Assembly (NCBI GenBank): GCA_002269645.1
Contig: NIVC01001944.1
Location: 1-64,000 of the forward strand
Length of the DNA stretch: 64,000 nt
Origin: Macrostomum lignano
Taxonomy: Eukaryota
Direction: 5' to 3'
Shown here: positions 1 to 64,000 of the stretch, in pieces
Layout of the letters: every line of letters starts with the position of its first letter
How positions within the stretch are numbered: position 1 is the first letter of the stretch
Translations under genes and position numbers: made by a program
Notes under the pieces: model-generated
The model's input: only the letters and a program-made list of their open reading frames with translations
What the model was told of the DNA's origin: nothing
The model's database searches: none

Positions 1-2358
1 TGTATTTGGGAGTGCTGTCTTTGGGTGGCGCTTGATCTCGCCACACTGATTTTGGGCGAGATTCTTACCAGCCCTCTGAGATCCGCCCTCTCTCCCCGGA
101 TTCACCCAGCAGCGCAAGCCGGTGGTGGGCAGCAGGAGGCCATCGGGCTGCAGAGGCCCCAAACCGGAGCCCCACAGAAGCTGCTGCTCTTCGGTGGCAG
201 AGGAATAGAATAGAATAGAATATAGAATAGAATAGAATAGAATAGAATAGAATAGAATAGAATAGAATAGAATAGAATAGAATAGACAATAGAATAGAAT
301 ATTCTTGGATACTGCACTGTCTAAGAAGAATTATTTATTCTTTTTTCTCTTTAGACTGTTATTTTTGGCTGCTAAGAAATTATTTTACCTCGCGTACTTC
401 AGCCGCACTACTAAGTAGTGCAAAAAGGATATGAAAGGTAGAATCGTGTTTTATGCGCATAGCGAATGACTTTGCGACTGTCAATACACATTACTGGACT
501 GGTCACCAGAGGAAATGTGCTATAGCAAATTATCTATGCAACAAACATACTGCGCGAGAACACACTGCCCTTCCATGGGGGCGCTGTATTTGGGAGTGCT
601 GTCTTTGGTGGCGCTTGATCTCGCCACACTGATTTTGGGCGAGATTCTTACCAGCCCTCTGAGATCCGCCCTCTCTCCCCGGATTCACCCAGCAGCGCAA
701 GCCGGTGGTGGGCAGCAGGAGGCCATCGGGCTGCAGAGGCCCCAAACCGGAGCCCCACAGAAGCTGCTGCTCTTCGGTGGCAGAGGAAATAGAATAGAAT
801 AGAATAGAATAGAATAGAATAGAATAGAATAGAATAGAATAGAATAGAATAGAATAGAATACAATAGAATAGAATATTCTTGGATACTGCACTGTCTAAG
901 AAGAATTATTTATTCTTTTTTCTCTTTAGACTGTTATTTTTGGCTGCTAAGAAATTATTTTACCTCGCGTACTTCAGCCGCACTACTAAGTAGTGCAAAA
1001 AGGATATGAAAGGTAGAATCGTGTTTTATGCGCATAGCGAATGACTTTGCGACTGTCAATACACATTACTGGACTGGTCACCAGAGGAAATGTGCTATAG
1101 CAAATTATCTATGCAACAAACATACTGCGCGAGAACACACTGCCCTTCCATGGGGGCGCTGTATTTGGGAGTGCTGTCTTTGGGTGGCGCTTGATCTCGC
1201 CACACTGATTTTGGGCGAGATTCTTACCAGCCCTCTGAGATCCGCCCTCTCTCCCCGGATTCACCCAGCAGCGCAAGCCGGTGGTGGGCAGCAGGAGGCC
1301 ATCGGGCTGCAGAGGCCCCAAACCGGAGCCCCACAGAAGCTGCTGCTCTTCGGTGGCAGAGGAATAGAATAGAATAGAATAGAATAGAATAGAATAGAAT
1401 AGAATAGAATAGAATAGAATAGAATAGAATACAATAGAATAGAATATTCTTGGATACTGCACTGTCTAAGAAGAATTATTTATTCTTTTTTCTCTTTAGA
1501 CTGTTATTTTTGGCTGCTAAGAAATTATTTTACCTCGCGTACTTCAGCCGCACTACTAAGTAGTGCAAAAAGGATATGAAAGGTAGAATCGTGTTTTATG
1601 CGCATAGCGAATGACTTTGCGACTGTCAATACACATTACTGGACTGGTCACCAGAGGAAATGTGCTATAGCAAATTATCTATGCAACAAACATACTGCGC
1701 GAGAACACACTGCCCTTCCATGGGGGCGCTGTATTTGGGAGTGCTGTCTTTGGGTGGCGCTTGATCTCGCCACACTGATTTTGGGCGAGATTCTTACCAG
1801 CCCTCTGAGATCCGCCCTCTCTCCCCGGACTCACCCAGCAGCGCAAGCCGGTGGTGGGCAGCAGGAGGCCATCGGGCTGCAGAGGCCCCAAACCGGAGCC
1901 CCACAGAAGCTGCTGCTCTTCGGTGGCAGAGGAATAGAATAGAATAGAATAGAATAGAATAGAATAGAATAGAATAGAATAGAATAGAATAGAATAGAAT
2001 AGAATAGAATACAATAGAATAGAATATTCTTGGATACTGCACTGTCTAAGAAGAATTATTTATTCTTTTTTCTCTTTAGACTGTTATTTTTGGCTGCTAA
2101 GAAATTATTTTACCTCGCGTACTTCAGCCGCACTACTAAGTAGTGCAAAAAGGATATGAAAGGTAGAATCGTGTTTTATGCGCATAGCGAATGACTTTGC
2201 GACTGTCAATACACATTACTGGACTGGTCACCAGAGGAAATGTGCTATAGCAAATTATCTATGCAACAAACATACTGCGCGAGAACACACTGCCCTTCCA
2301 TGGGGGCGCTGTATTTGGGAGTGCTGTCTTTGGGTGGCGCTTGATCTCGCCACACTGA
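1..2358. repeat. Tandem array of a ~570-580 bp unit (about 4 copies plus partials), each containing an (AGAAT)n microsatellite
   Basis: The anchor ACTGCACTGTCTAAG recurs at 311, 886, 1456 and 2036. The spacing (575, 570, 580) varies mainly with (AGAAT)n length. The array breaks off mid-unit at 2358 and runs off the left edge of the window. Confidence 0.95.
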
Positions 2359-2656
2359 TCCATTGGCACTGGAGTTATCGCAGCTATTCTTAACAAAATA
2401 ACTCAGGTTGAAAGAGATCTTGCAGAGTGGATCGCGAATAATATATATTTGCTACTTTTCCTCTGCAGTGCTTGAGGCTCTAGCTTAATCAGCTTTCCAG
2501 ATATTCAATGGCGGAGATTCCGAAAAATTCTAATGTATTCAAATGGGGGAATTCGGGAAAATCAATCAGGAATTGCCAAGCTGTAGTAATAAACTCAGAT
2601 TTGAGATTCTACAGATCATTAGAGCGTGCCAGTCGGTGTCTTCCGCAGAATGAAGG

Positions 2657-2897
2657 TTCTTGGGTCAGGATAGGAGATTCTTGGGTGAGGCTATTCTTGG
2701 GTCAGCATGGAAGATTCTTGGGTCAGGATAGGAGATTCTTGGGTGAGGCTATTCTTGGGTCAGCATGGAAGATTATTGGGTCAGGATAGGAGATTCTTGG
2801 GTGAGGCTATTCTTGGGTCAGCATGGAAGATTCTTGGGTCAGGATAGGAGATTCTTGGGTGAGGCTATTCTTGGGTCAGCATGGAAGATTCTTGGGT
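2657..2897. repeat. 58-bp tandem repeat, about 4 copies
   Basis: GGTCAGGATAGGAGATTCTTGGGTGAGGCTATTCTTGGGTCAGCATGGAAGAT recurs at 2663, 2721 and 2779, then about 2837. Confidence 0.9.
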
Positions 2898-3828
2898 ACT
2901 GACACTTCGATGACATGTTTTATCAGTTTGAAGAATACCTTGCACGGCTTTAGACTCAGTTTTCGAGCTGGTATCTAAGCACAGTCTCATTCAAGCTGTA
3001 GTTAAGCCAGTATTATCTTCACTTCAGCAGCGCATACAACTTATCCGATTTCAGTGGCGTCCTGGTTCATTTTGCCCCTACTGAGCGGTGGAATCTCCAT
3101 TGCCCTGTTCTACTTTATCCAGGTCTTCATCCTTATACTAAGGTGATTATGTAAAGCTTTAAAAATGTTTACTTTTAATTTGTGATTGTGTGCACAAGCG
3201 CGCACTAGCAGAGGCGCACACTGGCAGAGGCGCGCACCGGCACAAGAGCGCAGCAGCACAAGAGCGCACTGGCAGAGGCGCGCACTTTTGACACGCTGTA
3301 GCATAAGCGCGCTGTCTGTCTGTCTGTCTGTCAGACGGCATGTCTGAGAGAAACCCTACAAACTGAAACACACAGGGAAGGCAGAAACAAGTATTTGCAG
3401 AATGCGAGTAAAAACAGACGCCAGCCTATAAATTGGTCCATAAAATATTTCTTTATATTGTTTGTCACAGATAAGACGCCCAAGCTAATTACAAAAAAAC
3501 AGCCGCAAAAAAGATTAAGCTGAAAATTGTCTGCCCAACCAAATTTAAAAACTGTTAAAAGACCAACAATTAAAGTAATAAAGTTGAAGAGAAAAAATAC
3601 AATAGTAGGCACTATCTACTGCTATAGGTAAAATTAAACGAGGCACTGATAAGAAAACGATAAAAAATATTTTACGAGCGTACTACCAAAGCGAGAGAAA
3701 AGTGAGGGATGGAAAAATAACAGATAAAATTGAAAAAGTCCATAAACAGACCGACACCGCAGATAATAGTTAAACAGCTACAACTAGCTACTTAAGGACA
3801 GTAGTGCAAGCGCATGCTAGTGCAGTTT

Positions 3829-5322
3829 TTAAATAATCGACGAATTCAGCCGGAAATTCGGCTCCGAGTTCAGCTGCTGGTGACCAGACAGTGTGGCGTC
3901 GAATTCGCCCTCGTAATCTTCGTCATCGTTATCCACTTTGACATCAAGATCGAGGTCGTCCTCGGATTTCGGATCGGCGGAGGCCTGCAGGTTAGGGGTG
4001 GCGACCGAGTTTTTGAAAGGCCATTTGAGGACAGGGAGATGATGATAAATGAGGTCATTCAAGGATGAGGAAATATATGCCATGAAAGGTCGATATTTAG
4101 GGACACGGACAGGGGTCATGTAGGACAAGACAAGGGGTTATTTAGGGACATGAGTATTGGTCATTTAAGGTCACAAACATCATGACGGTATCACATGTTT
4201 AGTTGCACGCATATAAAGTGGTGAGTCATACATTAACATGGGTTGATAAAATTTCCCAGCTCACCGATCGATTATAGCCTAGCCGGGAGTCGGTCTCGCC
4301 GTCTCGACTATCGTCGTTGCCCCCAGCCAGCGATGCGGCTAAACAAGCGGCCACATCGAAGGCGGTTGTAGCGGCAGCAGCGTTAGCAGCAGTCCTACTA
4401 CCCATAGTATTGCTGCCTAACACAGCAGCGCCGGTAGTATTCGCCAGTGGCAAATAAATTTTTCTAGCCACCACCGTCTGCTTCTGCTGCTGCTGCTGGC
4501 TGTCAGAGCCGGTCGCTCCCGATGCCGGGTATCGCCGACGGCCGGAACGGGCGCGCAGCTGCGGCTCCCCTGCACTCAGGCGTCTCTGCGCGAGAGATAA
4601 GAATAGGAAAGGGGTCAAATGAGGACAATAATTCTAAGCAGAGGTCATTTCAGGACAAAAATCAACCCTGGGGTCAGTTGAGGACAAAAGTCTACCCAGG
4701 GGTCATTTGAGGACAGAATCTATCTGGAGGTCATTTGAGGACAAACTAATATACGTAAAGATCATTTGAGGGCAAACATCTACCGTGGGGTCATTGAAGA
4801 CAGAGGTTATTTGGGGCAAAAAAAGTGCGCAGGGGTCAACTGTCCTTACCTGGCCAACAGTTGTGACGGCGGCGGCGGAGGCGGCGCACCACCCCGTCGG
4901 AACAAGGCGGCAGCGTCAGCGCCTTTGACAGTCGCCGATTGGCCCGCCTGGGTCGGCCGCCGAGATCGCCAAGACTGGGCGACATGGACGACGCCTGCTC
5001 CGTCGAAGACTGCTGCGGCAGAGTTGTTGTTAAAGAGTCGGTGGCCATCGACGCGGCAGCGGCGACGGCGGCTGCGGCCGTGGCGTCGAGTAGAGGCTGG
5101 TCCAAGACAACGGCTGCCGACAGCTGCTGGCGAGAGCAGACGGCTCGACTCGAAGGCTCTGCTGGCAGGCGCGGCAACAGCGGCGCCGAATGATGAAGCG
5201 CAGTTTAGCCGAACGATCGCGCTCCGCAAGGACCTGCAATTGCAGCTGCATGCGAAGATTGGTCAGGTCCATCTGGAGGTCGTCCACACGATGCAGGCGT
5301 TTCTCGTAGTGCTGCCGAATCT
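3829..5322 (-). CDS. 3' exons of a DLK/LZK (MAP3K12/13)-like kinase gene: leucine zipper plus low-complexity tail; no kinase exons seen
   Basis: Exons at about 5322-4850, 4585-4265 and 3984-3829 (TAA), with AG/GT boundaries. The first exon reads EIRQHYEKRLHRVDDLQMDLTNLRMQLQLQ, which resembles the DLK zipper [29 protein letters not shown]. The frame is broken later in that exon (indel or assembly error). The exon 2 to exon 3 phase is consistent. Confidence 0.6.
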
Positions 5323-5675
5323 CTGGGGCGAAAGAAATGACAAGAGACTGTTAGGCGGCAAACAAGGACACAGGACTTCTAGAGGTTAAAGGACACAAAA
5401 GGTCTCTTAGAGGTCGAATGAGAACACAGAACTATAAGGGTAAAATGAGGACACAGGACTGTTAGGGGTCAAATGAGGACACGGGACTGTTGAGGGTCAA
5501 TTGAGGACACGGAGCTGTTATGGGTCAAACTAGGACACGCGGGGACTGTTGTTGTGATAAGTTTTTGCATCATGTAGCAAACAGACCATGGCACATTTGC
5601 ACTAATGCACCATATCTAGACCAGCAGTATCTGAAATAGAAGCAAAAGCCATTTATAAGATAATATACATGTAGG

Positions 5676-5967
5676 TCAGTGAAGCAAATATCTAAAATTG
5701 TTAACAGAAGTATAAAAGAAAAATGAACAAGAAAAAATGGTGCTCAGTTAGCCGATTCTAAAAGTGAATCGTGGATCCCCTGAGCCACGAAGAGGCCGAA
5801 CACCGTTCAGGGGGTTAATCCATAGTTCACTTTGCAGAGCAAAACAAATTCCACAGCACAGTAAACAGTGCACAGCGGTCTTTTGCAGCATTGAACTAAG
5901 GATCAATCCCGCCACTAAGAGCGGGAAGCCACAGCAAGAAATGCAAAGCGGCCAGCTTTTTGAAAGC
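5676..5967. repeat. 292-bp direct repeat, copy A, just downstream of the ZnF-SET stop codon
   Basis: TCAGTGAAGC...TTTTTGAAAGC matches 9655-9946 with no difference seen by eye; offset 3979 bp. Confidence 0.95.
5739..5813 (-). ncRNA. Putative HDV/CPEB3-like self-cleaving ribozyme fold, copy A
   Basis: Minus strand: P1 CCCCUGA/UCAGGGG; P2 GGUGUUCG/UGAGCACC; P3 GCC/GGC; L3 UCUUCGU; P1.1 U-A plus C.U; P4 CGAUUC/GAAUCG; J4/2 CUAAC with the catalytic-C equivalent at 5751. Atypical feature: +1 is C paired to G rather than a purine. Confidence 0.7.
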
Positions 5968-6035
5968 CGATAAAATCTTATAGCGAACTCCCCATGCAAC
6001 GGGGGCTGATGGTTTCAGAGAATAAACTTAGCCTT

Positions 6036-7996
6036 TCAGTCTTTAAGCCACGGATGCAGTCGAAGCACATCCGAGCGCCTTTCTCCATAATCGTAGAGTA
6101 GCTCCTCGCCTCGAGCAATGTCTCGAATGGCTTGGAAGACCAGATGCGGTTTATTGTTTACATCAGCAACAATCGGCTTCAAGTTATTTCTTCGCCGGCT
6201 ATGGTTAATGTACCGACCGACGTACTGGAAAGTGTTGGTTGCGTCGATGCAATAAGCTTGATCTCGCCAGGAAAAGAAAAACAAGAAGCAGCATGGCTTC
6301 CCTTGCTTTACAATATCTTCCTCCCGGGCGAGGCGTGCTTTTTGTCCTTGGATTAATTCTCCACCGTAAGTACAGACGACAGTGCCTTTTGGGAGGTCCG
6401 TACGGGCAAATGCCCCCAGACCCTCTGCGTCGACGCTACCGGCCTGAACCACGACGTTGCCGGTAGAAATCATTGTCTGTCGAACCACATCGGCCATAGT
6501 GAGTTGCCTCATAGACGCCATTTCGGTCGGCAGGGATCGCTCTGGACTCCCACGGCTAGCTCGGCCGTGAGGCGTCACGTGAAGGAGCGGCGTGCATGCT
6601 CCGTCCGGAGTTGTGATAGTGTCCGGGACTAGACGCTCGCGATTAGCTGCCATTGCAGGAGGGGCAACCGCAGCAGCGTGGCTATTTGAGTCCTCAGGCG
6701 AAGTCACAGTCGGCTCGAAAGGCGGATCATTGGACAGGCCATCTTTATTGGCTTCTCCTCTTTGGAGCCGAACGCTAAGGGGAACCTGACAGTGAAGAAA
6801 ATGAAGAGGACAAATGATTCATAGTGGTAACGGCATACAAATGCAGATTAACCCCAACGCTTTAATCTTTGCATTGAATAAACATGCAACAAAATTGTTC
6901 CTAAGAACACTGTTTCACACAATAAACTGTGGACTTCATTTAGTTTGACCAACTTACTTCATTGGAGGTCGCCGGTACAGCGTCGGTAGATAAGGCGACG
7001 TCTATAGTTGCAGCAGCGGCAGACTCCGGGACCAGAAGCTCGCGATTAGCTGCCATTGCAGGAGGGGCAACCGCAGCAGCGTGGCTATTTGAGTCCTCAG
7101 GCGAAGTCACAGTCGGCTCGAAAGGCGGATCATTGGACAGGCCATCTTTATTGGCTTCTCCTCTTTGGAGCCGAACGCTAAGGGGAACCTGACAGTGAAG
7201 AAAAAAGTACATCATAATGGTTACAACATGCAATTAAAGATGAACGTAACCCTTTGTTATTTTCATTAAACATACATGCAACCCAGCTGATGGTAAGATA
7301 ATTGCTCTACACCATAAACCATGGACCAGCATAAAAGACCCACCCCTTGTTGTTAATCCCTAATATTTCCTTTTGAGCAAAGTATCTAAAAGCTTTTATT
7401 TATTCATTTTTCACTTTCATCTTCTCAAATTTACCAAACATTCAACTTTTTAAGAAAAGTTGCGACCTGACCTGACCCGCGACCTGATGCTTTCAAGGTT
7501 ACAGGCCGCAGCGTTTTAACAACAAAAAACCATGGACACAAATTTTAGTTTAACACACCTCATTGGAGGTCGCCATTTCAGCGTCGGTAGCTAAGTCCGC
7601 GTCCATTGTTATAGCGGCGGCAGATTCCGGCAGGCTTTCAAGCGGCAAGGCTGGATTAAGATTTAGTTGAGGCCGGATGCCGTAAAAGGCCAACAACCGC
7701 AGGCCCTCAATTCTGTCATATGCCCTTGCCCTCGCATCAGCTACGGCTGCACGGCCGACAACAAATGCTTCGCCGAAATGGCACAGCCGCATGTGTTGTC
7801 TCATATTAGAGGCGGCAAATGAGCTGCACAGCTGGCAAAGCTTTAAATCTCTTTTGCCATGCCAACGTTTGTAGAGAATGTAGGCTTCGACTCGATCGTA
7901 GTTTGCTGTATGCTTGCTTCGAGCGTGTCGAAGGAGGGTGGCGGACCGATTGGTGGAATAGTCACACATCGGGCAAATAAACTGGTCAGGGTCCAT
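6036..7996 (-). CDS. C2H2 zinc-finger / SETD8 (PR-Set7, KMT5A)-type SET-domain fusion protein, about 472 aa, 3 exons
   Basis: Exons 7996-7559, 7188-6958 and 6785-6036, all phase 0 with GT-AG boundaries. Zinc fingers: CPMCDYSTNRSATLLRHARSKH and CQLCSSFAASNMRQHMRLCH. SET motifs: GLGAFA, VCTYGG, YCIDAT, GRYINHS, GEELLYDYG and a terminal HPWLKD, matching the SETD8 C-terminus GEELLYDYG...HPWLKH. Confidence 0.85.
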
Positions 7997-8358
7997 ATTG
8001 AATTGATTCAAGTTTTCAACGTAAACGTTTAGAGTAAAATTTAGTTCTCGATAAAACGTGTCGCGCAAACTTTCTGAAAATGAGGAAAAATCAAAATGAA
8101 ACCTTTAACTACGGTGAAAGATGAATGAACTAGGCATCTTGGTAATAGGTACTTTACAATGCACTCTTAAAGACTGTCAGACTGAAAGCAAAGAAGGCAT
8201 GTTCCGCTCGCTCGTAGTCTCAGGACAATAATAAAAGGCAGCTGAACAGATCAAATCAAATGTTTATTTGAAAGGTTGGGCGATACAACGGACTTGATAA
8301 CGCATTACAGTCCCGAATTTCTGCATAGTAGCATTAGGTTGCCAGTCACACTGAAGTT

Positions 8359-8976
8359 TTAAAGCAAATCGAGTAGTGAAACGGAATTCGAAATTGTAGG
8401 ATTTGCATTTTGTTGCAACGAAACGCTGGGAGAAGCTGGATTAAAAAAGCCATTGAAATCATTGTCTAACGTAGTTACACTACAACTGTGGCAGGGGCAT
8501 GTACAATGGCTATCAGGGCAATTGAAAATGTTTGAACGTAAAACACTTGGACCGGAGAGCTGTGAATCGGCACACTTTTCGGAGGGGTTCCTGGCGGCTA
8601 GTGATTGCAGCTTAGAAATTAAAACTTCAGCGTTTTCTTTAGCCTCGTCTAAGTTATAGGTAGATTGCGAATTTCCATTTGTCTTAGATTGCTTTCCATG
8701 TTTTACCCTAACATGGCTTGGTAAATTCGAAGTGATAACACTGCAAACAGGACACTGATAGAGGTAACCCGATTCGGTTCGCTTCTTTGCCTTTAAAAGT
8801 CCAAAAAGGCGGATTGTGGCATCAATTTGCTCTTCAGTGGCATCAGGGTGCTTTCGATTGCAATGTACCTTGAAACCAGATGCGCGTCCTGTCCAAGCAT
8901 TGCAGATCAAACAGGAAATCTGCGTATGAACCTGCACCATGTGAGACATTGTCCCGCGGGTGACATTCAAGAGCAT
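8359..8976 (-). CDS. C2H2 zinc-finger protein (5' exons not resolved)
   Basis: CLICNAWTGRASGFKVHCNRKH and CPVCSVITSNLPSHVRVKH. A minus-strand AATAAA about 90 nt after the stop suggests a separate gene. Confidence 0.65.
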   Translation of the reverse strand: MLLNVTRGTMSHMVQVHTQISCLICNAWTGRASGFKVHCNRKHPDATEEQIDATIRLFGLLKAKKRTESGYLYQCPVCSVITSNLPSHVRVKHGKQSKTNGNSQSTYNLDEAKENAEVLISKLQSLAARNPSEKCADSQLSGPSVLRSNIFNCPDSHCTCPCHSCSVTTLDNDFNGFFNPASPSVSLQQNANPTISNSVSLLDLL

Positions 8977-9654
8977 CGGGAAAACGTTGTGGGCTTATTA
9001 TTATACTGCTTCCAGGGAGGTTAGGCAAATTAAGTCTTAATTTTTGTATTCTAAGACAATGACGGAGAGGAAATGCTTTAGAGTATAAAAAATTCTGAAT
9101 CTCACATCTGAATCTCCTATCCTCTGATCGGAACCAGGTCTATCTTCCAACATGAACATCCTTTCCTCTCAACTGAAACCCTCGAGTCCGAGTCAATAAG
9201 GCTACAGGCCAAGCAGGGTGCCATTAGTTAGTGTGGGCAGTTACATTTTCAATCTCCCCAGCCAAGCCTAAAGTGCTGCTATAAATGGGATAATGAGTGC
9301 ATGGCGGGATGGGTCACTGCTATTGCTTATGGTTAACACGTAACAAAAGTAAAAGACAAAAATGTGTATATCACGATTACTAGTTCCACTTTTATTATAC
9401 TTTCGCGCTATCTTTGAAGCAGTATGCAAATATACTATTGGCATAGCGGGCGTCTAAACGCAGGCTAACATAAGAGAACTGACAAATTGCAGTGAGTGTC
9501 AAAGTGTAGTACAACGAAAAGGGACAAAAGTAAGACGCATATGCGCCTCTCGCTGCAACGACAGGCGACTGCATATAAATGCATGAAATATTAAGTAATA
9601 CAAACGAGAGAATAAAACACATTCAAGAAAGTTGCTCGTAGTTATAAATTTCAA

Positions 9655-9946
9655 TCAGTGAAGCAAATATCTAAAATTGTTAACAGAAGTATAAAAGAAA
9701 AATGAACAAGAAAAAATGGTGCTCAGTTAGCCGATTCTAAAAGTGAATCGTGGATCCCCTGAGCCACGAAGAGGCCGAACACCGTTCAGGGGGTTAATCC
9801 ATAGTTCACTTTGCAGAGCAAAACAAATTCCACAGCACAGTAAACAGTGCACAGCGGTCTTTTGCAGCATTGAACTAAGGATCAATCCCGCCACTAAGAG
9901 CGGGAAGCCACAGCAAGAAATGCAAAGCGGCCAGCTTTTTGAAAGC
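9655..9946. repeat. 292-bp direct repeat, copy B, downstream of the KDZ transposase stop codon
   Basis: Matches 5676-5967. Confidence 0.95.
9718..9792 (-). ncRNA. Putative HDV/CPEB3-like self-cleaving ribozyme fold, copy B
   Basis: Same sequence and fold as 5739-5813. Confidence 0.7.
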
Positions 9947-10109
9947 TGAAATACTGCTTACTTTGGTAGGCTGTAAACTTTACAGTAAATTTCTAAGAGA
10001 AATCGGTATACGTTTATAAACTGGTTTAGAATTTCATGTAAACAAGCTAGTTTACATCCGAAATATGATTATCCTATGGATAACAGTTTCAAGTAATCGA
10101 GTTTCGGAA

Positions 10110-12900
10110 TTAAATACTATCAATCCATTCTTCATCTGACTCAGACTGCTCACGACTTGATTCAACGTCTGAATGACTCGGGGCTTCAACGTCATCTGGC
10201 TGATTTACGTTGGTACCAGCGTCGTTTGGATGCTGCGCATCAGCAGCAGCAGCTTCAATGCTTGCGTCAATGTGATCAAAGCGAAGAGCTTGAAGTTGCT
10301 TTAAAATAGTCTGAAAGAGGCATCGAAACTGGGCTGGCAATCCAGGTTGATGATGGAGTGTTTCACAGTGCTGTTCAAGTTTAATTTGAACGTCACGCCA
10401 CTCTTGCACAATAATGATCTTTTCCTCCGCTAGACGATTCAGCTTGTGATACAAGTCAACCACCCGTCGCTTGAACCTCTCAGACACATCGATCGAAAGA
10501 CCGAAGTAGAAGTCTGACTGGAAGTCGCGAAGCTGAATCATAGTGGGCACGCGAAGGCCTGGCGGAAGCGAGCGGGCGGCCATTCGAATGTCTGCATTTA
10601 AAGCCGCAACCTTGCGTAGACATGCTCGATTTTCTTTTTGTCCATCTGAGCAGCCACTCTGACGGATCCAATAGAATCGTTCCAAAGCAAGTGCCTTAAG
10701 CTTTGCGTAAGGTTCCCTGCTCAATGGAGAGTCGCTATTGGGATTTATGGCTTCTGCATGCCATTGTTGAGCAAGATTTAAAATGGCTACCTCAGAGATT
10801 CCGGCAGGAATAGTTAATTTGTTGTTCCGCATCAAATCGCCAGCTTGTAGAAGCAATTGCTCCATTTCAGCTGAACAAGACGCGGCTGTGCGAGTTATTA
10901 GTTTTAATCGAGCAGAAAACCAATTGGAGGCGTACAACAACTGATTAGCATTGAAGCAATGCAAAATGTAAGACATACAAGCACTTCTGCGATCGGACCG
11001 CATGTACTTTAAGCTTTTACCAAACGGTCGTAGTGCAGACCAAGCGCGCTCCGTATTCTCCCCGTCGCAAAGACCCGCTCCAGGAGTTACCCGCACGGAG
11101 TACTTTAGTTGGCATTGTCTCTCGTGGCCCAGCACATGAAAGGCGTTCACAGCGCACGTGACACTGTTAAGCTGTACACCAGATGCTGACACCATGGACT
11201 TGACACGATTGGAAATGCGACAACCTGATTTTAGGAAAAAGTTTTTAAATGAATAAATAATTGAGCTTCGTGTCGCAGTACGCATGCACGTACATAAGTA
11301 AGCACAAGCATAAGTAAGCACACACTATAAGTGTATAGTGTAAATAAGTGCAGCATGATAGAAACACGATAAAAATCAACTCACCAACATCATAGATAAA
11401 AATGAGATCCTTTGAGACGGGCTGTGTCATTAGGTAATGACGAAGAGTCTGTTCTGGATAGCACAGGCCCTCACCAGCTGTAATAATGTTGCAACCTGTC
11501 AGAAGCCTGTTATGCCGGCAAAATAAGCCAAAGAAACCGTTGACATCGTGCTTGCTGGCCCTGATCACGGGTTTTTCTGTTCCAGCCTTCCAGTTAGTGC
11601 AGCCTTCTGCAGACACTTGTGTCGTAGGAGGCGGTACAGTTGCTGGTTCTACATGAATAAGCGGTGACGGCAATGAGCGTTCAGAATCTGGCACTAGACG
11701 TTGCTTCGAACCCATACTTTGTAGTCTTCGCCATCCAAATAGAGCATCAGCACAAACTACAGACTTCCGACTTGAATTTTGGTCAGGACACAAAAGACAA
11801 CTAGCAGGCCAGCTTGCTGAACACCTCTGCAACTCTCGAAACCGCAGTAGGACTCCATTACGCTGCAATCTCTGATACACTCGATCGGCTAAACCAGGGT
11901 TCCAGCGACCTTGTCCTACGACGGAGCCTTTGAAAAGACAGGTAATTGCACGAGACAGTGGCAGTTGACCGTCAAAGCACAAGGAGTCAAGAGTTGATAG
12001 AAAGCTAATTGAAAAAAATGTTAACAATTCGCCAACGCGTGACTCGCTTCCAGGAAAGTATCCTTTTGCTAGCATGGCATCAACTTTATCACAGGATTGG
12101 CACGTATAAATTCTGGCGCAAACAATTCCGTTGATGTCAATAATCTGAATTTCGGATGATGTTGTATACTCAGAAGACAAGCTTGATTCGCTACAGCAGA
12201 ATAGAGAGACAGGCTCTTCTTCTTGAATGTCTTCAAACATTAGCGATTGAGCCTAGGAAAAAGGGTTAAATTTTGTATGCGGTGTTATAAAAATATTATT
12301 CCGTACTAAGGCTATTAGCATTCTAAATACTTTTGTTTCACGTCAAATTTAATACAGCGTTATACTGCCAAATAGGCGTCATTGTTTTCTTCACAGTAAA
12401 CTAATATCCTTAGAAATTGCAATTTAGATTTTAAAACAACTTACATTCCACTGGAGGAACTTGTGAGCAGCAAAATTTCCATGCGTTATCTTTTTACAAT
12501 CACTGCAGACATCGTACTGACAATGAACACATCGGAAAACTCCAGGCTGCATGTCGCAACGAACACAGCATTTTAACTCGAATGACTGTTTATAACCGGC
12601 AGTGTAACTTTCCACAATGGCCGTGTAGTCTTCCCATTCCGTGAATTTAGGCGGCTGTTCAAACTTATTACTAATCTGTTCAGGCATAGAGTCATGGTTT
12701 CCTGCACCCAGATCTTGTGAAAGACTGCCGCCAGTGACTGTGGAACACGAGGAAGCCGTGGCAATCGATGTAGTACTTTCCAATGCATTAGGCGCATTAG
12801 ACGTTCGCAATATCCTTGGCCTTCCGCGTTGGCCAGTCATCAGTACTACTTCAGATTGTCTTTTTCTCGATTTCGCATTTAGTTTTCTTGACGAAATCAT
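10110..12900 (-). CDS. KDZ (Kyakuja-Dileera-Zisupton) transposase with N-terminal CxC cysteine clusters, about 812 aa, 3 exons, intact
   Basis: Exons 12900-12445, 12252-11385 and 11224-10110 total 2439 nt with an open frame across the GT-AG junctions (FLQWN|AQSLM and YDVG|CRIS). Motifs: CVRC...RCVHC...CSDC...H...H, CLLC, CADALF, FCRH, GEGLCYP, IYDVGC, AFHVLGHERQCQLKY, GAGLCDGENTERAWS. Confidence 0.88.
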
Positions 12901-14236
12901 TGCTGAAATTCGTGAGGATCATTCTGAATTGTATATTACATCATATGCTAAGCTCAAAAGGTGTTTATCTATATCAGTGTCTTTTTAGAGCAGGTGCTTA
13001 GCCATCTGCTCAGCCACCTGCAAGGCAACCTGCTCAGGCATTGCAGCTCAGGCAGTGGCTGGCTTGGAGCATCAGCTGATTTGATTAAAGTTGATTAAAA
13101 TCTAGCAGATTTATAGTCTATAATTTGTTATCCATAGCCATATTGCATTGAGTTGTGTTTATAAGTATATAATAAGCAGCTTAAATTATTATTTGGTGTA
13201 ATTGGGATGCTTTGGAATATGTTTTCTAAATTTTCCACTTCATCTTGTATTCTTGATTGTTGTATTTTCTTACAAGTCTTTTCTGGGTCCTTATGTCTAT
13301 GAAAAAGGGTAGGCCTACCTGCATATAGTGGCTCTTTGATTTTAATTTATAAATTTTAGATGTATACATTTTTTGTTTTAATAGTTGCAGTTTAATGAGC
13401 CACAACACAAATGCCCACAAAGTTTTTATCAGTTTTATTTTATTTGGAATATTCCAATAAATTATAATATATAAATATATATTATTTATCCTAACAAAAA
13501 GAATTCTATATGAATATTATATTTACATATTTATAGTCACAGAATCATGCACTGAAAAAGTTCTTCTTAGGCTTGATAACAATATAGAAACATATAGAAA
13601 CTAATAGATAAAAGTCTTAAATAACATTTATCATTTTTGATATTCTGTTTTTTAATTTGACTAAGAACATCTAAAGAAATCATACTTTTTTATTAGAATA
13701 TTTAAACTTATTTAAAGGCAACAAAGGTACAAAAGAATAGGCAGCCTTATGGTCATAACATTATGGTTTTAACTTTTTTCTGTCAATTCACTAACTTTGA
13801 ATTACCAATAGATTAAAAATTTAATAGATTATATGGCCATTAATGTTTATATCTAATTATGCAAATACTATAATTTTATCTATAGTTTGTTTCAATCTTC
13901 CAAAGCTTTTTATTTGTTTTCAAAAGGTACACAAAGTTAATGATGTCTTTTGCTTAAAAAAATGTTCAATTTTTTATAAAAATAGCTTTTTGCCAACTGA
14001 TATTATACTAATCCAACATTTTACCATTCATTTTTGGCATTTGTTATTTGTCCAATGACTGGACAAATAGCCTTTTTGCTATTTGTCTGCTTAAATTGCT
14101 AACACAAGTATCTGTTTGTTTTATGATGAATATTCTAAATTTTTAAGACCTTTTCTTGTATATTAATTAATATTTTCTTATATACTGTTAGCAAAGCAAT
14201 GTATTCAATTTGGCATAATTTTGTATATAAGACACA

Positions 14237-14388
14237 CTAGTTCCCAGTGAGCTCCGCGAAACCCACAAACCCAAGGACACGCGCGAAGCGCGTGTCCTTG
14301 GGTTTGTGGGGTGAGCGGAGCGAACGCGCGAGGCACAAAGTGCCGAGCATGAGGAACAAACAGCCAGCCAATGCGCGAAGCGCATTGG
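14237..14388 (-). mobile_element. Helitron-like 3' terminus with GCGAAGC-capped hairpins
   Basis: A perfect 23-bp stem (14262-14284/14288-14310) with a GAA loop and a second 9-bp stem (14368-14388). The minus strand then ends CTAG|T at 14237/14236. The 5' end was not found. Confidence 0.5.
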
Positions 14389-16578
14389 GTGGTCTGGCTT
14401 GTGACGAATATAATAATATGAGACGTGTGCATCGAAAAAATGACAAGAAAAATCTCACAAAAACTGCTGTAACTTCAAAACTACAAGTGCGAATTTCACA
14501 AGTGAGGTGTCATTTTAAAGAGAAGAATCTGATCTATTTAACGAGTATAGTTTTGTATGGATTCACTGCGGAGAAAAGGAACAGGCTTCAGTTGAAATGT
14601 TTGTCTTAAGATTATGTCTTTACAAAAGTGCATTTCCTCATGCACATTAAAACTCGAGCTAAAAATGTTCGAGGGTTATAGGTGCGCCTTACTAAGATGC
14701 ATAACATTATTGGGTTGTTTTTTTCAATTGTATCAAAAAGTTGGCACTTTGGTTGCAAAAAATGCAAAAATTGAAAATGTACTTTTACAGTTTTTTGCAT
14801 TTTTTTCTATACTGCTAATAGTTAAGCATACATACTATGCACCAATTGATGCGCAATTCAAAGATACACAAGTGTGGAAGTTTTCAATTCCTAAACATTT
14901 GAAATCAGAAAGTTATCGACGAAAGACTAAAAATCATGATCTCAAACTGATTTGAGGAAAAGTGCTCATTATAATTTTTGGAATATGGAAGAAACAATTC
15001 AACGCCGTCATCTAATTCCAAACTAACTGTACTTTAAGGTACTGCGATGATTTTTTTATTGAAAGAGCGAAACCTGTTTAAATATTTGAAAAAATGGAAA
15101 AAAAGTACCTTTTTTCATAGAAATACACTCTTTTGACTGCTTAATCCGATTTCCAACAACAAAATAGTTGCTTTCCTGCTGGTGCAAACCGTTATTAGGG
15201 TGAATTTTCAAAATTGCATACTGTGCCAAAAGTAAACTGAAGCTTAATATTTATAAACATTAGAAACGGGACCACTAATGGGTATTTTACTTTGGTTACT
15301 TACTATGGACTAAACTGGCACTGGCAGAGACAGATTTGAGAGAAACTAATTGCTCCATTGTATTTGTATTTGGCTCCAGCGTTACAAATTACAATAGCTA
15401 TTTCGGGGTCTAACCGGCTAAGTTATCAAAAAAGCTAGATACCAATCACCAGTTTCATCATCAGCTATACCTACCACGATTTTATAGTCACATGCAACAG
15501 TAATACCCTCCTTTAAAAGTTTTCAATATCTAAAATGATGTGTTAAATTTTATAAAATTTCATAAACAGTGAAATTTTAGCTGTTTACGTGCTGGTGGTT
15601 TGAACGTAGCTACTTTGTGCGAAAATACACTGTCATTAATACCGTACCTATTATTGTATTTATTGTATTGAAAGTTGATGTGTAAATTGTACTTTTCTAT
15701 TTTTTTGTCATTCGTTATCGCACTCGGGCCGGCCTGCCTGCCTTGTGGGGTGTGGTGGCCTTGGCCACTTTCTCCCCCTTCTGCTAGGATCCAAAGCAAG
15801 CTTTCAAGTGTACATTTAATATTATCGATCGATTATTTAAAACAAGCCTCTAGTGGCTGGTGTTGAGAGTGAGTGGCCTTGAGTGTACGCGAAAGCAAGA
15901 GGAAGCCCATGGGCGGACTATATGAACCTTCCTTTAGTGGAAAGTTGGGCCTTGTGCATTGGATAGTGTACGCTACACAAGACAGAAGGTAAAGAGAAAG
16001 AGAACGACAGGCTAGCCAATAGCGATAGCATGTGCTTCTTTCTCTCCAGTCCACTATGGTAGGGGGGGGGAGGGGGGTGTCATACGGCCCAACTCTAACC
16101 CCCATACCCAAAACAGCGTACATGTAGAATAAGAAGGGATTGGGTCCAGATAAGTCTTCCCAAATGTACATGTATGTACAAAGACAAACACAGACAAGAA
16201 AAATGGCTCTAAAAACCATTGTTATTGTTACACTGTGTGTCTATTTTTATTAACTTGACTTTGACTTGTCTTTAGGCCCTACTCTAGCATGGTCAAGGAT
16301 AATTACTGTTACTTCATACCTAATTTACAATTAATTGCATAAGATTAAGAAGGAATAATACAATCGAGGTCGAACCCATGATCACTTGACCCACCCACCC
16401 ATGATCACTTCTGATTCTGACCTACATGTATCTACTATATCCTGCCAGTTTCTCCAGTTTTATGGGTCTTGGTGTCGGTGATTCGAGCAATTCCATTACA
16501 TTTTATCGGTGCAGTGCGTCTATTAATGCTTAGCTACTTGTATATGTGTTGCAGAACTTATGCTCGTAGTTTCCCTTC

Positions 16579-17358
16579 TAGGGATGTTGACCCCGGGAGT
16601 GCTCCCCGGGGAGCTTGTCGGGGAATACTCTCCGGGGAATTTAACCGGGGACCCTGGGGAGAAAAAATATGAAAAAATGCATTTGTAACTTAATTTTTGC
16701 CATTAAAATAAGAAACTGATTCACAGAAAGCTGATTGAAACTCTGTCTATGCTCTTTTACCGCATAATTGCTTATTTCAATGCATTACATGTATTTGAAA
16801 CACAACACACGTTTGATTGTTTTTTCACTAATAAGTCATTCAATCAAGCAAATTGCACGTAGAAAAGAAACCCGTCAGGAAAAAGAAGCCTTACTGACTA
16901 GTGACTGCTGTGTTGGTCTGCGTTGACGGCTTGACGCAGGCGCAGCGCTGCGTCATGCGTCAGGCACTGACGCATAGGGGGGTGTCATACATATACTCCC
17001 TATTAGACAAGGACAAAATGGTGATTTACATATATATGCAAGAAATAAAATTCCGATTATAAAAACAGTCTCATTCATTAATTATCCTCTCACGAGCGTA
17101 GCTGTTTAGCATGCATTCCAACAAATGCACTTTTCCGATAAAGGTGCGCGCACGATTTCGTGATGCCACATTGTCAAATACAGTTTAAAAAAACATTGTT
17201 TAAAATTTTTACCCCTGCGCCTTGAACATGTAGTACAAAGCTTAAATCAAAGTTTAAAAAATTCCACTTACAATCTAAGTGATCCGCCGTTTTAACTTAT
17301 TTTTTCTTTTCACCGGGGTCCCCGATAAGATAATTCCCTGGGGAATCGACATCCCTAA
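16579..17358. mobile_element. hAT-type MITE
   Basis: TIRs TAGGGATGTTGA / TCGACATCCCTA. 8-bp TSD TTCCCTTC at 16571-16578 and 17359-17366, with one extra A at the right end. Confidence 0.8.
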
Positions 17359-19074
17359 TTCCCTTCCTATAAATCATTTGACGTTAGAGACATTTTACAA
17401 CTCTCGCCCTACTTTATCTATTAGGCTAACTTTATGTATGACACGACGCAAAATATTAGGAGCATCAGCGTTAATAATGCCTTGAAAGTCTTTAAATAAT
17501 CGATACAACACTAGGTATTATAAAATTCCAACCCCAAAGCTCACTGGGGCGAAAAGACTTTGTCTTCATTAACTAGTATAACAACATAATAAACTAATAA
17601 TCAAGATACAAATAAGAAGTCTTTAAAGTCTAGGAATATTTATCCTTGTAGTTTCTATGAAATAGATTTTTTAGCATTATTAATTTAATTGGACAAATGA
17701 CAAAATGTCTATTTGTCCAGTATTAACTAGATGAATAAGAAAGCATGGTCATAATCCAGTAACTGGACAAATGACAATTGCCTTTATTTTTAGATTGTAT
17801 GCTAGTATAGGCTTATATTATACATAAAGAACATTTGGCAGAAAAATTAGCTAGCAAGGCAATGGTGAGCAAAATATTGACTTTTTACTATTTTCCAAAT
17901 ATGTCTATCTTATCTGGCTGGAATGAGCCACCTGACATAGGCCCTACTCACTATATATTCCACTCTTGACTCCAAGGTGCATATAGGAAAAAGATTATTT
18001 AAGTGTAAGGTGTGCGATGAAAAATACAAAGTGGGACTGTAGCCTAAGAGCAATGCTGTTACCTAGCTATTTAAGAAGTAGTACTTCAACCAACCTGCTG
18101 TCTAGCAACAAATGAGATCTACTGTCACTGACATATGACAAGCATATCTAAGATGCTTAAAGTTTAAAAAAATTCTTAATACTCTGGTCACAGTTGCTGT
18201 GTCACTGTCACAGATTCATCAGTTAATTCATCACAAATAAGCCCTCAAATCTCTAGAAGGTATTCATTTGAAGTAGCCAGGATCACCATATTATTTTTTG
18301 TTATTGGCCCTTGCTCTATGCACTGCCTACAAACTTGAAGGTCTATATTATATTATTACACAATCTAAATATACTAAATCTCTAAGGTTTGTTTGTATGC
18401 TTGAATGAATGTCCATAATGCTCTAGTTGTATAACTAAATCATGCAAATATATATCTAGATTTGAAAGGCCTTCTCGTCTCAATTTCAGCACAAAAAGTG
18501 ACAGGAATCAGGTCGATAGGTCATTCGCAAGTCAGTTTCATCACATACTACTATTGTATCAATATTTACACAAACTACACGTCACAATTTACACAATGAT
18601 GTATGACAAAAAATTACATATATTACAAACTACACGTCACAATTTACACAAATATTTACACAATAATTAATATATTACAAAAAAGCTATGCGATTAGCGA
18701 ATACGTGGCTACACACACATCAGCCATAGCTTTTATGATAGCTAGAAGAAAAAATTATTGCCGATGTAACGCATCAGCTATGGTAAACAAAGAAACACTA
18801 GGAGAACTAATGACGCAGCGCGAGAAAAATCTGTTTTAGATTTGCGGCTGTTAGTTTGTTCACATAAGATAGGCATATTAAGTGTTTTAGTAAAATAAAA
18901 TGCAAATACAATAAATAAACGTATTTTTTTCTCCTAAAACAGAACCCACCGATCGCATCAGTTTTTTTTATCAATAAATTATTACATTTGTTATACTACA
19001 GATAAATTTCCGGTGGTCTAAGCCAAGTGTAATAACTAGCGCAACGATCCCTAAATCATCGCTTGTGACGCTTG

Positions 19075-20780
19075 GAACCCCAAATCAACTCAAGAAGGCC
19101 CAAACTAGCCCTTGAAAGCTCAAACTAGCCCTGGAAAGCTCAAACTAGCGCTGGAAAGCTCAAATTGGCGCGGGAAAGCTCGAATTGGCACCGGAAGCTA
19201 AATTTGGCGCCAGGATCCCCAAATTGGCGCCAGGAACCCCAAATCAACTCAAGAAGGCCCAAACCAGCCCTAGGAAGCTCAAACTAGCCCTGGAAAGCTC
19301 AAACTAGCGCTGGAAAGCTCAAATTGGCGCGGGAAAGCTCGAATTGGCGCCGGAAGCTAAATTTGGCGTCAGGATCCCCAAATTGGCGCCAGGAACCCCA
19401 AATCAACTCAAGAAGGCCCAAACCAGCCCTAGGAAGCTCAAACTAGCCCTGGAAAGCTCAAACTAGCGCTGGAAAGCTCAAATTGGCGCGGGAAAGCTCG
19501 AATTGGCGCCGGAAGCTAAATTTGGCGCCAGGATCCCCAAATTGGCGCCAGGAACCCCAAATCAACTCAAGAAGGCCCAAACCAGCCCTAGGAAGCTCAA
19601 ACTAGCCCTGGAAAGCTCAAACTAGCGCTGGAAAGCTCAAATTGGCGCGGGAAAGCTCGAATTGGCGCCGGAAGCTAAATTTGGCGCCAGGATCCCCAAA
19701 TTGGCGCCAGGAACCCCAAATCAACTCAAGAAGGCCCAAACCAGCCCTAGGAAGCTCAAACTAGCCCTGGAAAGCTCAAACTAGCGCTGGAAAGCTCAAA
19801 TTGGCGCGGGAAAGCTCGAATTGGCGCCGGAAGCTAAATTTGGCGCCAGGATCCCCAAATTGGCGCCAGGAACCCCAAATCAACTCAAGAAGGCCCAAAC
19901 CAGCCCTAGGAAGCTCAAACTAGCCCTGGAAAGCTCAAACTAGCGCTGGAAAGCTCAAATTGGCGCGGGAAAGCTCGAATTGGCGCCGGAAGCTAAATTT
20001 GGCGCCAGGAACCCCAAATCAACTCAAGAAGGCCCAAACCAGCCCTAGGAAGCTCAAACTAGCCCTGGAAAGCTCAAACTAGCGCTGGAAAGCTCAAATT
20101 GGCGCGGGAAAGCTCGAATTGGCGCCGGAAGCTAAATTTGGCGCCAGGATCCCCAAATTGGCGCCAGGAACCCCAAATCAACTCAAGAAGGCCCAAACCA
20201 GCCCTAGGAAGCTCAAACTAGCCCTGGAAAGCTCAAACTAGCGCTGGAAAGCTCAAATTGGCGCGGGAAAGCTCGAATTGGCGCCGGAAGCTAAATTTGG
20301 CGCCAGGATCCCCAAATTGGCGCCAGGAACCCCAAATCAACTCAAGAAGGCCCAAACCAGCCCTAGGAAGCTCAAACTAGCCCTGGAAAGCTCAAACTAG
20401 CGCTGGAAAGCTCAAATTGGCGCGGGAAAGCTCGAATTGGCGCCGGAAGCTAAATTTGGCGCCAGGATCCCCAAATTGGCGCCAGGATCGCCGAATCAGC
20501 GCTGGAATTTGCCAACGGGCGTAGAAGTGGCAGCATATATCAGCTTGCTACTTTTTGGCGCCGATTTTAATATACCGGCGCCAATTTCAGCCTTTGGGCG
20601 CCCATTTTAGCGCCCTGGCAAGGTCAATGCATTTAGTTCTCACGCGATGGCGCCAAAAAATTTTTTTTTCTTTTTTTGAATTAGTGCCATGTATCTTGCC
20701 AACCAATACGAGTCAAGTTCTGGCGTCTGCTTTTCCACAGCCGCCTGGCTGGGTCCCGTCAACAAGCTATTTTTAGCGTG
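19075..20780. repeat. 159-bp higher-order tandem repeat (about 9 copies, built from ~20-bp subunits) plus a unique right flank shared with 28750-29260
   Basis: GGAACCCC anchors at 19233 and 19392; subunits GGAAAGCTCAAA... and TTGGCGCC. Confidence 0.9.
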
Positions 20781-22429
20781 GGAAACTGTCTGACTCACTC
20801 ATTTGATTCCCCGAGTCCACGGGTGCAAGGGCTAGCCAAGGTGGACCCACGGTGGAGCCACCTGGCTAGCCACGTATTTTTTGTGTAGTGGATTGTCTGG
20901 CTAGCCTGGGAATATGCTCTGCTTAGCGGGGGCCAGCCCACGAGCGGAGAGGGAGAGGTTGGGTGGGTGTGGGGTGAGTGTGGAACGCTAGTGCGCACAA
21001 GCGTACTAGCACTGTACTAGCAATGAAGCTAGCTGAAAACACTGCACATCCGTGACTCATTTCTCGTATATTAATGTATACTGGATGAAGACGGCTCTTT
21101 GTCTTTCCTAACTCTCCCAAAATTAAAAAAACTAACAGAACGCATTTCGTTTTAAGCTGCAAGGAATTGTATTCTTTAAATACTGACGCGTTTCATTCAA
21201 CGTATATTTCTACTTTTTAATACATATCATTTATTAAACTATTTGATTCAGTTGAATCTTTAAGATCTTGAGATTTTTTATTCTTAATACGCTCGTAAGG
21301 CTTTCGTTATTTCTTAATTTTATTCCAAAGGTAAGCAAACGTTGGTTCTTAATTTGCATTGTACTCATTGTATTCTAGCTTATAATTGCAATATGCTAGG
21401 AATCTTGTGTTCTTCTATGTTCTTAAAGGTGGAAATTTAGTCAAAGAAAAATAGTACAGGCGCAAGAAGTGAGGACGACTAGCCATCCATTTTCGTTTTG
21501 AACGTAAAAGATATTGAAAAACAAACTTAGAAAAGTAAGGTACGAGCGTACCAAGCGAGTTGTTCTAAAATTGATAAACAGGCTAATTTCCTAATTCGCA
21601 GAATAGCTGAGTCCCAGTTTTCTAATTTCTATAGATTGGACTTGTCCTTTAGAAGTTATCTTTATTTTCAGAATACTCGTATACTGCACCCGTTTGTAAA
21701 TATTATGTCAAAAAGGCAGAAAAAGAAATTTTGAATTTCCGCGCAAAATTAAAACAAATTAGGAATTTCAACTAAATTTAAATTCACGTAGATATTCAAA
21801 ATCTCACGTTCGTTAAATTCTGGCTATCTGGCGCCCCCTTTGGCACTTCATTGGCCCTGAAATACTTGAATTGTGGTTGCTGTATGATCTTATTTCCTTT
21901 TCTAGTTTAGGAAGTCAAATAAAGAGTAGAGTAGTCAGACAAATTGATCTTATGCTGGAGTACAATGAGATACTGAATGTTAGCATTTTAAGCAAAGCGA
22001 TAATATTGTTTGGAATTCTGTTTACACTAGAGCAGTATCGCCCTTCGATACATATCGGCTGTTTTGTGATTTTAATTTACAGTTGCTCAGGTTGCACTAA
22101 AGTCGCAATCCGCCGCAATCAACCCGCAGGTGACAGAATCCGCTGCCAGCAGACCTCATGGCTGGCTAGCCGTGGTTTGGCTTCTCGGGACGCTGTTCAC
22201 CTCCCCGACTGAACGAGGCCATCGCTGATTTTGTCCGCTAAGATGGCGTTCCGCGACGATGGCCGGCCGTGAATAAACTAGATGTAGCTTCTGAATTTTA
22301 CCTAGACATCTCAGAAATCCCTCATAAGCATTTACGAGTACATCTCAGTTATTCCCCGTGAGCCTTAACATCTCAGTAATTCTCCTCAAGAGTCACAGCA
22401 CAGTTTCACGTGACTCTTCTTTTATTTTG

Positions 22430-23030
22430 ACATGACGCTTCATTTGATTTTTACATAACGCTTCCTTTATGTTTTGCATGACGCTTCTTTTGTGTTTTAA
22501 ATGATGCTTCTATTATTTTTTACAAGACTTGAAAAAAAGCAAAAAGGCTTGACATCTCAAAATCCCCCCGTAAACCTTAAAATCTCTGAAATTCTTCCAA
22601 AGAGTCACAGCAGAGTTTACGGGAGGCTTCTTTTACTTTCTACATGACACTTCCATGATTTTTTACATGACGCTTCTTACAGTCTGACATGACGCTTCTT
22701 TTACTTGTTACATGACGCTTCTATGATTTTTATCGGACGCTTCTATGATTTTTACCGGACGCTTCTATGATCTTTACGTGACGCTTCTGTGATCTTTACA
22801 TGACGCTTCTGTGATCTTTACATGACGCTTCTATGATTTTTACATGACGCTTCTATGATTGTTTACATGACGCTTCTATGATTGTTTACATGACGCTTCT
22901 ATGATTGTTTACATGACGCTTCTATGATTGTTTACATGACGCTTCTATGATTTTTAAATGACGCTTGTATGATTGTTTACATGACGCTTTTTTCATTTAT
23001 TCATGACGCTTTTTTCGCTTTTATTAGCTA
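22430..23030. repeat. Degenerate 22-24 bp minisatellite (TACATGACGCTTCTATGATT)
   Basis: A repeated CATGACGCTT core is visible throughout. Confidence 0.85.
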
Positions 23031-23289
23031 TGTTTTGATATTAGAATACACATACAGGCGCAGTCCCAAGGCTTTTTGCCGAATTTTGCGGGCTTGAGTT
23101 TATAGTTTGACAGCCACTTTGACTTGTTATTTTCTTCTACCGAAAGCCGATTAAAGGCTTTCAAACCCTTCGATAAAAGGTGCCATAAAAATTTATGCGA
23201 AGACTACATATATATTTACTTGTATAGCTAAAGCAACTCGGTCGTCAGAAGCTTCCCCTCACCATTCCCCTCTGAGGGATATAAACAAG

Positions 23290-24060
23290 TGCATCTTATC
23301 AGGGATAAGGAATTAGAAATCGTGGATTCGGATTCCAAAATGAGGATTCAGAGATATGGAATTAGGAATTGTGGATTCGGATTCCAACATGAGGAATCAG
23401 GGATATGGAATTAGAAATCGTGGATTCGGATTCCAAAATGAGGATTCAGAGATATGGAATTAGGAATTGGGGATTCAAATTCCAACATTAGGAATCAGGG
23501 ATAGGGAATTAAGAATCGGGGATTCGGATTCCAACATGAGGAATCAGGGATAGGGAATTAAGAATCGGGGATTCGGATTCCAACATGAGGAATCAGGGAT
23601 AGGGAATTAAGAATCGGGGATTCGGATTCCAACATGAGGAATCAGGGATAGGGAATTAAGAATCGGGGATTCGGATTCCAACATGAGGAATCAGGGATAG
23701 GGAATTAAGAATCGGGGATTCGGATTCCAAAATGAGGAATCAGGGATAGGGAATTAAGAATCGGAGATTAAGATAAAAAAAATGAGCTTCTCACGGTTCT
23801 ATGATAGCTGGCAGCCTTTCAAACATTTAGAAAAAGGTGCCATAAGCTCCTCTCTGCCTTATGAATTATGATAGCTGACCCAGTCTTTCAAGTTTCTTGC
23901 AAAAGGTGCCATATGCCCTATCTGGGAAAGGGAATTAAGAATCGGGGATTCAGATTCCAACATGAGGAATCAGGGATAGGGAATTAAGAATCGGGTATTC
24001 GGATTCCAAACATGATCGAGGAATCAGGGATAGGGAATTAAGAATCGGGGATTGAGATTG
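23290..24060. repeat. 49-bp tandem repeat
   Basis: GGGATAGGGAATTAAGAATCGGGGATTCGGATTCCAACATGAGGAATCA repeats with anchors at 23501 and 23550; the array is interrupted at about 23770-23930. Confidence 0.9.
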
Positions 24061-24462
24061 AGATAGGACAATAGGTAGAGATACAGAGAGGGGGGTAGGA
24101 CGAGAGTAGCATGACTGAATGACCTGGAGGAAGGTGATAAAAAGCGATAAAAGCGATATGGGCGATTCTGTGTGGCAACATAACTCATCACTAACAGTGC
24201 ATCAAGTGAGTAAAAGATTAAGACAAAGGCATTGCACAATTAAGTAGTAAAAGTAAATCATAACTCAGTTATAATAACAAGGTAGTAACTTCGTATACAC
24301 TCAGCAACATCGAAAAGTCGCCATCACAGAAGTCTATGGTCGTCACTTTTGAAAGTGCAGGTAAAGTTTCAGAATCTTTGCGAGTGACGCAACGCCCCGC
24401 GGCAGACTTGAGTTGCGGAATGAAGTGGGGGGAGCGGTGCGCGAGGGTTGAACGGATTAAAG

Positions 24463-24641
24463 CAGGCGACCCCAATTTATTCACTTGCATCATTTTTTAT
24501 GTTCGCGACCCCTTTTAAAATTAATATACATGTAATGCATTATTATGTATGACAAACTCACACATTTCTTCGTGCTGCGACCTCCAGAAAATGGTCACGC
24601 AACCCCACTGGGGGTCGCGACCCATAGATTGAGAACCACTG
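24463..24641. mobile_element. hAT (Charlie-like) MITE remnant
   Basis: Right TIR TTGAGAACCACTG. 8-bp TSD GATTAAAG at 24455-24462 and 24642-24649. Confidence 0.75.
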
Positions 24642-24783
24642 GATTAAAGCTACCTTGATTAGTTTATATCATATCTTTTATTTATAATATTTTAAAATAG
24701 TCCAAGAGACATTACTCACTGGCGCATAGAGTGGCGACTTTCCAATGTTGCTGAGTAAAGATATTTAGTAGTTCCTGAACTCT

Positions 24784-27349
24784 TCGGCCTTCTTCGAGCA
24801 ACTCTCGGTGCGGGTGGAGGAGATGGCGCAACGTGACACAGTGTCATTCTCGGAGACCTGAACGCAGTTCTGCGTAGGTCCGAGCGATCGCTGTTCGTGA
24901 CAGCGCGAGAGAACGGCAACACCGGAGCGCTAGAGGACTTCCTGGAGAGACAGGACATGGTGTCGGCCAACACCAGATTCCGCAAGTCACCGGGCAGGCT
25001 CGCGACCCTCGTGGGCTGCAAGCGGAGGCGGCGGAACGCGCGCGGCCGGAACGCTACGCGGAGGCTGGCACAGCTCGATCACGTGCTTGTGCGCTTTCGT
25101 GAGCGCCGCCGCGTCACCAACTGCCGCACCATTACGCCGCTGGCTCTGCGGTCCGACCATCGGCTGCTCATCTGCGACCTTCGGCTTCGGGACCCGCTCT
25201 ACCGTCCGCCAAAGCGGCCACCGCGGCGCTACTACCGCGCGCTCAGGGACGCCGAGACGCGACGTCGCTTTGCCGGTGCCTTTGTCACTGCGCTGGGCGA
25301 CAAGCGTGGAGGAGCCGAGTACGCGGAGGTGAGCGCTGCAGTTCGAGCCGCTGCGGAGCAAGCAGTCCCGCTGATGCGACCGGCCCAGCGCGGGCAGCCG
25401 GTCTGGCAGGACGACCCCGCGATCGACGAAGCGAGGGAACATCTGGAGAGGCTCCGTCTGAGTGGGTGGCAAACTCGCGAGGCGGATGAGGCTCTGGCGG
25501 CTGTCTACCTGCAGCGACAGCAGTCCGCTGTCGATGACGCCATCCAAGCCGTCTCTGCCGCAGGGCCCGATGCCAGAGGGCGCGTGGCCTGGTCCGTCAT
25601 CAACACTCTGACGGGGCGAAAGCGGCGCATTGCGCTCAACCTGGCAGGCGACACTCCGGATGAGCGCAGGAACGAGCTGCGCGAGATCTTCGCCGCCATT
25701 GTCAACGCGCCGCCCCCTCCGCTTCCAGAAAATCTGAGGCTGCCGCCGGAGACGCCGTTGCCGGCGGAGGAGAGCTTCAACGTTGCCCCAGTCAGCACAG
25801 CCGACGTTGTGAAGTTCGCTCGGCAGTCGCCGGGCGGCAAAGCGCTTGGTCCGGACGAGGTGCCCACCGAGGCACTGCGGATCCACTGCATGGCCACTGA
25901 GGTCGCCAGAGTGATGAACCGCGTGCTTTCCGGTGAGGTGGCGCCAAACGAATGGACCACGGCGCACATCGTCGCCATTCCAAAGAAGCCGGGCACCACC
26001 AAGCTCGAGGAGCATCGAGGCATCTGCCTACAGTCCTGCGCCGCGAAGCTGTTCAACCGCATGCTGCTATCGCGGCTACAGCCTGTGCTGGACCCGTACC
26101 TGCGGCATGAGCAGAACGGATTCCGGCCCCATCGCGGCACAGTGACGCAGATCCTAACTCTTCGGCGAGTCATCGAGGAGGCGCGCATCCGCCAGTTGAC
26201 CCTGATCCTGATCTTCGTCGATTTTCAGGAAGGCCTTCGACTCGGTCGTGAGGGACGCGCTCCCAGAGGTGCTCCGTGCGTACAACGTGCCAGAGCTGCT
26301 GATTTCTGCTGTCATGGCGCTGTACCACGGCACGACGGCTGCTGTCTCAACACCGGACGGCCTATCGGATTTCTTCGGGACATCCTCCGGGGTGCTCCAG
26401 GGAGATACGCTAGCGCCGTTCCTATTTATTCTGGTGCTTGACTGGGTGCTACGGACTGCTCTGCTTTCCAACGACGACGGCTTCCTGCTGCGGCGACGCG
26501 TGGGTCGACGCCAACCGGAGAGACGGCTCAGCGTGCTTGGCTACGCCGATGACCTCGCCCTGCTGTCCTCGACCGTCGAGGGCGCCCAACGACAGCTGGA
26601 TAGGCTGGTTGCCGTTGCGGCGAGCGTCGGCCTGGTGGTCAACACGCAGAAGACCGTCGTGCTATGCGTGCCGGACGACACCGAGGCTGCAATCTTCTGC
26701 CGAGGCGCTGACGGACAGGCGAGTGAGCTTCCAAGATGTCAGCAGTTCGTCTACCTCGGCGGTCTGGTTCCCGACGTCCGCGAGGATCTGCGGCGTCGCC
26801 GAGGACTTGCCTGGGCTGCCTTTCGTTCTATAAGGTCAGTCCTGCAGTCCGAGGCCCTACCGGACCGCCAGAGGGCGGCGCTGTTCCAGGCGGTGATCGA
26901 GACCGTCCTGTTATACAACGCCGAGACCTGGACGCTGACAGACTCGCTCGAGGCTCAAGTCGACGCGGCGCACGCTGGCCTGCTGCGCGCCGCCTTCAAG
27001 ATCGGCAACGAGCGAGTCACCCTCACCAACACGGCGCTCTATCATCGCACCGGCCTGGCCCGTCCTAGCGATCTGCTGCGCCGTCGGCGACTCCAGCTGG
27101 CAGGCCACGTCATCCGCGCCGAGGCCTACTGTCCAGAGCCGGTGCAGGAGGTGCTGCTACTTACGTTGCAGGCACCCTACCGGCGGGGACAGGCGAGGAC
27201 ACGGCGCTACGTCGACTGTCTGCTGGCTGACGCCGGCGCCCCGGACTCTGCCGGCGGTGCGGCCTTTGTTTGCGCCCAAGCCTTGAAGCGTGCCATCTGA
27301 CGCTGCTTTTGCGATCCGGCAGCGTACTCTGTTGTTGTTGTTTGTTGTT
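24784..27349 (+). mobile_element. 5'-truncated RTE-like non-LTR retrotransposon (partial APE endonuclease plus RT)
   Basis: APE motifs VILGDLNA, SANTRF, LDHVLV and SDHRL. RT motifs KALGPDEVP, IPKKPG, QNGFRPHR, DF-KAFDS, GVLQGDTLAPFLF and YADD. (TGT)n-type 3' tail. 9-bp TSD CTGAACTCT at 24775-24783 and 27350-27358. Single-base frameshifts at about 24841 and 26225. Confidence 0.92.
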
Positions 27350-27519
27350 CTGAACTCTCAGCAAATAGTGATCTAGATGGAGTATACCTTATTTAAAAAT
27401 AATCAATAACAAAACAATCAGCAATAGCAAGTCCAAAAATGACACTTTTGATTTTTATAGTGCAAAATAGATATAAATATGCGCTGATCCCCGAAGCCAT
27501 GCCTTAAAGCCCAAAACAG

Positions 27520-28760
27520 CGCTGGAAAACTCAAATTGGCGCGGGAAAGCTCAAATTGGCGGGAAAGCTCAAATTGGCGCCGGAAGTCAAATTTGGCGAC
27601 AGGATCACCAAATCGGCGCCAGGATCGCCGAATCAGCGCCGGAATGCTGCAATCAGCTCGACAAAACCTAAACCAGCGCTTGAAAGCTCAAATTGGCGCG
27701 GGAAAGCTCGAATTGGCGCCGGAAGTCAAATTTAGCGCCAGGATCACCAAATCGGCGCCAGGATCGCCGAATCAGCGCCGGAATGCTGAAATCAGCTCGA
27801 GAAAACCTAAATCAGCGCTGGAAAGCTCAAATCGGCGCGGGAAAGCTTGAATTGGCGCCGGAAGTCAAATTTGGCGCCAGGATCACCAAATCGGCGCCAG
27901 GATCGCTGAATCAGCACCGGAATGCTGAAATCAGCTCGAGAAAACCTAAACCAGCGCTGGAAAGCTCAAACCAGCGCTGGAAAGCTCAAATCGGCGCTGG
28001 AAAGCTCAAATTGGCCCGGGAAAGCTCGAATTGGCGCCGGAAGTTAAAATTTGGCGCCAGGATCACCAAATCGGCGCCAGGATCGCCGAATCAGCGCCGG
28101 AATGCTGAAATCAGCTCGAGAAAACCTAAACCAGCACTGGAAAGCTCAAATCGGCGCTGGAAAGCTCAAATTGGTCCGGGAAAGCTCGAATTGGCGCCGG
28201 AAGTCAAATTTGGCGCCAGGATCGCCAAATCGGCGCCAGGATCGCCGAATCAGCGCCGAAATGCTGAAATCAGCTCGAGAAAACCTAAACCAGCGCTGGA
28301 AAGCTCAAACCAGCGCTGGAAAGCTCAAATCGGCGCTGGAAATCTTAAATTGGCCGGGGAAAGCTCGAATTGGCGCCGGAAGTTAAAATTTGGTGCCAGG
28401 ATCACCAAATCGGCGCCAGGATCGCCGAATCAGCGCCGGAATGCTGAAATCAGCTCGAGAAAACCTAAACCAGCGCTGGAAAGCTCAAATCGGCGCGGGA
28501 AAGCTCGAATTGGCGCCGGAAGTCAAATTTGGCGCCAGGATCACCAAATCAGCGCCAGGATCGCTGAATCAGCACCGGAATGCTAAAATCAGCGCAAAAA
28601 AGCCTAAACCAGCGCTGGAAAGCTCAAATCGGCGCTGGAAAGCTCAAATCGGCGCTGGAAAGCTCAAATCGGCGCTGGAAAGCTCAAATTGGCGTGGGAA
28701 ATCTCGAATTGGCTCCGGAAGTCAAATTTGGCGCCAGGATCCCCAAATCAGCGCTGGAAT
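27520..28760. repeat. Tandem array related to 19075-20480 (diverged subfamily)
   Basis: Same GGAAAGCTCAAA / TTGGCGCC subunits and the same unique downstream flank (...GGAAT(T/G)TGCCAACGGG...). Confidence 0.9.
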
Positions 28761-28970
28761 GTGCCAACGGGTGTAGAAGTGGTAGCATATATCAGCTTGC
28801 TACTTCTTGGCGCCATTTTTAATATACCGGCGCCAATTTCAGCCTTTGGGCGCCCATTTTAGCGCCCTGGCAAGGTCAATGCATTTAGTGCTCACGCAAT
28901 GGAGCCGAAAAAAAGTTTTTTTTCTTTTTTGAATTAGTGCCATGTATCTTGACAACCAATGCGAGTCAAG

Positions 28971-29230
28971 GGGCCTTTTCATATTGCTTGCTCTGGTTCC
29001 AGAACCAGAACCAATTTGTGAAGTATAACTTTTTGTCTCCATAACTAGAGGGAGATACGTACTATAAAGTTTTTATTATTGAATGACAATCGCCAAGAAG
29101 AAAGTGAAAAATTGTGCTAAGTTAGGTTGTTAAGGCAGTAAAATATTAACAAAGTTTAATAGTTATACTGCTGTTTTTCTTGGAATTCCGAACCGATTCT
29201 GGTTCTGGAATTGGTAATATGAAAAGGCCC
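28971..29230. mobile_element. PIF/Harbinger-like MITE, 260 bp
   Basis: 15-bp TIRs GGGCCTTTTCATATT / AATATGAAAAGGCCC and a 3-bp TSD AAG. The empty site GAGTCAAGTTCTGGCG is present in the paralogous flank at about 20711-20726. Confidence 0.85.
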
Positions 29231-30083
29231 AAGTTCTGGCGTCTGTTTCTCCACAGCCCCGCAATGGCATTTCCTAACCATTGTGGGCTGGCCCGCGCTA
29301 AGGGAGCCCACCCCACCGTGGGGCGGACCCCGCTAACGGGCTATTTTTAGCGTGGGATGGGCTCCGCTAACGGGCGGCCATAAACTGGGGTAGGTTTAAA
29401 ATTGGTCTGTGGTGGTCCCACTCCAGAGTGTACATAGCCTATAGAACAAATGTACATTGCCATTCGTAACGTTACTAAAAATAGACTGGGCTGCCTTAAA
29501 AGCCACGGCTTCCTTTAATATGACAAGAGCGTGCGTGGAAAGTGAAGTTCGTCTAATAAAGTCTTGTGCATTTCTTAAGAAAGATAAGGACTAGCCAAGG
29601 AAATTTCTTGGATTTAAATTTGGAGCAAACAAGCAGTGGACATACAAAAAAGTACCTTATTAGTTGGCTGCTAAGTGTTTTGAATTGTTAAGTGTTGTGA
29701 TTGTGCTGCCTGACTGACCCGCCACTATTTTTAGCGCTTGACATCAGACAGGCGCAGACTGAACTACAAACCAGAAAACAGTCGCAAAGACAACATATAG
29801 AAAGGCAAAGGTTGAATCAACTGTTACCTTCAGAGGCTTTAGTCTAATTCTAAAATGAATAGAAAGATAAGCGATGTTTTCATATATTTTCGATAATTTT
29901 GCAAAGTTTAGTATATTTGATTGATCGGCCTTTAATTAAGCTTTGCTAACTCATGTTTCAAGTTAAGAAAGAAACACTTCCAGCGGTCCTTGGAATGCTC
30001 ATGCACGGACCAGAGTGGAATGGAACGACTAAAATCTAAAATTGCACTCTGTAGGCAAAAAGTAATTGCGATTTGACTAGACT

Positions 30084-30487
30084 CAGTGGCGGCGCAGGAC
30101 CTCCAGCTGGGGGGGGGGGGCGGTGGTTGGGTGGTCACCCCCCCCCGGCTGGGACGTGGTCACCCCCAGAAAAAATTATCAAAAAAAAAGCTTTCCAAAA
30201 TCGTTAGGATTCGTTATCGCCCAGGCCCAGTTCGCGGTTCGCCCTCAAAGGGTGACCACCCTTACAGCCTACAGGCCCTACCGGGTGACCACCCCCCTGA
30301 GGTCTCAGGTGACCACCCCCATGCCCCATGGGGTGACCACACTTTTGAAAAAATATGGTAAAGACGAAAGTACCAATTTTTTTTAAGTGGGTGATCACCC
30401 CCTGGGGGTGGTCACCTCCTGAGGGTGGTGAGGGGTGGTCACCCGGGGGCAGCCCGCCCCCCCCGCCCCCCCCCTGCGCCGCCACTG
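30084..30487. mobile_element. MITE with CAGTGGCGGCGCAG TIRs (hAT-like)
   Basis: Perfect 14-bp TIRs and internal GGTGACCACCCC repeats. The flanks ACTAGACT / TAAAGACT match at only 5 of 8 positions. Confidence 0.65.
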
Positions 30488-31651
30488 TAAAGACTCGCCT
30501 CTTGTCTCACGCAGTTCCTGGAAACCAGAAACCAGCTGCCGCATGCATAGCAGGCAGGAAACTAGAATTCTTGCCTAAGAAAGCAATACGCTCCAAGCGC
30601 ATGGTGAGGAGCTGTTCACACGTACACAAGTTCCTCCTCGCAGTTCCCGTACACAACCACAAGTACATTGTACGTATTTCATTTGCTTCCTACACAATAT
30701 TTAAAAAGTACGCGATTTCGATCGATCTGCCTTATCTGCAATCTTGATTTCGACGCTAAAGTTCCCCACTGGGGAGGGGTAAAACCCACCCCGTCTACCC
30801 CGAGTTCTCCACGCAGTGTACTGCACGCGGTAGCCATCCATGTACAGGAGCAAATCCCATTTAGCTCCTTAAACACAAAGCTTTGTGCTGAGATCATTCC
30901 CAGATCAATCTGCAAGTGCCTGTTTACAGAAGTTCTGGCAGCGAAAAATGTACTTTTATCAATCCAATAAGGTAAAAATTCTGTCGCAAGTAAAAATTTG
31001 CGTCGCAAACGTTAACTCTCAGCCATGCAGAGAAGCCAAGGCAAGACAGAGAGCAAGATTCAATATGCCGGCCTTTCTATACTTTGCCCAAACTATAGCA
31101 GTGCATGTAGAATTAATCTCTTTTAATCGTGTGCTGAACAAAATTGCATGTATAGCTTGCGTGCAAATAATTCATATGATTCTCTGGGCTGCATGCAGTT
31201 TTGCTTGCTGGAAAATGCCATTGAATATTAGCCGAAACTGGCTACTGTATCGCACAATTGCGCGCCGTATTAATTTTTCTCTCTAAGAGGTGACTCATTT
31301 AGATTAGAGTTTTATGGTTAGCCGGGCGATTTTGTAGCGATAAAATTTGCAGTTTTTCTTTCCAATGTAGCATTTTTACATCGTACGCTCGTACAGCCCA
31401 TCAGTGGCAGGGTATCCAAGCTGGAAATATGCAAAACTTAGTTCTGGAATTAACTACCGCCACTGGGCTTGGAAACAAGTACAACTGTACATGTACATGC
31501 ATCCTGTATGCTCAGTCGCACTTCACCTACTGAACTAAAAATTCCAAAAACTAAATAAATCAGGCAACCAAGATTATGAAAAACGAACGACAGAAGCTCA
31601 ACTTTTACCACCTCTTGCCAGTATATTATAGCTAGCTAAGCTAGTAACGTG

Positions 31652-32021
31652 CAGTGGCGTAGCCAGGAATTTCAATTGGGGGGGGGGCGGGTTGGCCTGG
31701 CTGGCCATGCCTTATGCCATTGCCACTTTTGGCGCCGCAGGCACTCATTTTGGCGTCGCAGGCACTCATTTTGGCGCTGCGGGCACTCATTTTAGCGTCG
31801 CAGGCACTCATCTTGGCGTCGCAGGCACTCATTTTGGCGCCGCAGGCACTCTTTTTAGCGCCGCAGGCACTCATTTTAGCGTCGCAGGCACTCTTTTTAG
31901 CGCCGCAGGCACTCAATTGCCTCCTGGTTTTTGGTATCCGCCGCGCCCAACCCCACCCCCCGACGATTGGGGGGGAGGGGGGGGGGGCGCGGCCACCCCG
32001 GCCCCCCCCCCTGGCTACGCG
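31652..32021. mobile_element. hAT-type MITE with internal 21-bp repeats
   Basis: Left TIR CAGTGGCGTAGCCAGG; the right TIR CCTGGCTACGC lacks its terminal bases. 8-bp TSD GTAACGTG at 31644-31651 and 32022-32029. Confidence 0.8.
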
Positions 32022-32896
32022 GTAACGTGGTCCTTTGACTTGTACATGTAAATGTATATAAATTACACACTTACTGTTATCTACTGTAAATTCAATTCAA
32101 ATAAGATTTCATTACTTAAATTTCGATGCATGTATTTCGATGGTTATACTGCATGTACCACCTCATCCTGACGCATACGTGAAAAATAAATGCCAAAAGT
32201 TACACAAGTACAGTACTACAACGATCGAGGGAACTGTCTCAATCCAATTAACTTATTGTGAATTCGATCAGCGTATCTGAAAATTCTACTGATCAGATAG
32301 TCGTGTGCCTTGGATGCAAGGACTACATGGACATGTACTTAAGTAATATTCGTTACTTTAGTCGTCCTTGCTTGGATGGCTTTTGGGTTGACTAGAAGAA
32401 TCTCACAGGAATATGAACATGTACAGTCAGGGGCGACGATTTCGGAGCCGCAGACACTCATTTAATTTGTTGCCGCAGGCGTGCTACGTTCTGTCTAAAG
32501 CAAAATTATTGATTTCAATAACGGGTCACAAGAATGGAGTCAAGGTCCTTGGGTGGAGTGTGCGAGGGACAAAGCAAATTGGCATGGCCATTTTACTGGG
32601 GGGACGTCCCCACTGTCCCGGTGGGCGACGCCTTGCGTACAGTTGTTGTACAACAGGAACCAGGATTCTATTATGGCTTCCCGGCTTGGCAAGACTGAAA
32701 AACAGATGGACTGAATAGACTAAATAGTGAAGCTTGAAAAAACAAAGAATTAAGAAACTGAAAGGAAGTCGCCCAAACAAAAACAGAAAGATTAATGCTT
32801 TAAAGCATCTGTTAAAATGAGTTTGTTTTGCCAAAAAATAAAATTAAAAAACAACTTTCTTCGAAACATTGACGGTCGTCACTCGTCGGTCACTTG

Positions 32897-33317
32897 TGTA
32901 ACGGTTTGGAAATTCTGTAATTCAAATCTAGTTTATTAACATGGTGTATTTTAACTTTATTCAAATCCTTAGCTGTTTAGATTACGTGTGTAATTATTCT
33001 AGGGTTTTAATATTACGTATTTTGTTAATTTGGTTTCCGTTTCCAAGAAATGCGACTCATAATTTTAACATGTAAGTTCTAGTCTTTTTCTGTAAGCGTG
33101 TGGCAGCCTGGGACGTAGATCAACCTAGCATGTACGTGAGATACAATAATTATAATCAGAGCCGATAACCAGTGTACGCATTCATACTAAGACAGTAAGA
33201 TTTCTTATGCTCCGAGTATAGTAAATCGTCCAGGACTGACAGACGTATCTGCTGAACCATATACGTTGCTAATACTCTCTCTTCGCTAGTAATATTAAAT
33301 ATACCGGACTCGTTACA
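32897..33317 (+). repeat. 5' LTR
   Basis: TGTAACGG...CGTTACA, 421 bp. Confidence 0.95.
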
Positions 33318-33323
33318 TCAATT

Positions 33324-33336
33324 TGGAGGTCCCACC
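33324..33336 (+). promoter_or_regulatory. Primer-binding site, probably tRNA-Gln
   Basis: TGGAGGTCCCACC is complementary to the ...GGUGGGACCUCCA 3' end typical of metazoan tRNA-Gln. Confidence 0.75.
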
Positions 33337-33948
33337 ACCGAACTCTTCATATCAGTCATCATCATCAGGAGTCCGTCAGCATTCAGGCTCCCATCCTCAT
33401 CAGGCACTGCGACACGATAATTTTGGCCGGGTACACAATAGCCATCTGCAACCGCAACCAGGTCCTACACTACAGTATTGCGGCGAGGCTGAGGCAGCAC
33501 AATTTCGTTTCAACTTGTCTAAAACCGCGTGAGTCAGCTCTACATCTAGACCCAAGGCCAAGCGAAAACAGTCAATACGCTCGTAGCTACGGCGCGTCAA
33601 AACCCCAGCCGGTCAACTCAGCGTAAACAACACTCAACTGTTCTGAGGTCCGTATAAGCTGCCGACTGAACCGCGAGACCACCACCCCAGCGGCAGCCAC
33701 CCCTAAAGGCCACAGCCAATCCGGTCCAAGCGGCAGTACGGCAGGACGGCAGTCTGTACATTGTACTCCACGGCCAATAACCTCCAAGAGTTTCATCACA
33801 GTTGTGAGTGTGGTTGCTTCATTTTGGGCTGTTTAGCTGAGCTTACCTGGCTGTTCAAAGGTGTGTACGCGTGTAGGTTTTTTTCTTCCTTTCCTCTCTG
33901 TAATCTTAGTCTTCACTTTGCACTGGCACACCTCTTTTTTCTCTCAAT

Positions 33949-35117
33949 ATGTCTGTAGAGCAATCAGCCACTGGAACTCAAGGCGCACCTCTGGTGGGTG
34001 AACCCATAAAGCTGCCTGAGACTGAGAAGGCTCAAAATGAAGCCGAGTTAAACCAAATTGCTACTGAGAGTAGCGTGGGTGCTATTTTAGGAAGTCTTGA
34101 CAGAACGCTGGGCAACTTGGATGCTAAGCTTGACTATGCGAGAGTGCCTGAGGCAAAGCTGAAAGCCCCACCTTGCTACCACCCTAAAATCAGATTTGAG
34201 CTCTGGGAGACACAACTCCGGGCCTATTTAAGCGTTAACAGAGTTCAGCGGGAGCACTGTGGCGGTGTTCTTTTCTCTCTACTATCGCCAGAAGTCCAAG
34301 AGTTTTACTACAATAGCAAACTACAGGATCTAGCTTTTCCAGCAGCATTAGAAGCTCTCCGCGAGCGGTACACGGACTCTAGCAGTGCCGATAAATTTTA
34401 CATTGAGCTGACAGTTGCCCACCAAGCTGATGGCGAAGGAATTCAAGAATTCTGTGACCGTCTTGTAGCCCTAGCCACCGCAGCTAAAATTTCTGCTCCA
34501 CACAGCGATCCATTGGTTCGGTCACGTTTTTGTTATGGAGTTCTAGACAAAAATCTAGCTGAGAGACTAATTACAATGACCCAGGAGTCACCCAAAGCAA
34601 CCCTTCAAGACCTCCTGAAGAAAGCCAAAAGTTTTCTAGACATTCAGAAGCTGCTGAAACCGACTGAGACAAGCAAGATCCGGCAGTTAGAAGTAGACGA
34701 GATAAGCCGACTCAAAAACAGGATCCAAGAACTTGAGACAGAAGCCAAGCAGAGGGGCAAGTTCGAACACGAATTTAATAGCCAGCCTACTGGGGGATTT
34801 AGACCACAGGCTTTGCACACTGCCACTGATAAACCACGAGGTACAATGCGCCTATCACGGGCAGGCACGCAGGCAAGCGGCACTGCTTCAGGTGCGGTTC
34901 AGCTGATCACCTGGTAGCAGAGTGCCCTGGCTCAGGTGCACCTGAAAACGGTAAATTTTCATGGCGCCACCCGAGGCAGCCCACACAGAAGGCTCAGCTA
35001 AAGTGGAAAAAGAGCTGGGTAGAATTTCCTACTGGTCAAATGCCTACGGATTCATCCAGTCTCTGCCTCTGGGAGATTCTGTTTTCGTACACTTCTCGCA
35101 GCTCAGCAGCGAGTTAA
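33949..35117 (+). CDS. gag: Gag; its CCHC zinc knuckle lies in the -1 frame after about 34830-34880
   Basis: Gag-like ORF 33949-34917. The knuckle CFRCGSADHLVAEC is at 34884-34925 in a frame that stays open to TAA 35115-35117. Confidence 0.8.
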
Positions 35118-37423
35118 AGGATCTTGTCCCCGCCCATCAGATTGTCGGAGCGCCCGTAGAGTTTATCCGGCTAGCCGACAAGGGCAAGAAAAACGACCGT
35201 GCTGTTGATGTTGTGTGTAGTAACCAGGATGTCCGGTGCAGCCAAACCGTGTCTAGGGCAGAATCCTCCAGCTCCGGGTACTACCTGCAGGCCACTGTGG
35301 GAGACATTAAGCTGATTGGGTGTCTAGATAGTGGTTCAAATGCGTCCATCATCAGCCCAGAAATTCGGGACAAACTGTTAGCAGCCGATCCTATCAATAA
35401 TCGCTTCACGGCTGCAACTACAGTGCAGTCAGCTTCGGGATTCAATGGTGCCTCCAGCCGAATCCTTGGCAAGTTAGTTTGCGAGGTTCAAGTAGCGAAT
35501 GAGACAAAGCCGCACGTTTTCCTAGTCATAGAACACTCGATCTCCGACACTCTCTTTGGGATCGACTTCATGCGGAATTTCCAGATTAATTTATTGGTGG
35601 CAGAGGGTCGAGCGACGGCTGGAGGTGAGCTTATTCCTGTCATCGAAGGGGACAGTAGCATCTTCCAAGTCAAGAGAGTGCTGGCGGCTTGCAATGTCGA
35701 ACTCCCGCCCAGGTCGGAGACTCTAATCCCTGGGAGGGTGATAGACAGTCAGCCTAACACCTGCGGCTCCGTGGGTGGCAAGATTTTTGCGAACGACTCG
35801 AGCCTCTTAATAGCACACTCGGTAGACCAAGTAAACAGTTCCAATCACATCTTGCTGCGGGTCTTAAACACCAGTGAAGAACCAGTATCACTCAGAAGAG
35901 AAGATGAAATGGGATCCTTCCAGCAGTTGGGGCCAAACGAGACAATCAGTAAAACTTCAATTTCTGAAAAAGACTTTAAAATCGAAAACACTGATCAGCT
36001 CCTTAGAAAACTCAATCAGCTGCCTAGTCCAGATGAAGGTACAGCGAAGTGGCTATCAAACCAGTTTCGCCTAACGGAGTCCAAACTCAGCGAGGAACAG
36101 TTGGGAACTACACTGAAAATGCTTAACTATTTCTTAAGTCAAATCTCTCGTAGTGAGCACGATATCTCGAGAACCCAATTGCATGAACTGGCTATCGAAC
36201 TGAAAGACCCTAGCTGTAGGCCGATCACGCAGCCATCACGCCGCACCAGCCCGGCTCAAAAAGATTTCCTTGACAAATATATAGAACAGCTAGTGGAGCA
36301 GGGCATAGTAGAAGAGTGTGATTCCGAGTGGGCCTCACCAATTGTCTTAGTCAAAAAGAAGGACCAGTCTTACAGAATGTGTGTTGACTACAGAGCGGTC
36401 AACAAGCTAATAAAGCCGTGTAGCTTTCCGCTCCCATTAATGGATGAAACGTTTGATAGCCTTGCCGACTCTACCATCTTTTCAACACTAGATTTAACAA
36501 GTGCATACTGGCAGGTAGGAATTAGAGAGCAAGACCGAGACATTACGGCTTTTTCTTGCCCCCAGGGCACATTCCGTTGGCGAGTTGTGCCATACGGTAT
36601 CAAAACGGCACCATCTAACTTTGCTAAGCTGATGCACCGTGTGCTCAAACCCTTGCTGATGAGAGTTAGCCTCGTCTATCTTGACGACGTCATTATCAAA
36701 GCTCGAACTAGTAGCGAAATGATAACAAACCTAGCGCTGGTGTTTTGGCAACTACAAAAGGCAAACCTAAAAATTAAGCCAGCTAAATGCGAGCTTTTCA
36801 GGGAAAAACTAAAGTTTTTAGGATTTGTAGTATCGGCGGATGGAATCGAGACGGACCCCAGCAAAACAGAGGCCGTCCAGAGTTGGTGTAGGCCAAAGAC
36901 AGGGAAACAACTCTTGTCATTCTTAAATTTTGCCAACTATTACCGTAAATTTGTGCCAAAATTCTCGATCATAGCAGCTCCACTGTATGCTATCGCTAAC
37001 TCCGATAGGTTTCACTGGGAAGAAAAGCACGAAGAAGCTTTCAAACAGTTAAAGGACAGTCTCTGCAATCCTCCAACTCTGGCGTACCCGGATATGCGTC
37101 CAGAAGCCGGCCCCTTCGTGCTAGACTGTGACAGCTCTGGCCTGGGGGTGGGAGGAGTCCTGTCCCAGGTTGGCAAAGCTGGTAAAGAGCATGTGATAGC
37201 ATTCGCTTCGAAGAAGTTCAACAATGCACAAAGAAATTATTGTGCAACAATGCGCGAGCTGCTCGGTTTGATTATCATGCTAGAGCAGTTCCGCACTTAC
37301 CTCTTAGACAGGCCTTTCGTCGTCCGAACTGACGCCGTGGCGCTTAAATGGCTTCATTCCAAAAAAACACGCTACGGGAATGCTAGCCCAGTGGCTTGTG
37401 ATCCTAGAGCCTTACAACTTTAG
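34961..37423 (+). CDS. pol: Pol part 1: cold-shock domain, aspartic protease, RT, RNase H
   Basis: Cold-shock motifs YGFI and VFVH (35018-35215); LDSG protease; SPIVLVKKKD, YLDD and LDCDSS. One extra base in the A7 run near 37360 splits Pol. Confidence 0.92.
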   Translation: MAPPEAAHTEGSAKVEKELGRISYWSNAYGFIQSLPLGDSVFVHFSQLSSELKDLVPAHQIVGAPVEFIRLADKGKKNDRAVDVVCSNQDVRCSQTVSRAESSSSGYYLQATVGDIKLIGCLDSGSNASIISPEIRDKLLAADPINNRFTAATTVQSASGFNGASSRILGKLVCEVQVANETKPHVFLVIEHSISDTLFGIDFMRNFQINLLVAEGRATAGGELIPVIEGDSSIFQVKRVLAACNVELPPRSETLIPGRVIDSQPNTCGSVGGKIFANDSSLLIAHSVDQVNSSNHILLRVLNTSEEPVSLRREDEMGSFQQLGPNETISKTSISEKDFKIENTDQLLRKLNQLPSPDEGTAKWLSNQFRLTESKLSEEQLGTTLKMLNYFLSQISRSEHDISRTQLHELAIELKDPSCRPITQPSRRTSPAQKDFLDKYIEQLVEQGIVEECDSEWASPIVLVKKKDQSYRMCVDYRAVNKLIKPCSFPLPLMDETFDSLADSTIFSTLDLTSAYWQVGIREQDRDITAFSCPQGTFRWRVVPYGIKTAPSNFAKLMHRVLKPLLMRVSLVYLDDVIIKARTSSEMITNLALVFWQLQKANLKIKPAKCELFREKLKFLGFVVSADGIETDPSKTEAVQSWCRPKTGKQLLSFLNFANYYRKFVPKFSIIAAPLYAIANSDRFHWEEKHEEAFKQLKDSLCNPPTLAYPDMRPEAGPFVLDCDSSGLGVGGVLSQVGKAGKEHVIAFASKKFNNAQRNYCATMRELLGLIIMLEQFRTYLLDRPFVVRTDAVALKWLHSKKTRYGNASPVACDPRALQL

Positions 37424-40115
37424 CGTTGAGCAGACGCCGCTGGAACGCTTGGCAGACTTTGACTTCTCCGTGGAACATAGGCCTGGGGAGAGCCACATTA
37501 ATGCCGACATTCTCAGTCGCAATCCCAAATTCCGTCCGGACCATTTCGACTGCCCATCTTGCTCTCGTATTCCAGAGTTTCAGGCCAGGTTCGGATGCCA
37601 AAGTAGCGCCGTTAGAGCCGTTAAAATAGGCTGTGCTAAATTAGAAAAGCACGAGGCTTCGACTCAAACCGAAGGTACACACTTTTTAGATCAACCAACC
37701 ATGTGTGAACCCACTAGGAATGATGACCACGGCAATGAGAGCCGGCTTGATAGTTGTCACTCAGTTAGCCAAGCGATCCAGACTGATCCATCAGGCACAA
37801 ACCAGAAAGAAACCTCTGAAGATAGCCAAATTCAAGTGACAAAACCTAAGGTTCAGGTGGCTAAAATTGCAACTAATTCTAACAATGACCAAAGTGCGAA
37901 GAGTGACAGAACGAGCGGTAGTCATTCCTTCCACATTGGAACCAGCCTAGCGAATCAAGCCGCTGATGATGCAAGCGAATTAAGCCTACCACAGAGTGAG
38001 GCTGATGAGAGAGTAGATGTGGATTGGGTGACGCTGGCACAAGAGTCAAACGTAGATCTGCTGAGAATCAAGCAATCCGTAGCTGGCTCCGAACCGAAAC
38101 TTAGCAAACAGGATATTCAAGATTGCAGTCGAGAAATTAAAACTCTCTGGGCTCTGTATAACGAACTGTCAGTTGAAAATGGCTTGCTCTACCGCACAAA
38201 GCCAGCGAGGAAGGGCAAACCGAGTGTTAAGCAGTTGATAATTCCCTCGTCTGCAAATTTAGATGAACTAGTAATCAAGTACCATAGAGCGTGCAACCAT
38301 TCAGGAGCCAATAAAACCACGGCGGCATTGAAGGCACGTTTCTTGATCTTTGATCTGGAAACTTACGTAAGAGGTATCGTTGCCGAATGCGAAACTTGCG
38401 CCAGAGTTAAGAAAGGTACAAAGAAGATTAGAGCCCCCCTGCAGCCTACCTTGGCAGGGTATCCCAATCAGGTGGTACACGTTGACCATTGTGGACCTTT
38501 TCCTGAATCTAATGGTATGCGGTATCTTCTGGTGCTGATTGATCGTTTCACCAGCTTCGTCGAGATTGTCCCGGTGCCTGATGTCTCAGCAGGAACTACG
38601 GCGCTAGCCATCCTCACTGAATGGGTGGTAAGGTATGGGACGATGGAACAGATTGTCTCAGATAACGGCACTGCATTCATTAACGCTACGGTTGCCGAGT
38701 TGACTCGAATACTCGAAATCGACATGGTTAGAATCACAGCGAGAAGACCACAGGCCAATGGCAAGGCCGAACGAGCTATCCAAACGATCAAAACCAAAGT
38801 TCGGGCAGTGTGTGCTGATCGTAGAATAGGGTGGCCTTTGGCTGCTAAGCTTGTGGGGTTGTCGATCCGGACGACCGAATCCGAGTCTACCGGCTTCACG
38901 CCAGCAAAGTTGTTCTTCGGGAGAGAACTCGACATCCCCTTGGACCTCCAGTACAACCCACCACCAAGAGAATACTATGATCCGGAATCTTACGCACACA
39001 CCCTGCACAAAGCCCTGGTCGAAACATCGGCTACGGCTCGCGCTTTGCGGGGAAAGGCCCAGAGAAGACAAAAGCGCTACTATGACAGAGCCGTTTTTAA
39101 ACCCAACTTTGAAGTAGGTGAGCTGGTCTGGGTTCGAAACCCGGATCACAGAGGCCTTGACCCAGCAGTTTGGTTGGGACCATACCGCGTAGTTCAGCAA
39201 ATATCCGAGCGCAACTATCGGCTCCTGCCCGAATTTATTAGAGAAAATCCATTCATTCGAACTCCTAACCCGAGCCACAACATTTATAATGTAGACAGAA
39301 TAAAAAAATGCATACGCAAGCCGAACTATCAAGACACCATTGACCGTTTTGGTCTAAAAATAACTGCACGGTTGCCGGAATCTCGTGTGGGAAATTGTGA
39401 CGAGGACTCGCCAGCCTCGGATTCCAGCTCGGACTCCGACATGGAAGAGCGTGGATTACCTTACTTCCCAGTTGCAGGGCTGGGATCGAACCAGGTGCAG
39501 TCCAGTGAGAACCAGGTGCAGTCCAGTGAGAACCAGGTGCAGTCCAGTGAGAACCAGGTGCAGTCCAGTAAGAACCTGGTGCAGCCTGGTGAGAACCAGG
39601 TGCAGTCCGGCGAGAACCAGGTGCAGTCCAGTGAGAAACGGTTGCAGCCCGGTGAGACTTCGGTGTGTACAGGTGGAACCCAAGGACAACCGGTTGAGGA
39701 CCTTGGTCAGCCAGTTTTGGACCTGTTGCAACCCAGAACAGAGTCTGGAAATTTTGTGCAGAAGCCAGATTTTTTAAGTGAAAAACACACTCAACACCGT
39801 GTGCCTGAAGTAGGTGGTAATAGTAGCACGAATCGACTCGAACAAGTCGAGGATGGCCAGGTTCCTTCAATCGGTGCGGAGGTAGAGATAGTGGGAGATA
39901 GAACGCGTGAGTTGCCTGGAACCGCCAGCCAAGGACAGAGGACGGAGCCAGCTGGCCAGCGTGAAACAGTGGAACCAGACCCATCGTTATCAGACAGAGT
40001 CAGTACTCGGGGTAGCATTTACACCACTCGAAGTGGCAGGGCGGTTCGGCCGCCAACCAGATTTTTGCAGGTGCTTGCCGGGTTTTGCCACCGCTCCAAT
40101 TCCAACAGTCTTTGA
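37380..40115 (+). CDS. pol: Pol part 2: RNase H end, spacer, integrase and a repeat-containing tail
   Basis: HHCC motif (YHRACNHSG...CETC); DDE residues in HVDHCGP, SDNG and KAERAIQT; GPY/F motif (WLGPYRVV); QVQSSEN x about 7 (21-bp repeats). Confidence 0.92.
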   Translation: MLAQWLVILEPYNFSVEQTPLERLADFDFSVEHRPGESHINADILSRNPKFRPDHFDCPSCSRIPEFQARFGCQSSAVRAVKIGCAKLEKHEASTQTEGTHFLDQPTMCEPTRNDDHGNESRLDSCHSVSQAIQTDPSGTNQKETSEDSQIQVTKPKVQVAKIATNSNNDQSAKSDRTSGSHSFHIGTSLANQAADDASELSLPQSEADERVDVDWVTLAQESNVDLLRIKQSVAGSEPKLSKQDIQDCSREIKTLWALYNELSVENGLLYRTKPARKGKPSVKQLIIPSSANLDELVIKYHRACNHSGANKTTAALKARFLIFDLETYVRGIVAECETCARVKKGTKKIRAPLQPTLAGYPNQVVHVDHCGPFPESNGMRYLLVLIDRFTSFVEIVPVPDVSAGTTALAILTEWVVRYGTMEQIVSDNGTAFINATVAELTRILEIDMVRITARRPQANGKAERAIQTIKTKVRAVCADRRIGWPLAAKLVGLSIRTTESESTGFTPAKLFFGRELDIPLDLQYNPPPREYYDPESYAHTLHKALVETSATARALRGKAQRRQKRYYDRAVFKPNFEVGELVWVRNPDHRGLDPAVWLGPYRVVQQISERNYRLLPEFIRENPFIRTPNPSHNIYNVDRIKKCIRKPNYQDTIDRFGLKITARLPESRVGNCDEDSPASDSSSDSDMEERGLPYFPVAGLGSNQVQSSENQVQSSENQVQSSENQVQSSKNLVQPGENQVQSGENQVQSSEKRLQPGETSVCTGGTQGQPVEDLGQPVLDLLQPRTESGNFVQKPDFLSEKHTQHRVPEVGGNSSTNRLEQVEDGQVPSIGAEVEIVGDRTRELPGTASQGQRTEPAGQRETVEPDPSLSDRVSTRGSIYTTRSGRAVRPPTRFLQVLAGFCHRSNSNSL

Positions 40116-40677
40116 TTTCCTTCTCTTTCCCTCCATTCGTTGTGTTGTCTCGCTTTGTTCTCTTCTTCCTTTTCTGTTCTTTGTTTTCCGTGCCAGTGCC
40201 AAGTTAGCCCTGAGTCTGCCGGTTGTGTTGCCGCCGGTGGGTTGTGTGTGTGTGTGGCGGCGTCCCGTCCGTGTGTTGGCTGGGTGAGCTCTGCTGCGCA
40301 GTTCGAATTGAAGTTCGTGCATTCCGATCCGTGGTGACGTTATTTTCGGTTCTGTGATTTGCTTTTGTCACTTAGCTCTCGGTTTCAGTTGTAATTATTA
40401 ATTGTTATTTTACGTCCTTGCTTATAAAGTCTCAGTGATGCAATATTTTAATCCGTGCTAGTTACAGAATGTTACTTAAGGTCTTTTAAATCCCATGCAA
40501 TATGCTCAATGACTTCTCAACATTCGTATACTTTCGGTGACGTCTACTTTGAATATTTCGTTCACTCCGTTCGTGTTCCCATTTTTGTGTCATTCAATTT
40601 CTGTTCGATGTGTTCGGTTAATAACGCTAATCATGTTAATAATGTTTCATGTAGTTTACTGCCAATAGGCTCGTTTT

Positions 40678-40691
40678 GGAAGGGAGGCGAG
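40678..40691 (+). promoter_or_regulatory. Polypurine tract
   Basis: GGAAGGGAGGCGAG abuts the 3' LTR. Confidence 0.8.
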
Positions 40692-41112
40692 TGTAACGGT
40701 TTGGAAATTCTGTAATTCAAATCTAGTTTATTAACATGGTGTATTTTAACTTTATTCAAATCCTTAGCTGTTTAGATTACATGTGTAATTACTCTAGGGT
40801 TTTAATATTACGTATTTTGTTAATTTGGTTTCCGTTTCCAAGAAATGCGACTCATAATTTTAACATGTAAGTTCTAGTCTTTTTCTGTAAGCGTGTGGCA
40901 GCCTGGGACGTAGATCAACCTAGCATGTACGTGAGATACAATAATTATAATCAGAGCCGATCACCAGTGTACGCATTCATACTAAGACAGTAAGATTTCT
41001 TATGCTCCGAGTATAGTAAATCGTCCAGGACTGACAGACGTATCTGCTGAACCATATACGTTGCTAATACTCTCTCTTCGCTAGTAATATTAAATATACC
41101 GGACTCGTTACA
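40692..41112 (+). repeat. 3' LTR
   Basis: 421 bp, near-identical to the 5' LTR. Confidence 0.95.
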
Positions 41113-41952
41113 CTTGTTAAAAAATTGGGAAATTTTTTACTTTTGCATGTTAATAATTCTATGACATAATATTAAAATGTATTATTTTATTCCATTTTCA
41201 ACTAAAATATGTTCGCTTAGGCCTATCATTTGATTGTTTTTATGTCAGCAAGTTATACCAATATTTTTTTTGTTTTTATGTCAGCTATTTATACCAATAA
41301 ATTTTTCTATTAGTCTTTATACTACTAGGCATTTATGCTAATGGCAATGCTAATTTAAGACTAGATTTATACTATATAGATTTCTGGTGTAACTGTAACA
41401 AAATGGACTAACAAGACTATGGATGGACATGATATTGGTATCTATTCTAGTTAGCCTAATAATAAGCAAGCAAAGCAAATTTGTAAGCCTAAATTAGAAA
41501 ATACTAGGCCTAGAATCAAGAAATAATGCTTTACTTTTTCTATTTCTGAGTTTGATAACAGACTAGGTCTAAAAAGGAAGTATTTTTATATTTAGTTTAG
41601 ACTTACTAAATCTAAAATACTAAATGAAAAATAGGCCTATAATTAATTTCTAAAGTCTCATTGCTAAATTCATTAAATAGTAATATAATCTACCTAGCCT
41701 AGTTGATATAATTTTTGCTTCATTTAAATATAATTTTCCCTAAGAAAAAAACAATAGTAACTATACAAAGATTCAAAAACTACATGTCATCTATATTTTA
41801 GAAAATGTCATTCACACTGGGATTTTCTAGTGTATATTTGATTTATATAAAAAATTTGCCTACATTGGCATGGCTTTAGGCAATGTATTGTATTGTATAG
41901 TAAGATGGTGATATGGTATAATAATATTGTATAGCTTATATAGGGCGTGGAT

Positions 41953-42607
41953 TAGTGTTCCGCCATAAGGAGGGTCCATGTATCATAGCTGTAGTTGTAA
42001 GCAAAACTATGGCTTATTTCAATTCTCCATATTCCATAGCCGTAGGGACCCCAATATTACCATACTCCTGTAGTTCCCATAGCCATAGCCATAATTTTAA
42101 CAAAAAATCTAGAAAACAAAATATTTTGAATCAAGGAGATAACTTAGTCTTAGTGCTTAAACAACTGCAAATTAAGTTAGAAAATAAAAGAAACACTCAA
42201 TTGCCTTTGTAAGATTATATTTCGTGTTTTTTCAGAGCAACAATACTTAATTGTTACTGAAAGTACTAATGCTAAACTTTTTCACAATAATAAAAATTAG
42301 AGTTTGTTAGTGTTTTATTGTACTTTTTAGGTATATTTTAAAAGTTTCTAAGTTGATAATACAGTTTACATGTACTAAAAGTATATTTGTTTTATTCTAC
42401 CTGTTTCTAATATTTTTTTAATTTTTTAACGTTAATAACTACGGCTATGGGAATCTATAGAATGTGACAACAACTACCATATTTCCATAGTTATAGCCAT
42501 AAGAGTAGCTAGCTACTGTAGGCGTATCTGTAGCTGCCGTAGGCACCTATTTTTTCATATTTGCCATAGGATCCTGTAGCCGTAGCTACAGCTATGGCGG
42601 AACACTA
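41953..42607. mobile_element. hAT-type MITE
   Basis: 15-bp TIRs TAGTGTTCCGCCATA / TATGGCGGAACACTA. Flanks GCGTGGAT / GTGTGGAT match at 7 of 8 positions. Confidence 0.8.
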
Positions 42608-43843
42608 GTGTGGATACATTTTTCTATACCAAATATTCATAAAAATTACATATACTTGATATAATTATATATTTCTTGTTTTTTAACCACTAGTAAATCA
42701 TAGATTATAAAATGTAAAATTAAATATAGAGAAAATCATTGATTTTAAATAACAAATATTCAAAATTTCAAAAGAAGCTTTTTTGTAGTCTCAAAATCTT
42801 CTCTTTCTTTCTTTTCTTTTATTTTCATGTAACTAAAGTTGAGCTATCTCTATCTGTGTGCTTAATAATAGATAGATAAATGGCTCAACCAATTTTCACC
42901 CAACTTGGACTATTTGATCAGAAATTTCCCTGTGATAGTATATGCATTGTAGCTAAGAAATTGCTCAATGCTAAAGCAATTAAATATTTAAAACACATGC
43001 TGTTTTGTAAAGGTCAAGCAAAATTTTTGACTTGAAATATATTATAAGAATTTTAGAAAAAAACTGACAGACTAAATTCTGATTATAATAAAGACTACAT
43101 CAAAATAGGTTTATCTATGTACTGGCTAAATTTTGATGTTTGACAAATTGTGTCACAGTGTTGAAAACCAGTGTGAAAGCATAAAAGCACCAGACTTGAT
43201 TAAGATTGCATTAACCATATTGCTAACTTTCCTGGAGACTGATACTGGCTGACTAAGAAATCAATTATATCATAACAAGGCTTACTAAGGGAATTGCATA
43301 GATGTCAAGGCTTACTGGAATAATTGCTAAAATGTCAAGGCTCATAAAAAATTTCTAAGATGTGTAGGCTTACTGGGGGAAGTGCTGGGATGTCTGAGAT
43401 ATCTAGCTGTAAATTGCAGCATGCACTCAACATGATCCAGAGAGTATGATATGTCATTTATTTGAAACATTATTCATTCCTTTGTTTGTTGTCTCTCCAA
43501 TGGGAAAACTAAGATTGCTGGTTGTTGCAATAATAATGAAATAGCTTATAAGCAATTCATTCCAAAGAAAATTGGCCATTGACTATTATTATTTTATTTG
43601 AAACCCTATGCTTATTTGTACTAATCAGTTGTATCCTAAGTGATGGAGTTTGACATTAAATGTGCTGTCCATCTTGTGGCAAAGCGCGTGACCACAAAGC
43701 AAGGGGTAAGAGTCATCCTGCCAGCAGTTATACCCTATATCATCAATCCCTGAGCACGCACATGGGTATGTACACAGGTACAGTGCTCACACAGGTGTAC
43801 AGTGGCCCTGCTAAATTTCATGCCCTCTCTCAAGAGCTAGTTG

Positions 43844-44265
43844 ATGTCGGACTCAGCTTCCTTGCGACATCGCAACAGTGGTCGTCGCTGTAGCCGAAGC
43901 CGAAGCCCCAGCCGGGCTGCTCATCGCCGGCACCGCAGCCGGAGTCCGTGTCACCGGCACTCGCCAGCACCGACTGTGGGCAGGTCCGAGGCGAAGCAAA
44001 GCCGCAGCAGCCGCAGCCACGGCCTGCACCGCCGTAGGGGCTCGCGCGAACGAAAGTCCAGTCCAGCGGAGGGGTCTGGCAGGAGTGGCAGCGCCAGGAA
44101 TAAGACGGACTCCAGCGGTGCTGGCACTCTCAGGCCCGCTTGGAGCTCCGACTGCTGCGAAGAAGTTCGCAGGGTGGTGCTCGTGCACAAGAGGGATCGG
44201 CCTCTGCGTCAGCAGGCGGAAGATGGAGAGCCTGGCCAGCAACTCGTGAGTTGATGTGGGACAGG

Positions 44266-44301
<36 letters not shown>

Positions 44302-44344
44302 TAGTGTCTGTCTGTCTGTCTGTCTTAGTGTCTGTCTGTCTGTG

Positions 44345-44423
<79 letters not shown>

Positions 44424-47400
44424 AGTCCTAACTCCGAGCCACATGTCCCTCGCAGACAGCTGCACAGCCAACAGAGGCCGGGCAGAGGCGGGAGCAGCCA
44501 GAGCCGCACCCGCCAGCCGCCCCGCCAGCCGCCCCGCCAGCCGCCCCGCCAGCCGCCGCGCAGGCTGCCTCACCAGCCGCCCCGCCAGCCGCCCCGCAGG
44601 CTGCCCTGGTCTCTGGTAGCCAGCAGATTCGCCTGTGCGAAGCGACCAGACGCCGCATCGCCGACGGCACCGGAAGCGAGCCAGCGGAAGCCGAGGTCGA
44701 CGGCGTCAATTTAGTCACGTCTTCCTTTGGCAGATTTGGCCGCTCGCCAGCAGTGGCAGCGGCGGCGACTTCGGTGGCAACGGAAGCGGCAGAGGCGGCG
44801 GTGGCAACGGAGCCAGGGGACGCCAGCAAGGGCGGCGGCAGCGAGAATTGCCGAGCCGGAGCTTCGGCTAAGCGAAAAGCTGACGGCGACAGGCGAAGCC
44901 GCCGCAGTCGGTCACGGTAGGGGTGACGGGGAAGTTTTCGTGGTGAGATGCTTGGGTTGGGAAAGTTTGGTGGATTGCGTAGGTTGAGGAGATTTGGAAG
45001 TTTGGGATTGGGATACCGGATTGGGAAGTTTGGGGATTGGGTAGTTTTGAGGATTGGGAAGTTTGGGGATTGGGTAGTTTTGAGGATTGGGAAGTTTGGG
45101 GATTGGGTAGTTTTGAGGATTGGGAAGTTTGGGGATTGGGTAGTTTTGAGGATTGGGAAGTTTGGGGATTGGGAAGTTTGGGGATTGGGAAGTTTGGGGA
45201 TTGGGAAGTTTGGGGATTGGGAAGTTTGGGGATTGGGTAGTTTTGAGGATTGGGAAGTTTGGGGATTGGGTAGTTTTGAGGATTGGGAAGTTTGGGGATT
45301 GGGTAGTTTTGAGGATTGGGAAGTTTGGGGATTGGGTAGTTTTGAGGATTGGGAAGTTTGGGGATTGGGTAGTTTTGAGGATTGGGAAGTTTGGGGATTG
45401 GGAAGTTTGGGGATTGGGAAGTTTGGGAGATTAGGAAGCTTGGGGATTGGGAAGTTTTAGAATTGGAAAGTTTAGGAGATTAGGAAGTTTGAGATTGGGA
45501 TGCCGGATTGGGAAGTTTGGAAGTTTCGGGGATTGAGGTTTCGGATTGAGAAGTTTTGGGATTCGGAAGTTTGGCGATAGGGAAGTTTGGGGATAGGGAA
45601 GTTTGGGGATAGGAAAGTTTGGGGATAGGGAAGTTTGGGAGATTAGGAAGTTTGGGGATTGGGAAGTTTGAGATTGGGATGACAGGTTGGGAAGTTTGGG
45701 AGATAAGGAAGTTTTGTAGTTTATAGATTGAGATCTTTTGGAATTAGGAAGCTTAGACTCGGGGAAGTTTATGGGAATAGTTTGGAGTTGAGGAGGAATT
45801 TTTGAATTGGAGAGTTTGGGGTTCGGCGGTTTGATGTTTGGGATTTTCCGACCTCATCGGCATTAAAGCCGCTGCGATCCCCGAATTTTCAGCAGCTCCA
45901 GCAGCTCGGATATCAGCGTCCGACGCAGCGGCAGAGGCGGCTCCGACGGCCGACTGAAGATTGACAAGCAGCGGCTGCGCCGGAAAGCCATCGAGAACAC
46001 CGTGCAGCGGCTCGGCGAGCGGTGCCCCCGTCGGCTGGCAGACCTGCCCTGCTTCAAGGCGCTGGGGGTCAAGGTGGGTGGACGCCGACGGTCCCGAAGC
46101 TCCACCAGGCTGATTTTTAATTAGAGGTCTATTAAAAGCTTAAAGGTGCTCACTCATCTCACCAGCTGCTCACTCATCTCACCAGCTGCTCACTCATCTC
46201 ACCAGCTGCTCACTCATCTCACCAGCTGCTCACTCATCTCACCAGCTGCTCACTCATCTCACCAGCTGCTCACTCATCTCACCAGCTGCTCACTCATCTC
46301 ACCAGCTGCTCACTCATATCACCAGCTGCTCACTCATCCCACCAGCTGCTCACTCATCTCACCAGCTGCTCACTCATCTCAGCAACTGCTCACTCATCTC
46401 AGCAGCTGCTCACTCATCTCAGCAACTGCTCACTCATCTCAGCAGCTGCTCACTCATCTCACCAGCTGCTCACTCATCTCACCAGCTGCTCACTCATCTC
46501 ACCAGCTGCTCACTCATCTCAGCAGCTGCTCACTCATCTCACCAGCTGCTCACTCATCTCACCAGCTGCTCACTCATCTCACCAGCTGCTCACTCATCTC
46601 ACTCATCTGCAGATCAGTGAGCTGGAAAGAATCTGTCAAAAATTGACGGCCGCAGAAGAAAAGCAAAATCAGCAAGAACAAGAAGAGAAAGCTTCTTCTA
46701 GTCTTCCAGCTTCTTCTAGGAGCAAAAACTGCTGCTCCGAGCCGACTCAGAATGCTTCAAGCAGCCTGCGGCATCCATTTGAACTGTCCGAGTCAGCGAA
46801 AACTTCGTTCGCTACGTCGCTGTTCTCATCAACAAAGTCTTCTGCTCCTAGTAGATTCGGCGAGTCCAAGACCGATCAGAAGCAGCAATTGCTGGCTTCA
46901 TTTCCAGTTAGCAGCGGTGAGAGACTTGAGTAGAAATAATTACTAATGATAGCCTAAAGTGCTAAATTTCCTACTACTCTGTCAGGGCATTCCTGATATA
47001 AATCTAGTGAAAAAGTGCGTTAAAGCTACTTGTTCTAAGCAGTATTTTCGGGCATGCGAATGAAATCACGATAACGTGAAAACTGTTGTCGAAACAGCTT
47101 TAGAAATTTTGTAGAATTAAAATGCCTTTAAGCTACTTTAACTTTTGATAGTCTGTGAGTAGTATTGTTAAAACATGTTCGCTATTATTATTATGAACAA
47201 AGTTTTAATAATGCAACACCCGCTTGGAACAGGCCAATTCCATCGGCAAAGTGACGAGACTCCTGACCGAGGCGGCGGCCAAGCTGGAGGCGACACCGAG
47301 GCTCTTCAAGAGCAGTCACGGTTGCAGTCCGCCGCCCCAGCTGCTTCAGTTGTGATCAACGGATCCGATGCTAACGAAACCGCTCGGGCCAGCCAGCAGC

Positions 47401-49583
47401 AAAACCACCAGTCACCGTCGCAGTCTTTATCCGCTTTACCAGCCGCTAGCGTGGACAAAGACCGACTGCTCGCTTTGGCAGACTGGGCCGCCTCCCGTCC
47501 TCAGCAGCAGCAGCAGCAGATACGGTCAAAGAGCCCGCAGGCCTGGGTTAAGAAGGTGGGCGATTCTCATGGGGAATGTGGGCGATTCTCATGGGGAAAT
47601 GTGAGCGATTCTCATGGGGAAATGTGAGCGATTCTCATGGGGAAATGTGAGCGATTCTCATGGGGAAATGTGAGCGATTCTCATGGGGAGACCGGTGGGA
47701 GATTCCCAGATTCTCATGGGGAAACTGGAGGGAGACCCCCAGATTCTCATGGGCAGTGTTGGAGATTCTCATGGGCAGTGTTGGAGATTCTCATGGGCAG
47801 TGTTGGAGATTCTCATGGGCAGTGTTGAAGATTCTCATGGGCAGTGTTGGAGATTCTCATCGGCAGTGTTGAAGATTCTCATGGGCAGTGTTGAAGATTC
47901 TCATGGGTAGTGTTGAAGATTCTCATTGGCAGTGTTGGAGATTCTCATGGGCAGTGTTGGAGATTCTCATGGGCAGTGTGGAAGATTCTCATGGGCAGTG
48001 TGGAAGATTCTCATGGGAGACCGGTTGGAGATTCCCGGATTCTCATGGGGAGACTACCAGATTCTCATGCGGAGACTCCCAGATTCTCATGCGGAGACTC
48101 CCAGATTCTCATACGGAGACTCCCAGATTCTCATGCGGAGACTCCCAGATTCTCATGCGGAGACTCCCAGATTCTCATGCGGAGACTCCCAGATTCTCAT
48201 GCGGAGACTCCCAGATTCTCATGCGGAGACTCCCAGATTCTCATGCGGAGACTCCCAGATTCTCATGCGGAGACTCCCAGATTCTCATGCGGAGACTCCC
48301 AGATTCTCATGCGGAGGCTCCCAGATTCTCATGCGGAGACTCCCAGATTCTCATGCGGAGACTCCCAGATTCTCATGCGGAGACTCCCAGATTCTCATGC
48401 GGAGACTCCCAGATTCTCATGCGGAGGCTCCCAGATTCTCATGCGGAGACTCCCAGATTCTCATGCGGAGACTCCCAGATTCTCATGGGGAGACCGGGGC
48501 AGATTCCAAGATTCTCATGGGGAGACCGGGGCAGATTCCAAGATTCTCATGGGGAGACCGGAGGGAGACTCCCTGATTCTCATTGGAGACGTCTCCAATG
48601 CAATCCCTAAGAGCTCATCCCTGCTGCCCTTCCAGCACCAGTTCCTGAATGCGCAGCCAATCACTGGCGGCATCGGGCACCACCTGATGCAGAAGATGGG
48701 CTGGCGGGACGGCCAAGGCCTCGGCAAGCGGAACGAGGGGCCCACAGAGCCGCTGGCCATTGACTACAAGACTGACAGGAAGGGTGAGCTGTGGCGATTC
48801 CATCCAATCAAATTCATCCGATTCCCCACCCCGTTCCCCATCCGATTCCCCACCCCGATCAACATCCGATTCCTCACCCGTTCCTCATCCGATTCCCCAC
48901 CACGATCCCCATCCGATTCCCCACCCCGTTCCCCATCCGATTCCCCACCACGATCCCCATCCGATTCCCCACCCCGATCCCCATCCGATTCCCCACCCCG
49001 ATCCTCATCCAATTCCCCACCCCGATCCCCATCCGATTCCCCACCCCGATCCCCATCCGATTCCCCACCCCGATCCCCATCCGATTCCCCACCCCGATCC
49101 TCATCCGATTCCCCACCCCGATCCCCATCCGATTCCCCATCCGATTCCCCACCCCGATCCCCATCCGATCCCTCATCCCGATCCTATTCAATAATCTTAG
49201 CGATCCCTGCTCCACTAAAAACCCTTATCTGGAGTCCCCAGAGCTCGCCTAGCAACAAGAACCCCACTGCCCACCCCAGGCCTGGCCGCCATCGATGACA
49301 GGCCGGTTGCTGCAAAGCACGGAGCCGGCAGCGGCCGGAAGAAGAAATCTTCAGCGCTGCCGCCCGCCTCCGTCGTTGCTGCAAATGCGGCAGCCTCGAC
49401 CGCGGCCGCTGCGGCCGCTGCCGCCGTCTCCGGGACCTCGCTGGAGCATCTGGACGGCAAGCACCCCATCAGCGCCCTGCTGGAGGCCGCCCGCCGGCGA
49501 CGACTTCCGGAGCCGCAGTTCCGGTTGGTGCACCACAGCGGCCCCGCGCACTCGCCCTGCTTCGTGTTCTGCGTAAGTCTCTG

Positions 49584-49654
<71 letters not shown>

Positions 49655-49683
49655 ATGTTTGTCTGTCTGTCTGTCTGTCTGTA

Positions 49684-49720
<37 letters not shown>

Positions 49721-49956
49721 TGTCTGTCTGTCTTAGTGTCTGTCTGTCTGTCTGTTTTTCTGTCTGTCTGTCTGTCTGTCTGTCAGTCAGTCGGTCCGTG
49801 TGCCAGTCAGCCAGACCGCCCGGCCGCCCGCAGGTGCAGATCGGCAGCACGGAGTACCAGCCCACCCGGCCCTGCAGAAACAAGAAGGACGCGAAAGCCT
49901 GCGCGGCCACCTTCGCCCTGCAGCAGCTTGGCATTGTGCCAAAGCCTGATTATTAA
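43844..49956 (+). CDS. SON: SON-family splicing cofactor (RS region, FPVSSG motif, G-patch, dsRBD)
   Basis: Eight phase-consistent exons: 43844-44245, 44456-44916, 45893-46073, 46613-46916, 47233-47555, 48636-48783, 49280-49572, 49834-49956. Peptides [72 protein letters not shown]...[19 protein letters not shown] and [10 protein letters not shown] match SON. The start codon is tentative. Confidence 0.9.
44960..45780. repeat. Intronic G-rich minisatellite (GGGATTGGGAAGTTT-based)
   Basis: Fills SON intron 2. Confidence 0.9.
46148..46605. repeat. Intronic 20-bp tandem repeat CTCACTCATCTCACCAGCTG
   Basis: Fills SON intron 3 up to the acceptor. Confidence 0.95.
47560..48590. repeat. Intronic 22-23 bp tandem repeat with a GATTCTCATG core
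   Basis: Fills SON intron 5; the variant units change progressively along the array. Confidence 0.95.
48800..49190. repeat. Intronic 24-bp tandem repeat CCGATTCCCCACCCCGATCCCCAT
   Basis: Fills SON intron 6. Confidence 0.9.
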
Positions 49957-50469
49957 AAGCGGCAGCCTGTATATGATACAATTATATGATAAACCTGTAA
50001 AAACTGAAAGCATTTCAGCGTGTTAAGAATATTGCATACAGAATCCAATTGCATTTTCGCGAGTTTGTCAGTCAGAGCTCAAGTTGAAATTTATTGCCAG
50101 TTCGTTCTGCTTGACGCCATAATAATGCTGGCAGTTCCACCGACTGCCTGCTAATTGCTCTGTAATCTTTAATTGATTTTTTGTTTAGATTAACTAGCAT
50201 CAATAATACATTTGTTCTTGAGTATTTACTGTTAATCACTGCGTTACAGTGTAGCTTTTGTACTTCATTGGACTTAAAAAGAACAAAATGTACTTTTCAA
50301 TGCTTTTTCTTTATTTACTGGACTGGGTCACGTGACTGCAACATAAAATTAACATAAAATTATTCAATCAATGAGCTGGAACTTTTGCGAACAAACTTTA
50401 AGTTTAACAGGTACTCGAAAATTTTCCACAAGAAAGCTTCCGCCAAAATCCTGCAAGCAATCCTTATAG

Positions 50470-50730
50470 ACCCATTTGTCCATCAAGATTTGTCCACCGA
50501 GGTTTGTCCACCGAGGTTTGTCCACCGAGGTTTGTCCACCGAGGTTTGTCCATCAAGATTTGTCCACCGAGGTTTGTCCACCGAGGTTTGTCCATCAAGA
50601 TTTGTCCACCGAGGTTTGTCCATCAAGATTTGTCCATCGAGGTTTGTCCATCAAGATTTCTTCACTGAAATTTGTCTAGAGATTTGTCCACCGATATTTT
50701 TCTCAGAGATTTGCCCACAGAGATTTTGTC
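50470..50730. repeat. 14-bp tandem repeat CCACCGAGGTTTGT
   Basis: Lies between the SON stop codon and the second cassette. Confidence 0.9.
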
Positions 50731-50977
50731 CACTAAGATTTGTCTGAATAAAACAGATGTTACGATTTTCAAGATGTAACTTCTATTTTCCACGACTTTA
50801 TTCTGCAGTGTTCAATTATGGTTTTTATTCATGTATGTTCGTTAGGCTCAGGGAATTAGTCTATGTGCTGTGCTCAATAATCTGTTTGAAATCCACTAAA
50901 AATTTACATGTAAGAACTTGAGAAGCCAGACATTCAGACAGCTTTTCAGTTTTTGCTTTTAGATTTTTTCCTATCAG

Positions 50978-53482
50978 AGAGACTGGCTGATGCAGAAGAG
51001 CGAGCAGCCTTCGTCCGAGGCAAAGCTCCAACGAGCATTCTCTTCGCTGAGCTTGGGGCAGCAGCAGCAGCAGCAGCAGCAGCGGGCCTTCAGCTCCGGC
51101 GGCCTCTGGCCCAACAGTCGGCCGGAAGTCGCTATCAGACAGTCGCAGGCTCTGGTGGCCGCATTTCCGGTCAGCTGCGGTGAGCTTTTGTAGCGGTGCT
51201 TGGGAGGTCACGGGCTCGAGCCCCACAGGAGCAGGCATTCATGCTGACTAACCCTGACACTTATGCTGGCTCGACCAGACATTTATGCTGGCTCACCTGA
51301 CATTTATGCTGGCTCACCTGACATTTATGCTGGCTCACCTGACATTCATACTGACTCACCTGACATTTATGCTGGCTCACCTGACATTTATGCTGGCTCA
51401 CCTGACATTTATGCTGGCTCACCTGACATTTTTGCTGGCTCACCTGACATTCATACTGACTCACCTGACATTTATGTTGGATTCGCTGACACCTACGGTA
51501 CCTCGGGTGCACCCTGTTTGTCTGGCCATGGCACCCATAATTTTGCCTTTTCGGTTGCTCAGGCCGGCTGCACAAACACATCAACAGCAGCGGCGGCAAG
51601 GCGCGGCCACAGAAGCATCGCGCAGAGACGTCGGAGTCGGCCAAGACGGCCGGTGGCGATGATGGCGGCGTCTCGACTACGCAGCCAACGTCTTCACTTG
51701 CTGCAGCTTCGAGTGGGCGGACCCTGAGAATGGAAATGGCAAAAACCGGACAGGCTGCAGTACAGACCGGACAGGCAGAAGGAAAAACCGGACAGGCTGC
51801 AGTACAGACCGGACAGGCTGAAGGAAAAACCGGACAGGCTGTAGTACAGACCGGACAGGCTGCAGGAAAAACCGGACAGGCAGAAGGAAAAACCGGACAG
51901 GCAGAAGGAAAAACCGGACAGGCTGAAGGAAAAACCGGACAGGCTGTAGTACAGACCGGACAGGCTGAAGGAAAAACCGGACAGGCTGTAGTACAGACCG
52001 GACAGGCTGAAGGAAAAACCGGACAGGCTGTAGTACAGACCGGACAGGCTGAAGGAAAAACCGGACAGGCTGCAGGACACCCCGAAAGTACAAAAAGACA
52101 GGTACAAAAGGTAAAGACTAATTTCACCAAGATCCATCACTGATAAGTTGAAAAGTTCCGAATTGGCTTCAAAAATCAGCGGTCGCTGCCCCCCTCAGCG
52201 CGACCCATTCGCCAACGCCCAGCCAATCATGGCCGGGCCCGGGCTGGACCTGATTCGTCGAATGGGCTGGCGGGAGGGCCAGGGCCTCGGCAGGCAGGGC
52301 GAAGGCCGCGTCGAGCCCGTGGCGGTTGCTATGCGAACCGGGCGAGCGGGTGAGTGACAGATGGTGGCCCGCTAATCTACAAGTTGTACAACCCTATACA
52401 ACTATCAATTGTGCTTAAAATGACTCAGACCGTACTTACCTATCCTTCACTTACGTGTGCTGAGCTCAAAACTGCACTTGCACCCGACTCATCACCAACA
52501 AAGGCCTGGCCAGTGACGGTGAAAAAACAGGAATCCGACCTCGGCTGCCGCAGCCCCCACCTCGGCCTTGCCCGCCGCCGTCCAGGCAGCCACCAAGGAA
52601 GAAACCCGACAGGGCGAGCGCGCAGGCCCGCATGCACCGGCTCGGCCACCTGAGCCAGAAGTACACAGGCCACTCGCCGCGCTATCGGCTTATCAGAGAG
52701 GTGGGGCCGCCAGGAGCCAAGATGTACCTCTACTCGGTGAGACCGGCTGCGGACCCGCCTGCTACACCGCTATCTGCTAACAATGCCTCTCTACCCTCAC
52801 TCTACCCCCTACTCTGCCACTATATCCCCACTCTACCCACCACTTTTCTACTCTACGCACTACTCTGCCATTCTATCCCACTCTACCCACTACTCTGCCA
52901 CTATATCCCCACTCTACCCACTACTCTGCCATTCTATCCCACTCTACCCACTACTCTGCCATTCTATCCCCACTCTACCCACTACTCTCCCATTCTATCC
53001 CACTCTACCCACTACTCTACCATTCTATCCCACTCTACCCACTACTCTGCCATTCTATCCCACTACTCTGCCATTCTATCCCACTCTACCCACTACTCTG
53101 CCATTCTATCCCACTCTACCCACTACTCTGCCATTCTATCCCCACTCTACCCACTACTCTGCCATTCTATCCCCACTCTACCCACTACTCTCCCATTCTA
53201 TCCCACTCTACCCACTACTCTGCCTCCCTACCTACTACACAAGCGGCCTACCTACCACACAGCCACACCTGCTGGCACTCAATCAACAGCAGCAACCCCC
53301 CCCCCACGCGGCCGCAGGTCACAGCGCTGCACTGCACCTATCAGGCTGGCCAATTCCGACCAAGCCGCTGGCTGGCGAAGGCGGCAGCGGCAGAGTTGGC
53401 CCTGAGGCACCTGGACCCCGGCGACGCGGCCCCCATGCCAGCTGCACAGCCGCGGAGCAGGCGGCAAAAGCATGGACGATGA
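50978..53482 (+). CDS. Second SON-type C-terminal cassette (FPVSCG, G-patch, diverged dsRBD); no start codon assigned
   Basis: Exons 50978-51179, 51563-52110, 52199-52349, 52531-52736 and 53318-53482 join into one open frame. G-patch: PFANAQPIMAGPGLDLIRRMGWREGQGLGRQGEG. dsRBD end: VTALHCTYQ...RWLAKAAAAELAL. Intron positions and phases match the SON gene. Confidence 0.75.
52780..53230. repeat. Intronic ~30-bp tandem repeat (CTACCCACTACTCTGCCATTCTATCCCACT)
   Basis: Fills the last intron of the second cassette. Confidence 0.9.
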
Positions 53483-53939
53483 GAAAGTGAAAACCGATCA
53501 TCCGATTATAATAATGCATAATTATAATAATTATTATTAGTACTGGAAAATCTTTAGTCTATTTTGACAACAAGGATGTTTGAGTAATGCATGATTAGAC
53601 ATAACAATCTACAGCAGGCTTACAGTAACTCAATAATTAGTAATACAAAGTATTCAGGTAATAATAACTCTATGTAAACTAAATAACCAAATTTATCATC
53701 ATAAATAAATAATTATTGAATTTTACAATCAAGACCTAGCGTACTCTTATATTTAGTAAACAGAGACAGATTCGCAATAAAATTAATTCCTACTGTAAAA
53801 TCAGCAATTATGCAATACAGAAGGAAAGTTGTTCAATAAAACCACGTGAAAAGAAATCTCTGTGCAAAAATGAACAAGACTTGAACTTAGCACCATGAAA
53901 GAAAAACTGTTTCAACACAGATACTTTATATCTAGGGGT

Positions 53940-54110
53940 GGTTGTGTAGTAGAGAACGAGTGTACATTGGGGTGGTTGTGTGGTAGAGAAAAAGTGTACA
54001 TTGGGGTGGTTGTGCGGTAGGGAATGAGTGTACATTGGGGTGGGTGTGCGGGTAGGAAATGAGTGTACATTGGGGTGGGTGTGCGGGTAGGAAATGAGTG
54101 TACATTGGAG
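53940..54110. repeat. ~35-bp tandem repeat with a GAGTGTACATTGGGGTGG core
   Basis: About 5 copies just downstream of the OXCT1 stop codon. Confidence 0.8.
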
Positions 54111-54160
54111 TAGCAAGAGGCAAGGCGGTCAAAGCGAGAGCCGATCAGTCGGCAGCGCAC

Positions 54161-55026
54161 TCAGATCTGCCCCATCATGGTCAGCTGCTCGGACACCTGG
54201 AACTGCGCCTCCGTGCACTCCACCAGGTCCTGAACTGAAATACCTTCAGCAATCTCGGTGAGCACCAGACCCTGCTCCGGGTCCACGGTGAACACGGCCT
54301 TCTCGGTGATCAGCATGTCGACGCAGGCCTTTCCGTTGAGAGGCAGGCTGCACCTGTCCAGGATCTTCGCTTTACCGTCCTGCGGGACCAGGGTGATTCA
54401 TGAGGTTCCTGAACCATGCCATTGTTTCTTCATTCCAAAGAATGCGCGTTGCCCTTTAGAATGCAACCCCGCGTCCTGCACTCTCTGAAGCTGCAACCCC
54501 ACCTTCTGCACCCCCCAAAGCTGAGTTGCACTCTGAAGCAATATCCCTGAAGCGAGCAAACAGCGCAGCCTCACCTTGGCGCAGTGCTCCATAGTGACCA
54601 CCACTTTGGTCCCTGGCACCCCCACCAGGTCCATTGCACCGCCCATGCCTTTGACCAGCTTTCCAGGAATCATCCAGTTGGCCAGGTCGCCAGTCTTTGA
54701 CACCTGCATCGCGCCAAGCACCGTGACGTCGATGTGGCCGCCGCGGATCATGGCGAAGCTGGACGCCGAGTCGAAGTAGGCAGCTCCTGGCAGCGCCGTC
54801 ACCGTCTCCTTGCCAGCATTGATTAGGTCCGGGTCCACCTGCTCGGCTGTGGGATACGGGCCCAGGCCGAGGAAGCCGTTCTCCGACTGCAGATGCACCT
54901 TCATGCCAGCGGGGATGAAGCTGGCGGCCAGCATCGGGATTCCGATACCCAGGTTCACGTACATGCCGTCCTTGAACTCCAGCACTAGGCGGCGGATGAT
55001 GCGCTCGCGCGACGACTCGCCGACCT
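54161..55026 (-). CDS. OXCT1: Succinyl-CoA:3-oxoacid CoA-transferase (SCOT), last two exons
   Basis: Exons 55026-54575 and 54379-54161 with GT-AG boundaries. Motifs [14 protein letters not shown] (catalytic Glu), [23 protein letters not shown] and VVVTMEH. Upstream exons are not in the window. Confidence 0.92.
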
Positions 55027-55339
55027 CTGGGAGGATTTTGGGATTTTTAAATTGCCGTGTGTGGGCCCAGTGCCATAGACATATGTGAGATACCACAGTA
55101 AGTTTTTTTCCAAATCCCTAGTGCTACATAAAAGTGGCGTCGCAAGCACTCCTACAGTCTCCAAGCCATCGCGCTGTCCCTGTGACCGGAAACGGCACAA
55201 AGTCGCCGAGCAAGATCCCGAGTCAAAGTACGACGCAGACTGTCTAAAGGCAAGGCGCTTTCCATACATCAGGAATGATTGAGCTACTAGAAGAGAGCAG
55301 CAATCTCGACCACTGGATGGGTTGCTTTGATATCGCTGC

Positions 55340-56243
55340 GCAGTGTTAGCTGGACTGACGCCAACAAGGCACTGTAGTAATGCTCTTTGAGGATCTCTCC
55401 GCAGTTGCATGATAAGCTGGCTGATCATTTGGAACCGGAAAAACCTGGCAAGAAATCCTTTGCTCAGCTAAAAGAGGCACTGGAAGAAATCATGCAGCCA
55501 AAGACATACGTATTGGCTGAATGGTTCAAATGTCAAAATATCGGACGCGAAGCAACAGAGTAAATTCGCGTCTTTTCCGAAAGACTGCTAAAGGGAGCGG
55601 AGAAGTGCAAGTTTTCAAACAACGACGAGCGGTTAAGAGATCAGTTCATACGTGGTCTGAACAGCAAAGCGATTATCGGCAAGCTGATAACCAAGAACTA
55701 TAAATAATAGACGTCAAGCAGGCTACGAGCGAAGCCTACTGGAGACACCAAAAATGAAGGCCGCACCAAGGACTGATTCGCTACAAAGCATTCACATGAT
55801 GCGGGTAGGATACAACCGCCTAAAGAGTCAAGAAGATCTTGTCCAAAGTATGGTGGTGTGTACCAGAAAGGACAACGTCCAGCGTTTGGCAAAACGTGTA
55901 AGTGTAACGCATGCGGTAAGAATAATCACTTCGCTAAAGTTTGCCGTACAGGACGACAACAGAAGAAGTAGACAGCCGCCAGAAAGCCTTCCGTGCAGCA
56001 TGTGAGTGAAAGTCTGAGTACAGGGATTTTTTACAGCAGAGGCAAGTAATTGTTGCCGTCAGCAGAGACCCAGGGATCCGATTGCAATTACAGAAAAAAT
56101 ACTGGAAGGACAAAAGGAGCATGCAATCCGATGTGAATCAGATACCGGAGCTGGTGTTTCAATTATGTTCGAAATGTTGTGGACTCAGTTGGACAGGCCT
56201 AGACCGAAACCTTCAAGCACTAAGCTGGGTGGCTTAGTGCTTG
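55340..56243 (+). pseudogene. Decayed Ty3/Gypsy gag-protease fragment
   Basis: Remnant peptides in several frames: HLEPEKPGKKSFAQLKEAL, ERLRDQFIRGL, the knuckle CNACGKNNHFAKVC, and the protease motif DTGAGVS. Confidence 0.75.
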
Positions 56244-56454
56244 AGTAGTAGGGGTTAGCAGAACACGGCCGACAGGGCGGAGATAGGAGGAGGGGGTAAT
56301 GCATTGGGATAGGAGGGGCGGCCTATCTCTTTACACTGGGGGATGGTTAACACTGCAGAGATAGGAGGAGAGGCGCCCTATCTCTTTACATTGGGGTGGT
56401 TAACACTGCAGAGATAGGAGGAGAGGCGCCCTATCTCTTTACATGGGGATGGTT

Positions 56455-57125
56455 AACACTGCAGAGATATGAGCTCTATCTCTGTGTATTGGGGACGGCT
56501 AAGCACTGTGGAGATATGAGCCCTATCTCTGTGCATTGGGGACGGCTAAGCACTGTGGAGATATGAGCTCTATCTCTGTGCATTGGGGACGGCTAAGCAC
56601 TGTGGAGATATGAGCCCTATCTCTGTGCATTGGGGACGGCTAAGCACTGTGGAGATATGAGCCCTATCTCTGTGCATTGGGGACGGCTAAGCACTGTGGA
56701 GATATGAGCCCTATCTCTGTGCATTGGGGACGGCTAAGCACTGTGGAGATATGAGCCCTATCTCTGTGCATTGGGGACGGCTAAGCACTGTGGAGATATG
56801 AGCCCTATCTCTGTGCATTGGGGACGGCTAAGCACTGCGGAGATATGAGCCCTATCTCTGTGCATTGGGGACGGCTAAGCACTGTGGAAATATGAGCCCT
56901 ATCTCTGTGCATTGGGGACGGCTAAGCACTGTGGAGATATGAGCCCTATCTCTGTGCATTGGGGACGGCTAAGCACTGCGGAGATATGAGCCCTATCTCT
57001 GTGCATTGGGGACGGCTAAGCACTGTGGAGATATGAGCCCTATCTCTGTGCATTGGGGACGGCTAAGCACTGTGGAGATATGAGCCCTATCTCTGTGCAT
57101 TGGGGACGGCTAAGCACTGCGGAGA
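56455..57125. repeat. 47-bp tandem repeat with an internal hairpin, about 14 copies
   Basis: GCACTGTGGAGATATGAGCCCTATCTCTGTGCATTGGGGACGGCTAA; stem GAGATA/TATCTC; anchors at 56551 and 56598. Confidence 0.95.
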
Positions 57126-58007
57126 TAAGAGGGGTGGCCAATCTCACTGGTTTACGTACTGGAGAGATGGCTTCTAGAGCCCTGATCGCCTAAAACTTAC
57201 AAGCCTTCGCTGAGTAGCAGGTATGGGGGAAGGATGAGCATTGCAACTACATGTATAGGATTTCATGTAAGCATAAAGCAGCGGTAGGAGCAGAAAACGA
57301 GAAGCGCGTATGAATAAAATAAATTGTGGGTGCTGTGCGTATACTGTGCTTGTATATGGCTGTGTCTGACTTTTGAGATGGTATAGAAATGCAACTGTTT
57401 TTTAATCATTTATGCATAGTAGAAGATACTGAAATTATAATAGGTTCGTATGCTTTTAAAAATTTGCCAATTCGCAGGTTTTTGTTTGCTTACTCTCTCG
57501 GTCTGGAGCTTCTTTTTAGCAAAGTATGGCTGCGCCTTCTTCAGAGATCAATTAAGTTGTAAACTGATTTAAGGTAGCCTTGGATTTTCGCCCCCCTCCA
57601 GATAACGCATTGCAGCGAAGTGATATCGGGGTTGTCTGGCTGGCTCGATAGGGGCAATAAAGTTTTGGAGCATTACTGTTAAAGATTATATTCCAAGTTG
57701 TTTTCGTCATAAAGCAACGGTTTCTATTATGCATGCGTCGGCATAACGTTTTGAAAAAGGATGAAATGGGCCCTTTCGTTTTTATAAGATAATTTAAACT
57801 TGAGGCCAAGGGTATATGGAGTCTACACTGGCTGCTTGTATTTACTTGTGAATAAAAGACCATTATAAAACGCTATGCATTGAACTGGATCCTATATAAG
57901 ATCTGCTGGCCCGTTACTGCTGATAGTAAATTTGAAAAGAATATAAATAGAGAGGAGCAGCAGCTGAAGATCAAGTAGCGATTATTAGTGAATAATTTCA
58001 AATTAGA

Positions 58008-59153
58008 ATGTCGTCCGATTGGCAATACGAGGTGTGCATGACTTGTAAAAAATGCAAACAAGGTGGACTCCGACCGGATCGACATAAAAACTGCACGAAC
58101 GTGACGAAGTGGAGTGTCTGCTGGCAGTGCTCAAATGTTTCTCTATATGAAGCGAAGAAGAGCGCTAAGCAATCTAAGGCTCATCGGGGTCACCAATTGC
58201 TGCCTGGGACTAAAGACACAGCGCGATCTTTTCGACGAATGGTAATGGGAGCGGCGAGGCGACACATGGAGCATCAAACGGCGGAAGTGGCAGCAGCCAA
58301 GAAGCGATCGAGCGTGCTCAGTCAAGTAATTAATGGTGTAATTCAAGCTCGAAACGACAGCCTAAGTTCCAGCGATGAGTTCGTAGACGTAAATACTAGA
58401 GAACCCTCGATACTTCCTCAGCCAAACAATGGAATGGAAACTGAGACAGCTGACGCAGTGCAAGCCATTGTACCTATTAGACGTGCTCCATCCATAAGAG
58501 GCAAGCAAATGGTTCAAATCGATAGTTCGATGATTGAAGAAGAAGGCGACGAGATGGAGGAGGACATCGAACTTGACGGCTTTGCTTCTGCTGGTGTCCC
58601 GGTTGGCGCCGACTCTGCTGCTGCTGCTGGTGTCCCGGTTGGCGCCGACTCTGCTGCTGCTGCTGGTATCCCGGTTGGCGCCGACTCTGCTGCTGCTGGT
58701 GCCCCGGTTGGCGCCGACTCTGCTGCTGCTGCTGGTGCCCCGGTTGGCGCCGACTCAGCTGCTGCTGCTGGTGTCCCGGTTGGCGCCGACTCTGCTGCTG
58801 CTGCTGGTGCCCCGGTTGGCGCCGACTCTGCTGCTGCTGCTGGTGCCCCGGTTGGCGCCGACTCTGCTGCTGCTGCTGGTGCCCCGGTTGGCGCCGACTC
58901 TGCTGCTTCAACCAAAATTCCAGCCACAGTCACTGATGCAGCTGTTACTGTTGCAAATGGTCATGATGAGCTCAATGAGCTGCTAGCATCCATCGACCTG
59001 CCAACGACGACGATGACGCCGGCAAATGTTGCTGATATTAATGAAAATGCTGGTGCTAACTATTTTACTTTAAATCTGCTATTGCCGCACGTGAGTGGAG
59101 CTGGGTATGTTGTGCAAGTTGACGGCAATAAAATCACTCTTACCCCGATGTAA
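58008..59153 (+). CDS. Polinton accessory ORF: Cys/His-rich N-terminus plus 12-aa Ala-rich repeats
   Basis: CMTCKKC, CWQC...H..H, and (GADSAAAAGAPV)n; no family recognised. Confidence 0.55.
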   Translation: MSSDWQYEVCMTCKKCKQGGLRPDRHKNCTNVTKWSVCWQCSNVSLYEAKKSAKQSKAHRGHQLLPGTKDTARSFRRMVMGAARRHMEHQTAEVAAAKKRSSVLSQVINGVIQARNDSLSSSDEFVDVNTREPSILPQPNNGMETETADAVQAIVPIRRAPSIRGKQMVQIDSSMIEEEGDEMEEDIELDGFASAGVPVGADSAAAAGVPVGADSAAAAGIPVGADSAAAGAPVGADSAAAAGAPVGADSAAAAGVPVGADSAAAAGAPVGADSAAAAGAPVGADSAAAAGAPVGADSAASTKIPATVTDAAVTVANGHDELNELLASIDLPTTTMTPANVADINENAGANYFTLNLLLPHVSGAGYVVQVDGNKITLTPM

Positions 59154-59914
59154 TTTACTATTTTATTTTCTCTGTACTCATAAAAATTCGTTTTTATTTG
59201 GGTTGGTGTGGAGTGTGGACGTTGGTTACAATATATTAGAACCGTGGGTTGGTAAAGCATCCATGAGGATATTGGAGTAGAAAAAGAAATACTTGTGTGT
59301 GCACTATCCAAATATTAATATTCAAACGAAACCCATATCAGCTTCTGTTTTGCTTGTAATGGTTTTCAGGACTACTTCAAATGCTAGGGTGTGTTGCTAT
59401 AGGGGATATAGGTTGATTAAATGATTTTTATGGTGTACTTTTCACCTAATATAATTGCTTAATAAACTTATCTAATGTTTCGAACTCTTGGTCAGTGTTC
59501 TTTAAACTTATGCATGCATGCTGCAATTTCAAATGAAGCTTCTCGAGATAAGCGTGAATCAAACCAAATTAAATTTCAATGTATCCAGCTGCTGTTAATT
59601 GTCAGGTAATAAACATTGCATGCCCTACTGAATCAAAATAAACTTGCTAGTAAATTAGCTACAGTGAAAGTGAGTTTTCAAAGTTTTTGCTTTACTTCTT
59701 TGTAAAAAATGGATCTAGATAAGTACGCTCATTGATAAATAGATTATGCGTGATTTGATCGCAAATTAAAAAAACAGTGGATTTTTTCTGAATAATAATT
59801 AAAAGTGGCAAGTCTGTTAGACAACTGTATAACGCTTTTAATTACAAGCTCTTAGCGCGAATAAGTAAACTTAATCATTAAATTTGCATATTTAAATGAA
59901 ATATTGGTTTTGTT

Positions 59915-60598
59915 TTGATTTGGAAACACTTTCAGTCCATTCAAGGCGCTCCAGTTTTGGTGGACTACGCTAAGTCTGGCGAAGATTGGCCTATGACCAA
60001 TGAGAGCTGGTCTGAGTTTTGTGAAGAAGAAGAAGACTGGTCTGAGACGGATGACGAAGACTGGTCTGAGTCAGATGAAGAAGACTGGTCTGAGTCAGAT
60101 GAAGAAGACTGGTCTGAGTCTGATGAAGAAGACTGGTCTGAGTCTGATGAAGAAGACTGGTCTGAGTCTGATGAAGAAGACTGGTCTGAGTCTGATGAAG
60201 AAGACTGGTCTGAGTCTGATGAAGAAGACTGGTCTGAGTCAGATGAAGAAGACTGGTCTGAGTCTGATGAAGAAGACTGGTCTGAGTCAGATGAAGAAGA
60301 CTGGTCTGAGTCAGATGAAGAAGACTGGTCTGAGTCAGATGAAGAAGACTGGTCTGAGTCTGATGAAGAAGACTGGTCTGAGTCAGACGAAGAAGTAGAC
60401 TGGTCTGAGCCCAAGGAAGACTTGTTTGAGCCAACTGATGCTAGCAGCAGCACTGCAACAAACACCAGCACCAGCACCAGCACCAGTATCGCAGGTCACA
60501 TGGAGAATAAAGACAACGTTGAAAATGAAGGTATGAGCAAGTTTTCTCCTAAAGTTTGTTGTGTTTCTGAGCTTAATTATCATGATCTTAACCAATAA
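59915..60598 (+). CDS. Acidic repeat ORF (DWSESDEE) x about 15; possibly the N-terminal extension of PolB
   Basis: 24-bp unit GACTGGTCTGAGTCAGATGAAGAA, in frame. Confidence 0.5.
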   Translation: MIWKHFQSIQGAPVLVDYAKSGEDWPMTNESWSEFCEEEEDWSETDDEDWSESDEEDWSESDEEDWSESDEEDWSESDEEDWSESDEEDWSESDEEDWSESDEEDWSESDEEDWSESDEEDWSESDEEDWSESDEEDWSESDEEDWSESDEEDWSESDEEVDWSEPKEDLFEPTDASSSTATNTSTSTSTSIAGHMENKDNVENEGMSKFSPKVCCVSELNYHDLNQ

Positions 60599-60699
60599 AG
60601 AGCGAAAAATCGGATTCTTTTGGCTTGCAAATTTTGAAAATCGTTTAAAACAACAACAAAAATTTATCACACGTTGTAAGTGCGATTCCTTTATTACTA

Positions 60700-63600
60700 C
60701 ACAATTCAGGCGAAATCATCAATCTGCAAGACAGCGCCCATGCTGGTGTTCTAGAGGTTCACCGTATCGATGCGAGCCGTCTGGAGCCCCAGCTCAACAT
60801 CTTCGAAATGGTGCGCGAGTGTCGGGATGTCATTGAAAGGACTATCACAGCGCGACAGCAAACCAACGTCGTCTTGCGCGCCCAGTTGCGTCTAAAAATC
60901 AGCATGAGAAGATGGCAGGCTGGTGAGTTCGTTGCTGAGGAAGACAAGTGGATAAGCAGCTGCTTAGAAGAGATTCGGAATTTTGAAGATTGGTGGAATT
61001 CGCAATTAGCAGCCTGCGAAAGGACTTGTGAGTCCATGAACACGAACGGCAGTGGTTGGAGCATAGGTGGAATCAACTTCTTTGATGTCTGCATTTCCCG
61101 TGGCGATCGCGTGCGCTACTATGTTGGTAGAAGCAGCAGCTTTGTACTTCCCGAAGGTCTTAAGCAGAAGCAGGCCGTAATCAACCCACCGAGTGAAGGT
61201 GAAAATTGCTTTCTGTATGCCTGTCTAGCAGTGCTGCATCATGGAGAGGAAAGTTTGCGAAAATCTCCGCACGCGCTTGCAACCTACCGGCCTTGGTTTC
61301 ACGAAATTTGCTTGAATGGCATAAGCATGCCAGTGAGTATCTATGGTCTATGAGTATCTATGGAATGCTTTAGACGAGATTGAGAACTTGAACCCTGACT
61401 TCTGCTTCACAGTGCTTTCCTGGCGTGCTGGTAAAGTGGAAGTTTTGCATCAACCTAAAGCAGCCACCACAGTAGGGCGCCGCCTTCTGCCATTGCTTTA
61501 CCTCATTGACGACGACTCTGGCAGCTCTCACTGGTGCGCGATTGTAAACCTGAATCGTCTACTCAACAGCAAAGATGGACTTCACCAGCGCAAGTGGTGC
61601 GAGCGCTGTCTATCCGCTTTCAGGTCAGAGGAGAGACTGCAAGAGCACCGGCAGAGCTGCTGAGTCAGACGAGCTTTCCGTCAAAGAAGTATTACCAACG
61701 GAGGAAAACAACTGCTTGACTTTCCAAAACTGGCAGAAAACTATTTCACCGCCGTTTACAGTCTACGCTGATATGTAATCATTCAATGCTGATGTTGACG
61801 ACGAAGTCCGCGGAGCCGCTGCCGGAACCAAAAAGCTTTCCCAGCATCTTCCAGCTGCAGTCGGCTACCTGCTAGTACAAAGCGAAAATACTGCAGGCCC
61901 TGATCTCAAAGGCAGGAATGAAAGCCTCCAATTGTTCAGAGAAGACGATCCAGAACTGTGTGTCGAACAATTCCTTAGATCCCTTGAGACGCTTTCAAAG
62001 GAAATCTTTCAATGGAACCGAGAACACAGCTACCAAAAAAAGATTGTCAATGACGAAGCTAACCGAAAGTTCGAAACAGCTCAGAGTTGCTACTACTGTG
62101 ACGAATCTTTTTCGTGTCCGTCCGAAAAACTGTGGGATCACGATCATCTGACTGGGCTTTTCCGCGGTGCTGCGTGTGCTGCATGCAACCTCAAGGCTCA
62201 GTTGAAGCGACGCTTTTTGCCAGTGTACTTCCACAACCTCAAATCCTACGACCTACATCTGATCTTTTCGACGGCTTTGTTCAAGATGACACACTGGAAG
62301 TTGAGCGTGACTCCCCAGACCAGTGAACGGTACATTTGCTTGAAGGCGGAATTTCCAGTTGGTGAGTACACCTTACCGTCCGGCAAGAAGCGTCCGCTCA
62401 ATTTTACCGTCCAATTTTTAGACTCACTCAATTTTCTGGGTTGTAGTCTTGAAACTGTGATGCGCACTCTAACGGCTGAAAGTTGCCCTCTTACGTTGGA
62501 GATGAAGGTGCACCATCCGCAACTTTCGAATGCTATTCTGCTAAGTAAGGGGATTTTTCCCTACGACGCTGTGAAGAAACCTGCCGATTTGCTTGTTACG
62601 AGTCTGCCGTCACAAGAGAACTTTTTCAACGTGCTCACGCAATCGCCTTGTCCTGATTCAGACTATCAGCATGCACTGCGAGCGTGGCATGAATTGCAAG
62701 TCAGTAACCTTGGACAGTACATGATGGCCTACCTAGAATTAGACATCCGCCAATTGGCAGATGCATTCGAATCATTCAGGAGATTGAGTCTCGCTGACGA
62801 CGGCTTGGATCCGGTGCACTTCATCACGGCACCAGGATTGTCATTCGAATCGGCACTTAAGTGTGCGAAACATCGCTTGGAGCTTCTAGTCGATGGTGAC
62901 ATGTACCGCATGGTGGAGGCTGGCATCCGAGGAGGAATTACTTTCACCAATGTACACCAGGTCTCCGTGAGTGGTGGAGATGAAGAGGAAGAGGAACGCA
63001 GATACTTACTTCCGCTAGATGTTAACAACCTATATGGTCAGGCTCTCTCTATGCCGCTAGTGAGTGAATTTCGATGGGTCGATCAAGACGAGCTGCGAAG
63101 TTGGGATGAAAGCACTGTTCTCAACATGCAAGATGATGGCGGCCATGCCTATCTCATTGAAGTCGATCTGCAATATCCAGAATGCATTCACCAGAAGACC
63201 GAGGAGCTGCCACTGGCCCCAGAGAAGGGAACTATTGAGTTTGAAGACTTTCCAGCCTATATGCAGCAGCTATGGCATCAGCTAAATCCAGGTAAAAAGT
63301 ACCACGGAACGCGAAAACTACTTCTCACTTGTCAAGACAAAGAAGCCTATGTTGTTCATAGCAGAGTGCTCAAGTTCTACCTTCAACAAGGCGCGTAAGC
63401 AAGTTCCGGCGAGCCATCAGCTTTCGACAAGAGCGAGTGTTCAAGAGCTACATCGATAGCAACAGCGAAAAGCGTTCAAAAGCATCTACAGAATTCGAAA
63501 AGAACTACTACAAGAGCAAGAACAATAGTCTTTTTGGAAAGACTATGGAGAACGTTCGGAAGAGGAGAGATGTGAGAATCTGTAACAGTGATCATCAAGC

Positions 63601-64000
63601 TCAAGTTCTGGCTTCAAAGCCTAACGTCAAGACATTCAGCATCATCAAAGAAAACTTGAGCATCTTTGAGCTAAGCAAGACATCCGTTCGCCTCGACCGG
63701 CCAGTGTACATCGGCCAGTGTGTTCTGGACGATTCAAAGCTTGTTATGTACACTTTTCTACACTAAGTTGAAGTCCTGGTTCACGTCAACTCGCTGTGCT
63801 GCCAAGATTCAACTATGTGGTGGCGACACAGATTCTCTTTTTCTGTGCGTCAAGAACATCGACGTTCCCAACAACATGCTGCCCGAAATGATTGACAGAG
63901 GACTGTTGGATACATCCAACTATCCAAGCCAGCACCCACTACGCTCCGACTCTTTAAAGGCTCGATTGGGTTGCGTCAAAGACGAGTCTGCAGGCTGCAT
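60700..64000 (+). pseudogene. Protein-primed family B DNA polymerase with an embedded endonuclease-VII-like zinc domain, disrupted
   Basis: Motifs GSGWS, AVINP...CFLYA, VYAD, DHDHLTGLFRGAAC..CNL, FHNLKSYD, FLDS, KGIFPYD, GIRGG, LDVNNLYG, KNNSLFGKTMEN and GDTDS. Lesions: frame change at about 61343, frameshift at about 61660, in-frame TAA at 61776, frameshifts at about 63396 and 63760. Confidence 0.9.

Follow-up and report, generated by a model that had tools for sequence, protein, structure and literature searches.

A duplicated HDV-like ribozyme fold behind two genes of a KDZ DNA-transposon region, with a possible role in gene-end RNA processing

Eukaryotic HDV-like ribozymes are known at the 5' ends of retrotransposons and in one mammalian intron, and to our knowledge the other copies in eukaryotic genomes are mostly without an assigned role. 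Retrotransposon ribozymes carry a signature of variable sequence upstream and conserved sequence downstream (PMC6765202). The L1Tc ribozyme (L1TcRz) begins CCCUGGC, with C at +1 (primer 5'Pr77, PMC4748587), cleaves at this first nucleotide (PMC3185411), and is active co-transcriptionally with a single-pair P1.1 (PMC3185411); inhibition by extension of P1 at the expense of P1.1 has been described for L1Tc and R2 (PMC3185411). Theta ribozymes, minimal HDV-like ribozymes of gut phages, determine where adjacent structured RNAs, in their case tRNAs, begin or end (PMC10879173). The 3' UTRs of rodent Clec2 genes contain a discontinuous hammerhead (Martick et al. 2008, cited in PMC6765202), and retrozymes are hammerhead-bearing LTR or tandem elements that yield circular RNAs (PMC4918200, PMC7229834).

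The window analysed here is a 64-kb stretch of DNA, in which the following features were annotated.

5676..5967 (−), module R copy 1, 292 nt, starting 68 nt past the SET-gene stop codon (6038-6036)
5814..5967 (−), hairpin cluster of R, three short hairpins and a 92-nt imperfect hairpin (5906-5815)
5739..5813 (−), HDV-like ribozyme fold, copy 1 (RF02682 full-length alignment, model R1, descriptors)
5676..5738 (−), ribozyme tail, A-U6-C, a pyrimidine-rich tract, CUGUUAAC, then UUUUAG|AUAUUUGCUUCACUGA
9655..9946 (−), module R copy 2, starting 163 nt past the KDZ transposase stop codon (10112-10110)
9718..9792 (−), HDV-like ribozyme fold, copy 2, same sequence as copy 1 (model R1, descriptors)
6036..8976 (−), zinc-finger and SET (ZnF-SET) gene (Pfam SET PF00856, E 3.3e-20; zf-H2C2_5; translations)
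10110..12240 (−), KDZ (Kyakuja-Dileera-Zisupton) transposase gene (Pfam KDZ PF18758, E 1.2e-18 and 6.7e-8; CxC1 weak)
12424-12900, B-box-like ORF upstream of the KDZ gene

The minus strand from 5813 to 5739, as read from the sequence, opens CCCCUGA-AC-GGUGUUCG-GCC-UCUUCGU-GGC-UCAGGGG and continues in its second half with AUCCA-CGAUUC-ACUUUUA-GAAUCG-G-CUAAC-UGAGCACC. These segments follow the nested order P1-P2-P3-L3-P3'-P1'-J1/4-P4-J4/2-P2', with P1 to P4 of 7, 8, 3 and 6 bp made of standard pairs throughout.

5813-5807 (−), P1 5' strand CCCCUGA, 7 Watson-Crick pairs with UCAGGGG at 5783-5777
5804-5797 (−), P2 5' strand GGUGUUCG, 8 bp including 2 G.U with UGAGCACC at 5746-5739
5784..5796 (−), P3 and L3, GCC-UCUUCGU-GGC, with a 3-bp P3
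5776-5772 (−), J1/4, AUCCA
5771-5753 (−), P4 hairpin, CGAUUC-ACUUUUA-GAAUCG, 6 pairs
5747..5752 (−), J4/2, G-C-U-A-A-C, with candidate catalytic C5751, the equivalent of HDV C75

The fold was assessed with Rfam models, a purpose-built covariance model, pseudoknot descriptors and a structural alignment. In a 251-nt scan, RF02682 (drz-Fpra-1) aligned end to end over 5740-5813(−) at 21 bits and E 0.063, against a gathering threshold (GA) of 44, and was the sole Rfam family to do so. The other HDV-family models, including HDV and CPEB3 (RF00622), the two with which a first-pass annotation had suggested an Infernal check, gave no match at E<=10. A whole-window Rfam scan at gathering threshold returned nothing, and the motif was also absent from the whole-window E-value listing. 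The sub-threshold score weighs little against the candidate, since undoubted relatives in a viral tRNA array (L031) score 24-45 bits; 10 of the 11 ribozymes listed there fell under the RF02682 gathering score, with a range of 24-44.8 bits. The covariance model R1, for which 16 natural HDV-like ribozymes served as seeds and the candidate was left out, matched the two copies alone in the 64-kb window, at 39.2 bits and E 2.5e-7, with the runner-up at 10.5 bits; this E-value is partly circular, because half of these seeds had been retrieved using 19 core bases of the candidate itself. P2, the pseudoknot helix, lies outside both the Rfam model and R1. A loose pseudoknot descriptor produced ~0.75 matches per simulated 64 kb by chance, a strict one produced 0 matches in 20 simulated windows, and a descriptor with L3 = UNNNCGN, passed by both copies, produced 0 matches in 101 Mb of Markov-simulated sequence.

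Plain MAFFT alignments of the ribozymes were structurally inconsistent, so a hand-segmented alignment padded with N was used (A3, candidate plus 16 relatives), which for that reason leans towards structure. In A3, 96.3% of cells pair, against 31-43% with slid partners, and compensatory changes were found at 21 of the 24 pairs. The candidate fills all P1, P2, P3 and P4 pairs with helix sequences unlike every relative's; at its own locus the two copies are identical, and hence show zero covariation. The HDV-type double-pseudoknot fold is confirmed at both sites, and self-cleavage is predicted.

Within the core, the P3/L3 13-mer has the same letters as in phage, giant-virus and bacterial HDV-like ribozymes, G-C-N-A-A is invariant in 17 of 17 aligned sequences, and the L3 U...C-G columns are invariant or nearly so. 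C5751, which corresponds to position 9730 in copy 2, sits in G-C5751-U-A-A as the first-pass annotation had it, and that annotation's placement of an HDV-family double pseudoknot at 5739-5813 was borne out by the RF02682 alignment, R1 and the structural alignment. Its C-U-A-A for J4/2 was right in the bases and one short in the length: with a 3-bp P3, J4/2 is C-U-A-A-C, 5 nt, although the extra C may pair with the first G of P3 instead. P1.1 comprises a single pair of A5776 with L3 U5791, and U5775 stands opposite C5792 as a C.U mismatch. This U-A plus C.U pattern, in which the first-pass annotation had seen a likeness to CPEB3, is present; the nearest relatives are the F. prausnitzii/theta-type HDV-like ribozymes (RF02682). 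The one-pair P1.1 recurs in one relative (L028), with which the candidate also has the J1/4 string AUCCACG in common, and the other 15 relatives have two pairs; in the alignment of relatives, the P1.1 columns covary, C or U in L3 going with G or A in J1/4.

Scission is predicted by the model at C5814|C5813 in copy 1 and 9793|9792 in copy 2. The +1 base, C5813, forms a C-G pair with G5777 rather than a G.U wobble, and the base at −1 is also C (C5814). The candidate therefore lacks a purine at +1, a caveat raised from the outset and a real one: the 16 relatives begin with G in 13 cases and A in 3, mostly in a G.U pair, and L1Tc is an active exception. Since C(−1) cannot pair with A38, P1 is not expected to be extended at the cost of P1.1. 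The one-pair P1.1 and the extra J4/2 C could each slow or abolish catalysis. These departures, the score under the Rfam gathering threshold and the chance rate of the loose descriptor would also suit a look-alike or decayed ribozyme, inactive and functionless. We regard this as quite improbable, given that the strict descriptor had no match in 101 Mb, that R1 separated the copies so widely from its next match, that the four helices are perfect, that natural ribozymes have the very same 13-nt P3/L3 core and G-C-U-A-A, and that L1TcRz is active despite the same C at +1 and one-pair P1.1.

Self-BLAST of the window showed that both folds lie within a direct repeat, the two copies of R, with 100% identity over 292 nt and homology ending sharply at both edges; nhmmer and sensitive blastn found no third copy in the window. 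The fold at 9718-9792, listed in the first pass as a second copy, does have the same sequence, and is not independent of the first: being identical copies within one 292-nt repeat, the two count as one observation. On the minus strand, R consists of 154 nt of hairpins, the 75-nt ribozyme and a 63-nt U-rich tail. The base of the 92-nt hairpin is 1 nt short of the cleavage site. The hairpin cluster (154 nt) has an MFE of -59.6 kcal/mol and a z of -5.74, with 0 of 200 shuffles equally stable, and its structure was retained when the whole module was folded; its stability is within the top ~2% of 284 sampled windows, the more extreme ones being minisatellites. The UUUUAG of the tail looks like a 3' splice acceptor in sequence, and identity between the copies ends 16 nt past this AG.

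Both copies stand behind genes on their own strand, as had been noted in the first pass for the KDZ and SET ORFs and is upheld by the Pfam domains and coordinates. The KDZ gene has two long coding blocks, between which a GT..AG intron at ~11384-11226 (~159 nt; donor GUGAGU, acceptor AAAAUCAG|G) restores the YDVGC motif. The ZnF-SET gene has ORF blocks at 8976-8359, 8068-7550 (C2H2-type fingers) and 6707-6036 (SET). Downstream of copy 1 there are low-complexity ORFs and minisatellites only, and nothing coding-like. Neither AATAAA, no obvious instance of which had been seen in the first pass, nor ATTAAA occurs between the stop codon and the ribozyme of either copy. Variants of the signal, TATAAA at 10018 and 5657, are possible poly(A) signals and count against a gene-end role. 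The window as a whole is rich in mobile elements (Gypsy, non-LTR RT, Polinton-like polB, a MITE-like pair).

Protein searches with the KDZ C-terminal ORF, the SET ORF and the spliced KDZ core returned no relative, or distant bacterial SET proteins, and an exact look-up of two window ORFs gave no match. A family-specific ribozyme pattern had 0 matches in metagenomes; the AUCCA-subtype pattern had 3 chance matches in prokaryotic genomes, all without the fold, and 0 in viral contigs, where exact pieces of R also had 0 matches. A literature search on the core sequence retrieved unrelated papers only, and no literature was found connecting KDZ or Zisupton elements to ribozymes.

We propose that R is a gene-end RNA-processing module behind both co-oriented genes of the KDZ DNA-transposon region, a reading to which we assign somewhat less than an even chance. 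It builds on the observed fold, core, duplication of the module, position relative to the ORFs, hairpin stability and absence of a canonical poly(A) signal. RNA polymerase running past the stop codon would transcribe first the stable hairpin cluster and then the HDV-like ribozyme, which would fold as a double pseudoknot and cleave at its own 5' edge, at C5814|C5813 or 9793|9792. The upstream product would be the KDZ or the ZnF-SET message, with a 3' UTR of 317 or 222 nt, respectively, ending in a 2',3'-cyclic phosphate 1 nt beyond the base of the 92-nt hairpin; the downstream product would be the 5'-OH ribozyme followed by the U-rich tract. Transcript ends would then be set independently of the insertion site, and the KDZ transcript would be split from the ZnF-SET transcript. 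The scheme supposes that the RNA cleaves itself, that transcription of the ORFs runs on through R, that the hairpins shield the new 3' end, and that the KDZ and ZnF-SET genes are parts of one element. The last point counts against the reading: the KDZ domain is clear, but the window yielded neither terminal inverted repeats nor ends of the element, so the joint membership of KDZ and SET in one element is putative.

The gene-end reading is weakened by the C at +1, the one-pair P1.1, the extra C of J4/2 and the failure of the searches to bring up a homologous copy, and also by general properties of such transcripts: RNA polymerase II mRNAs cut by a ribozyme are as a rule short-lived when they lack poly(A), and the exonuclease behind termination acts poorly on a 5'-OH end. 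A further weakness is that a small mobile element inserted twice in the recent past would also leave copies with 100% identity and sharp edges. R would on that account be a short non-autonomous mobile element, or a retroelement fragment such as a head-to-tail junction of one copy's 3' end with the ribozyme-bearing 5' end of the next, that landed twice recently; the ribozyme would serve that element, and its position behind genes would be incidental. The identity of the copies, their abrupt edges and unrelated flanks, the density of mobile elements in the window, and the association of most eukaryotic HDV-like ribozymes with retroelements and SINE-like derivatives (PMC6765202; PMC4035085) all fit such an origin. 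We nevertheless consider it unlikely, because R has no target-site duplication (TSD), terminal inverted repeat, poly(A) or simple-repeat tail, PBS or PPT, and resembles neither the non-LTR element at 24897-27300 nor any other sequence of the window. Its two copies in 64 kb both lie in gene orientation 68-163 nt past a stop codon, for which we estimate ~1e-4 if placement were random, and the start of the repeat precedes the cut by 154 nt instead of coinciding with it.

The same layout bears on the class of element. The conserved stretch covers 154 nt before the cut and just 63 nt past the ribozyme, and neither copy has an RT ORF behind it, which is the reverse of the retrotransposon signature. 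The LINE 5'-end context, set aside in the first-pass annotation, is accordingly inapplicable, and assignment to the retrotransposon 5'-end ribozymes was rejected, the sequence downstream being the ZnF-SET gene or low-complexity. Further identities were rejected. An LTR element or retrozyme with the arrangement R-gene-R would require TG..CA ends, PBS, PPT and TSD, of which there are none; a transposon terminus would require an inverted partner of the R end, and the window contains none. R as a Pol III/tRNA-derived SINE is contradicted by the lack of a tRNA and, as judged by eye, by the wrong spacing of adjacent A/B-box-like motifs. A theta ribozyme would be expected directly beside a tRNA gene in a phage or viral genome, and there is no tRNA anywhere in the window, though the core sequence is common to both.

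A ribozyme at this place might instead serve the unit that follows it, as in R2, RTE and L1Tc. Copy 2 would then free the ZnF-SET cistron from a co-transcript, and the ribozyme would leave a structured 5' end that could support cap-independent translation, or the pyrimidine-AG acceptor would take a spliced leader. HDV-like ribozymes do free downstream RNAs from co-transcripts and can be IRES-like (PMC6765202), and the first 77 nt of L1Tc serve as both ribozyme and promoter (PMC3383444); the first long ZnF ORF follows copy 2 at a distance of ~680 nt, and the acceptor-like UUUUAG comes after the ribozyme. This account is improbable: nothing coding-like lies behind copy 1, the KDZ gene has no R upstream of it, most of the conserved module is upstream of the cut, and a TATA-like GTATAATAAAAG at ~9400 points to a separate promoter for the ZnF-SET gene.

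The acceptor-like AG could also close a 139-nt intron in the 3' UTR, from GUGAAC at 5830 to UUUUAG at 5692, in which the ribozyme would compete with splicing, as proposed for CPEB3, so that the mRNA would come out either spliced and polyadenylated or truncated. The parts of such an intron stand around the ribozyme, namely GU at 5830-5829, a branch-like UUAAC, a pyrimidine tract and, at 5693-5692, AG; the size is near the ~159 nt of the KDZ intron, and intronic ribozymes, CPEB3 among them, have been described (PMC6765202; PMC10919898). We hold this to be very improbable. The donor GUGAAC is weak next to the GUGAGU of the KDZ gene, module identity stops 16 nt into the putative exon with downstream flanks that differ between the copies, there is no nearby poly(A) signal downstream, and RF00622 had no match. 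For want of that match a CPEB3-type identity was likewise rejected, leaving the surrounding intron as a weak possibility.

Returning to the gene-end reading, its more general form is that the hairpins and the HDV-like ribozyme make up a portable cassette, independent of a poly(A) signal, which forms transposon mRNA 3' ends and splits a multi-gene transcript; this is conceivable, and we think it doubtful. The interpretation given in the first pass finds partial support, in the fold, its place behind the two ORFs and the lack of AATAAA or ATTAAA before it; that the regions are 3' UTRs and that self-cleavage makes the mRNA 3' ends is putative. It had overlooked the 292-nt repeat, the hairpin cluster and the pyrimidine tract with its AG. 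If the cassette is real, it would be the first natural HDV-like ribozyme to act as an mRNA 3'-end former and the first tied to a cut-and-paste transposon, widening the use of these ribozymes beyond retroelements. Mobile elements would then also form landing-site-independent transcript 3' ends by self-cleavage, in a natural counterpart to the ribozyme-plus-stabiliser cassettes of synthetic biologists.

Compared with known systems, retrozymes likewise have two identical direct repeats with a ribozyme, which here flank a 3.7-kb segment, and animal retrozyme monomers are similar to R in size (292 nt) and compact fold; R, however, is of HDV type and not hammerhead, its copies are non-tandem and enclose a protein-coding gene, and TSD, PBS and PPT are missing. 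The Clec2 hammerhead likewise belongs to the 3' UTR of a Pol II mRNA and would detach the stretch of transcript that comes after it; it differs in its ribozyme class, in a host gene that is not a mobile element and in having no upstream hairpin cluster. CPEB3 has in common with the candidate the HDV-like fold, a weak P1.1 and a setting within a Pol II gene, whereas its core sequence differs and the gene that carries it, within a long intron, is a conserved host gene. The 5'-UTR ribozymes of R2, RTE and Baggins are of the same class and free the element RNA from a neighbouring transcript (PMC6765202); they stand at the 5' end of their RNA, whereas the candidate comes after ORFs, and its useful product would be the upstream fragment. 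L1TcRz resembles it in the C run that opens P1, the one-pair P1.1 and a mobile-element carrier, and cuts its element out of longer transcripts. It forms the first 77 nt of a retrotransposon, with the RT gene downstream and variable sequence upstream; the candidate, in contrast, has its conserved part upstream and no RT following, and its carrier is a DNA-transposon gene region.

The closest comparison is with the RF02682/theta group, alike in L3 UCUNCGU, P3 GCC/GGC and J4/2 G-C-U-A-A. Differences lie in the candidate's +1, which is C and not G or A, in its 21 bits against the GA of 44, and in J1/4, where AUCCA, in place of AGGCAA or AGUAA, leaves P1.1 with one pair; its host is eukaryotic with spliced genes, and no tRNA is nearby. 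In two of the relatives' loci (L004 and L031), ribozymes occupy tRNA spacers and adjoin the 5' end of the next tRNA, which, with the theta ribozymes, serves as a precedent for the gene-end reading. The upstream partner of the candidate is instead a hairpin cluster behind a protein-coding gene, and like the theta ribozymes (PMC10879173), the candidate directly adjoins an RNA with strong structure and would shape its end.

The predicted ribozyme lies within R, a 292-nt direct repeat whose two copies (5676–5967 and 9655–9946, both minus strand) are 100% identical, 3979 nt apart, sharp at their edges and unrelated in their flanks, with no third, diverged or inverted copy in the window. Because both ribozymes sit inside this identical repeat, they were treated as one observation duplicated. 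The first-pass annotation had rightly placed two copies of the fold behind genes, but had missed the enclosing repeat, its hairpins and its tail. The parts of R and the helices of copy 1 are as follows.

154 nt 5′ of the ribozyme (−): hairpin part of R, minimum free energy (MFE) −59.6 kcal/mol, z −5.74
5813..5739 (−), copy 2 9792..9718 (−): ribozyme, middle part of R
63 nt 3′ of the ribozyme (−): tail of R, with A-U6-C, a pyrimidine tract with UUAAC, and the end UUUUAG/AUAUUUGCUUCACUGA
P1, copy 1 (−): 7 Watson-Crick pairs
P2, copy 1 (−): 8 pairs, 2 of them G·U
P3, copy 1 (−): 3 pairs
L3, copy 1 (−): 7 nt
P4, copy 1 (−): 6 pairs
5751 (−): candidate cytosine, context G-C-U-A-A

The minus strand at 5813..5739 reads CCCCUGA AC GGUGUUCG GCC UCUUCGU GGC UCAGGGG AUCCA CGAUUC ACUUUUA GAAUCG G CUAAC UGAGCACC, identically in copy 2. 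The double-pseudoknot fold proposed earlier is confirmed at these positions, with helix counts read from both copies, as is its P1.1 of a single U-A pair plus a C·U mismatch; the proposed J4/2 bases CUAA are present, but the junction has five bases (CUAAC), not four, if P3 keeps three pairs. The base directly 5′ of the predicted cut (5814) is also C, and this C(−1) is unable to extend P1. ViennaRNA MFE folding showed P1, P3 and P4, both in the isolated 75-mer and in the whole module.

The 154-nt part consists of three short hairpins followed by a longer, imperfect one of 92 nt (5906–5815), the base of which stops one nucleotide short of the predicted cut. None of 200 dinucleotide shuffles was as stable, and in a sample of 284 windows of the same length the only ones with a lower fold score were minisatellite arrays. 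The 92-nt hairpin (5815–5906, minus strand) is pre-miRNA- or MITE-like; its sole Rfam echo, mir-359 on the plus strand, is at chance level (16 bits, E 1.5).

The tail resembles a 3′ splice acceptor and can be compared with that of the KDZ intron, AAAAUCAG/G. A donor-like GUGAAC and the pyrimidine tract with UUAAC and UUUUAG bracket the ribozyme (5692–5830 and 9671–9809, minus strand), and a putative 139-nt 3′-UTR intron (GUGAAC 5830 to AG 5692) would hold exactly the ribozyme, in a CPEB3-like arrangement; the donor is weak, however, and this reading is very improbable.

The Rfam search returned nothing at gathering thresholds, and the covariance-model comparison proposed in the first-pass annotation bore fruit only below them: a permissive scan of 251 nt gave one relevant match, RF02682 (HDV ribozyme of F. 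prausnitzii), end-to-end at 5740–5813 (−) with 21 bits (E 0.063; gathering score 44 bits), which the permissive scan of the whole window did not list. This match is weak on its own, and the candidate was therefore calibrated on natural relatives, using its own P3-L3-P3′ 13-mer plus GGCUAA as search pattern. Complete HDV-like folds were recovered at 2 of 6 viral-contig loci, and viral and metagenome loci combined yielded 34, made up of the gut-phage/F. prausnitzii type, the type occupying tRNA-array spacers, and single folds in contigs L028, L075 and L088. DNA patterns specific to the candidate's subtype gave nothing useful in metagenome, prokaryotic or viral sequence.

The tRNA-spacer ribozymes (L031, 300–2400 (+); L004, 7149–8524 (−), identical to L074) come from one contig labelled as a giant-virus MAG and one related metagenome contig. 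Every listed tRNA spacer of L031 bears a ribozyme (at least 11); a T-run precedes each ribozyme, which stops 3–4 nt short of the next tRNA; in the P1.1 of tRNA-array ribozymes, L3 C/U covaries with J1/4 G/A. The L031 ribozymes scored 24 to 44.8 bits against RF02682, and because 10 of the 11 also fall below the cut-off (one lies above), a sub-threshold score says little.

The candidate and 16 relatives were segmented by structure, and the alignment was fixed with N padding. Standard pairs occupied 96.3% of cells across the full double pseudoknot, against 31–43% with partners slid by 1–3 columns, with compensatory changes in 21 of 24 pairs and observed values matched by 0 of 500 shuffles, figures that are inflated by an alignment made to fit the structure, a bias which the slid controls share in part only. 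The candidate fills all P1, P2, P3 and P4 pairs with helix sequences that differ from every relative's. With the candidate left out, a covariance model built on the 16 relatives (R1, filters off) found exactly 5739–5813 (−) and 9718–9792 (−) in the window (39.2 bits, E 2.5e-7; all other matches at most 10.5 bits). The candidate's 19 core bases had served as bait for half of the R1 seeds, which makes this result partly circular. Independently of the alignment, a loose pseudoknot descriptor gave about 0.75 matches per simulated 64 kb, and a strict one (7-bp P1, P2 ≥7 bp, P4 ≥5 bp, L3 = UNNNCGN, C·AA) gave none in 101 Mb simulated with a first-order Markov model; both candidate copies pass. We conclude that the fold is a true, member-like example of the HDV family. 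Of the earlier HDV/CPEB3-like label the HDV-like half stands; the RF02682 alignment places the candidate nearest the F. prausnitzii/theta type rather than CPEB3. This assignment has good support; two features are atypical.

The first, already raised as a caveat, is C at +1, in a C-G pair: the 16 relatives all carry a purine there (G in 13, A in 3), usually within a G·U wobble. The second, the one-pair P1.1, is shared among them only by L028 (11314–11375 (−)), which also has the same J1/4 (AUCCACG) but G·U at the cleavage site. L028 is a high-GC prokaryote- or phage-like contig; about 10 nt beyond the end of its ribozyme come a GAGGA ribosome-binding site and the start codon (ATG) of a 78-aa ORF. 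Neither feature appears disqualifying, because the L1Tc ribozyme, which cuts co-transcriptionally at its element's first nucleotide, has a one-pair P1.1 (PMC3185411) in an element starting CCCTGGC (primer 5′Pr77, PMC4748587), and so shares both with the candidate; P1 G-C pairs in inverted orientation occur in trypanosomatid ribozymes (PMC4035085). Site-specific self-cleavage in vitro is predicted with somewhat favourable expectation, and an inactive look-alike, consistent with the atypical features, is improbable.

Both copies of R follow genes on their own strand, as first proposed.

Stop codon 163 nt before R copy 2 (−): KDZ transposase gene, two coding blocks (Pfam KDZ E 1.2e-18 and 6.7e-8)
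Stop codon 68 nt before R copy 1 (−): C2H2-type-finger and SET gene (SET E 3.3e-20)

A GT..AG intron in the KDZ gene restores the YDVGC motif. The reported lack of an obvious AATAAA was also upheld: the stretch from each stop codon to its ribozyme holds neither AATAAA nor ATTAAA. Past the KDZ gene, AATAAA next appears on this strand at 9396; past the SET gene, as far as 4500, there is none. TATAAA is present at 10018 and 5657. The only nearby AATAAA lies within TATA-box-like GTATAATAAAAG (9385–9405 (−), past R copy 2 and ahead of the ZnF ORFs), which could be a ZnF-SET promoter or a distal KDZ poly(A) signal.

Duplications inside the ZnF-SET region (6622–6801/7025–7204, 98.9%; 6939–7029/7544–7630, 79%) suggest recent exon or segment duplication. 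In a 5.8-billion-protein collection the SET domain (6036–6707 (−)) was nearest to short SET proteins (~160 aa, 35–39% identity) of bacterial or metagenomic, not eukaryotic, origin, for which database make-up may account. Protein searches for a related KDZ element gave nothing or distant bacterial SET proteins only, and exact look-ups of two window ORFs gave no match. Other elements of the window are listed below.

33949–40115 (+): Gypsy-type LTR retrotransposon (protease, RT, RNase H, integrase)
24897–27300 (+): non-LTR reverse transcriptase split across two ORFs
61932–63398 (+): Polinton/Maverick-like protein-primed DNA polymerase B with endonuclease VII domain
14058–14102/17677–17721: 45-nt inverted repeat pair, 80% complementary, 3.6 kb apart, possibly termini of another DNA transposon beside the KDZ gene
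1–2400, 19074–20498, 27506–28761, 44957–45770, 46147–46602, 47556–48494, 56311–57131: minisatellite arrays, among others

Minisatellites are unusually dense (periods 16–580 nt), and a GGCGCC/AAAGCTCAAAT 20-mer theme is common to several, in two separate places (19–20.5 kb and 27.5–28.8 kb).

The candidate is not a theta ribozyme, since the window holds no tRNA, nor a retrozyme, since it is not a hammerhead. Ribozymes at retrotransposon 5′ ends have variable upstream sequence and a conserved downstream element body (PMC6765202); the pattern here is the reverse, with conservation reaching 154 nt upstream and ending 63 nt past the ribozyme. On the minus strand, the ZnF-SET gene lies beyond R copy 2, and low-complexity ORFs and minisatellites lie beyond copy 1, with no reverse transcriptase downstream of either. 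That the ribozyme serves the downstream cistron in LINE-like fashion, with the acceptor possibly employed in trans-splicing, is improbable; the putative role in 3′-end formation is plausible and agrees better with the anatomy. That R is a small mobile or retroelement-derived unit placed incidentally is unlikely but would suit its sharp edges; the R-gene-R arrangement showed no target-site duplications, primer-binding site, polypurine tract or TG..CA ends, and we estimate at ~1e-4 the chance that two random insertions in a 10-kb region would both fall on the coding strand shortly past two stop codons.

Because of this placement and the hairpin cluster abutting the cleavage site, our leading, though tentative, reading of R is a gene-end processing module, a possibility that goes beyond the anatomy. 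Transcription beyond the ORF would produce the hairpins first and the ribozyme next, the self-contained upstream hairpin keeping flanking sequence from mispairing with it; the ribozyme would cut at its own 5′ edge, leaving the message with a structured 3′ end bearing a 2′,3′-cyclic phosphate and severing it from downstream sequence, either the element's next gene or host DNA. No literature link was found between HDV-like ribozymes and KDZ/Zisupton elements, or DNA transposons generally; the ribozyme class itself is known, and its carrier and position here are what is new. For shaping the ends of adjacent structured RNAs, theta ribozymes offer a precedent (PMC10879173), and the tRNA-array ribozymes of L004 and L031 a further one.

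What the first reader, a model, noticed from the sequence alone, without database searches (positions are those of the whole stretch)
5814..9792. Two same-sense ribozyme folds bracket a 3,979-nt cargo unit: retrozyme-like or circular-RNA architecture inside a DNA transposon
The 292-bp direct repeats flank exactly the ZnF and ZnF-SET genes. A read-through transcript from the transposase gene would be cut at 9793/9792 and 5814/5813. That would release a monomer with 5'-OH and 2',3'-cyclic phosphate ends, the substrate RtcB-type ligases circularise. Retrozymes and HDV use this layout, but I know of no case in a KDZ element or with chromatin-modifier cargo. The repeats could also let the cargo be excised or amplified by DNA recombination. 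Caveat: the SET gene has spliceosomal introns and the ZnF gene has its own AATAAA, which fit ordinary Pol II genes.
Basis: inference. Interest (0 to 1): 0.8.

Follow-up and report, generated by a model that had tools for sequence, protein, structure and literature searches.

The report
Paired HDV-like ribozymes bracketing transposon cargo
Two identical 292-bp repeats inside a KDZ DNA transposon each carry a convincing HDV-type self-cleaving RNA fold and bracket two zinc-finger/SET genes, but the layout looks like a recent DNA duplication that cuts gene transcripts rather than a proven circular-RNA or retrozyme system.

Summary
Windows 5676-5967 and 9655-9946 are 100% identical 292-bp direct repeats with sharp ends, 3,979 bp apart. 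On the minus strand, which is the sense strand of all the genes, each holds a 75-nt HDV-like double-pseudoknot fold (5813->5739 and 9792->9718). Rfam scores it below threshold (21 bits against a cut-off of 44). Three other results support it. It has a perfect unmodelled P2 helix. A core-plus-helices descriptor gave 0 hits in 3,000 shuffled windows. A relative in a metagenome contig keeps the fold through three compensatory P2 pairs and a different P4.

The repeats bracket a ZnF gene and a three-exon ZnF-SET (KMT5A-like) gene, downstream of an intact KDZ transposase gene.

The retrozyme/circular-RNA reading is only geometrically supported. I found no target-site duplication, PBS/PPT, RT partner, multimers or further copies. 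The cargo keeps its introns, and the unit holds 7 AAUAAA hexamers. There are 12 upstream AUGs before the first ORF.

My best reading (about 0.4) is a recently duplicated, strongly folded self-cleaving module. It sits 69 or 164 nt after the SET and KDZ stop codons, and neither gene has a canonical poly(A) signal before the ribozyme. It would cut sense transcripts at gene boundaries. A circle is a possible minor by-product (about 0.12). I classify it as a new variant of a known kind, of moderate interest.

The parts
5676..5967 (-). Repeat copy L (292 bp). It starts 69 nt after the ZnF-SET stop codon.
   Evidence: Exact identity to 9655-9946. As RNA the minus strand folds at -88.4 kcal/mol, z=-4.3.
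9655..9946 (-). Repeat copy R (292 bp). It starts 164 nt after the KDZ stop codon.
   Evidence: It sits inside a 13-nt palindrome, ATTTCA-A-TGAAAT (+ strand 9648-9654 and 9947-9952), read.
5739..5813 (-). HDV-like ribozyme L. P1 5813-5807/5783-5777; P2 5804-5798/5745-5739; P3 5796-5794/5786-5784; L3 5793-5787 (UCUUCGU); P4 5771-5766/5758-5753; J4/2 GCUAACU with the putative catalytic C at 5751. Predicted cut at 5814/5813.
9718..9792 (-). HDV-like ribozyme R, identical to L. Putative catalytic C at 9730. Predicted cut at 9793/9792.
5814..5967 (-). Segment 'A': 154 nt just 5' of the cut. Four hairpins fill it, and the last ends 1 nt before the cut site. The same sequence is at 9793-9946.
   Evidence: MFE -59.6 kcal/mol against -38.5 for shuffles, z=-5.7, 0 of 200 shuffles as good.
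5676..5738 (-). U-rich 63-nt tail 3' of the ribozyme (same sequence at 9655-9717). It begins with U6.
   Evidence: Sequence; T runs listed.
5814..9792 (-). Inter-ribozyme unit: 3,979 nt unspliced, about 3,437 nt if both SET introns are removed.
   Evidence: Spacing; introns from the sequence.
8359..8976 (-). ZnF gene, a single ORF of 205 aa with two C2H2-like fingers. Its own AATAAA is at 8268-8263.
   Evidence: No Pfam hit.
6036..7996 (-). ZnF-SET gene. Inferred exons 7996-7559, 7188-6958 and 6785-6036 (GT-AG, all phase 0). The N-terminus has C2H2 fingers and the C-terminus a KMT5A/SETD8-like SET domain.
   Evidence: Pfam SET 3.3e-20. PDB KMT5A 6e-27. Splice sites read. No transcript evidence.
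10110..12900 (-). KDZ transposase gene with at least 3 exons and open reading frames throughout. B-box-like N-terminus, CxC1, and a KDZ domain split over two exons.
   Evidence: Pfam PF18758 1.2e-18 and 6.7e-8; sequence.

Best explanation
A 292-bp structured RNA module has been duplicated recently at the DNA level inside a multi-gene KDZ transposon. The module is a 154-nt hairpin-rich segment, then a 75-nt HDV-like self-cleaving ribozyme, then a U-rich tail. One copy now follows the transposase ORF and the other follows the ZnF-SET ORF, both on the sense strand.

When Pol II reads past either stop codon, the ribozyme folds and cuts the transcript about 320 nt (KDZ) or 223 nt (SET) after the stop. 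The upstream RNA then ends in a 2',3'-cyclic phosphate behind a tightly folded 3' segment. Everything downstream is detached, uncapped, with a 5'-OH.

The module therefore works as a transcript-boundary device for the element's genes. It forms or limits 3' ends and insulates the next gene and the flank from read-through. The ribozyme-to-ribozyme 3,979-nt RNA, and any RtcB-made circle of it, would be at most a minor by-product.

Shown here: the repeats, the fold and its comparative support, their position relative to the ORFs, the missing poly(A) hexamers, and the structure of segment A. Inferred: transcription across the module, self-cleavage, and the fate of the products.
For: - The fold is real in silico.
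- Its unusual features are a C at +1 and a P1.1 that can only be U:A plus C:U. Both match what is reported for the fast-cleaving C. briggsae HDV-like ribozyme (PMC13635239). This match is by analogy; I did not see that sequence.
- Both copies sit directly 3' of stop codons on the sense strand, at 164 and 69 nt.
- On that strand there is no AATAAA or ATTAAA between the KDZ stop and its ribozyme. There is also none from the SET stop down to position 4000. The one gene without the module (ZnF) has AATAAA 91 nt after its stop.
- Segment A folds far better than shuffles, and its last hairpin ends 1 nt before the cut.
- A DNA-level origin fits the 100% identity, the sharp ends and unrelated flanks, and the absence of TSD, PBS or PPT. 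It also fits the introns kept in the cargo and copy R sitting in the centre of a 13-nt palindrome.
- The unit is a poor RNA product: 7 AAUAAA hexamers and 12 upstream AUGs.
Against: - There is no RNA data at all, and cleavage is untested. The Rfam score is below threshold.
- Ribozyme-made, non-polyadenylated mRNA 3' ends are usually unstable, and I know of no natural precedent in a DNA transposon.
- Absence of the AAUAAA hexamer is weak evidence, because many animal genes use variants. TATAAA lies at 10018 and 5657.
- With two copies from one duplication, the position after two ORFs counts as at most about one and a half observations.
- The plus strand of the repeat also folds well (z=-3.8), so the structure of segment A does not by itself prove an RNA role on the minus strand.
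Confidence: 0.4

Rival explanations
1. Passenger relic. The module is a fragment of a ribozyme-bearing retroelement, for example the tail-to-head junction of tandem non-LTR or SINE-like units: structured 3' UTR, then 5' HDV-like ribozyme. The transposon picked it up and then copied it once by a local DNA repair event. It may still cleave but has no role for the element.
For: - In eukaryotes, HDV-like ribozymes are overwhelmingly retrotransposon 5' ends, and promoter-less elements are co-transcribed from neighbours (PMC6765202; PMC7761336; PMC3774820).
- The only relative found sits in a 108-nt tandem array in non-coding DNA.
- Structured 3' UTR plus ribozyme 5' end would explain both halves of the module.
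- The window is rich in transposable elements, with a non-LTR RT at 24.9-27.3 kb and a Ty3/gypsy element at 33.9-40.1 kb.
Against: - No RT, poly(A) tail, TSD or further copy of the module is in the 64 kb.
- The module shares nothing with the non-LTR element in the window.
- Retrotransposon copies share sequence downstream of the ribozyme and differ upstream. Here only 63 nt downstream is shared, and 154 nt upstream is shared as well.
- The placement after two stop codons would be coincidence.
Confidence: 0.28
2. Read-through transcripts are cut at both ribozymes and the 3,979-nt (or spliced, about 3.4-kb) monomer is circularised by an RtcB-type ligase. This gives a protein-coding circular RNA that is stable, translated, or reverse-transcribed to move or amplify the cargo. 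It would be an HDV-type retrozyme.
For: - Two same-sense ribozymes in direct repeats are the exact geometry of LTR retrozymes (PMC4918200 and PMC7761336).
- The cleavage ends are RtcB substrates.
- A-B-U-A-B equals 1.07 units, which is what more than one round of copying a circle would give.
- The relative in L001 is also a partial multimer of 1.9 units.
Against: - No TSD, PBS, PPT or RT partner.
- Introns are retained in the DNA copy, and there are 7 AAUAAA hexamers inside the unit.
- The ZnF gene looks like an ordinary Pol II gene with its own poly(A) signal.
- The unit is 4-20 times longer than known retrozyme circles, and nothing holds the two ends together in the predicted fold.
- No RNA evidence.
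Confidence: 0.12
3. The repeats matter as DNA. 292 bp of perfect homology lets the cargo loop out, or a cargo circle integrate, by homologous recombination (Campbell-type). The ribozyme is incidental.
For: A circle of U+AB recombining with a chromosomal AB gives exactly AB-U-AB, with sharp ends where the homology stops. The identity is perfect.
Against: Any direct repeat has this property, so nothing specific points to it. This model does not explain why the repeated piece is a structured ribozyme module placed after ORFs. It is not exclusive of the other models.
Confidence: 0.1
4. Artefact. The duplication is an assembly error, such as a repeat node threaded twice, or the fold is inactive.
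For: Exact identity with sharp ends is also what a mis-threaded repeat node looks like. The Rfam score is below threshold.
Against: The cargo is flanked by the repeat on both sides in any threading of the graph. The chance of the fold arising is below 1 in 3,000 windows, and it has a covarying relative.
Confidence: 0.08

Closest known systems
HDV-like self-cleaving ribozymes (HDV, CPEB3, drz-type; Rfam RF00094, RF00622, RF02682)
   Same: Nested double pseudoknot with P1 (7 bp), P2, P3 (3 bp), L3 UCUUCGU, P4, and J4/2 GCUAA holding the candidate catalytic C. Cleavage is predicted 5' of P1. The size is about 75 nt. C at +1 and a U:A + C:U P1.1 are as reported for the C. briggsae ribozyme.
   Different: It scores 21 bits against a 44-bit cut-off on the closest Rfam model. 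Activity is untested. The genomic setting differs from all described ones: 3' of ORFs in a DNA transposon, duplicated.
Non-LTR retrotransposons with a 5' HDV-like ribozyme (R2, RTE, baggins, L1Tc)
   Same: The ribozyme sits downstream of another transcription unit and would release the downstream RNA from a co-transcript.
   Different: There is no RT or endonuclease ORF downstream. The shared sequence extends 154 nt upstream of the cut and only 63 nt past the ribozyme. No TSD or 3' tail. 12 upstream AUGs precede the next ORF.
Retrozymes (plant LTR type; animal non-LTR type)
   Same: Direct repeats each carrying a same-sense self-cleaving ribozyme, so a unit-length RNA with ligatable ends is possible.
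   Different: Retrozymes use hammerhead ribozymes, not HDV-type. They have non-coding interiors of 0.2-1 kb, TSD + PBS + PPT (LTR type) or long tandem arrays (animal type), and many copies. None of these is seen here.
DNA transposons carrying epigenetic-modifier genes (KDZ/Plavaka with TET/JBP in fungi; HarbingerS and MuDR with SET in oomycetes)
   Same: A transposase gene with neighbouring chromatin or epigenetic genes on one element (PMC12730594).
   Different: Here a KDZ transposase pairs with a KMT5A-like SET plus C2H2 fingers. That combination is not described in the papers I searched. The element ends (TIR, TSD) were not found. No ribozyme is reported in any of the known elements.
3'-UTR ribozymes in mRNAs (mammalian Clec2 hammerhead)
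   Same: A self-cleaving RNA placed after the stop codon of a Pol II gene, which would detach the 3' end.
   Different: A different ribozyme class. The Clec2 case is a host gene, with no duplication and no transposon.

Membership tests
HDV-like ribozyme | P1 helix of about 7 bp whose 3' strand directly follows P3/L3 | tested here: met
   CCCCUGA/UCAGGGG, 7 of 7 pairs. In L001 A-U becomes G-U.
HDV-like ribozyme | P2 pseudoknot closing the fold (J1/2 side with the 3' end) | tested here: met
   GGUGUUC/GAGCACC, 7 bp. Three pairs changed on both sides in L001. 0 of 3,000 shuffles meet the whole descriptor.
HDV-like ribozyme | 3-bp P3 with a 7-nt L3 of consensus type, including the U/G pair positions | tested here: met
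   GCC-UCUUCGU-GGC matches the RF02682 consensus CC-UCUaCGU-GG.
HDV-like ribozyme | Two-pair P1.1 | tested here: inconclusive
   Only U23:A38 plus C22:U39 is possible. The same composition is reported for the active C. briggsae ribozyme, but it is not a canonical G:C pair.
HDV-like ribozyme | Catalytic cytosine in J4/2 | tested here: met
   The C of GGCUAAC at 5751/9730, in the same motif as the Rfam consensus and L001.
HDV-like ribozyme | Reaches the Rfam gathering score | tested here: not met
   21 bits against 44. Not listed at gathering or in the whole-window E<=10 scan.
HDV-like ribozyme | Self-cleavage to 5'-OH and 2',3'-cyclic phosphate | not testable with these tools
   Needs an in vitro transcription and cleavage assay.
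Retrozyme (LTR type) | Hammerhead ribozyme in each LTR | tested here: not met
   No hammerhead hit. The motif is HDV-type.
Retrozyme (LTR type) | 4-bp TSD, PBS after the 5' LTR, PPT before the 3' LTR | tested here: not met
   The flanks CATGTAGG / TGAAATAC share no duplication. There is no tRNA-complementary or polypurine tract at 9654 or 5968.
Retrozyme (LTR type) | Short non-coding interior; circular RNA accumulates | tested here: not met
   The interior is 3,687 bp with two intact genes and introns. Circular RNA is not testable here.
Retrozyme (animal non-LTR type) | Tandem arrays of 170-400-nt units | tested here: not met
   1.07 units of 3,979 bp and no array.
Non-LTR retrotransposon with 5' ribozyme | Ribozyme at the element's 5' end, followed by an RT-encoding ORF; upstream sequence differs between copies | tested here: not met
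   No RT in 5968-9654. The upstream 154 nt is identical in both copies.
KDZ (Kyakuja-Dileera-Zisupton) DNA transposon | KDZ transposase domain | tested here: met
   PF18758 at 1.2e-18 and 6.7e-8 on two exons, plus a weak CxC1 hit.
KDZ (Kyakuja-Dileera-Zisupton) DNA transposon | Terminal inverted repeats and 8-bp TSD (Zisupton) | tested here: inconclusive
   No convincing inverted repeats in 2500-18000. The 28-nt subterminal-like repeats occur in one orientation only. The element's ends are undefined, so 'inside the transposon' is an inference.
Deltavirus-like circular RNA agents | RNA-only replicon with ribozymes in both polarities and a delta antigen | tested here: not met
   It is DNA-encoded, both ribozymes are on one strand, and there is no delta-antigen-like ORF.

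The most novel reading that the evidence does not exclude
The unit is a genome-encoded, protein-coding RNA of 3.4-4 kb that is excised by paired HDV-type ribozymes and circularised. That would be the first HDV-ribozyme counterpart of retrozymes. It would also be a living example of the step proposed for the origin of delta-like agents, in which a cellular coding RNA acquires HDV ribozymes from mobile elements (PMC7761336). Here it would be carried and spread by a DNA transposon.
Probability: 0.12. Interest if true: 0.9.

Novelty: new variant of a known kind. Interest (0 to 1): 0.55.

Why it matters
HDV-like ribozymes in eukaryotes are known almost only as 5' processing devices of non-LTR retrotransposons, plus one conserved mammalian intron. 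Here a well-formed one is built into a cut-and-paste (KDZ) transposon. It is placed after ORFs and duplicated around a histone-methyltransferase cargo.

If it cleaves, it would show that DNA transposons also use self-cleaving RNA to shape their transcripts. If the circle model holds, it would show that coding RNA circles with HDV-type ribozymes can be made from DNA. That bears on where delta-like agents came from.

It also adds a KDZ + ZnF + KMT5A-like SET combination to the list of transposons that carry chromatin modifiers. Finally, it reveals a small ribozyme lineage shared with an unrelated environmental eukaryote, where it forms 108-nt tandem units.

Tried and rejected
- Rfam at gathering on the whole window: nothing. 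Whole-window E<=10 scan: the HDV hit is not listed and there is no hammerhead, twister or other ribozyme.
- My first loose structural descriptor matched many minisatellites and was useless. I replaced it with the strict one.
- Looking for the same genome or close relatives by protein failed. The exact ZnF protein is not on record. The SET ORF finds only about 35%-identical, mostly unnamed 160-aa SET proteins; the one named hit is bacterial. The KDZ ORF finds nothing. A census of family copies was therefore impossible.
- A degenerate ribozyme pattern found nothing in viral contigs or in bacterial/archaeal genomes.
- The covariance model built from the window and L001 found no third or diverged copy in the window.
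- L001 shares only the 24-nt ribozyme core with the window. It has no KDZ, ZnF or SET similarity and no ORF of 120 aa or more.
- I looked for LTR hallmarks (TG..CA, PBS, PPT, TSD), SINE A/B boxes, Helitron termini, MITE TIRs and per-copy TSDs by reading. None fits.
- Residual similarity beyond the 292 bp, which would indicate an old repeat homogenised by gene conversion, is absent.
- Transposon TIRs were not found.
- The bacterial promoter/terminator scan was uninformative for a eukaryote.
- The idea that the ribozyme acts as an IRES-like leader for ZnF is rejected: the leader is 816 nt with 12 AUGs.

Full report
**1. What is in the sequence**

A single two-copy direct repeat with 3,979-bp spacing was found in 4000-12000. 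The alignment and a direct string comparison show that 5676-5967 and 9655-9946 are identical over exactly 292 bp. The bases on either side differ (G/A at 5675/9654, C/T at 5968/9947). Local alignments of 60, 200 and 400 bp of flank on each side score no better than shuffled sequence. The repeat therefore has sharp ends and is not the core of an older, longer repeat.

Nothing else in the 64 kb resembles the repeat, the segment between the copies, or the KDZ region.

**2. The ribozyme fold**

Rfam gives no match at gathering thresholds. With E-value reporting on 5400-10200, the model RF02682 (HDV ribozyme of F. prausnitzii) aligns over its full length (1-74) to the minus strand at 5813->5740 and 9792->9719. 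The score is 21 bits, E=1.2, against a cut-off of 44. The conserved core letters match: CC-UCU(N)CGU-GG and CGGCUAA. On the whole window the hit drops out of the E<=10 list, so Rfam alone does not establish it.

Three further lines of evidence do.

- The model cannot score the P2 pseudoknot. Read directly from the sequence, GGUGUUC (5804->5798) pairs with GAGCACC (5745->5739), just after GCUAACU, where P2 must be.
- A strict descriptor hits only the two repeat copies in the real window and nothing in 3,000 block-shuffled windows. The descriptor is the consensus core CCUCUNCGUGG, the third P3 pair, a 7-bp P1 next to it, GCUAA downstream, and a 6-bp P2. The core alone occurs 0.095 times per shuffle, and the core with P1 0.0013 times. 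The descriptor was partly shaped by the candidate, so this is an upper-bound style control, not a blind test.
- The 21-nt core found one metagenome contig (L001, Ga0157379_10014204). Its minus strand 266->195 has the same P3/L3/P1-3' strand. The parts that were not used as the query also conform. P1-5' pairs 7 of 7, with A-U replaced by G-U. P2 is GACGUC/GACGUC, with three pairs changed on both sides relative to the window. P4 is a different hairpin (CCUC-UUCG-GGGG). GCUAAC sits at the same distance from P2.

Counted on the alignment, 95.5% of cells pair, against 30-55% when partners are slid by 1-3 columns. With two sequences this is limited but points one way.

The nested part of the fold (P1, P3, P4) is also the minimum-energy structure of the window sequence.

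Two oddities are a C at +1 and a P1.1 that can only be U:A plus C:U. Both are described for the C. briggsae HDV-like ribozyme, which cleaves at about 9 per min (PMC13635239). R2 work states that the cut site is set by where the 7-nt P1 anneals (PMC3774820). I therefore accept the predicted cut at 5814/5813 and 9793/9792, give or take one nucleotide. Activity itself is untested.

**3. Surroundings**

All genes here are on the minus strand, the same strand as the ribozymes.

- Upstream is a KDZ transposase gene, 12900->10110. It has at least three exons with open frames, and the KDZ domain is split across two exons.
- Between the repeats lies a 205-aa ORF with two C2H2-like fingers, 8976->8359.
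- Also between the repeats is a gene whose first exon (7996->7559) has related fingers (BLASTP E=3e-5). Its last exon (6785->6036) is a SET domain (Pfam 3.3e-20), closest to KMT5A/SETD8 among solved structures (6e-27).
- A middle exon (7188->6958) is a mosaic duplicate of the other two. It is in phase, so it can be included or skipped.

The gene models rest on GT-AG sites and reading frames read, not on transcripts.

The transposon's ends could not be defined. 'Inside the transposon' is therefore an inference from gene order.

**4.

- Each repeat begins shortly after a stop codon on the sense strand: 164 nt after KDZ and 69 nt after SET.
- On that strand there is no AATAAA or ATTAAA between the KDZ stop and its ribozyme. 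The next AATAAA is at 9396, beyond the repeat. There is also none from the SET stop all the way to position 4000. The ZnF gene, which has no repeat behind it, has AATAAA 91 nt after its stop.
- The 154 nt of the repeat upstream of the cut folds into four hairpins at -59.6 kcal/mol, against -38.5 for shuffles (z=-5.7). The last hairpin ends one nucleotide before the cut.
- The whole repeat has z=-4.3. The plus strand also folds well (z=-3.8), as complementary strands do.
- Copy R lies in the middle of a 13-nt palindrome: ATTTCA-A | repeat | TGAAAT on the plus strand. Copy L has no such setting.

**5. Testing the retrozyme / circular-RNA reading**

The geometry is right. Two same-sense ribozymes in direct repeats would release a unit with 5'-OH and 2',3'-cyclic phosphate ends. 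The rest does not fit.

- There is no target-site duplication around the composite or around either copy.
- There is no primer-binding site or polypurine tract next to the repeats, no TG..CA ends, and no RT anywhere in the unit.
- The cargo keeps two introns, which a copy made from processed RNA would normally have lost.
- The unit contains seven AAUAAA hexamers on the transcribed strand. One of them is the likely ZnF poly(A) signal.
- The RNA that would start at the first ribozyme has 816 nt and 12 AUGs before the ZnF start. It is therefore not a plausible mRNA, and the ribozyme is not placed like the IRES-like leaders of R2 or L1Tc.
- Known retrozyme circles are 0.2-1 kb and non-coding.

None of this forbids a low level of circle formation. 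It does make it unlikely to be what the arrangement is for, or how it arose.

**6. Most likely explanation**

The exact identity, sharp ends, unrelated flanks and retained introns point to a recent DNA-level copy of a 292-bp patch. It may have been pasted at a break in the palindrome behind KDZ. The copy behind SET would then be the original, but the direction is not certain.

What was copied is a discrete, strongly folded self-cleaving module that now follows two ORFs lacking canonical poly(A) hexamers. I therefore propose that it acts on sense transcripts as a boundary. It would cut 223-320 nt after the stop, leave a structured 3' end on the upstream RNA, and disconnect the downstream RNA. 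I put this at about 0.4.

The main rival (about 0.28) is that the module is a passenger piece of a ribozyme-bearing retroelement with no role here. That fits the general biology of HDV-like ribozymes and the tandem 108-nt units in L001. The circle model gets about 0.12, a purely DNA-recombination role about 0.1, and artefact about 0.08. The DNA and RNA roles are not mutually exclusive.

**7. Comparison and novelty**

The RNA itself is a new member of the HDV-like class, with one defining test failed (the Rfam threshold) and one untestable here (cleavage).

It is not a retrozyme, not a non-LTR retrotransposon 5' end, and not a delta-like agent by their defining features (see the membership table).

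Transposons carrying chromatin or epigenetic genes are known: TET/JBP with KDZ in fungi, and SET with Harbinger/MuDR in oomycetes (PMC12730594). The cargo is therefore a new combination rather than a new idea.

No paper in the library connects KDZ/Zisupton with ribozymes. I found no description of HDV-type ribozymes in direct repeats around coding genes. I rate the arrangement a new variant of a known kind. Interest is moderate, and it would be high only if the circle or a transcript-boundary function is shown.

Noticed in passing
L001 138-343 (minus strand), contig Ga0157379_10014204: About 1.9 tandem units of 108 nt. Each is built around an HDV-like ribozyme related to the window's. The middle unit is intact (266->195), the upstream unit has lost P2/P3/L3, and the downstream unit stops after P3-5'. 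The surrounding 7 kb has no ORF of 120 aa or more. It looks like a small tandem ribozyme element of HDV type in an unknown eukaryote.
   Followed up: partly
window 6622-7630: The middle exon of the ZnF-SET gene (7188->6958) is a mosaic. Its 5' part is 99% identical to the start of the last exon (7025-7204 against 6622-6801). Its 3' part is about 80% identical to the end of exon 1 (6951-7029 against 7552-7630). It is in phase 0 on both sides, so it is a recent internal duplication that made a skippable exon.
   Followed up: partly
window 9648-9654 and 9947-9952: Repeat copy R is flanked by ATTTCA-A and TGAAAT, so it sits in the centre of a 13-nt palindrome between an A and a T, with no target duplication. 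Copy L has no such flanks. This may mark copy R as the derived, pasted-in copy.
   Followed up: partly
window 4098-4150, 4611-4802, 5346-5538: Arrays of a 28-29-nt unit (GGGGTCAAATGAGGACAC...), all in one orientation, just downstream (minus sense) of repeat copy L. No inverted counterpart exists elsewhere in the window. They may be subterminal transposase-binding repeats of the KDZ element, but there is no TIR to support that.
   Followed up: partly
window 8359-8976 and 7559-7996: The stand-alone ZnF protein and the N-terminus of the ZnF-SET protein are distant paralogues. Both have two C2H2-like fingers with the same spacing (BLASTP E=3e-5). The stand-alone protein has no Pfam hit.
   Followed up: partly
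window 24897-27300 (+): GC-rich (0.57-0.59) non-LTR-type reverse transcriptase split over two overlapping ORFs, followed by minisatellites at 27.7-28.6 kb. No ribozyme was found at or near it.
   Followed up: partly
window 33949-40115 (+): Apparently intact Ty3/gypsy-type element with gag-like ORF, protease, RT, RNase H and integrase. It has a weak cold-shock-domain hit at the start of pol and a 21-nt repeat inside the integrase C-terminus (39467-39697).
   Followed up: no
window 61932-63398 (+): ORF with an Endonuclease VII-like motif followed by a protein-primed type B DNA polymerase domain (DNA_pol_B_2). This may be part of a Polinton/Maverick-like or related element running off the window.
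   Followed up: no
window 1-2241: Four copies of a 570-580-bp tandem unit, each containing a (GAATA)n microsatellite.
   Followed up: no
window 19042-20500, 44200-53300, 56300-60470: Very dense minisatellites with periods of 8, 12, 14, 16-17, 20-24, 47, 49 and 159 bp. Some lie inside long ORFs that give low-complexity peptides. 44202-44481 and 49505-49740 carry the same 8-bp repeat.
   Followed up: no
window 14251-14321: A 34-bp near-perfect palindrome (91%) with a 3-nt spacer, in the AT-rich region upstream of the KDZ gene.
   Followed up: no
window 54398-55096 (-) and 47910-49298 (+): A CoA-transferase (OXCT-like) exon and a G-patch domain ORF. These are probably host genes among the repeats.
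   Followed up: no

What the first reader, a model, noticed from the sequence alone, without database searches (positions are those of the whole stretch)
6036..12900. KDZ transposon carrying a zinc-finger-fused SETD8-type histone methyltransferase
The SET domain keeps the NHS motif, both tyrosines of LLYDYG (the Tyr334/Tyr336 positions of human SETD8, which favour monomethylation) and the SETD8-type HPWL terminus. It lacks the normal SETD8 N-terminus and has two C2H2 fingers instead. Established: fungal KDZ elements travel with TET/JBP DNA-modifying genes. Inference: this animal element uses the same strategy with an H4K20me1-type writer that could be DNA-targeted by the fingers to mark its own copies or target sites. 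The shared 3' module ties the SET gene to the transposase.
Basis: partly seen in the sequence, partly recalled or inferred. Interest (0 to 1): 0.85.

Follow-up and report, generated by a model that had tools for sequence, protein, structure and literature searches.

The report
Flatworm KDZ transposon carrying SETD8-like methyltransferase
In the flatworm Macrostomum lignano, two old and divergent families of large KDZ-type DNA transposons each carry, beside the transposase, a zinc-finger protein fused to a SETD8-like histone methyltransferase domain; so an animal transposon appears to bring its own chromatin-marking enzyme, though its activity and the element's mobility are untested.

Summary
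The window is M. lignano contig NIVC01001944.1. On the minus strand lie an intact three-exon KDZ transposase gene (812 aa) and a gene fusing two zinc fingers to a SET domain. By sequence and predicted fold, that domain is closest to human KMT5A/SETD8.

On all nine contigs where an annotated KDZ gene of this family was traced, KDZ is followed by the ZnF-SET gene. A second M. lignano family has the same pairing, with KDZ 48% and SET 35% identical. It also shares a stand-alone two-finger gene, which is unannotated in the window at 8976-8359. This is a long-conserved cargo module, not the host PR-Set7 gene.

The repeated unit is about 18.6 kb. It starts at window 20921 (5'-CAGAGC) and has a subterminal array of 20-bp repeats. 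It runs off the contig start, so its 3' end is not in the window. Two copies share the 5' boundary but have unrelated flanks.

Not shown: target-site duplications, mobility, H4K20 methylation and DNA binding by the fingers. I rate it a new variant of a known kind (transposon-borne chromatin modifiers), interest about 0.7.

The parts
20499..20921 (-). 5' terminal unique region of the repeated unit. The element starts at 20921 with 5'-CAGAGCATATTCC.
   Evidence: The window copy and the L002/L010 copy are 100% identical from this base inward, and their flanks outside it are unrelated.
19074..20498 (-). 5' subterminal tandem array: 159-bp units built from about 69 copies of the 20-bp unit GAAAGCTCAAATTGGCGCCG.
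   Evidence: TRF result. Array length varies between copies. This is the main non-coding DNA similarity between family 1 and family 2, at about 80%.
14241..17571 (.). Nested insertion of about 3.3 kb with no long ORF, specific to the window copy. It is flanked by ACTAG and has a 34-nt palindrome at 14251-14321.
   Evidence: It is absent from five other copies, and the empty site is visible in L002. Palindrome. ORFs.
10110..12900 (-). KDZ transposase gene of 812 aa with three exons (12900-12445, 12252-11385, 11224-10110). It has an N-terminal B-box-like Cys cluster and a KDZ domain.
   Evidence: Canonical GT-AG sites, all in frame. Pfam KDZ E=4e-34. The model equals GenBank PAA45899.1 and three other accessions.
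9655..9949 (-). D1a: copy of the 295-bp 3' module, starting 160 nt after the KDZ stop codon.
   Evidence: 99.7% identical to 5676-5970. Present in all copies examined.
8359..8976 (-). Stand-alone two-finger gene (205 aa). It is unannotated and is paralogous to the finger module of the ZnF-SET protein. An AATAAA lies about 95 nt downstream.
   Evidence: Homologous ORF in family 2 (31% identity over 122 aa, E=5e-12). Similar to the ZnF-SET N-terminus (E=4e-5). Cys/His ligands are invariant in the alignment. The ORF is intact in 6 of 7 copies.
7559..8075 (-). Zinc-finger exon of the ZnF-SET gene. Acceptor AG is at 8075-8074, the exon starts at 8073, the ATG is at 7996 and the donor follows 7559.
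   Evidence: Sequence and frame. The annotated 497-aa CDS starts at 8071, directly after the acceptor. This fits a spliced-leader trans-splice site (inferred from PMC5730564).
6958..7188 (-). Alternative 231-nt exon created by an internal duplication. It combines the 5' part of the SET exon with the 3' part of the finger exon.
   Evidence: Repeats D2 and D4. In frame. Included in the 486- and 497-aa GenBank models and skipped in the 409-aa model.
6036..6785 (-). SET exon: linker plus a KMT5A/SETD8-like SET domain with its C-flank, ending HPWLKD and a stop codon.
   Evidence: Pfam SET. PDB KMT5A E=6e-27. AlphaFold pLDDT is mostly 75-98 over this domain. The top 19 Foldseek hits are all SETD8, with target-normalised TM-score up to 0.88.
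5676..5970 (-). D1b: second copy of the 295-bp 3' module, starting 66 nt after the SET stop codon.
3829..4405 (-). Third annotated cargo gene: a 98-aa acidic protein with two exons (4405-4265 and 3984-3829).
   Evidence: The splice model is unique. It equals GenBank PAA45897.1 and is found on 6 contigs. No homologue was found in family 2.
1..2359 (-). 3' subterminal tandem array with a period of about 575 bp. The contig starts inside it, so the element's 3' end is not in the window.
   Evidence: Self-matches and GAATA microsatellite spacing. In L008 and L004 the unit continues about 540 bp past this array to ...CTTGCTTGTTTCAGTTTG(TT), after which the flanks differ.

Best explanation
The locus is one copy of a young, low-copy family of large KDZ-superfamily DNA transposons in Macrostomum lignano. 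The unit is about 18.6 kb and is truncated here by the contig end. The element encodes an intact DDE-type KDZ transposase and a conserved cargo module.

The cargo has three parts. The first is a protein of 395 or 472 aa in which two N-terminal zinc fingers are fused to a KMT5A/SETD8-like SET domain. The second is a paralogous stand-alone two-finger protein. The third, in this family only, is a 98-aa acidic protein.

The genes lie on one strand and appear to be transcribed as one precursor. That precursor would be cut into separate mRNAs by spliced-leader trans-splicing and polyadenylation. Each of the two major genes is followed by the same 295-bp module.

Proposed mechanism (inferred). The SET domain keeps every catalytic residue of SETD8, including the Tyr at the Phe/Tyr-switch position. 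It is therefore probably an active lysine mono-methyltransferase acting on H4K20 or a similar basic tail. The finger module, shared with the stand-alone protein, would direct it to the element. The most plausible targets are the arrays of 20-bp subterminal repeats, which are the main non-coding sequence conserved between the two families. There it would set a chromatin state that favours the element, for example control of transposase expression or access, break repair after excision, or protection from heterochromatic silencing.

Shown: gene structures, linkage in all traced copies, conservation across two families, fold and motifs. Inferred: mobility, co-transcription, enzyme activity, substrate and targeting.
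For: 1. Identity and copy number. My KDZ model equals M. lignano PAA45899.1, which occurs on 4 contigs. Its 90% cluster holds 6 sequences on 9 contigs.

2. Linkage. In every retrieved locus KDZ is followed about 2 kb downstream, on the same strand, by the SET gene. Usually the 98-aa gene follows as well.

3. Second family. Family Mlig001681 has KDZ (47.6% identity) followed by ZnF-SET and then a two-finger ORF. Between families the SET domain is 35% identical (E=1e-24), the finger pair 41% (E=3e-14) and the stand-alone finger ORF 31% (E=5e-12). Open reading frames and catalytic motifs are retained at this divergence. That implies long-term purifying selection on the cargo.

4. Boundaries. The window and L002 share a sharp 5' boundary with unrelated flanks; L002's flank is a Gypsy-type integrase ORF. 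At a common 3' point, L004 has a different flank from L007 and L008. Nested insertions differ between copies.

5. Termini. 5'-CA...TG-3' without inverted repeats matches what is reported for Kyakuja elements (PMC12730594).

6. SET domain. PDB best hits are KMT5A. Residues Y300, N354, H355, E388, Y393 and W406 are invariant across 52 relatives. The model superposes on SETD8 at 1.5 A rmsd.

7. Transcription. All three genes carry the same transcriptional-unit prefix (Mlig004599, or Mlig022522 in L002). In that annotation a shared prefix means clustered precursor transcripts that were cut at trans-splice and poly(A) sites (PMC5730564). The annotated SET CDS starts at the acceptor AG.

8. Repeated 3' modules also occur after all three genes in family 2.
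Against: No terminal inverted repeats were found. No single copy with both ends was obtainable, so target-site duplications and empty sites are untested. The 3' terminus rests on one divergence point between L004 and L007/L008.

Copies are at least 99% identical over 9 kb. The assembly is known to hold 180-312 Mb of duplicated sequence. Some of the nine contigs are therefore likely homeologous or allelic copies of the same site; L007 and L008 share about 5 kb of 3' flank.

Several copies carry frameshift indels in KDZ, which may be real or may be PacBio assembly errors.

The finger region is modelled with low confidence and its Pfam scores are marginal. A neighbour-joining tree does not place the SET domain inside animal KMT5A. 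Its nearest neighbours by distance include short viral or metagenomic SET proteins.

No expression data were examined directly.
Confidence: 0.72

Rival explanations
1. This is a host gene cluster rather than a mobile element. A domesticated KDZ-derived gene and a ZnF-SET gene form a trans-spliced host operon embedded in satellite DNA. The cluster was multiplied by polyploidy and segmental duplication.
For: No terminal inverted repeats or target-site duplications were demonstrated. Copies share more than 18 kb at 97-99.8% identity and are bounded by tandem arrays. The genome is a hidden polyploid with a large duplicated fraction, and the published annotation excluded transcripts overlapping known repeats yet kept these genes. 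L007 and L008 share their 3' flank.
Against: Family 1 occupies at least 9 contigs and family 2 occupies 4. A 78%-identical third variant (P0029) also exists. Two copies share the identical first base while their outside flanks are unrelated; one flank is a Gypsy-type integrase ORF. At a common 3' point a different flank is seen in L004. The termini are CA...TG, as in Kyakuja elements. The 812-aa transposase ORF is intact. A fragment of a related element's 5' end lies elsewhere in the window (27506-28970).
Confidence: 0.15
2. The element is a transposon with SET cargo, but the enzyme's relevant substrate is not H4K20. It methylates a non-histone protein, such as the transposase itself, PCNA or a repair factor. 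The fingers would mediate protein or RNA contacts rather than DNA targeting.
For: From general knowledge, human SETD8 also methylates PCNA, p53 and Numb. The fingers are two isolated units about 25 residues apart and the second has non-canonical spacing. They model poorly. The SET domain is only about 40% identical to KMT5A and does not nest within animal KMT5A in the tree.
Against: The SET core and the C-flank HPWLK, which I recall forms part of the H4 peptide groove in SETD8, are conserved. The fold superposes on SETD8-H4 complexes. The main non-coding DNA conserved between the two families is a 20-bp repeat array, a natural DNA target.
Confidence: 0.2
3. The functional product is a single transposase-ZnF-SET fusion protein. 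It would be made by cis-splicing from a donor near the end of the KDZ exon 3 (about 10150) to the acceptor at 8074.
For: UniRef models A0A1I8J3S7 and A0A1I8J1A4 (1347 aa) join ...VESS to QSLRDTF... The donor C|GTGAGC and the acceptor are both phase 1, so the frames are compatible.
Against: Those models are ab initio predictions that also skip conserved parts of the KDZ domain. The transcript-based GenBank annotation keeps the genes separate. In family 2 the ZnF-SET protein is annotated as complete, starting at its own ATG, which aligns with M1 of MDPDQF in family 1.
Confidence: 0.08
4. The SET gene is the host PR-Set7/KMT5A orthologue, or a recent functionless transduplicated fragment that merely lies next to a KDZ copy.
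For: Its best characterised relatives are KMT5A proteins.
Against: It is multicopy and always linked to KDZ. The normal KMT5A N-terminus is replaced by fingers. The same architecture and linkage are kept in a family with only 35-48% protein identity, with intact ORFs and catalytic residues.
Confidence: 0.02

Closest known systems
Fungal KDZ (Kyakuja, Dileera, Zisupton) transposons carrying TET/JBP dioxygenase genes (Iyer et al. 2014; PMC12730594)
   Same: Same transposase superfamily (Pfam KDZ, E=4e-34). Both carry a chromatin or DNA-modifying enzyme gene beside the transposase, and the pairing is conserved across diverged element lineages. The termini here (5'-CA, candidate TG-3', no inverted repeats) resemble those of Kyakuja.
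   Different: The host is an animal (a flatworm). The cargo is a histone-type lysine methyltransferase fused to zinc fingers, plus a stand-alone finger protein, rather than a DNA dioxygenase. The genes seem to be expressed as a trans-spliced polycistronic unit. Target-site duplications were not determined, and the subgroup (K, D or Z) was not assigned.
Human KMT5A / SETD8 / PR-Set7, the H4K20 mono-methyltransferase
   Same: The SET core and both flanking helices are SETD8-like. The equivalents of Tyr245, Asn-His-Ser, Tyr334 and Tyr336, and the C-terminal HPWLK, are all kept. It is the best hit by sequence and by fold.
   Different: Only about 40% identical. The PCNA-interacting, cell-cycle-regulated N-terminus is missing and is replaced by two zinc fingers. 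It is multicopy and transposon-linked, so it is not an orthologue. Its activity is untested.
SET genes incorporated in HarbingerS and MuDR transposons of Phytophthora (cited in PMC12730594)
   Same: These are DNA transposons that have taken up a SET-domain methyltransferase gene.
   Different: They belong to different transposon superfamilies and occur in oomycetes. I could not inspect those sequences, so the SET subtype and any finger fusion are unknown to me.
SETMAR (primate SET domain fused to a mariner transposase)
   Same: A SET methyltransferase and a transposase are physically associated.
   Different: SETMAR is a single-copy host gene that captured an immobile transposase. Here the mobile element carries the SET gene, and transposase and SET are normally separate proteins. 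The SET subtype also differs: SETMAR scores E=1e-5 against 6e-27 for KMT5A.
VANC anti-silencing proteins of plant VANDAL (MuDR) transposons
   Same: This is a transposon-encoded factor proposed to act sequence-specifically on the element's own chromatin state. It offers a possible model for the finger protein plus subterminal repeats.
   Different: VANC has no enzymatic domain and is unrelated in sequence. The analogy is functional only and is untested here.

Membership tests
KDZ transposon superfamily | Encodes a KDZ-type transposase domain (Pfam PF18758). | tested here: met
   E=4e-34, 118.7 bits, profile positions 4-212 of 217, on the spliced 812-aa protein.
KDZ transposon superfamily | N-terminal cysteine cluster (CxC-type) upstream of the transposase domain. 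| tested here: inconclusive
   CxC1 scores E=0.006, below the cut-off. B-box-like hits score E=0.003. Cys-rich motifs are visible and are conserved in family 2.
KDZ transposon superfamily | Multiple dispersed copies with defined termini and 7-8-bp target-site duplications. | tested here: inconclusive
   Multiple copies exist. A 5' terminus is shared with unrelated flanks and there is a candidate 3' terminus. No copy with both ends was obtainable, so target-site duplications are untested. No inverted repeats were found, as reported for Kyakuja.
KDZ transposon superfamily | Assignment to Kyakuja, Dileera or Zisupton by transposase phylogeny. | not tested
KMT5A/SETD8/PR-Set7 family | SET domain closest to KMT5A, with its N- and C-flanking helices. 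| tested here: met
   PDB phmmer gives KMT5A 6e-27 against EZH2 3e-13. The top 19 Foldseek hits are all SETD8, with target-normalised TM-score up to 0.88.
KMT5A/SETD8/PR-Set7 family | Catalytic and product-specificity residues: Tyr245, Asn-His-Ser, Tyr334 switch, Tyr336 and the C-terminal HPWLK. | tested here: met
   The alignment shows CTYGG, INHS, LLYDYG and HPWLK. Invariant columns are listed. Family 2 keeps the same residues, with FPWLN at the C-terminus.
KMT5A/SETD8/PR-Set7 family | Orthology: a host gene with the PCNA-binding, degron-containing N-terminal region. | tested here: not met
   Only the SET region aligns to full-length KMT5A (residues 219-351 of 7d1z_K). The N-terminus consists of zinc fingers. 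The gene is multicopy and KDZ-linked.
KMT5A/SETD8/PR-Set7 family | H4K20 mono-methylation activity. | not testable with these tools
   Requires a biochemical assay.
Transposon-borne chromatin or DNA modifiers (cargo genes) | The cargo lies inside the element boundaries in several copies, and the pairing is kept across diverged lineages. | tested here: met
   The cargo lies between the 5' terminus (window 20921) and the candidate 3' terminus in all copies. It is conserved in family 2.

The most novel reading that the evidence does not exclude
An animal DNA transposon family encodes its own sequence-targeted chromatin-writing system. The finger module is present both fused to a SETD8-like enzyme and as a free paralogue. 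It would recognise the element's 20-bp subterminal repeat arrays. The enzyme would deposit H4K20me1 (or a related mark) on the element or at excision and insertion sites, to regulate transposition, break repair or escape from silencing. The free finger protein would act as competitor or co-factor. This would be the histone-mark counterpart of the fungal KDZ-TET/JBP partnership, in a flatworm where transgenesis is already available.
Probability: 0.25. Interest if true: 0.85.

Novelty: new variant of a known kind. Interest (0 to 1): 0.7.

Why it matters
Transposons that carry enzymes acting on epigenetic marks are documented in the literature I could search for fungi (TET/JBP) and oomycetes (SET). 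My full-text searches found no report of a KDZ-SET or SETD8-like cargo in an animal transposon.

Here the pairing is conserved across two families with under 50% protein identity. That argues for function rather than accidental capture.

It would give a concrete animal example of a mobile element manipulating histone methylation. It would also offer a natural zinc-finger-tethered SETD8-like domain. The system is testable because M. lignano has transgenesis and an annotated genome (PMC5730564); RNAi is also used in this species, from my own knowledge.

It also flags unannotated genes. The two-finger ORF is missing from the annotation. These 'hypothetical protein' loci in the M. lignano genome are in fact transposon genes.

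Tried and rejected
1. The search for homologous proteins with the SET ORF returned only about 160-aa bacterial SET proteins. It did not return even the M. lignano proteins that contain the query, so it was uninformative.

2. Rfam and tRNA scans of the window found nothing. D1 is therefore not a recognisable tRNA-derived SINE or a known RNA.

3. A search for terminal inverted repeats between the upstream and downstream regions gave only chance-level 12-15-mers.

4. I considered D1 as LTR-like repeats bounding a retro-element. I rejected this: there are no TG...CA ends, no flanking target-site duplication and no reverse transcriptase.

I worked around it with exact cluster look-ups.

6. I tried to reach the 3' end of the L002 copy, the only copy with a visible 5' end in a long contig. 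The attempt (L010) stopped about 1.3 kb short, inside a nested 1128-bp insertion.

7. I looked for an empty-site reference among the Gypsy copies in hand and found no match.

8. A neighbour-joining tree of 149 SET domains left the transposon SETs on long branches among short unnamed sequences, so their origin is unresolved.

9. The nearest SET by distance (P0033) lies on a gene-dense contig that looks like a giant virus, and is not a KDZ element.

10. Metagenomic ZnF-SET proteins with the same architecture (P0169, P0081) gave no KDZ neighbour. One lies beside a 1129-aa OTU-domain ORF unrelated to KDZ.

11. The 98-aa gene has no counterpart in family 2.

12. Full-text searches for the gene identifiers found no paper.

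Full report
**Source and gene models.** The window is eukaryotic. Exact look-up of my spliced KDZ model identified it as Macrostomum lignano, assembly GCA_002269645.1. Locus L001 from contig NIVC01001944.1 is 100% identical to window 110-22900, so the window is positions 1-64000 of that contig.

All relevant genes are on the minus strand. The KDZ gene has three exons (12900-12445, 12252-11385, 11224-10110) with canonical GT-AG introns. It encodes 812 aa and hits Pfam KDZ at E=4e-34 over profile positions 4-212 of 217.

The SET gene consists of three exons:
- a finger exon (acceptor AG at 8075-8074, ATG at 7996, donor after 7559);
- an optional 231-nt exon (7188-6958), produced by an internal duplication (repeats D2 and D4);
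- the SET exon (6785-6036).

All junctions are phase 0 and in frame. My translations equal the GenBank proteins of 497, 486 and 409 aa, the last of which skips the duplicated exon. The finger-SET fusion is therefore supported independently by the transcript-based annotation.

**The SET domain.** Against all PDB sequences the 14 best hits are KMT5A/SETD8 (E down to 6e-27). Next come a Cryptosporidium SET8-like protein (5e-17) and EZH2 (3e-13).

The alignment keeps the catalytic Tyr (CTYGG against VEYHG), the NHS motif, both tyrosines of LLYDYG and the terminal HPWLK. In a 52-sequence alignment Y300, G302, D341, N354, H355, E388, Y393 and W406 are invariant.

An AlphaFold model has pLDDT mostly 75-98 over the domain. 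Its 19 best Foldseek matches are all SETD8 structures, the best at target-normalised TM-score 0.88 and rmsd 1.5 A. Only the SET part aligns to full-length KMT5A, so the usual N-terminal region is absent.

The finger region is modelled poorly (pLDDT 40-67). Structure therefore says nothing about what the fingers bind.

**Linkage test.** The KDZ protein cluster has six sequence variants on nine contigs. In every retrieved locus KDZ is followed about 2 kb downstream, on the same strand, by the SET gene, and usually by a 98-aa gene about 1.6 kb further on. For the three other contigs carrying the identical KDZ protein, the tool reported the same neighbouring proteins.

Over 9 kb the copies are at least 99% identical. 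The ZnF-SET coding sequence differs by only two substitutions, both in one copy. Several copies have frameshift indels in KDZ.

**A second, deeply diverged family.** The full-library HMMER search with the 409-aa protein found only five proteins below 1e-30. One of them, P0032 (300 aa, M. lignano Mlig001681, on 4 contigs), was at first a candidate host PR-Set7. Its loci show otherwise: an 808-809-aa KDZ gene lies immediately upstream on the same strand.

- This KDZ is 47.6% identical to the window's.
- P0032 has the same two N-terminal fingers (41% identity, E=3e-14) and a SET domain (35% identity, E=1e-24).
- A 290-aa ORF downstream of it is homologous to the unannotated 205-aa ORF at window 8976-8359 (31% identity, E=5e-12).
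- That ORF carries a finger pair paralogous to the one fused to SET (E=4e-5; ligand Cys and His invariant).

So a three-gene module (KDZ, ZnF-SET, free ZnF) is conserved in two families, although the gene order differs. A third variant, 78% identical in the finger-linker region, also exists in M. lignano (P0029). Open frames and catalytic motifs are retained at 35-48% identity. This rules out a recent accidental capture and also rules out the host-orthologue reading.

**Extent and ends of the element.** Similarity between copies does not stop at 6036-12900. Upstream it runs to window 20921. There the window and L002 both begin CAGAGCATATTCC, and beyond that base their flanks are unrelated. L002's flank encodes a Gypsy-type integrase.

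Inside the end lie a 423-bp unique region and a 1.4-kb array of 159-bp units built from the 20-bp repeat GAAAGCTCAAATTGGCGCCG. The window copy alone has a nested insertion of about 3.3 kb at roughly 14241-17571, flanked by ACTAG.

Downstream, the unit continues through the 98-aa gene (4405-3829) and a tandem array of about 575-bp units (1-2359), in which the contig starts. In longer copies it continues about 540 bp further, to ...CTTGCTTGTTTCAGTTTG(TT). After that point L004 has a different flank from L007 and L008.

Without nested insertions the unit is about 18.6 kb. Its ends, 5'-CA...TG-3' without inverted repeats, match what is reported for Kyakuja, which makes 7-bp target-site duplications.

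I could not obtain both ends of one copy, so target-site duplications remain untested. L010 stopped about 1.3 kb short, inside a 1128-bp nested insertion that it shares with L007. L006 diverges at the position equivalent to window 18194; the sequence there carries a MULE transposase, so it is either a nested insertion or a truncation.

**Repeated 3' modules.** D1 (295 bp, 99.7% identical) follows the KDZ stop by 160 nt and the SET stop by 66 nt. It is present in all copies.

Family 2 has its own module after each of its three genes: 577 bp after the KDZ gene, about 590 bp after the SET gene (97% identical to the first), and a 250-bp core after the free-finger gene. The copy after the KDZ gene overlaps the last 46 nt of the KDZ coding sequence.

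The two families' modules share no significant sequence, apart from a short CTTTTATACT-like motif. The arrangement recurs, but its role is unknown. It could be shared 3' UTR or processing signals, protein-binding sites, or a footprint of how the cargo was inserted, kept uniform by gene conversion.

**Expression (inferred).** In GenBank the three genes carry the same prefix: Mlig004599 g2, g4 and g5, or Mlig022522 g1 and g3 in L002. In that annotation, prefixes are given to clusters of 'transcriptional units'. These are often trans-splicing precursors holding several genes, and they are cut at spliced-leader and poly(A) sites (PMC5730564).

The 497-aa CDS starts in the first full codon after the acceptor AG. 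This fits a polycistronic precursor with spliced-leader trans-splicing in front of the ZnF-SET mRNA. Translation would then start at M7996, which aligns with the annotated start of the family 2 protein.

Two ab initio UniRef models instead splice a donor about 13 codons before the KDZ stop codon to this acceptor, giving a frame-compatible transposase-ZnF-SET fusion. Those models also delete conserved KDZ segments, so I give them little weight.

**Conserved non-coding DNA.** Apart from coding regions and short scattered matches, the main DNA similarity between families 1 and 2 is the 20-bp-unit array near the 5' end, at about 80%. This makes the array the best candidate binding site for the transposase or the finger proteins. 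That is inference only.

**Comparison with known systems and novelty.** The closest known system is the fungal KDZ-TET/JBP association. SET genes in Phytophthora HarbingerS and MuDR elements are a precedent for SET cargo. SETMAR is the reverse case, a host SET gene that captured a transposase.

Full-text searches found no report of a KDZ-SET or SETD8-like cargo in an animal transposon. The same finger-pair-plus-SET architecture occurs in unnamed metagenomic and read-archive proteins (P0037, P0081, P0146, P0169). The protein family is therefore wider than M. lignano, but KDZ linkage could not be shown for those proteins.

**Verdict.** Enzymatic specificity, DNA targeting and mobility remain to be shown.

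Noticed in passing
window 27506-28970 (and 29230-29258): A second array of the 20-bp-unit repeat is followed by 220 bp that are 93% identical to positions 205-423 of the element's 5' region. Short matches to family 2 non-coding DNA lie nearby (27353-27478, 24102-24278). This looks like the 5' part of another related KDZ element, possibly internally deleted, interrupted by a non-LTR retrotransposon.
   Followed up: partly
window 24897-27300 (+): Two overlapping ORFs with reverse-transcriptase (RVT_1) hits: a frameshifted non-LTR retrotransposon copy in a GC-rich stretch (57-59% GC).
   Followed up: partly
window 33949-40115 (+): Apparently intact Gypsy-type LTR retrotransposon coding region: a gag-like ORF, then protease, RT and RNase H (820 aa), then integrase (911 aa).
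   Followed up: partly
window 61932-63398 (+), with ORFs at 58008-61353: An ORF with protein-primed type B DNA polymerase and endonuclease VII hits, suggesting a Polinton/Maverick-like element at the right end of the window.
   Followed up: no
window 54398-55096 (-): An exon encoding a CoA-transferase domain (Pfam E=3e-40). It looks like succinyl-CoA:3-ketoacid CoA transferase and is probably an ordinary host gene.
   Followed up: no
window 14241-17571: Nested insertion of about 3.3 kb, non-coding, present only in this copy. It is flanked by ACTAG, has a 34-nt near-perfect palindrome at its left end (14251-14321) and CCCAGTGAGC/GCTCACTGGG inverted near both ends. It is an unclassified non-autonomous element.
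   Followed up: partly
L007 14520-15649; also the end of L010: A 1128-bp insertion (TTGTTGTTGAACGGGG...CCCCCCCTAAA) next to CAGTCTG repeats is shared by two element copies and absent from L008 and L004. It shows that copies propagated after acquiring a nested insertion.
   Followed up: partly
proteins P0030 (seadragon, 4152 aa, 5 SET domains) and P0031 (sea cucumber, 799 aa, 8 partial SET hits): SETD8-like domains are repeated many times within single annotated proteins of other animals. These may be tandem arrays or expansions of SETD8-like genes, possibly also linked to mobile elements.
   Followed up: no
protein P0104 (1230 aa): A SETD8-like SET domain (47% identical) sits at the C-terminus of a large protein with Cys-rich, transposase-like N-terminal motifs and no Pfam hit. 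Its source organism was not identified.
   Followed up: no
L015 1180-4569 and 6381-7232: On a metagenomic contig a finger-pair-plus-SET gene lies 1.8 kb downstream, on the same strand, of a 1129-aa ORF with an N-terminal OTU protease domain. The ORF is not KDZ and may belong to a different mobile element.
   Followed up: partly
L017 (Logan SRR33465455 contig, 51 kb): The SET protein closest by distance (P0033, 138 aa, 46% identity) sits on a gene-dense, two-stranded contig that also has Evr1/Alr and HARE-HTH genes. It looks like a giant virus.
   Followed up: no

What the first reader, a model, noticed from the sequence alone, without database searches (positions are those of the whole stretch)
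50978..53482. Duplicated SON C-terminal cassette that could be an alternative 3' end with a rewired dsRBD
The five-exon block repeats the FPVS(S/C)G, G-patch and dsRBD order with identical intron positions and phases. Its first exon opens in phase 0 without an evident start, like SON exon 4, so the donor at 46073 could splice to either 46613 or 50978 in frame. The dsRBD KKxAK motif becomes RWLAK and the HPISAL helix is replaced, predicting altered RNA binding while helicase-activating G-patch residues are kept. SON is usually single-copy.
Basis: partly seen in the sequence, partly recalled or inferred. Interest (0 to 1): 0.7.

Follow-up and report, generated by a model that had tools for sequence, protein, structure and literature searches.

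The report
Short tandem paralogue of flatworm SON
The block is a real, intact copy of the last five exons of the neighbouring SON-like splicing-factor gene of the flatworm Macrostomum lignano, but it is already annotated as a separate 428-residue gene and most likely starts by spliced-leader trans-splicing, so it is an ordinary, if fast-evolving, paralogue and not an alternative 3' end.

Summary
The five-exon block at 50978-53482 is real. All its introns are GT-AG, and the exons enter in phases 0,1,0,1,0, exactly as in SON-like exons 4-8 at 46613-49956. The order FPVS(S/C)G, G-patch, dsRBD-like domain is the same.

The window is from Macrostomum lignano (Mlig_3_7-like assembly). GenBank's transcript-derived annotation already lists the block as a separate gene, PAA62377.1 (BOX15_Mlig015457g1, 428 aa). 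The upstream gene is annotated separately with its own stop.

Published estimates of the share of M. lignano genes that are SL trans-spliced run from 21 to 39%. The leader ends in ATG, which reads in frame into the exon at 50978. A first exon that opens with an acceptor is therefore what a trans-spliced gene looks like.

The only AATAAA after the SON-like stop lies about 230 nt before that acceptor, which fits an operon-like pair. This is inferred; no reads were available.

All four assembly copies are intact. Window copy versus the other three gives 10 synonymous and 3 non-synonymous differences (pN/pS about 0.1).

The dsRBD has lost conserved helix-1 Glu, loop-2 His and KK positions, while most G-patch positions are kept.

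Verdict: lineage-specific SON paralogue. The alternative-3'-end reading is not supported. Interest is low to moderate.

The parts
50947..50977 (+). Pyrimidine-rich tract and AG acceptor (…ttttttcctatcag|) in front of B exon 1. Proposed SL trans-splice acceptor, with the outron upstream.
   Evidence: Read from the sequence. The tract nearest the acceptor, TTTTTCCTATCAG|AGAGAC, is identical in all four genomic copies; just upstream of it the window copy differs from the other three by one substitution and a 2-nt indel. An in-frame TAG at 50961-50963 closes the genomic reading frame upstream. Trans-splicing itself is inferred and was not observed.
50978..51179 (+). B exon 1. It enters in phase 0, has the annotated start ATG at 50990-50992, a poly-Q run, and ends with the FPVSCG motif split in phase 1.
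   Evidence: The SL ends in ...TTGCATG; ATG + AGA GAC TGG CTG ATG is in frame with the ORF.
51563..52110 (+). B exon 2. It holds an in-frame 21-nt (7-residue) tandem repeat, KTGQAEG/QTGQA(A/V)V, about 16 copies at 51741-52077. The other genomic copies are shorter here.
   Evidence: 548 nt here against 404 nt in the other copies; both keep the frame.
52199..52349 (+). B exon 3: G-patch domain.
   Evidence: Pfam PF01585, 44.1 bits. 41% identity to the A G-patch region. PDB matches to G-patch proteins NKRF and TFIP11/STIP.
52504..52736 (+). B exon 4: Pro-rich linker, then helix 1 and strands 1-2 of the divergent dsRBD.
53318..53482 (+). B exon 5: strand 3 and helix 2 of the dsRBD (RWLAK in place of KKxAK), a basic tail and the TGA stop.
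53704..53840 (+). Candidate poly(A) signals of B: AATAAA at 53704, 53776 and 53835.
   Evidence: These are motif matches only.
43844..49956 (+). Parent gene A, the SON-like gene. Eight exons: 43844-44245, 44456-44916, 45893-46073, 46613-46916, 47233-47555, 48636-48783, 49280-49572, 49834-49956. The product is 744 aa with an RS-rich N-terminus, FPVSSG, G-patch and dsRBD.
   Evidence: model. It matches GenBank PAA46353.1 (735 aa, sister contig) from its first Met to its last residue, apart from scattered substitutions and short indels. Pfam.
49957..50977 (+). A 3'UTR plus the A-B spacer (1021 nt). It holds a 14-nt-period minisatellite at 50474-50744 and the only AATAAA, at 50747-50752, about 230 nt before the B acceptor.

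Best explanation
B (50978-53482) is an independent, expressed and selectively constrained tandem paralogue of the Macrostomum lignano SON orthologue (A, 43844-49956).

Origin: B arose by a partial duplication that copied only the 3' half of the gene (the FPVS motif, G-patch and dsRBD exons). The duplication happened before the genome duplications that now give four assembly copies of the A-B pair.

Product: B encodes a 428-aa protein. It lacks the RS-rich N-terminal part of SON. It keeps a G-patch and has a dsRBD fold that has lost the conserved helix-1 Glu, the loop-2 His and the second Lys of KKxAK (the canonical RNA-contact positions, from general knowledge). It is therefore more likely a protein-interaction ('type B') dsRBD or a weak RNA binder.

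Proposed mechanism for the 5' end:
- The AG at 50976-50977 is used as a spliced-leader trans-splice acceptor.
- The 35-nt SL supplies the cap and a 3'-terminal AUG that is in frame.
- Translation starts at that AUG or at the ATG at 50990.
- The pre-mRNA is probably read-through from A, making an operon-like pair.

Shown: the gene structure, homology to SON, separate annotation, intactness, purifying selection and the residue changes.
Inferred: trans-splicing at 50978, co-transcription with A, and the biochemical consequences.
For: 1. Organism and annotation.
- One search returns B as PAA62377.1 (BOX15_Mlig015457g1, 428 aa, 100% identical, M. lignano), starting MQKSEQ at 50990.
- The GenBank gene set derives from RNA-seq transcripts cut at trans-splice and poly(A) signals, with low-expression novel transcripts discarded (PMC5730564).
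- A is separately annotated on sister contig C4907 as PAA46353.1 (735 aa), next to the B copy PAA46352.1.

2. Trans-splicing context.
- Published estimates of SL trans-spliced M. lignano genes are 21% (Grudniewska 2018, as cited), 30% (deduplicated gene set) and 38.8% (Wudarski 2017).
- About 15% of genes lie in operons, defined by a repeat-adjusted spacer under 1 kb.
- The SL is CGGTCTCTTACTGCGAAGACTCAATTTATTGCATG (PMC8629364; PMC5730564).
- The exact 35-mer occurs 43 times in this genome.
- The flatworm SL 3'-terminal AUG can act as initiator (PMC9851317, citing Cheng 2006).
- SL-ATG joined to 50978 is in frame.

3. Spacing.
- A stop to B acceptor is 1021 nt, of which 271 nt is minisatellite.
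- The single AATAAA is about 230 nt upstream of the acceptor.

4. Selection.
- All four copies (C1944, C710, C711, C4907) have intact ORFs and conserved splice sites.
- Window copy versus the other three: 10 synonymous and 3 non-synonymous differences, pS 0.053, pN 0.005, binomial P=1.4e-4.
- Introns are about 3% diverged.

5. Family.
- The best non-Macrostomum relatives over G-patch plus dsRBD are proteins named 'protein SON'.
- Of 30 columns at least 90% conserved in 68 SON representatives, A keeps 29 and B keeps 20. The B losses cluster in dsRBD helix 1, the loop-2 His and KK.
- No third SON-like locus exists in the genome.
Against: - No read-level data could be reached, so neither SL reads at 50978 nor the poly(A) site of A was seen.
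- The acceptor hexamer TATCAG does not fit the enriched YTNCAG motif. That motif was found at only about 44% of the sites.
- A and B carry different transcript-cluster prefixes (Mlig000652 against Mlig020262/Mlig015457). They were therefore probably not assembled as one precursor. The authors note that transcriptional units break at repeat-rich operon spacers, and there is a minisatellite here.
- B's dsrm Pfam score is below the gathering cut-off (20.1 < 23).
- The single-sequence AlphaFold model is unreliable (pLDDT 47).
- B sits on a very long branch, and its grouping with A is weakly supported (SH-aLRT 39). A lineage-specific origin from A rests mainly on adjacency and shared intron positions.
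Confidence: 0.75

Rival explanations
1. B is a separate paralogue with its own promoter in the roughly 1-kb spacer, and its mRNA is not trans-spliced. On this view transcription starts upstream of 50978, or a short non-coding 5' exon is cis-spliced to 50978. Translation starts at ATG 50990. The AG at 50977 is a relic of the ancestral exon boundary or an ordinary cis acceptor.
For: - The annotated CDS starts at the internal ATG.
- A and B have different transcript-cluster names.
- Most M. lignano genes are not trans-spliced.
- A GTAAGA donor-like site lies at about 50911, some 65 nt upstream of the acceptor.
Against: - The spacer holds the A 3'UTR and its only AATAAA, leaving about 230 nt for a promoter.
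- The strong pyrimidine tract and AG sit exactly at the frame-0 exon boundary, with an in-frame stop just upstream.
- The SL-AUG is in frame.
Confidence: 0.2
2. One reading: B is an alternative 3'-terminal cassette of the SON-like gene. The donor at 46073 would splice to 50978 in place of 46613, giving an RS-domain protein with the B-type G-patch and dsRBD.
For: - Both acceptors are in phase 0, so the junction would be in frame.
- Both blocks lie on the same strand, 1 kb apart.
Against: - The frame compatibility is simply inherited from the duplication.
- The junction would have to skip five good exons plus the A stop, 3'UTR and AATAAA.
- The transcript-based annotation gives two separate genes.
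- B has its own conserved ATG.
- None of the four proteins returned for B's C-terminal part in a 271-863-aa length range carries A's exons 1-3. The only 'fusion', A0A1I8H7M8, is a UniProt entry (probably an older ab initio model) that joins the last exons of A to B through stretches that appear to be translated minisatellite.
- The 46613 acceptor is transcribed 4.4 kb earlier, so co-transcriptional splicing favours it (inference).
Confidence: 0.05
3. B is a decaying partial duplicate, that is a transcribed pseudogene with no protein function.
For: - Very long branch, with 10 of 30 family-conserved residues lost.
- dsrm score below the Pfam cut-off.
- Biased amino-acid composition.
- An expandable repeat lies inside exon 2.
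Against: - All four copies have open frames and all splice sites are intact.
- pN/pS is about 0.1, with P=1.4e-4.
- The G-patch is well conserved.
- The hydrophobic-core positions of the dsRBD are kept.
Confidence: 0.03

Closest known systems
SON (metazoan nuclear-speckle splicing cofactor; Drosophila 'son RNA binding protein')
   Same: - Same C-terminal order: FPVS(S/C)G motif, then G-patch, then dsRBD at the very C-terminus.
- The best non-Macrostomum database relatives are annotated as SON.
- Intron positions match those of the adjacent M. lignano SON orthologue.
   Different: - B has no RS-rich or repeat-rich N-terminal scaffold (428 aa, against 744 aa for A and 2000-3800 aa for the vertebrate-size SON entries found here).
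- It lost 10 of 30 family-invariant residues, including the conserved dsRBD helix-1 Glu, loop-2 His and KK positions.
- It has its own poly-Q run, heptad repeat and Pro-rich linker.
Degenerate ('type B') dsRBDs, such as the third dsRBD of TRBP/PACT or Staufen dsRBD5 (from general knowledge)
   Same: - The hydrophobic core is kept.
- A low-confidence model gives secondary-structure elements in the order helix, four short strands, helix, close to the dsRBD alpha-beta-beta-beta-alpha pattern.
- The conserved helix-1 Glu, loop-2 His and KKxAK lysines are substituted, as in domains that mediate protein contacts instead of dsRNA binding.
   Different: No binding data exist for B. Its only solved-structure sequence match is to RNA-binding TRBP dsRBD1 (E=4.4e-4). 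The 'type B' classification is an inference.
SL trans-spliced downstream genes of flatworm or nematode operons
   Same: - Same strand as the upstream gene.
- Short spacer: under 1 kb, and about 230 nt after the upstream AATAAA.
- The first exon opens with a pyrimidine tract and AG.
- The SL 3' AUG is in frame.
   Different: - Trans-splicing at this site was not observed here.
- The two genes of the putative operon are parent and partial daughter copy.
Other short G-patch cofactors of DEAH helicases (NKRF, SUGP1, TFIP11, RBM5 G-patches)
   Same: The G-patch matches them in the PDB sequence search. The Gly pattern hhxxxGWxxGxGLG is kept.
   Different: The partner helicase is not known even for SON itself (PMC13111387). 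None of those proteins combines a G-patch with a C-terminal dsRBD.

Membership tests
SON family (C-terminal module) | G-patch domain near the C-terminus | tested here: met
   PF01585, 44.1 bits against a cut-off of 22. 11 of 14 highly conserved G-patch columns are kept.
SON family (C-terminal module) | dsRBD immediately after the G-patch, ending the protein | tested here: inconclusive
   - PF00035 scores 20.1 bits, below the cut-off of 23.
- phmmer against PDB matches TARBP2 dsRBD1 at E=4.4e-4.
- HMMER aligns B residues 1-160 end to end with many SON C-termini.
- The intron splits the domain at the same place as in A.
- Homology is likely, but the domain is degenerate.
SON family (C-terminal module) | Conserved FPVSSG(S/T)QHR-type motif upstream of the G-patch | tested here: met
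   B has AAFPVSCGRLHKH and A has [16 protein letters not shown] proteins from other animals have QFPVSSG(T/S)QHR.
SON family (full-length orthologue) | Long RS-rich or repeat-rich N-terminal region | tested here: not met
   B starts at 50978/50990 and has no RS region. A has one in its exons 1-3. B is therefore a truncated paralogue and not the SON orthologue; A is the orthologue candidate (29 of 30 invariant columns kept).
RNA-binding-competent (type A) dsRBD | Helix-1 Glu, loop-2 GPxH His and the KKxAK lysines | tested here: not met
   B has E->H, H->G and KK->RW; only the last Lys is kept. A keeps all of them.
SL trans-spliced gene of M. lignano | [quoted passage not shown] | tested here: inconclusive
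   A pyrimidine tract and AG precede 50978, and the tract nearest the acceptor is conserved in four copies. The absence of a partner donor cannot be shown from DNA alone. The hexamer does not fit YTNCAG.
SL trans-spliced gene of M. lignano | RNA reads that carry the 35-nt SL joined to the exon | not testable with these tools
   No read or transcript collection for this species could be reached.
M. lignano operon (criteria of PMC8629364) | Adjacent genes on the same strand, repeat-adjusted spacer under 1 kb, downstream gene SL trans-spliced | tested here: inconclusive
   Same strand. The distance from stop to acceptor is 1021 nt, or about 750 nt after subtracting the 271-nt minisatellite, and less still from the real 3' end of A. 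The trans-splicing criterion was not tested.
Alternative 3'-terminal exon cassette of the SON-like gene | Transcripts that join the shared upstream exons to either cassette | tested here: inconclusive
   The junction would be in frame. The transcript-derived annotation gives two genes, and none of the proteins returned for B carries A's N-terminal exons. Reads were not examined.

The most novel reading that the evidence does not exclude
A 5'-truncated tandem duplicate of SON, made only of internal and terminal exons and lacking promoter, first exons and start codon, was rescued as a gene because the species uses SL trans-splicing. On this reading:
- the orphaned acceptor at or near the ancestral internal exon boundary became a trans-splice acceptor on read-through transcripts of the parent gene;
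- the leader supplied the cap and an in-frame AUG;
- the result is a parent-daughter operon whose daughter then evolved quickly into a G-patch protein with a dsRBD that no longer binds RNA.
Probability: 0.35. Interest if true: 0.5.

Novelty: new member of a known kind. Interest (0 to 1): 0.28.

Why it matters
SON is single-copy in most animals, and its G-patch/dsRBD module is poorly understood; even its partner helicase is unknown. A naturally 'minimised' paralogue that keeps the G-patch, drops the RS scaffold and alters the conserved dsRBD positions could serve as a separation-of-function probe in M. lignano, which can be made transgenic and treated by RNAi. If trans-splicing is confirmed, the locus would also be a clean example of how SL trans-splicing lets partial gene duplicates become expressed genes. 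As it stands it is an already-annotated hypothetical protein and an ordinary tandem paralogue.

Tried and rejected
- Exact-product look-ups for transcript or assembly contigs encoding PAA62377.1 and PAA46352.1 found nothing on record.
- Supplement and full-text searches for Mlig015457 and Mlig020262 found nothing.
- I first read the '.g2' suffix of the sister B copy as 'second gene of a transcriptional unit', which would have been operon evidence. I rejected this. The prefix comes from 95%-identity clustering of transcripts. The A copy is 'Mlig000652g4', which matches four genomic copies, so the suffix probably numbers copies.
- My third word-based homologue search used too narrow a region (G-patch only) and returned only a self hit, so it was wasted. 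The second was swamped by low-complexity words.
- The AlphaFold single-sequence model of B exons 3-5 had mean pLDDT 47. I did not send it to a fold search, because matches would be meaningless.
- The tree placed B next to P0031, an odd long-branch prediction. I treat this as long-branch attraction and not as a B orthologue.
- UniProt A0A1I8H7M8 fuses the end of A to B through stretches that look like translated minisatellite. I treat it as a probable ab initio artefact and not as evidence for a fusion transcript.
- The extra matches to the last 38 residues of B at three other loci are by-products of a segmental duplication of the downstream region and not further SON-like genes.
Full report
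**What is there**

Reading 43.5-53.7 kb and translating it gives two adjacent genes on the + strand.

Gene A has eight GT-AG exons: 43844-44245, 44456-44916, 45893-46073, 46613-46916, 47233-47555, 48636-48783, 49280-49572 and 49834-49956. It encodes 744 aa. The N-terminus is RS-rich, followed by an FPVSSG motif, a G-patch (Pfam 55 bits) and a C-terminal dsRBD (43 bits).

Block B is the finding. It has five GT-AG exons: 50978-51179, 51563-52110, 52199-52349, 52504-52736 and 53318-53482. The exons enter in phases 0,1,0,1,0, the same as A exons 4-8. The four internal introns interrupt the protein at matching places. B has FPVSCG, a G-patch (44 bits) and a sub-threshold dsrm match (20.1 bits against a cut-off of 23). 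BLASTP aligns only the G-patch region, at 41% identity.

There is an in-frame ATG at 50990, 12 nt into exon 1.

**Where the window comes from and what is annotated**

A protein search with B returned a 100% identical GenBank protein from Macrostomum lignano. It is PAA62377.1, 'hypothetical protein BOX15_Mlig015457g1', 428 aa, starting MQKSEQ... at the 50990 ATG, on a 219,525-bp contig. That length is the length of the window's contig. The genome is 764 Mb in 5269 contigs, which fits the published Mlig_3_7 assembly.

According to the genome paper, the GenBank gene set is a filtered, RNA-seq-derived transcript assembly. Its gene boundaries were cut at mapped trans-splice and poly(A) signals, and novel transcripts under 0.5 RPKM were dropped (PMC5730564). 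B is therefore a transcribed, separately called gene.

On sister contig C4907 the A copy is PAA46353.1 (735 aa). It matches my eight-exon model from its first Met to its last residue, apart from scattered substitutions and short indels. The neighbouring accession PAA46352.1 is the B copy.

None of the four proteins returned for B's C-terminal part has A's exons 1-3 in front of B. The query carried A exon 3 only to widen the accepted length range; words and scores came from B's G-patch-to-end region alone. The single 'fusion' entry, A0A1I8H7M8, is a UniProt model, probably an older ab initio prediction. It joins the last exons of A to B through stretches that appear to be translated minisatellite.

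**Why the first exon looks start-less**

M. lignano trans-splices a 35-nt spliced leader onto a large share of its genes. Published estimates are 21%, 30% (deduplicated set) and 38.8%. The leader is CGGTCTCTTACTGCGAAGACTCAATTTATTGCATG. About 15% of genes lie in operons, defined there as same-strand neighbours with a repeat-adjusted spacer under 1 kb and a trans-spliced downstream gene (PMC8629364). The exact leader occurs 43 times in this genome.

A trans-spliced gene's first exon begins at a 3' acceptor, which is what is seen at 50976-50978...ttttttcctatcag|AGAGAC. The acceptor, the pyrimidine tract next to it and the ATG are identical in all four genomic copies; just upstream of that tract the window copy differs from the others by one substitution and a 2-nt indel.

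The leader ends in AUG. Joined to 50978 it reads AUG AGA GAC UGG CUG AUG, which is in frame with the B ORF. Flatworm SL 3'-AUGs are documented initiator codons (PMC9851317, citing Cheng et al. 2006).

Between the A stop (49956) and the B acceptor there are 1021 nt. Of these, 271 nt are a 14-nt-period minisatellite (50474-50744). The only AATAAA is at 50747, about 230 nt upstream of the acceptor.

Taken together, the most economical reading is a trans-spliced downstream gene, possibly processed from A read-through transcripts. I could not reach reads, so trans-splicing and co-transcription remain inferences. The acceptor hexamer TATCAG does not match the enriched YTNCAG motif, which is present at about 44% of the sites.

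**Is B functional?**

The A-B pair occurs on four contigs: C1944, C710, C711 and C4907. That is in line with the duplicated karyotype of the sequenced line. No other SON-like locus exists.

The three other B copies are identical to each other in exon 1 and exons 3-5. They differ from the window copy by 10 synonymous and 3 non-synonymous changes in those exons (pS 0.053, pN 0.005). The binomial probability of at most 3 of 13 being non-synonymous under neutrality is 1.4e-4. Unique intron sequence differs by about 3%.

All copies keep open frames and splice sites. Exon 2 carries an in-frame 21-nt repeat whose length differs between copies. B is therefore under purifying selection and is not a pseudogene.

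**Family placement and the 'rewired' dsRBD**

HMMER was run with B exons 3-5 against 1.84 billion representatives. It found only M. lignano entries at high identity. After those came many proteins aligned across G-patch plus dsRBD at their C-termini. The ones I looked up are named 'protein SON' or 'son RNA binding protein' and come from insects, an arachnid, a lungfish and a gecko.

In a tree of 72 such modules, B sits on a very long branch of about 3-4 substitutions per site. It is weakly attached next to A (SH-aLRT 39), together with an odd long-branch prediction.

Thirty alignment columns are at least 90% conserved in 68 SON representatives. A keeps 29 of them and B keeps 20. The B losses are:
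- helix 1: P->R, V->M, E->H;
- the loop-2 His: H->G;
- KKxAK: RW in place of KK;
- one F->Y change;
- in the G-patch: two K->R changes and one D->G.

The hydrophobic core positions are kept.

A PDB sequence search links B's last 80 residues to TARBP2 dsRBD1 (E=4.4e-4). A single-sequence AlphaFold model is unreliable (pLDDT 47). Its secondary-structure order, a helix, four short strands and a helix, is close to the dsRBD alpha-beta-beta-beta-alpha pattern.

B probably keeps the fold but not canonical dsRNA binding, which is an inference. The claim that 'helicase-activating' residues are kept goes beyond present knowledge, because the partner helicase of SON is listed as unknown (PMC13111387).

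**Verdict on the alternative-3'-end idea**

The in-frame compatibility of 46073 with 50978 is real, but it follows automatically from duplicating phase-0 exons. Several points argue against the idea:
- separate transcript-based gene models for A and B;
- B's own conserved ATG;
- the A stop, 3'UTR and poly(A) signal lying in between;
- no returned protein that joins A's upstream exons to B;
- a species-typical alternative explanation for an acceptor-first exon.

I put it at about 5%. A paralogue with its own promoter and no trans-splicing remains a serious rival at about 20%.

**Novelty**

This is an already annotated hypothetical protein. Recognising it as a truncated, fast-evolving SON paralogue, possibly expressed through SL trans-splicing of a partial duplicate, adds modest interest.

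Noticed in passing
window 53367-55040; L012 (C1944:96629...), L013 (C1689:~238000), L014 (C1321:~293300): The last 116 nt of B exon 5, its 3'UTR and the downstream region recur at three other loci, one of them 43 kb further along the same contig. The shared stretch includes the CoA-transferase exon on the minus strand. Identity is 78-98%, and the breakpoint lies inside B exon 5. This looks like a segmental duplication of the downstream neighbour that dragged a B fragment along.
   Followed up: partly
window ~49280-50910 versus 50912-53900, compared with C710/C711/C4907: Divergence between the assembly copies is mosaic. A exons 7-8 are identical in all four copies, and the non-repeat spacer up to about 50910 is nearly so. 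From about 50912 onward, through all of B, the window copy differs by 2-6% from the other three. This suggests a recombination or gene-conversion boundary just upstream of B.
   Followed up: partly
window 43838-43846: The annotated start ATG of gene A (43844) is preceded by ...gagctag|TTG ATG. An SL-AUG joined after that AG would also be in frame (AUG UUG AUG UCG). A may itself be trans-spliced, but this was not tested.
   Followed up: no
window 44266-53224 (introns of A and B) and 50474-50744: Nearly every intron of both genes, and the spacer, holds a different minisatellite with a period of 4-33 nt and 150-720 bp in length. B exon 2 has a coding 21-nt repeat. This fits the reported 13% tandem-repeat content of the genome.
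   Followed up: partly
window 33910-40115 (+): An LTR-retrotransposon-type gag-pol ORF set with RVT_1, RNase H and integrase domains lies about 3.7 kb upstream of gene A.
   Followed up: partly
window 24837-27300 (+): Non-LTR (LINE-like) reverse transcriptase ORFs, split by a frameshift.
   Followed up: partly
window 10113-12252 (-): Two adjacent ORFs match the two halves of the Kyakuja-Dileera-Zisupton (KDZ) transposase domain.
   Followed up: partly
window 61779-63395 (+): An ORF with endonuclease VII and protein-primed-type DNA polymerase B matches, probably part of a Polinton/Maverick-like element (the element type is my reading of the domain pair). I described it only and did not analyse it further.
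   Followed up: no
window 54401-55117 (-) and 6039-6818 (-): A CoA-transferase exon (PF01144; by my reading a 3-oxoacid CoA-transferase-like gene) lies downstream of B on the opposite strand. A SET-domain ORF lies near the start of the window.
   Followed up: partly
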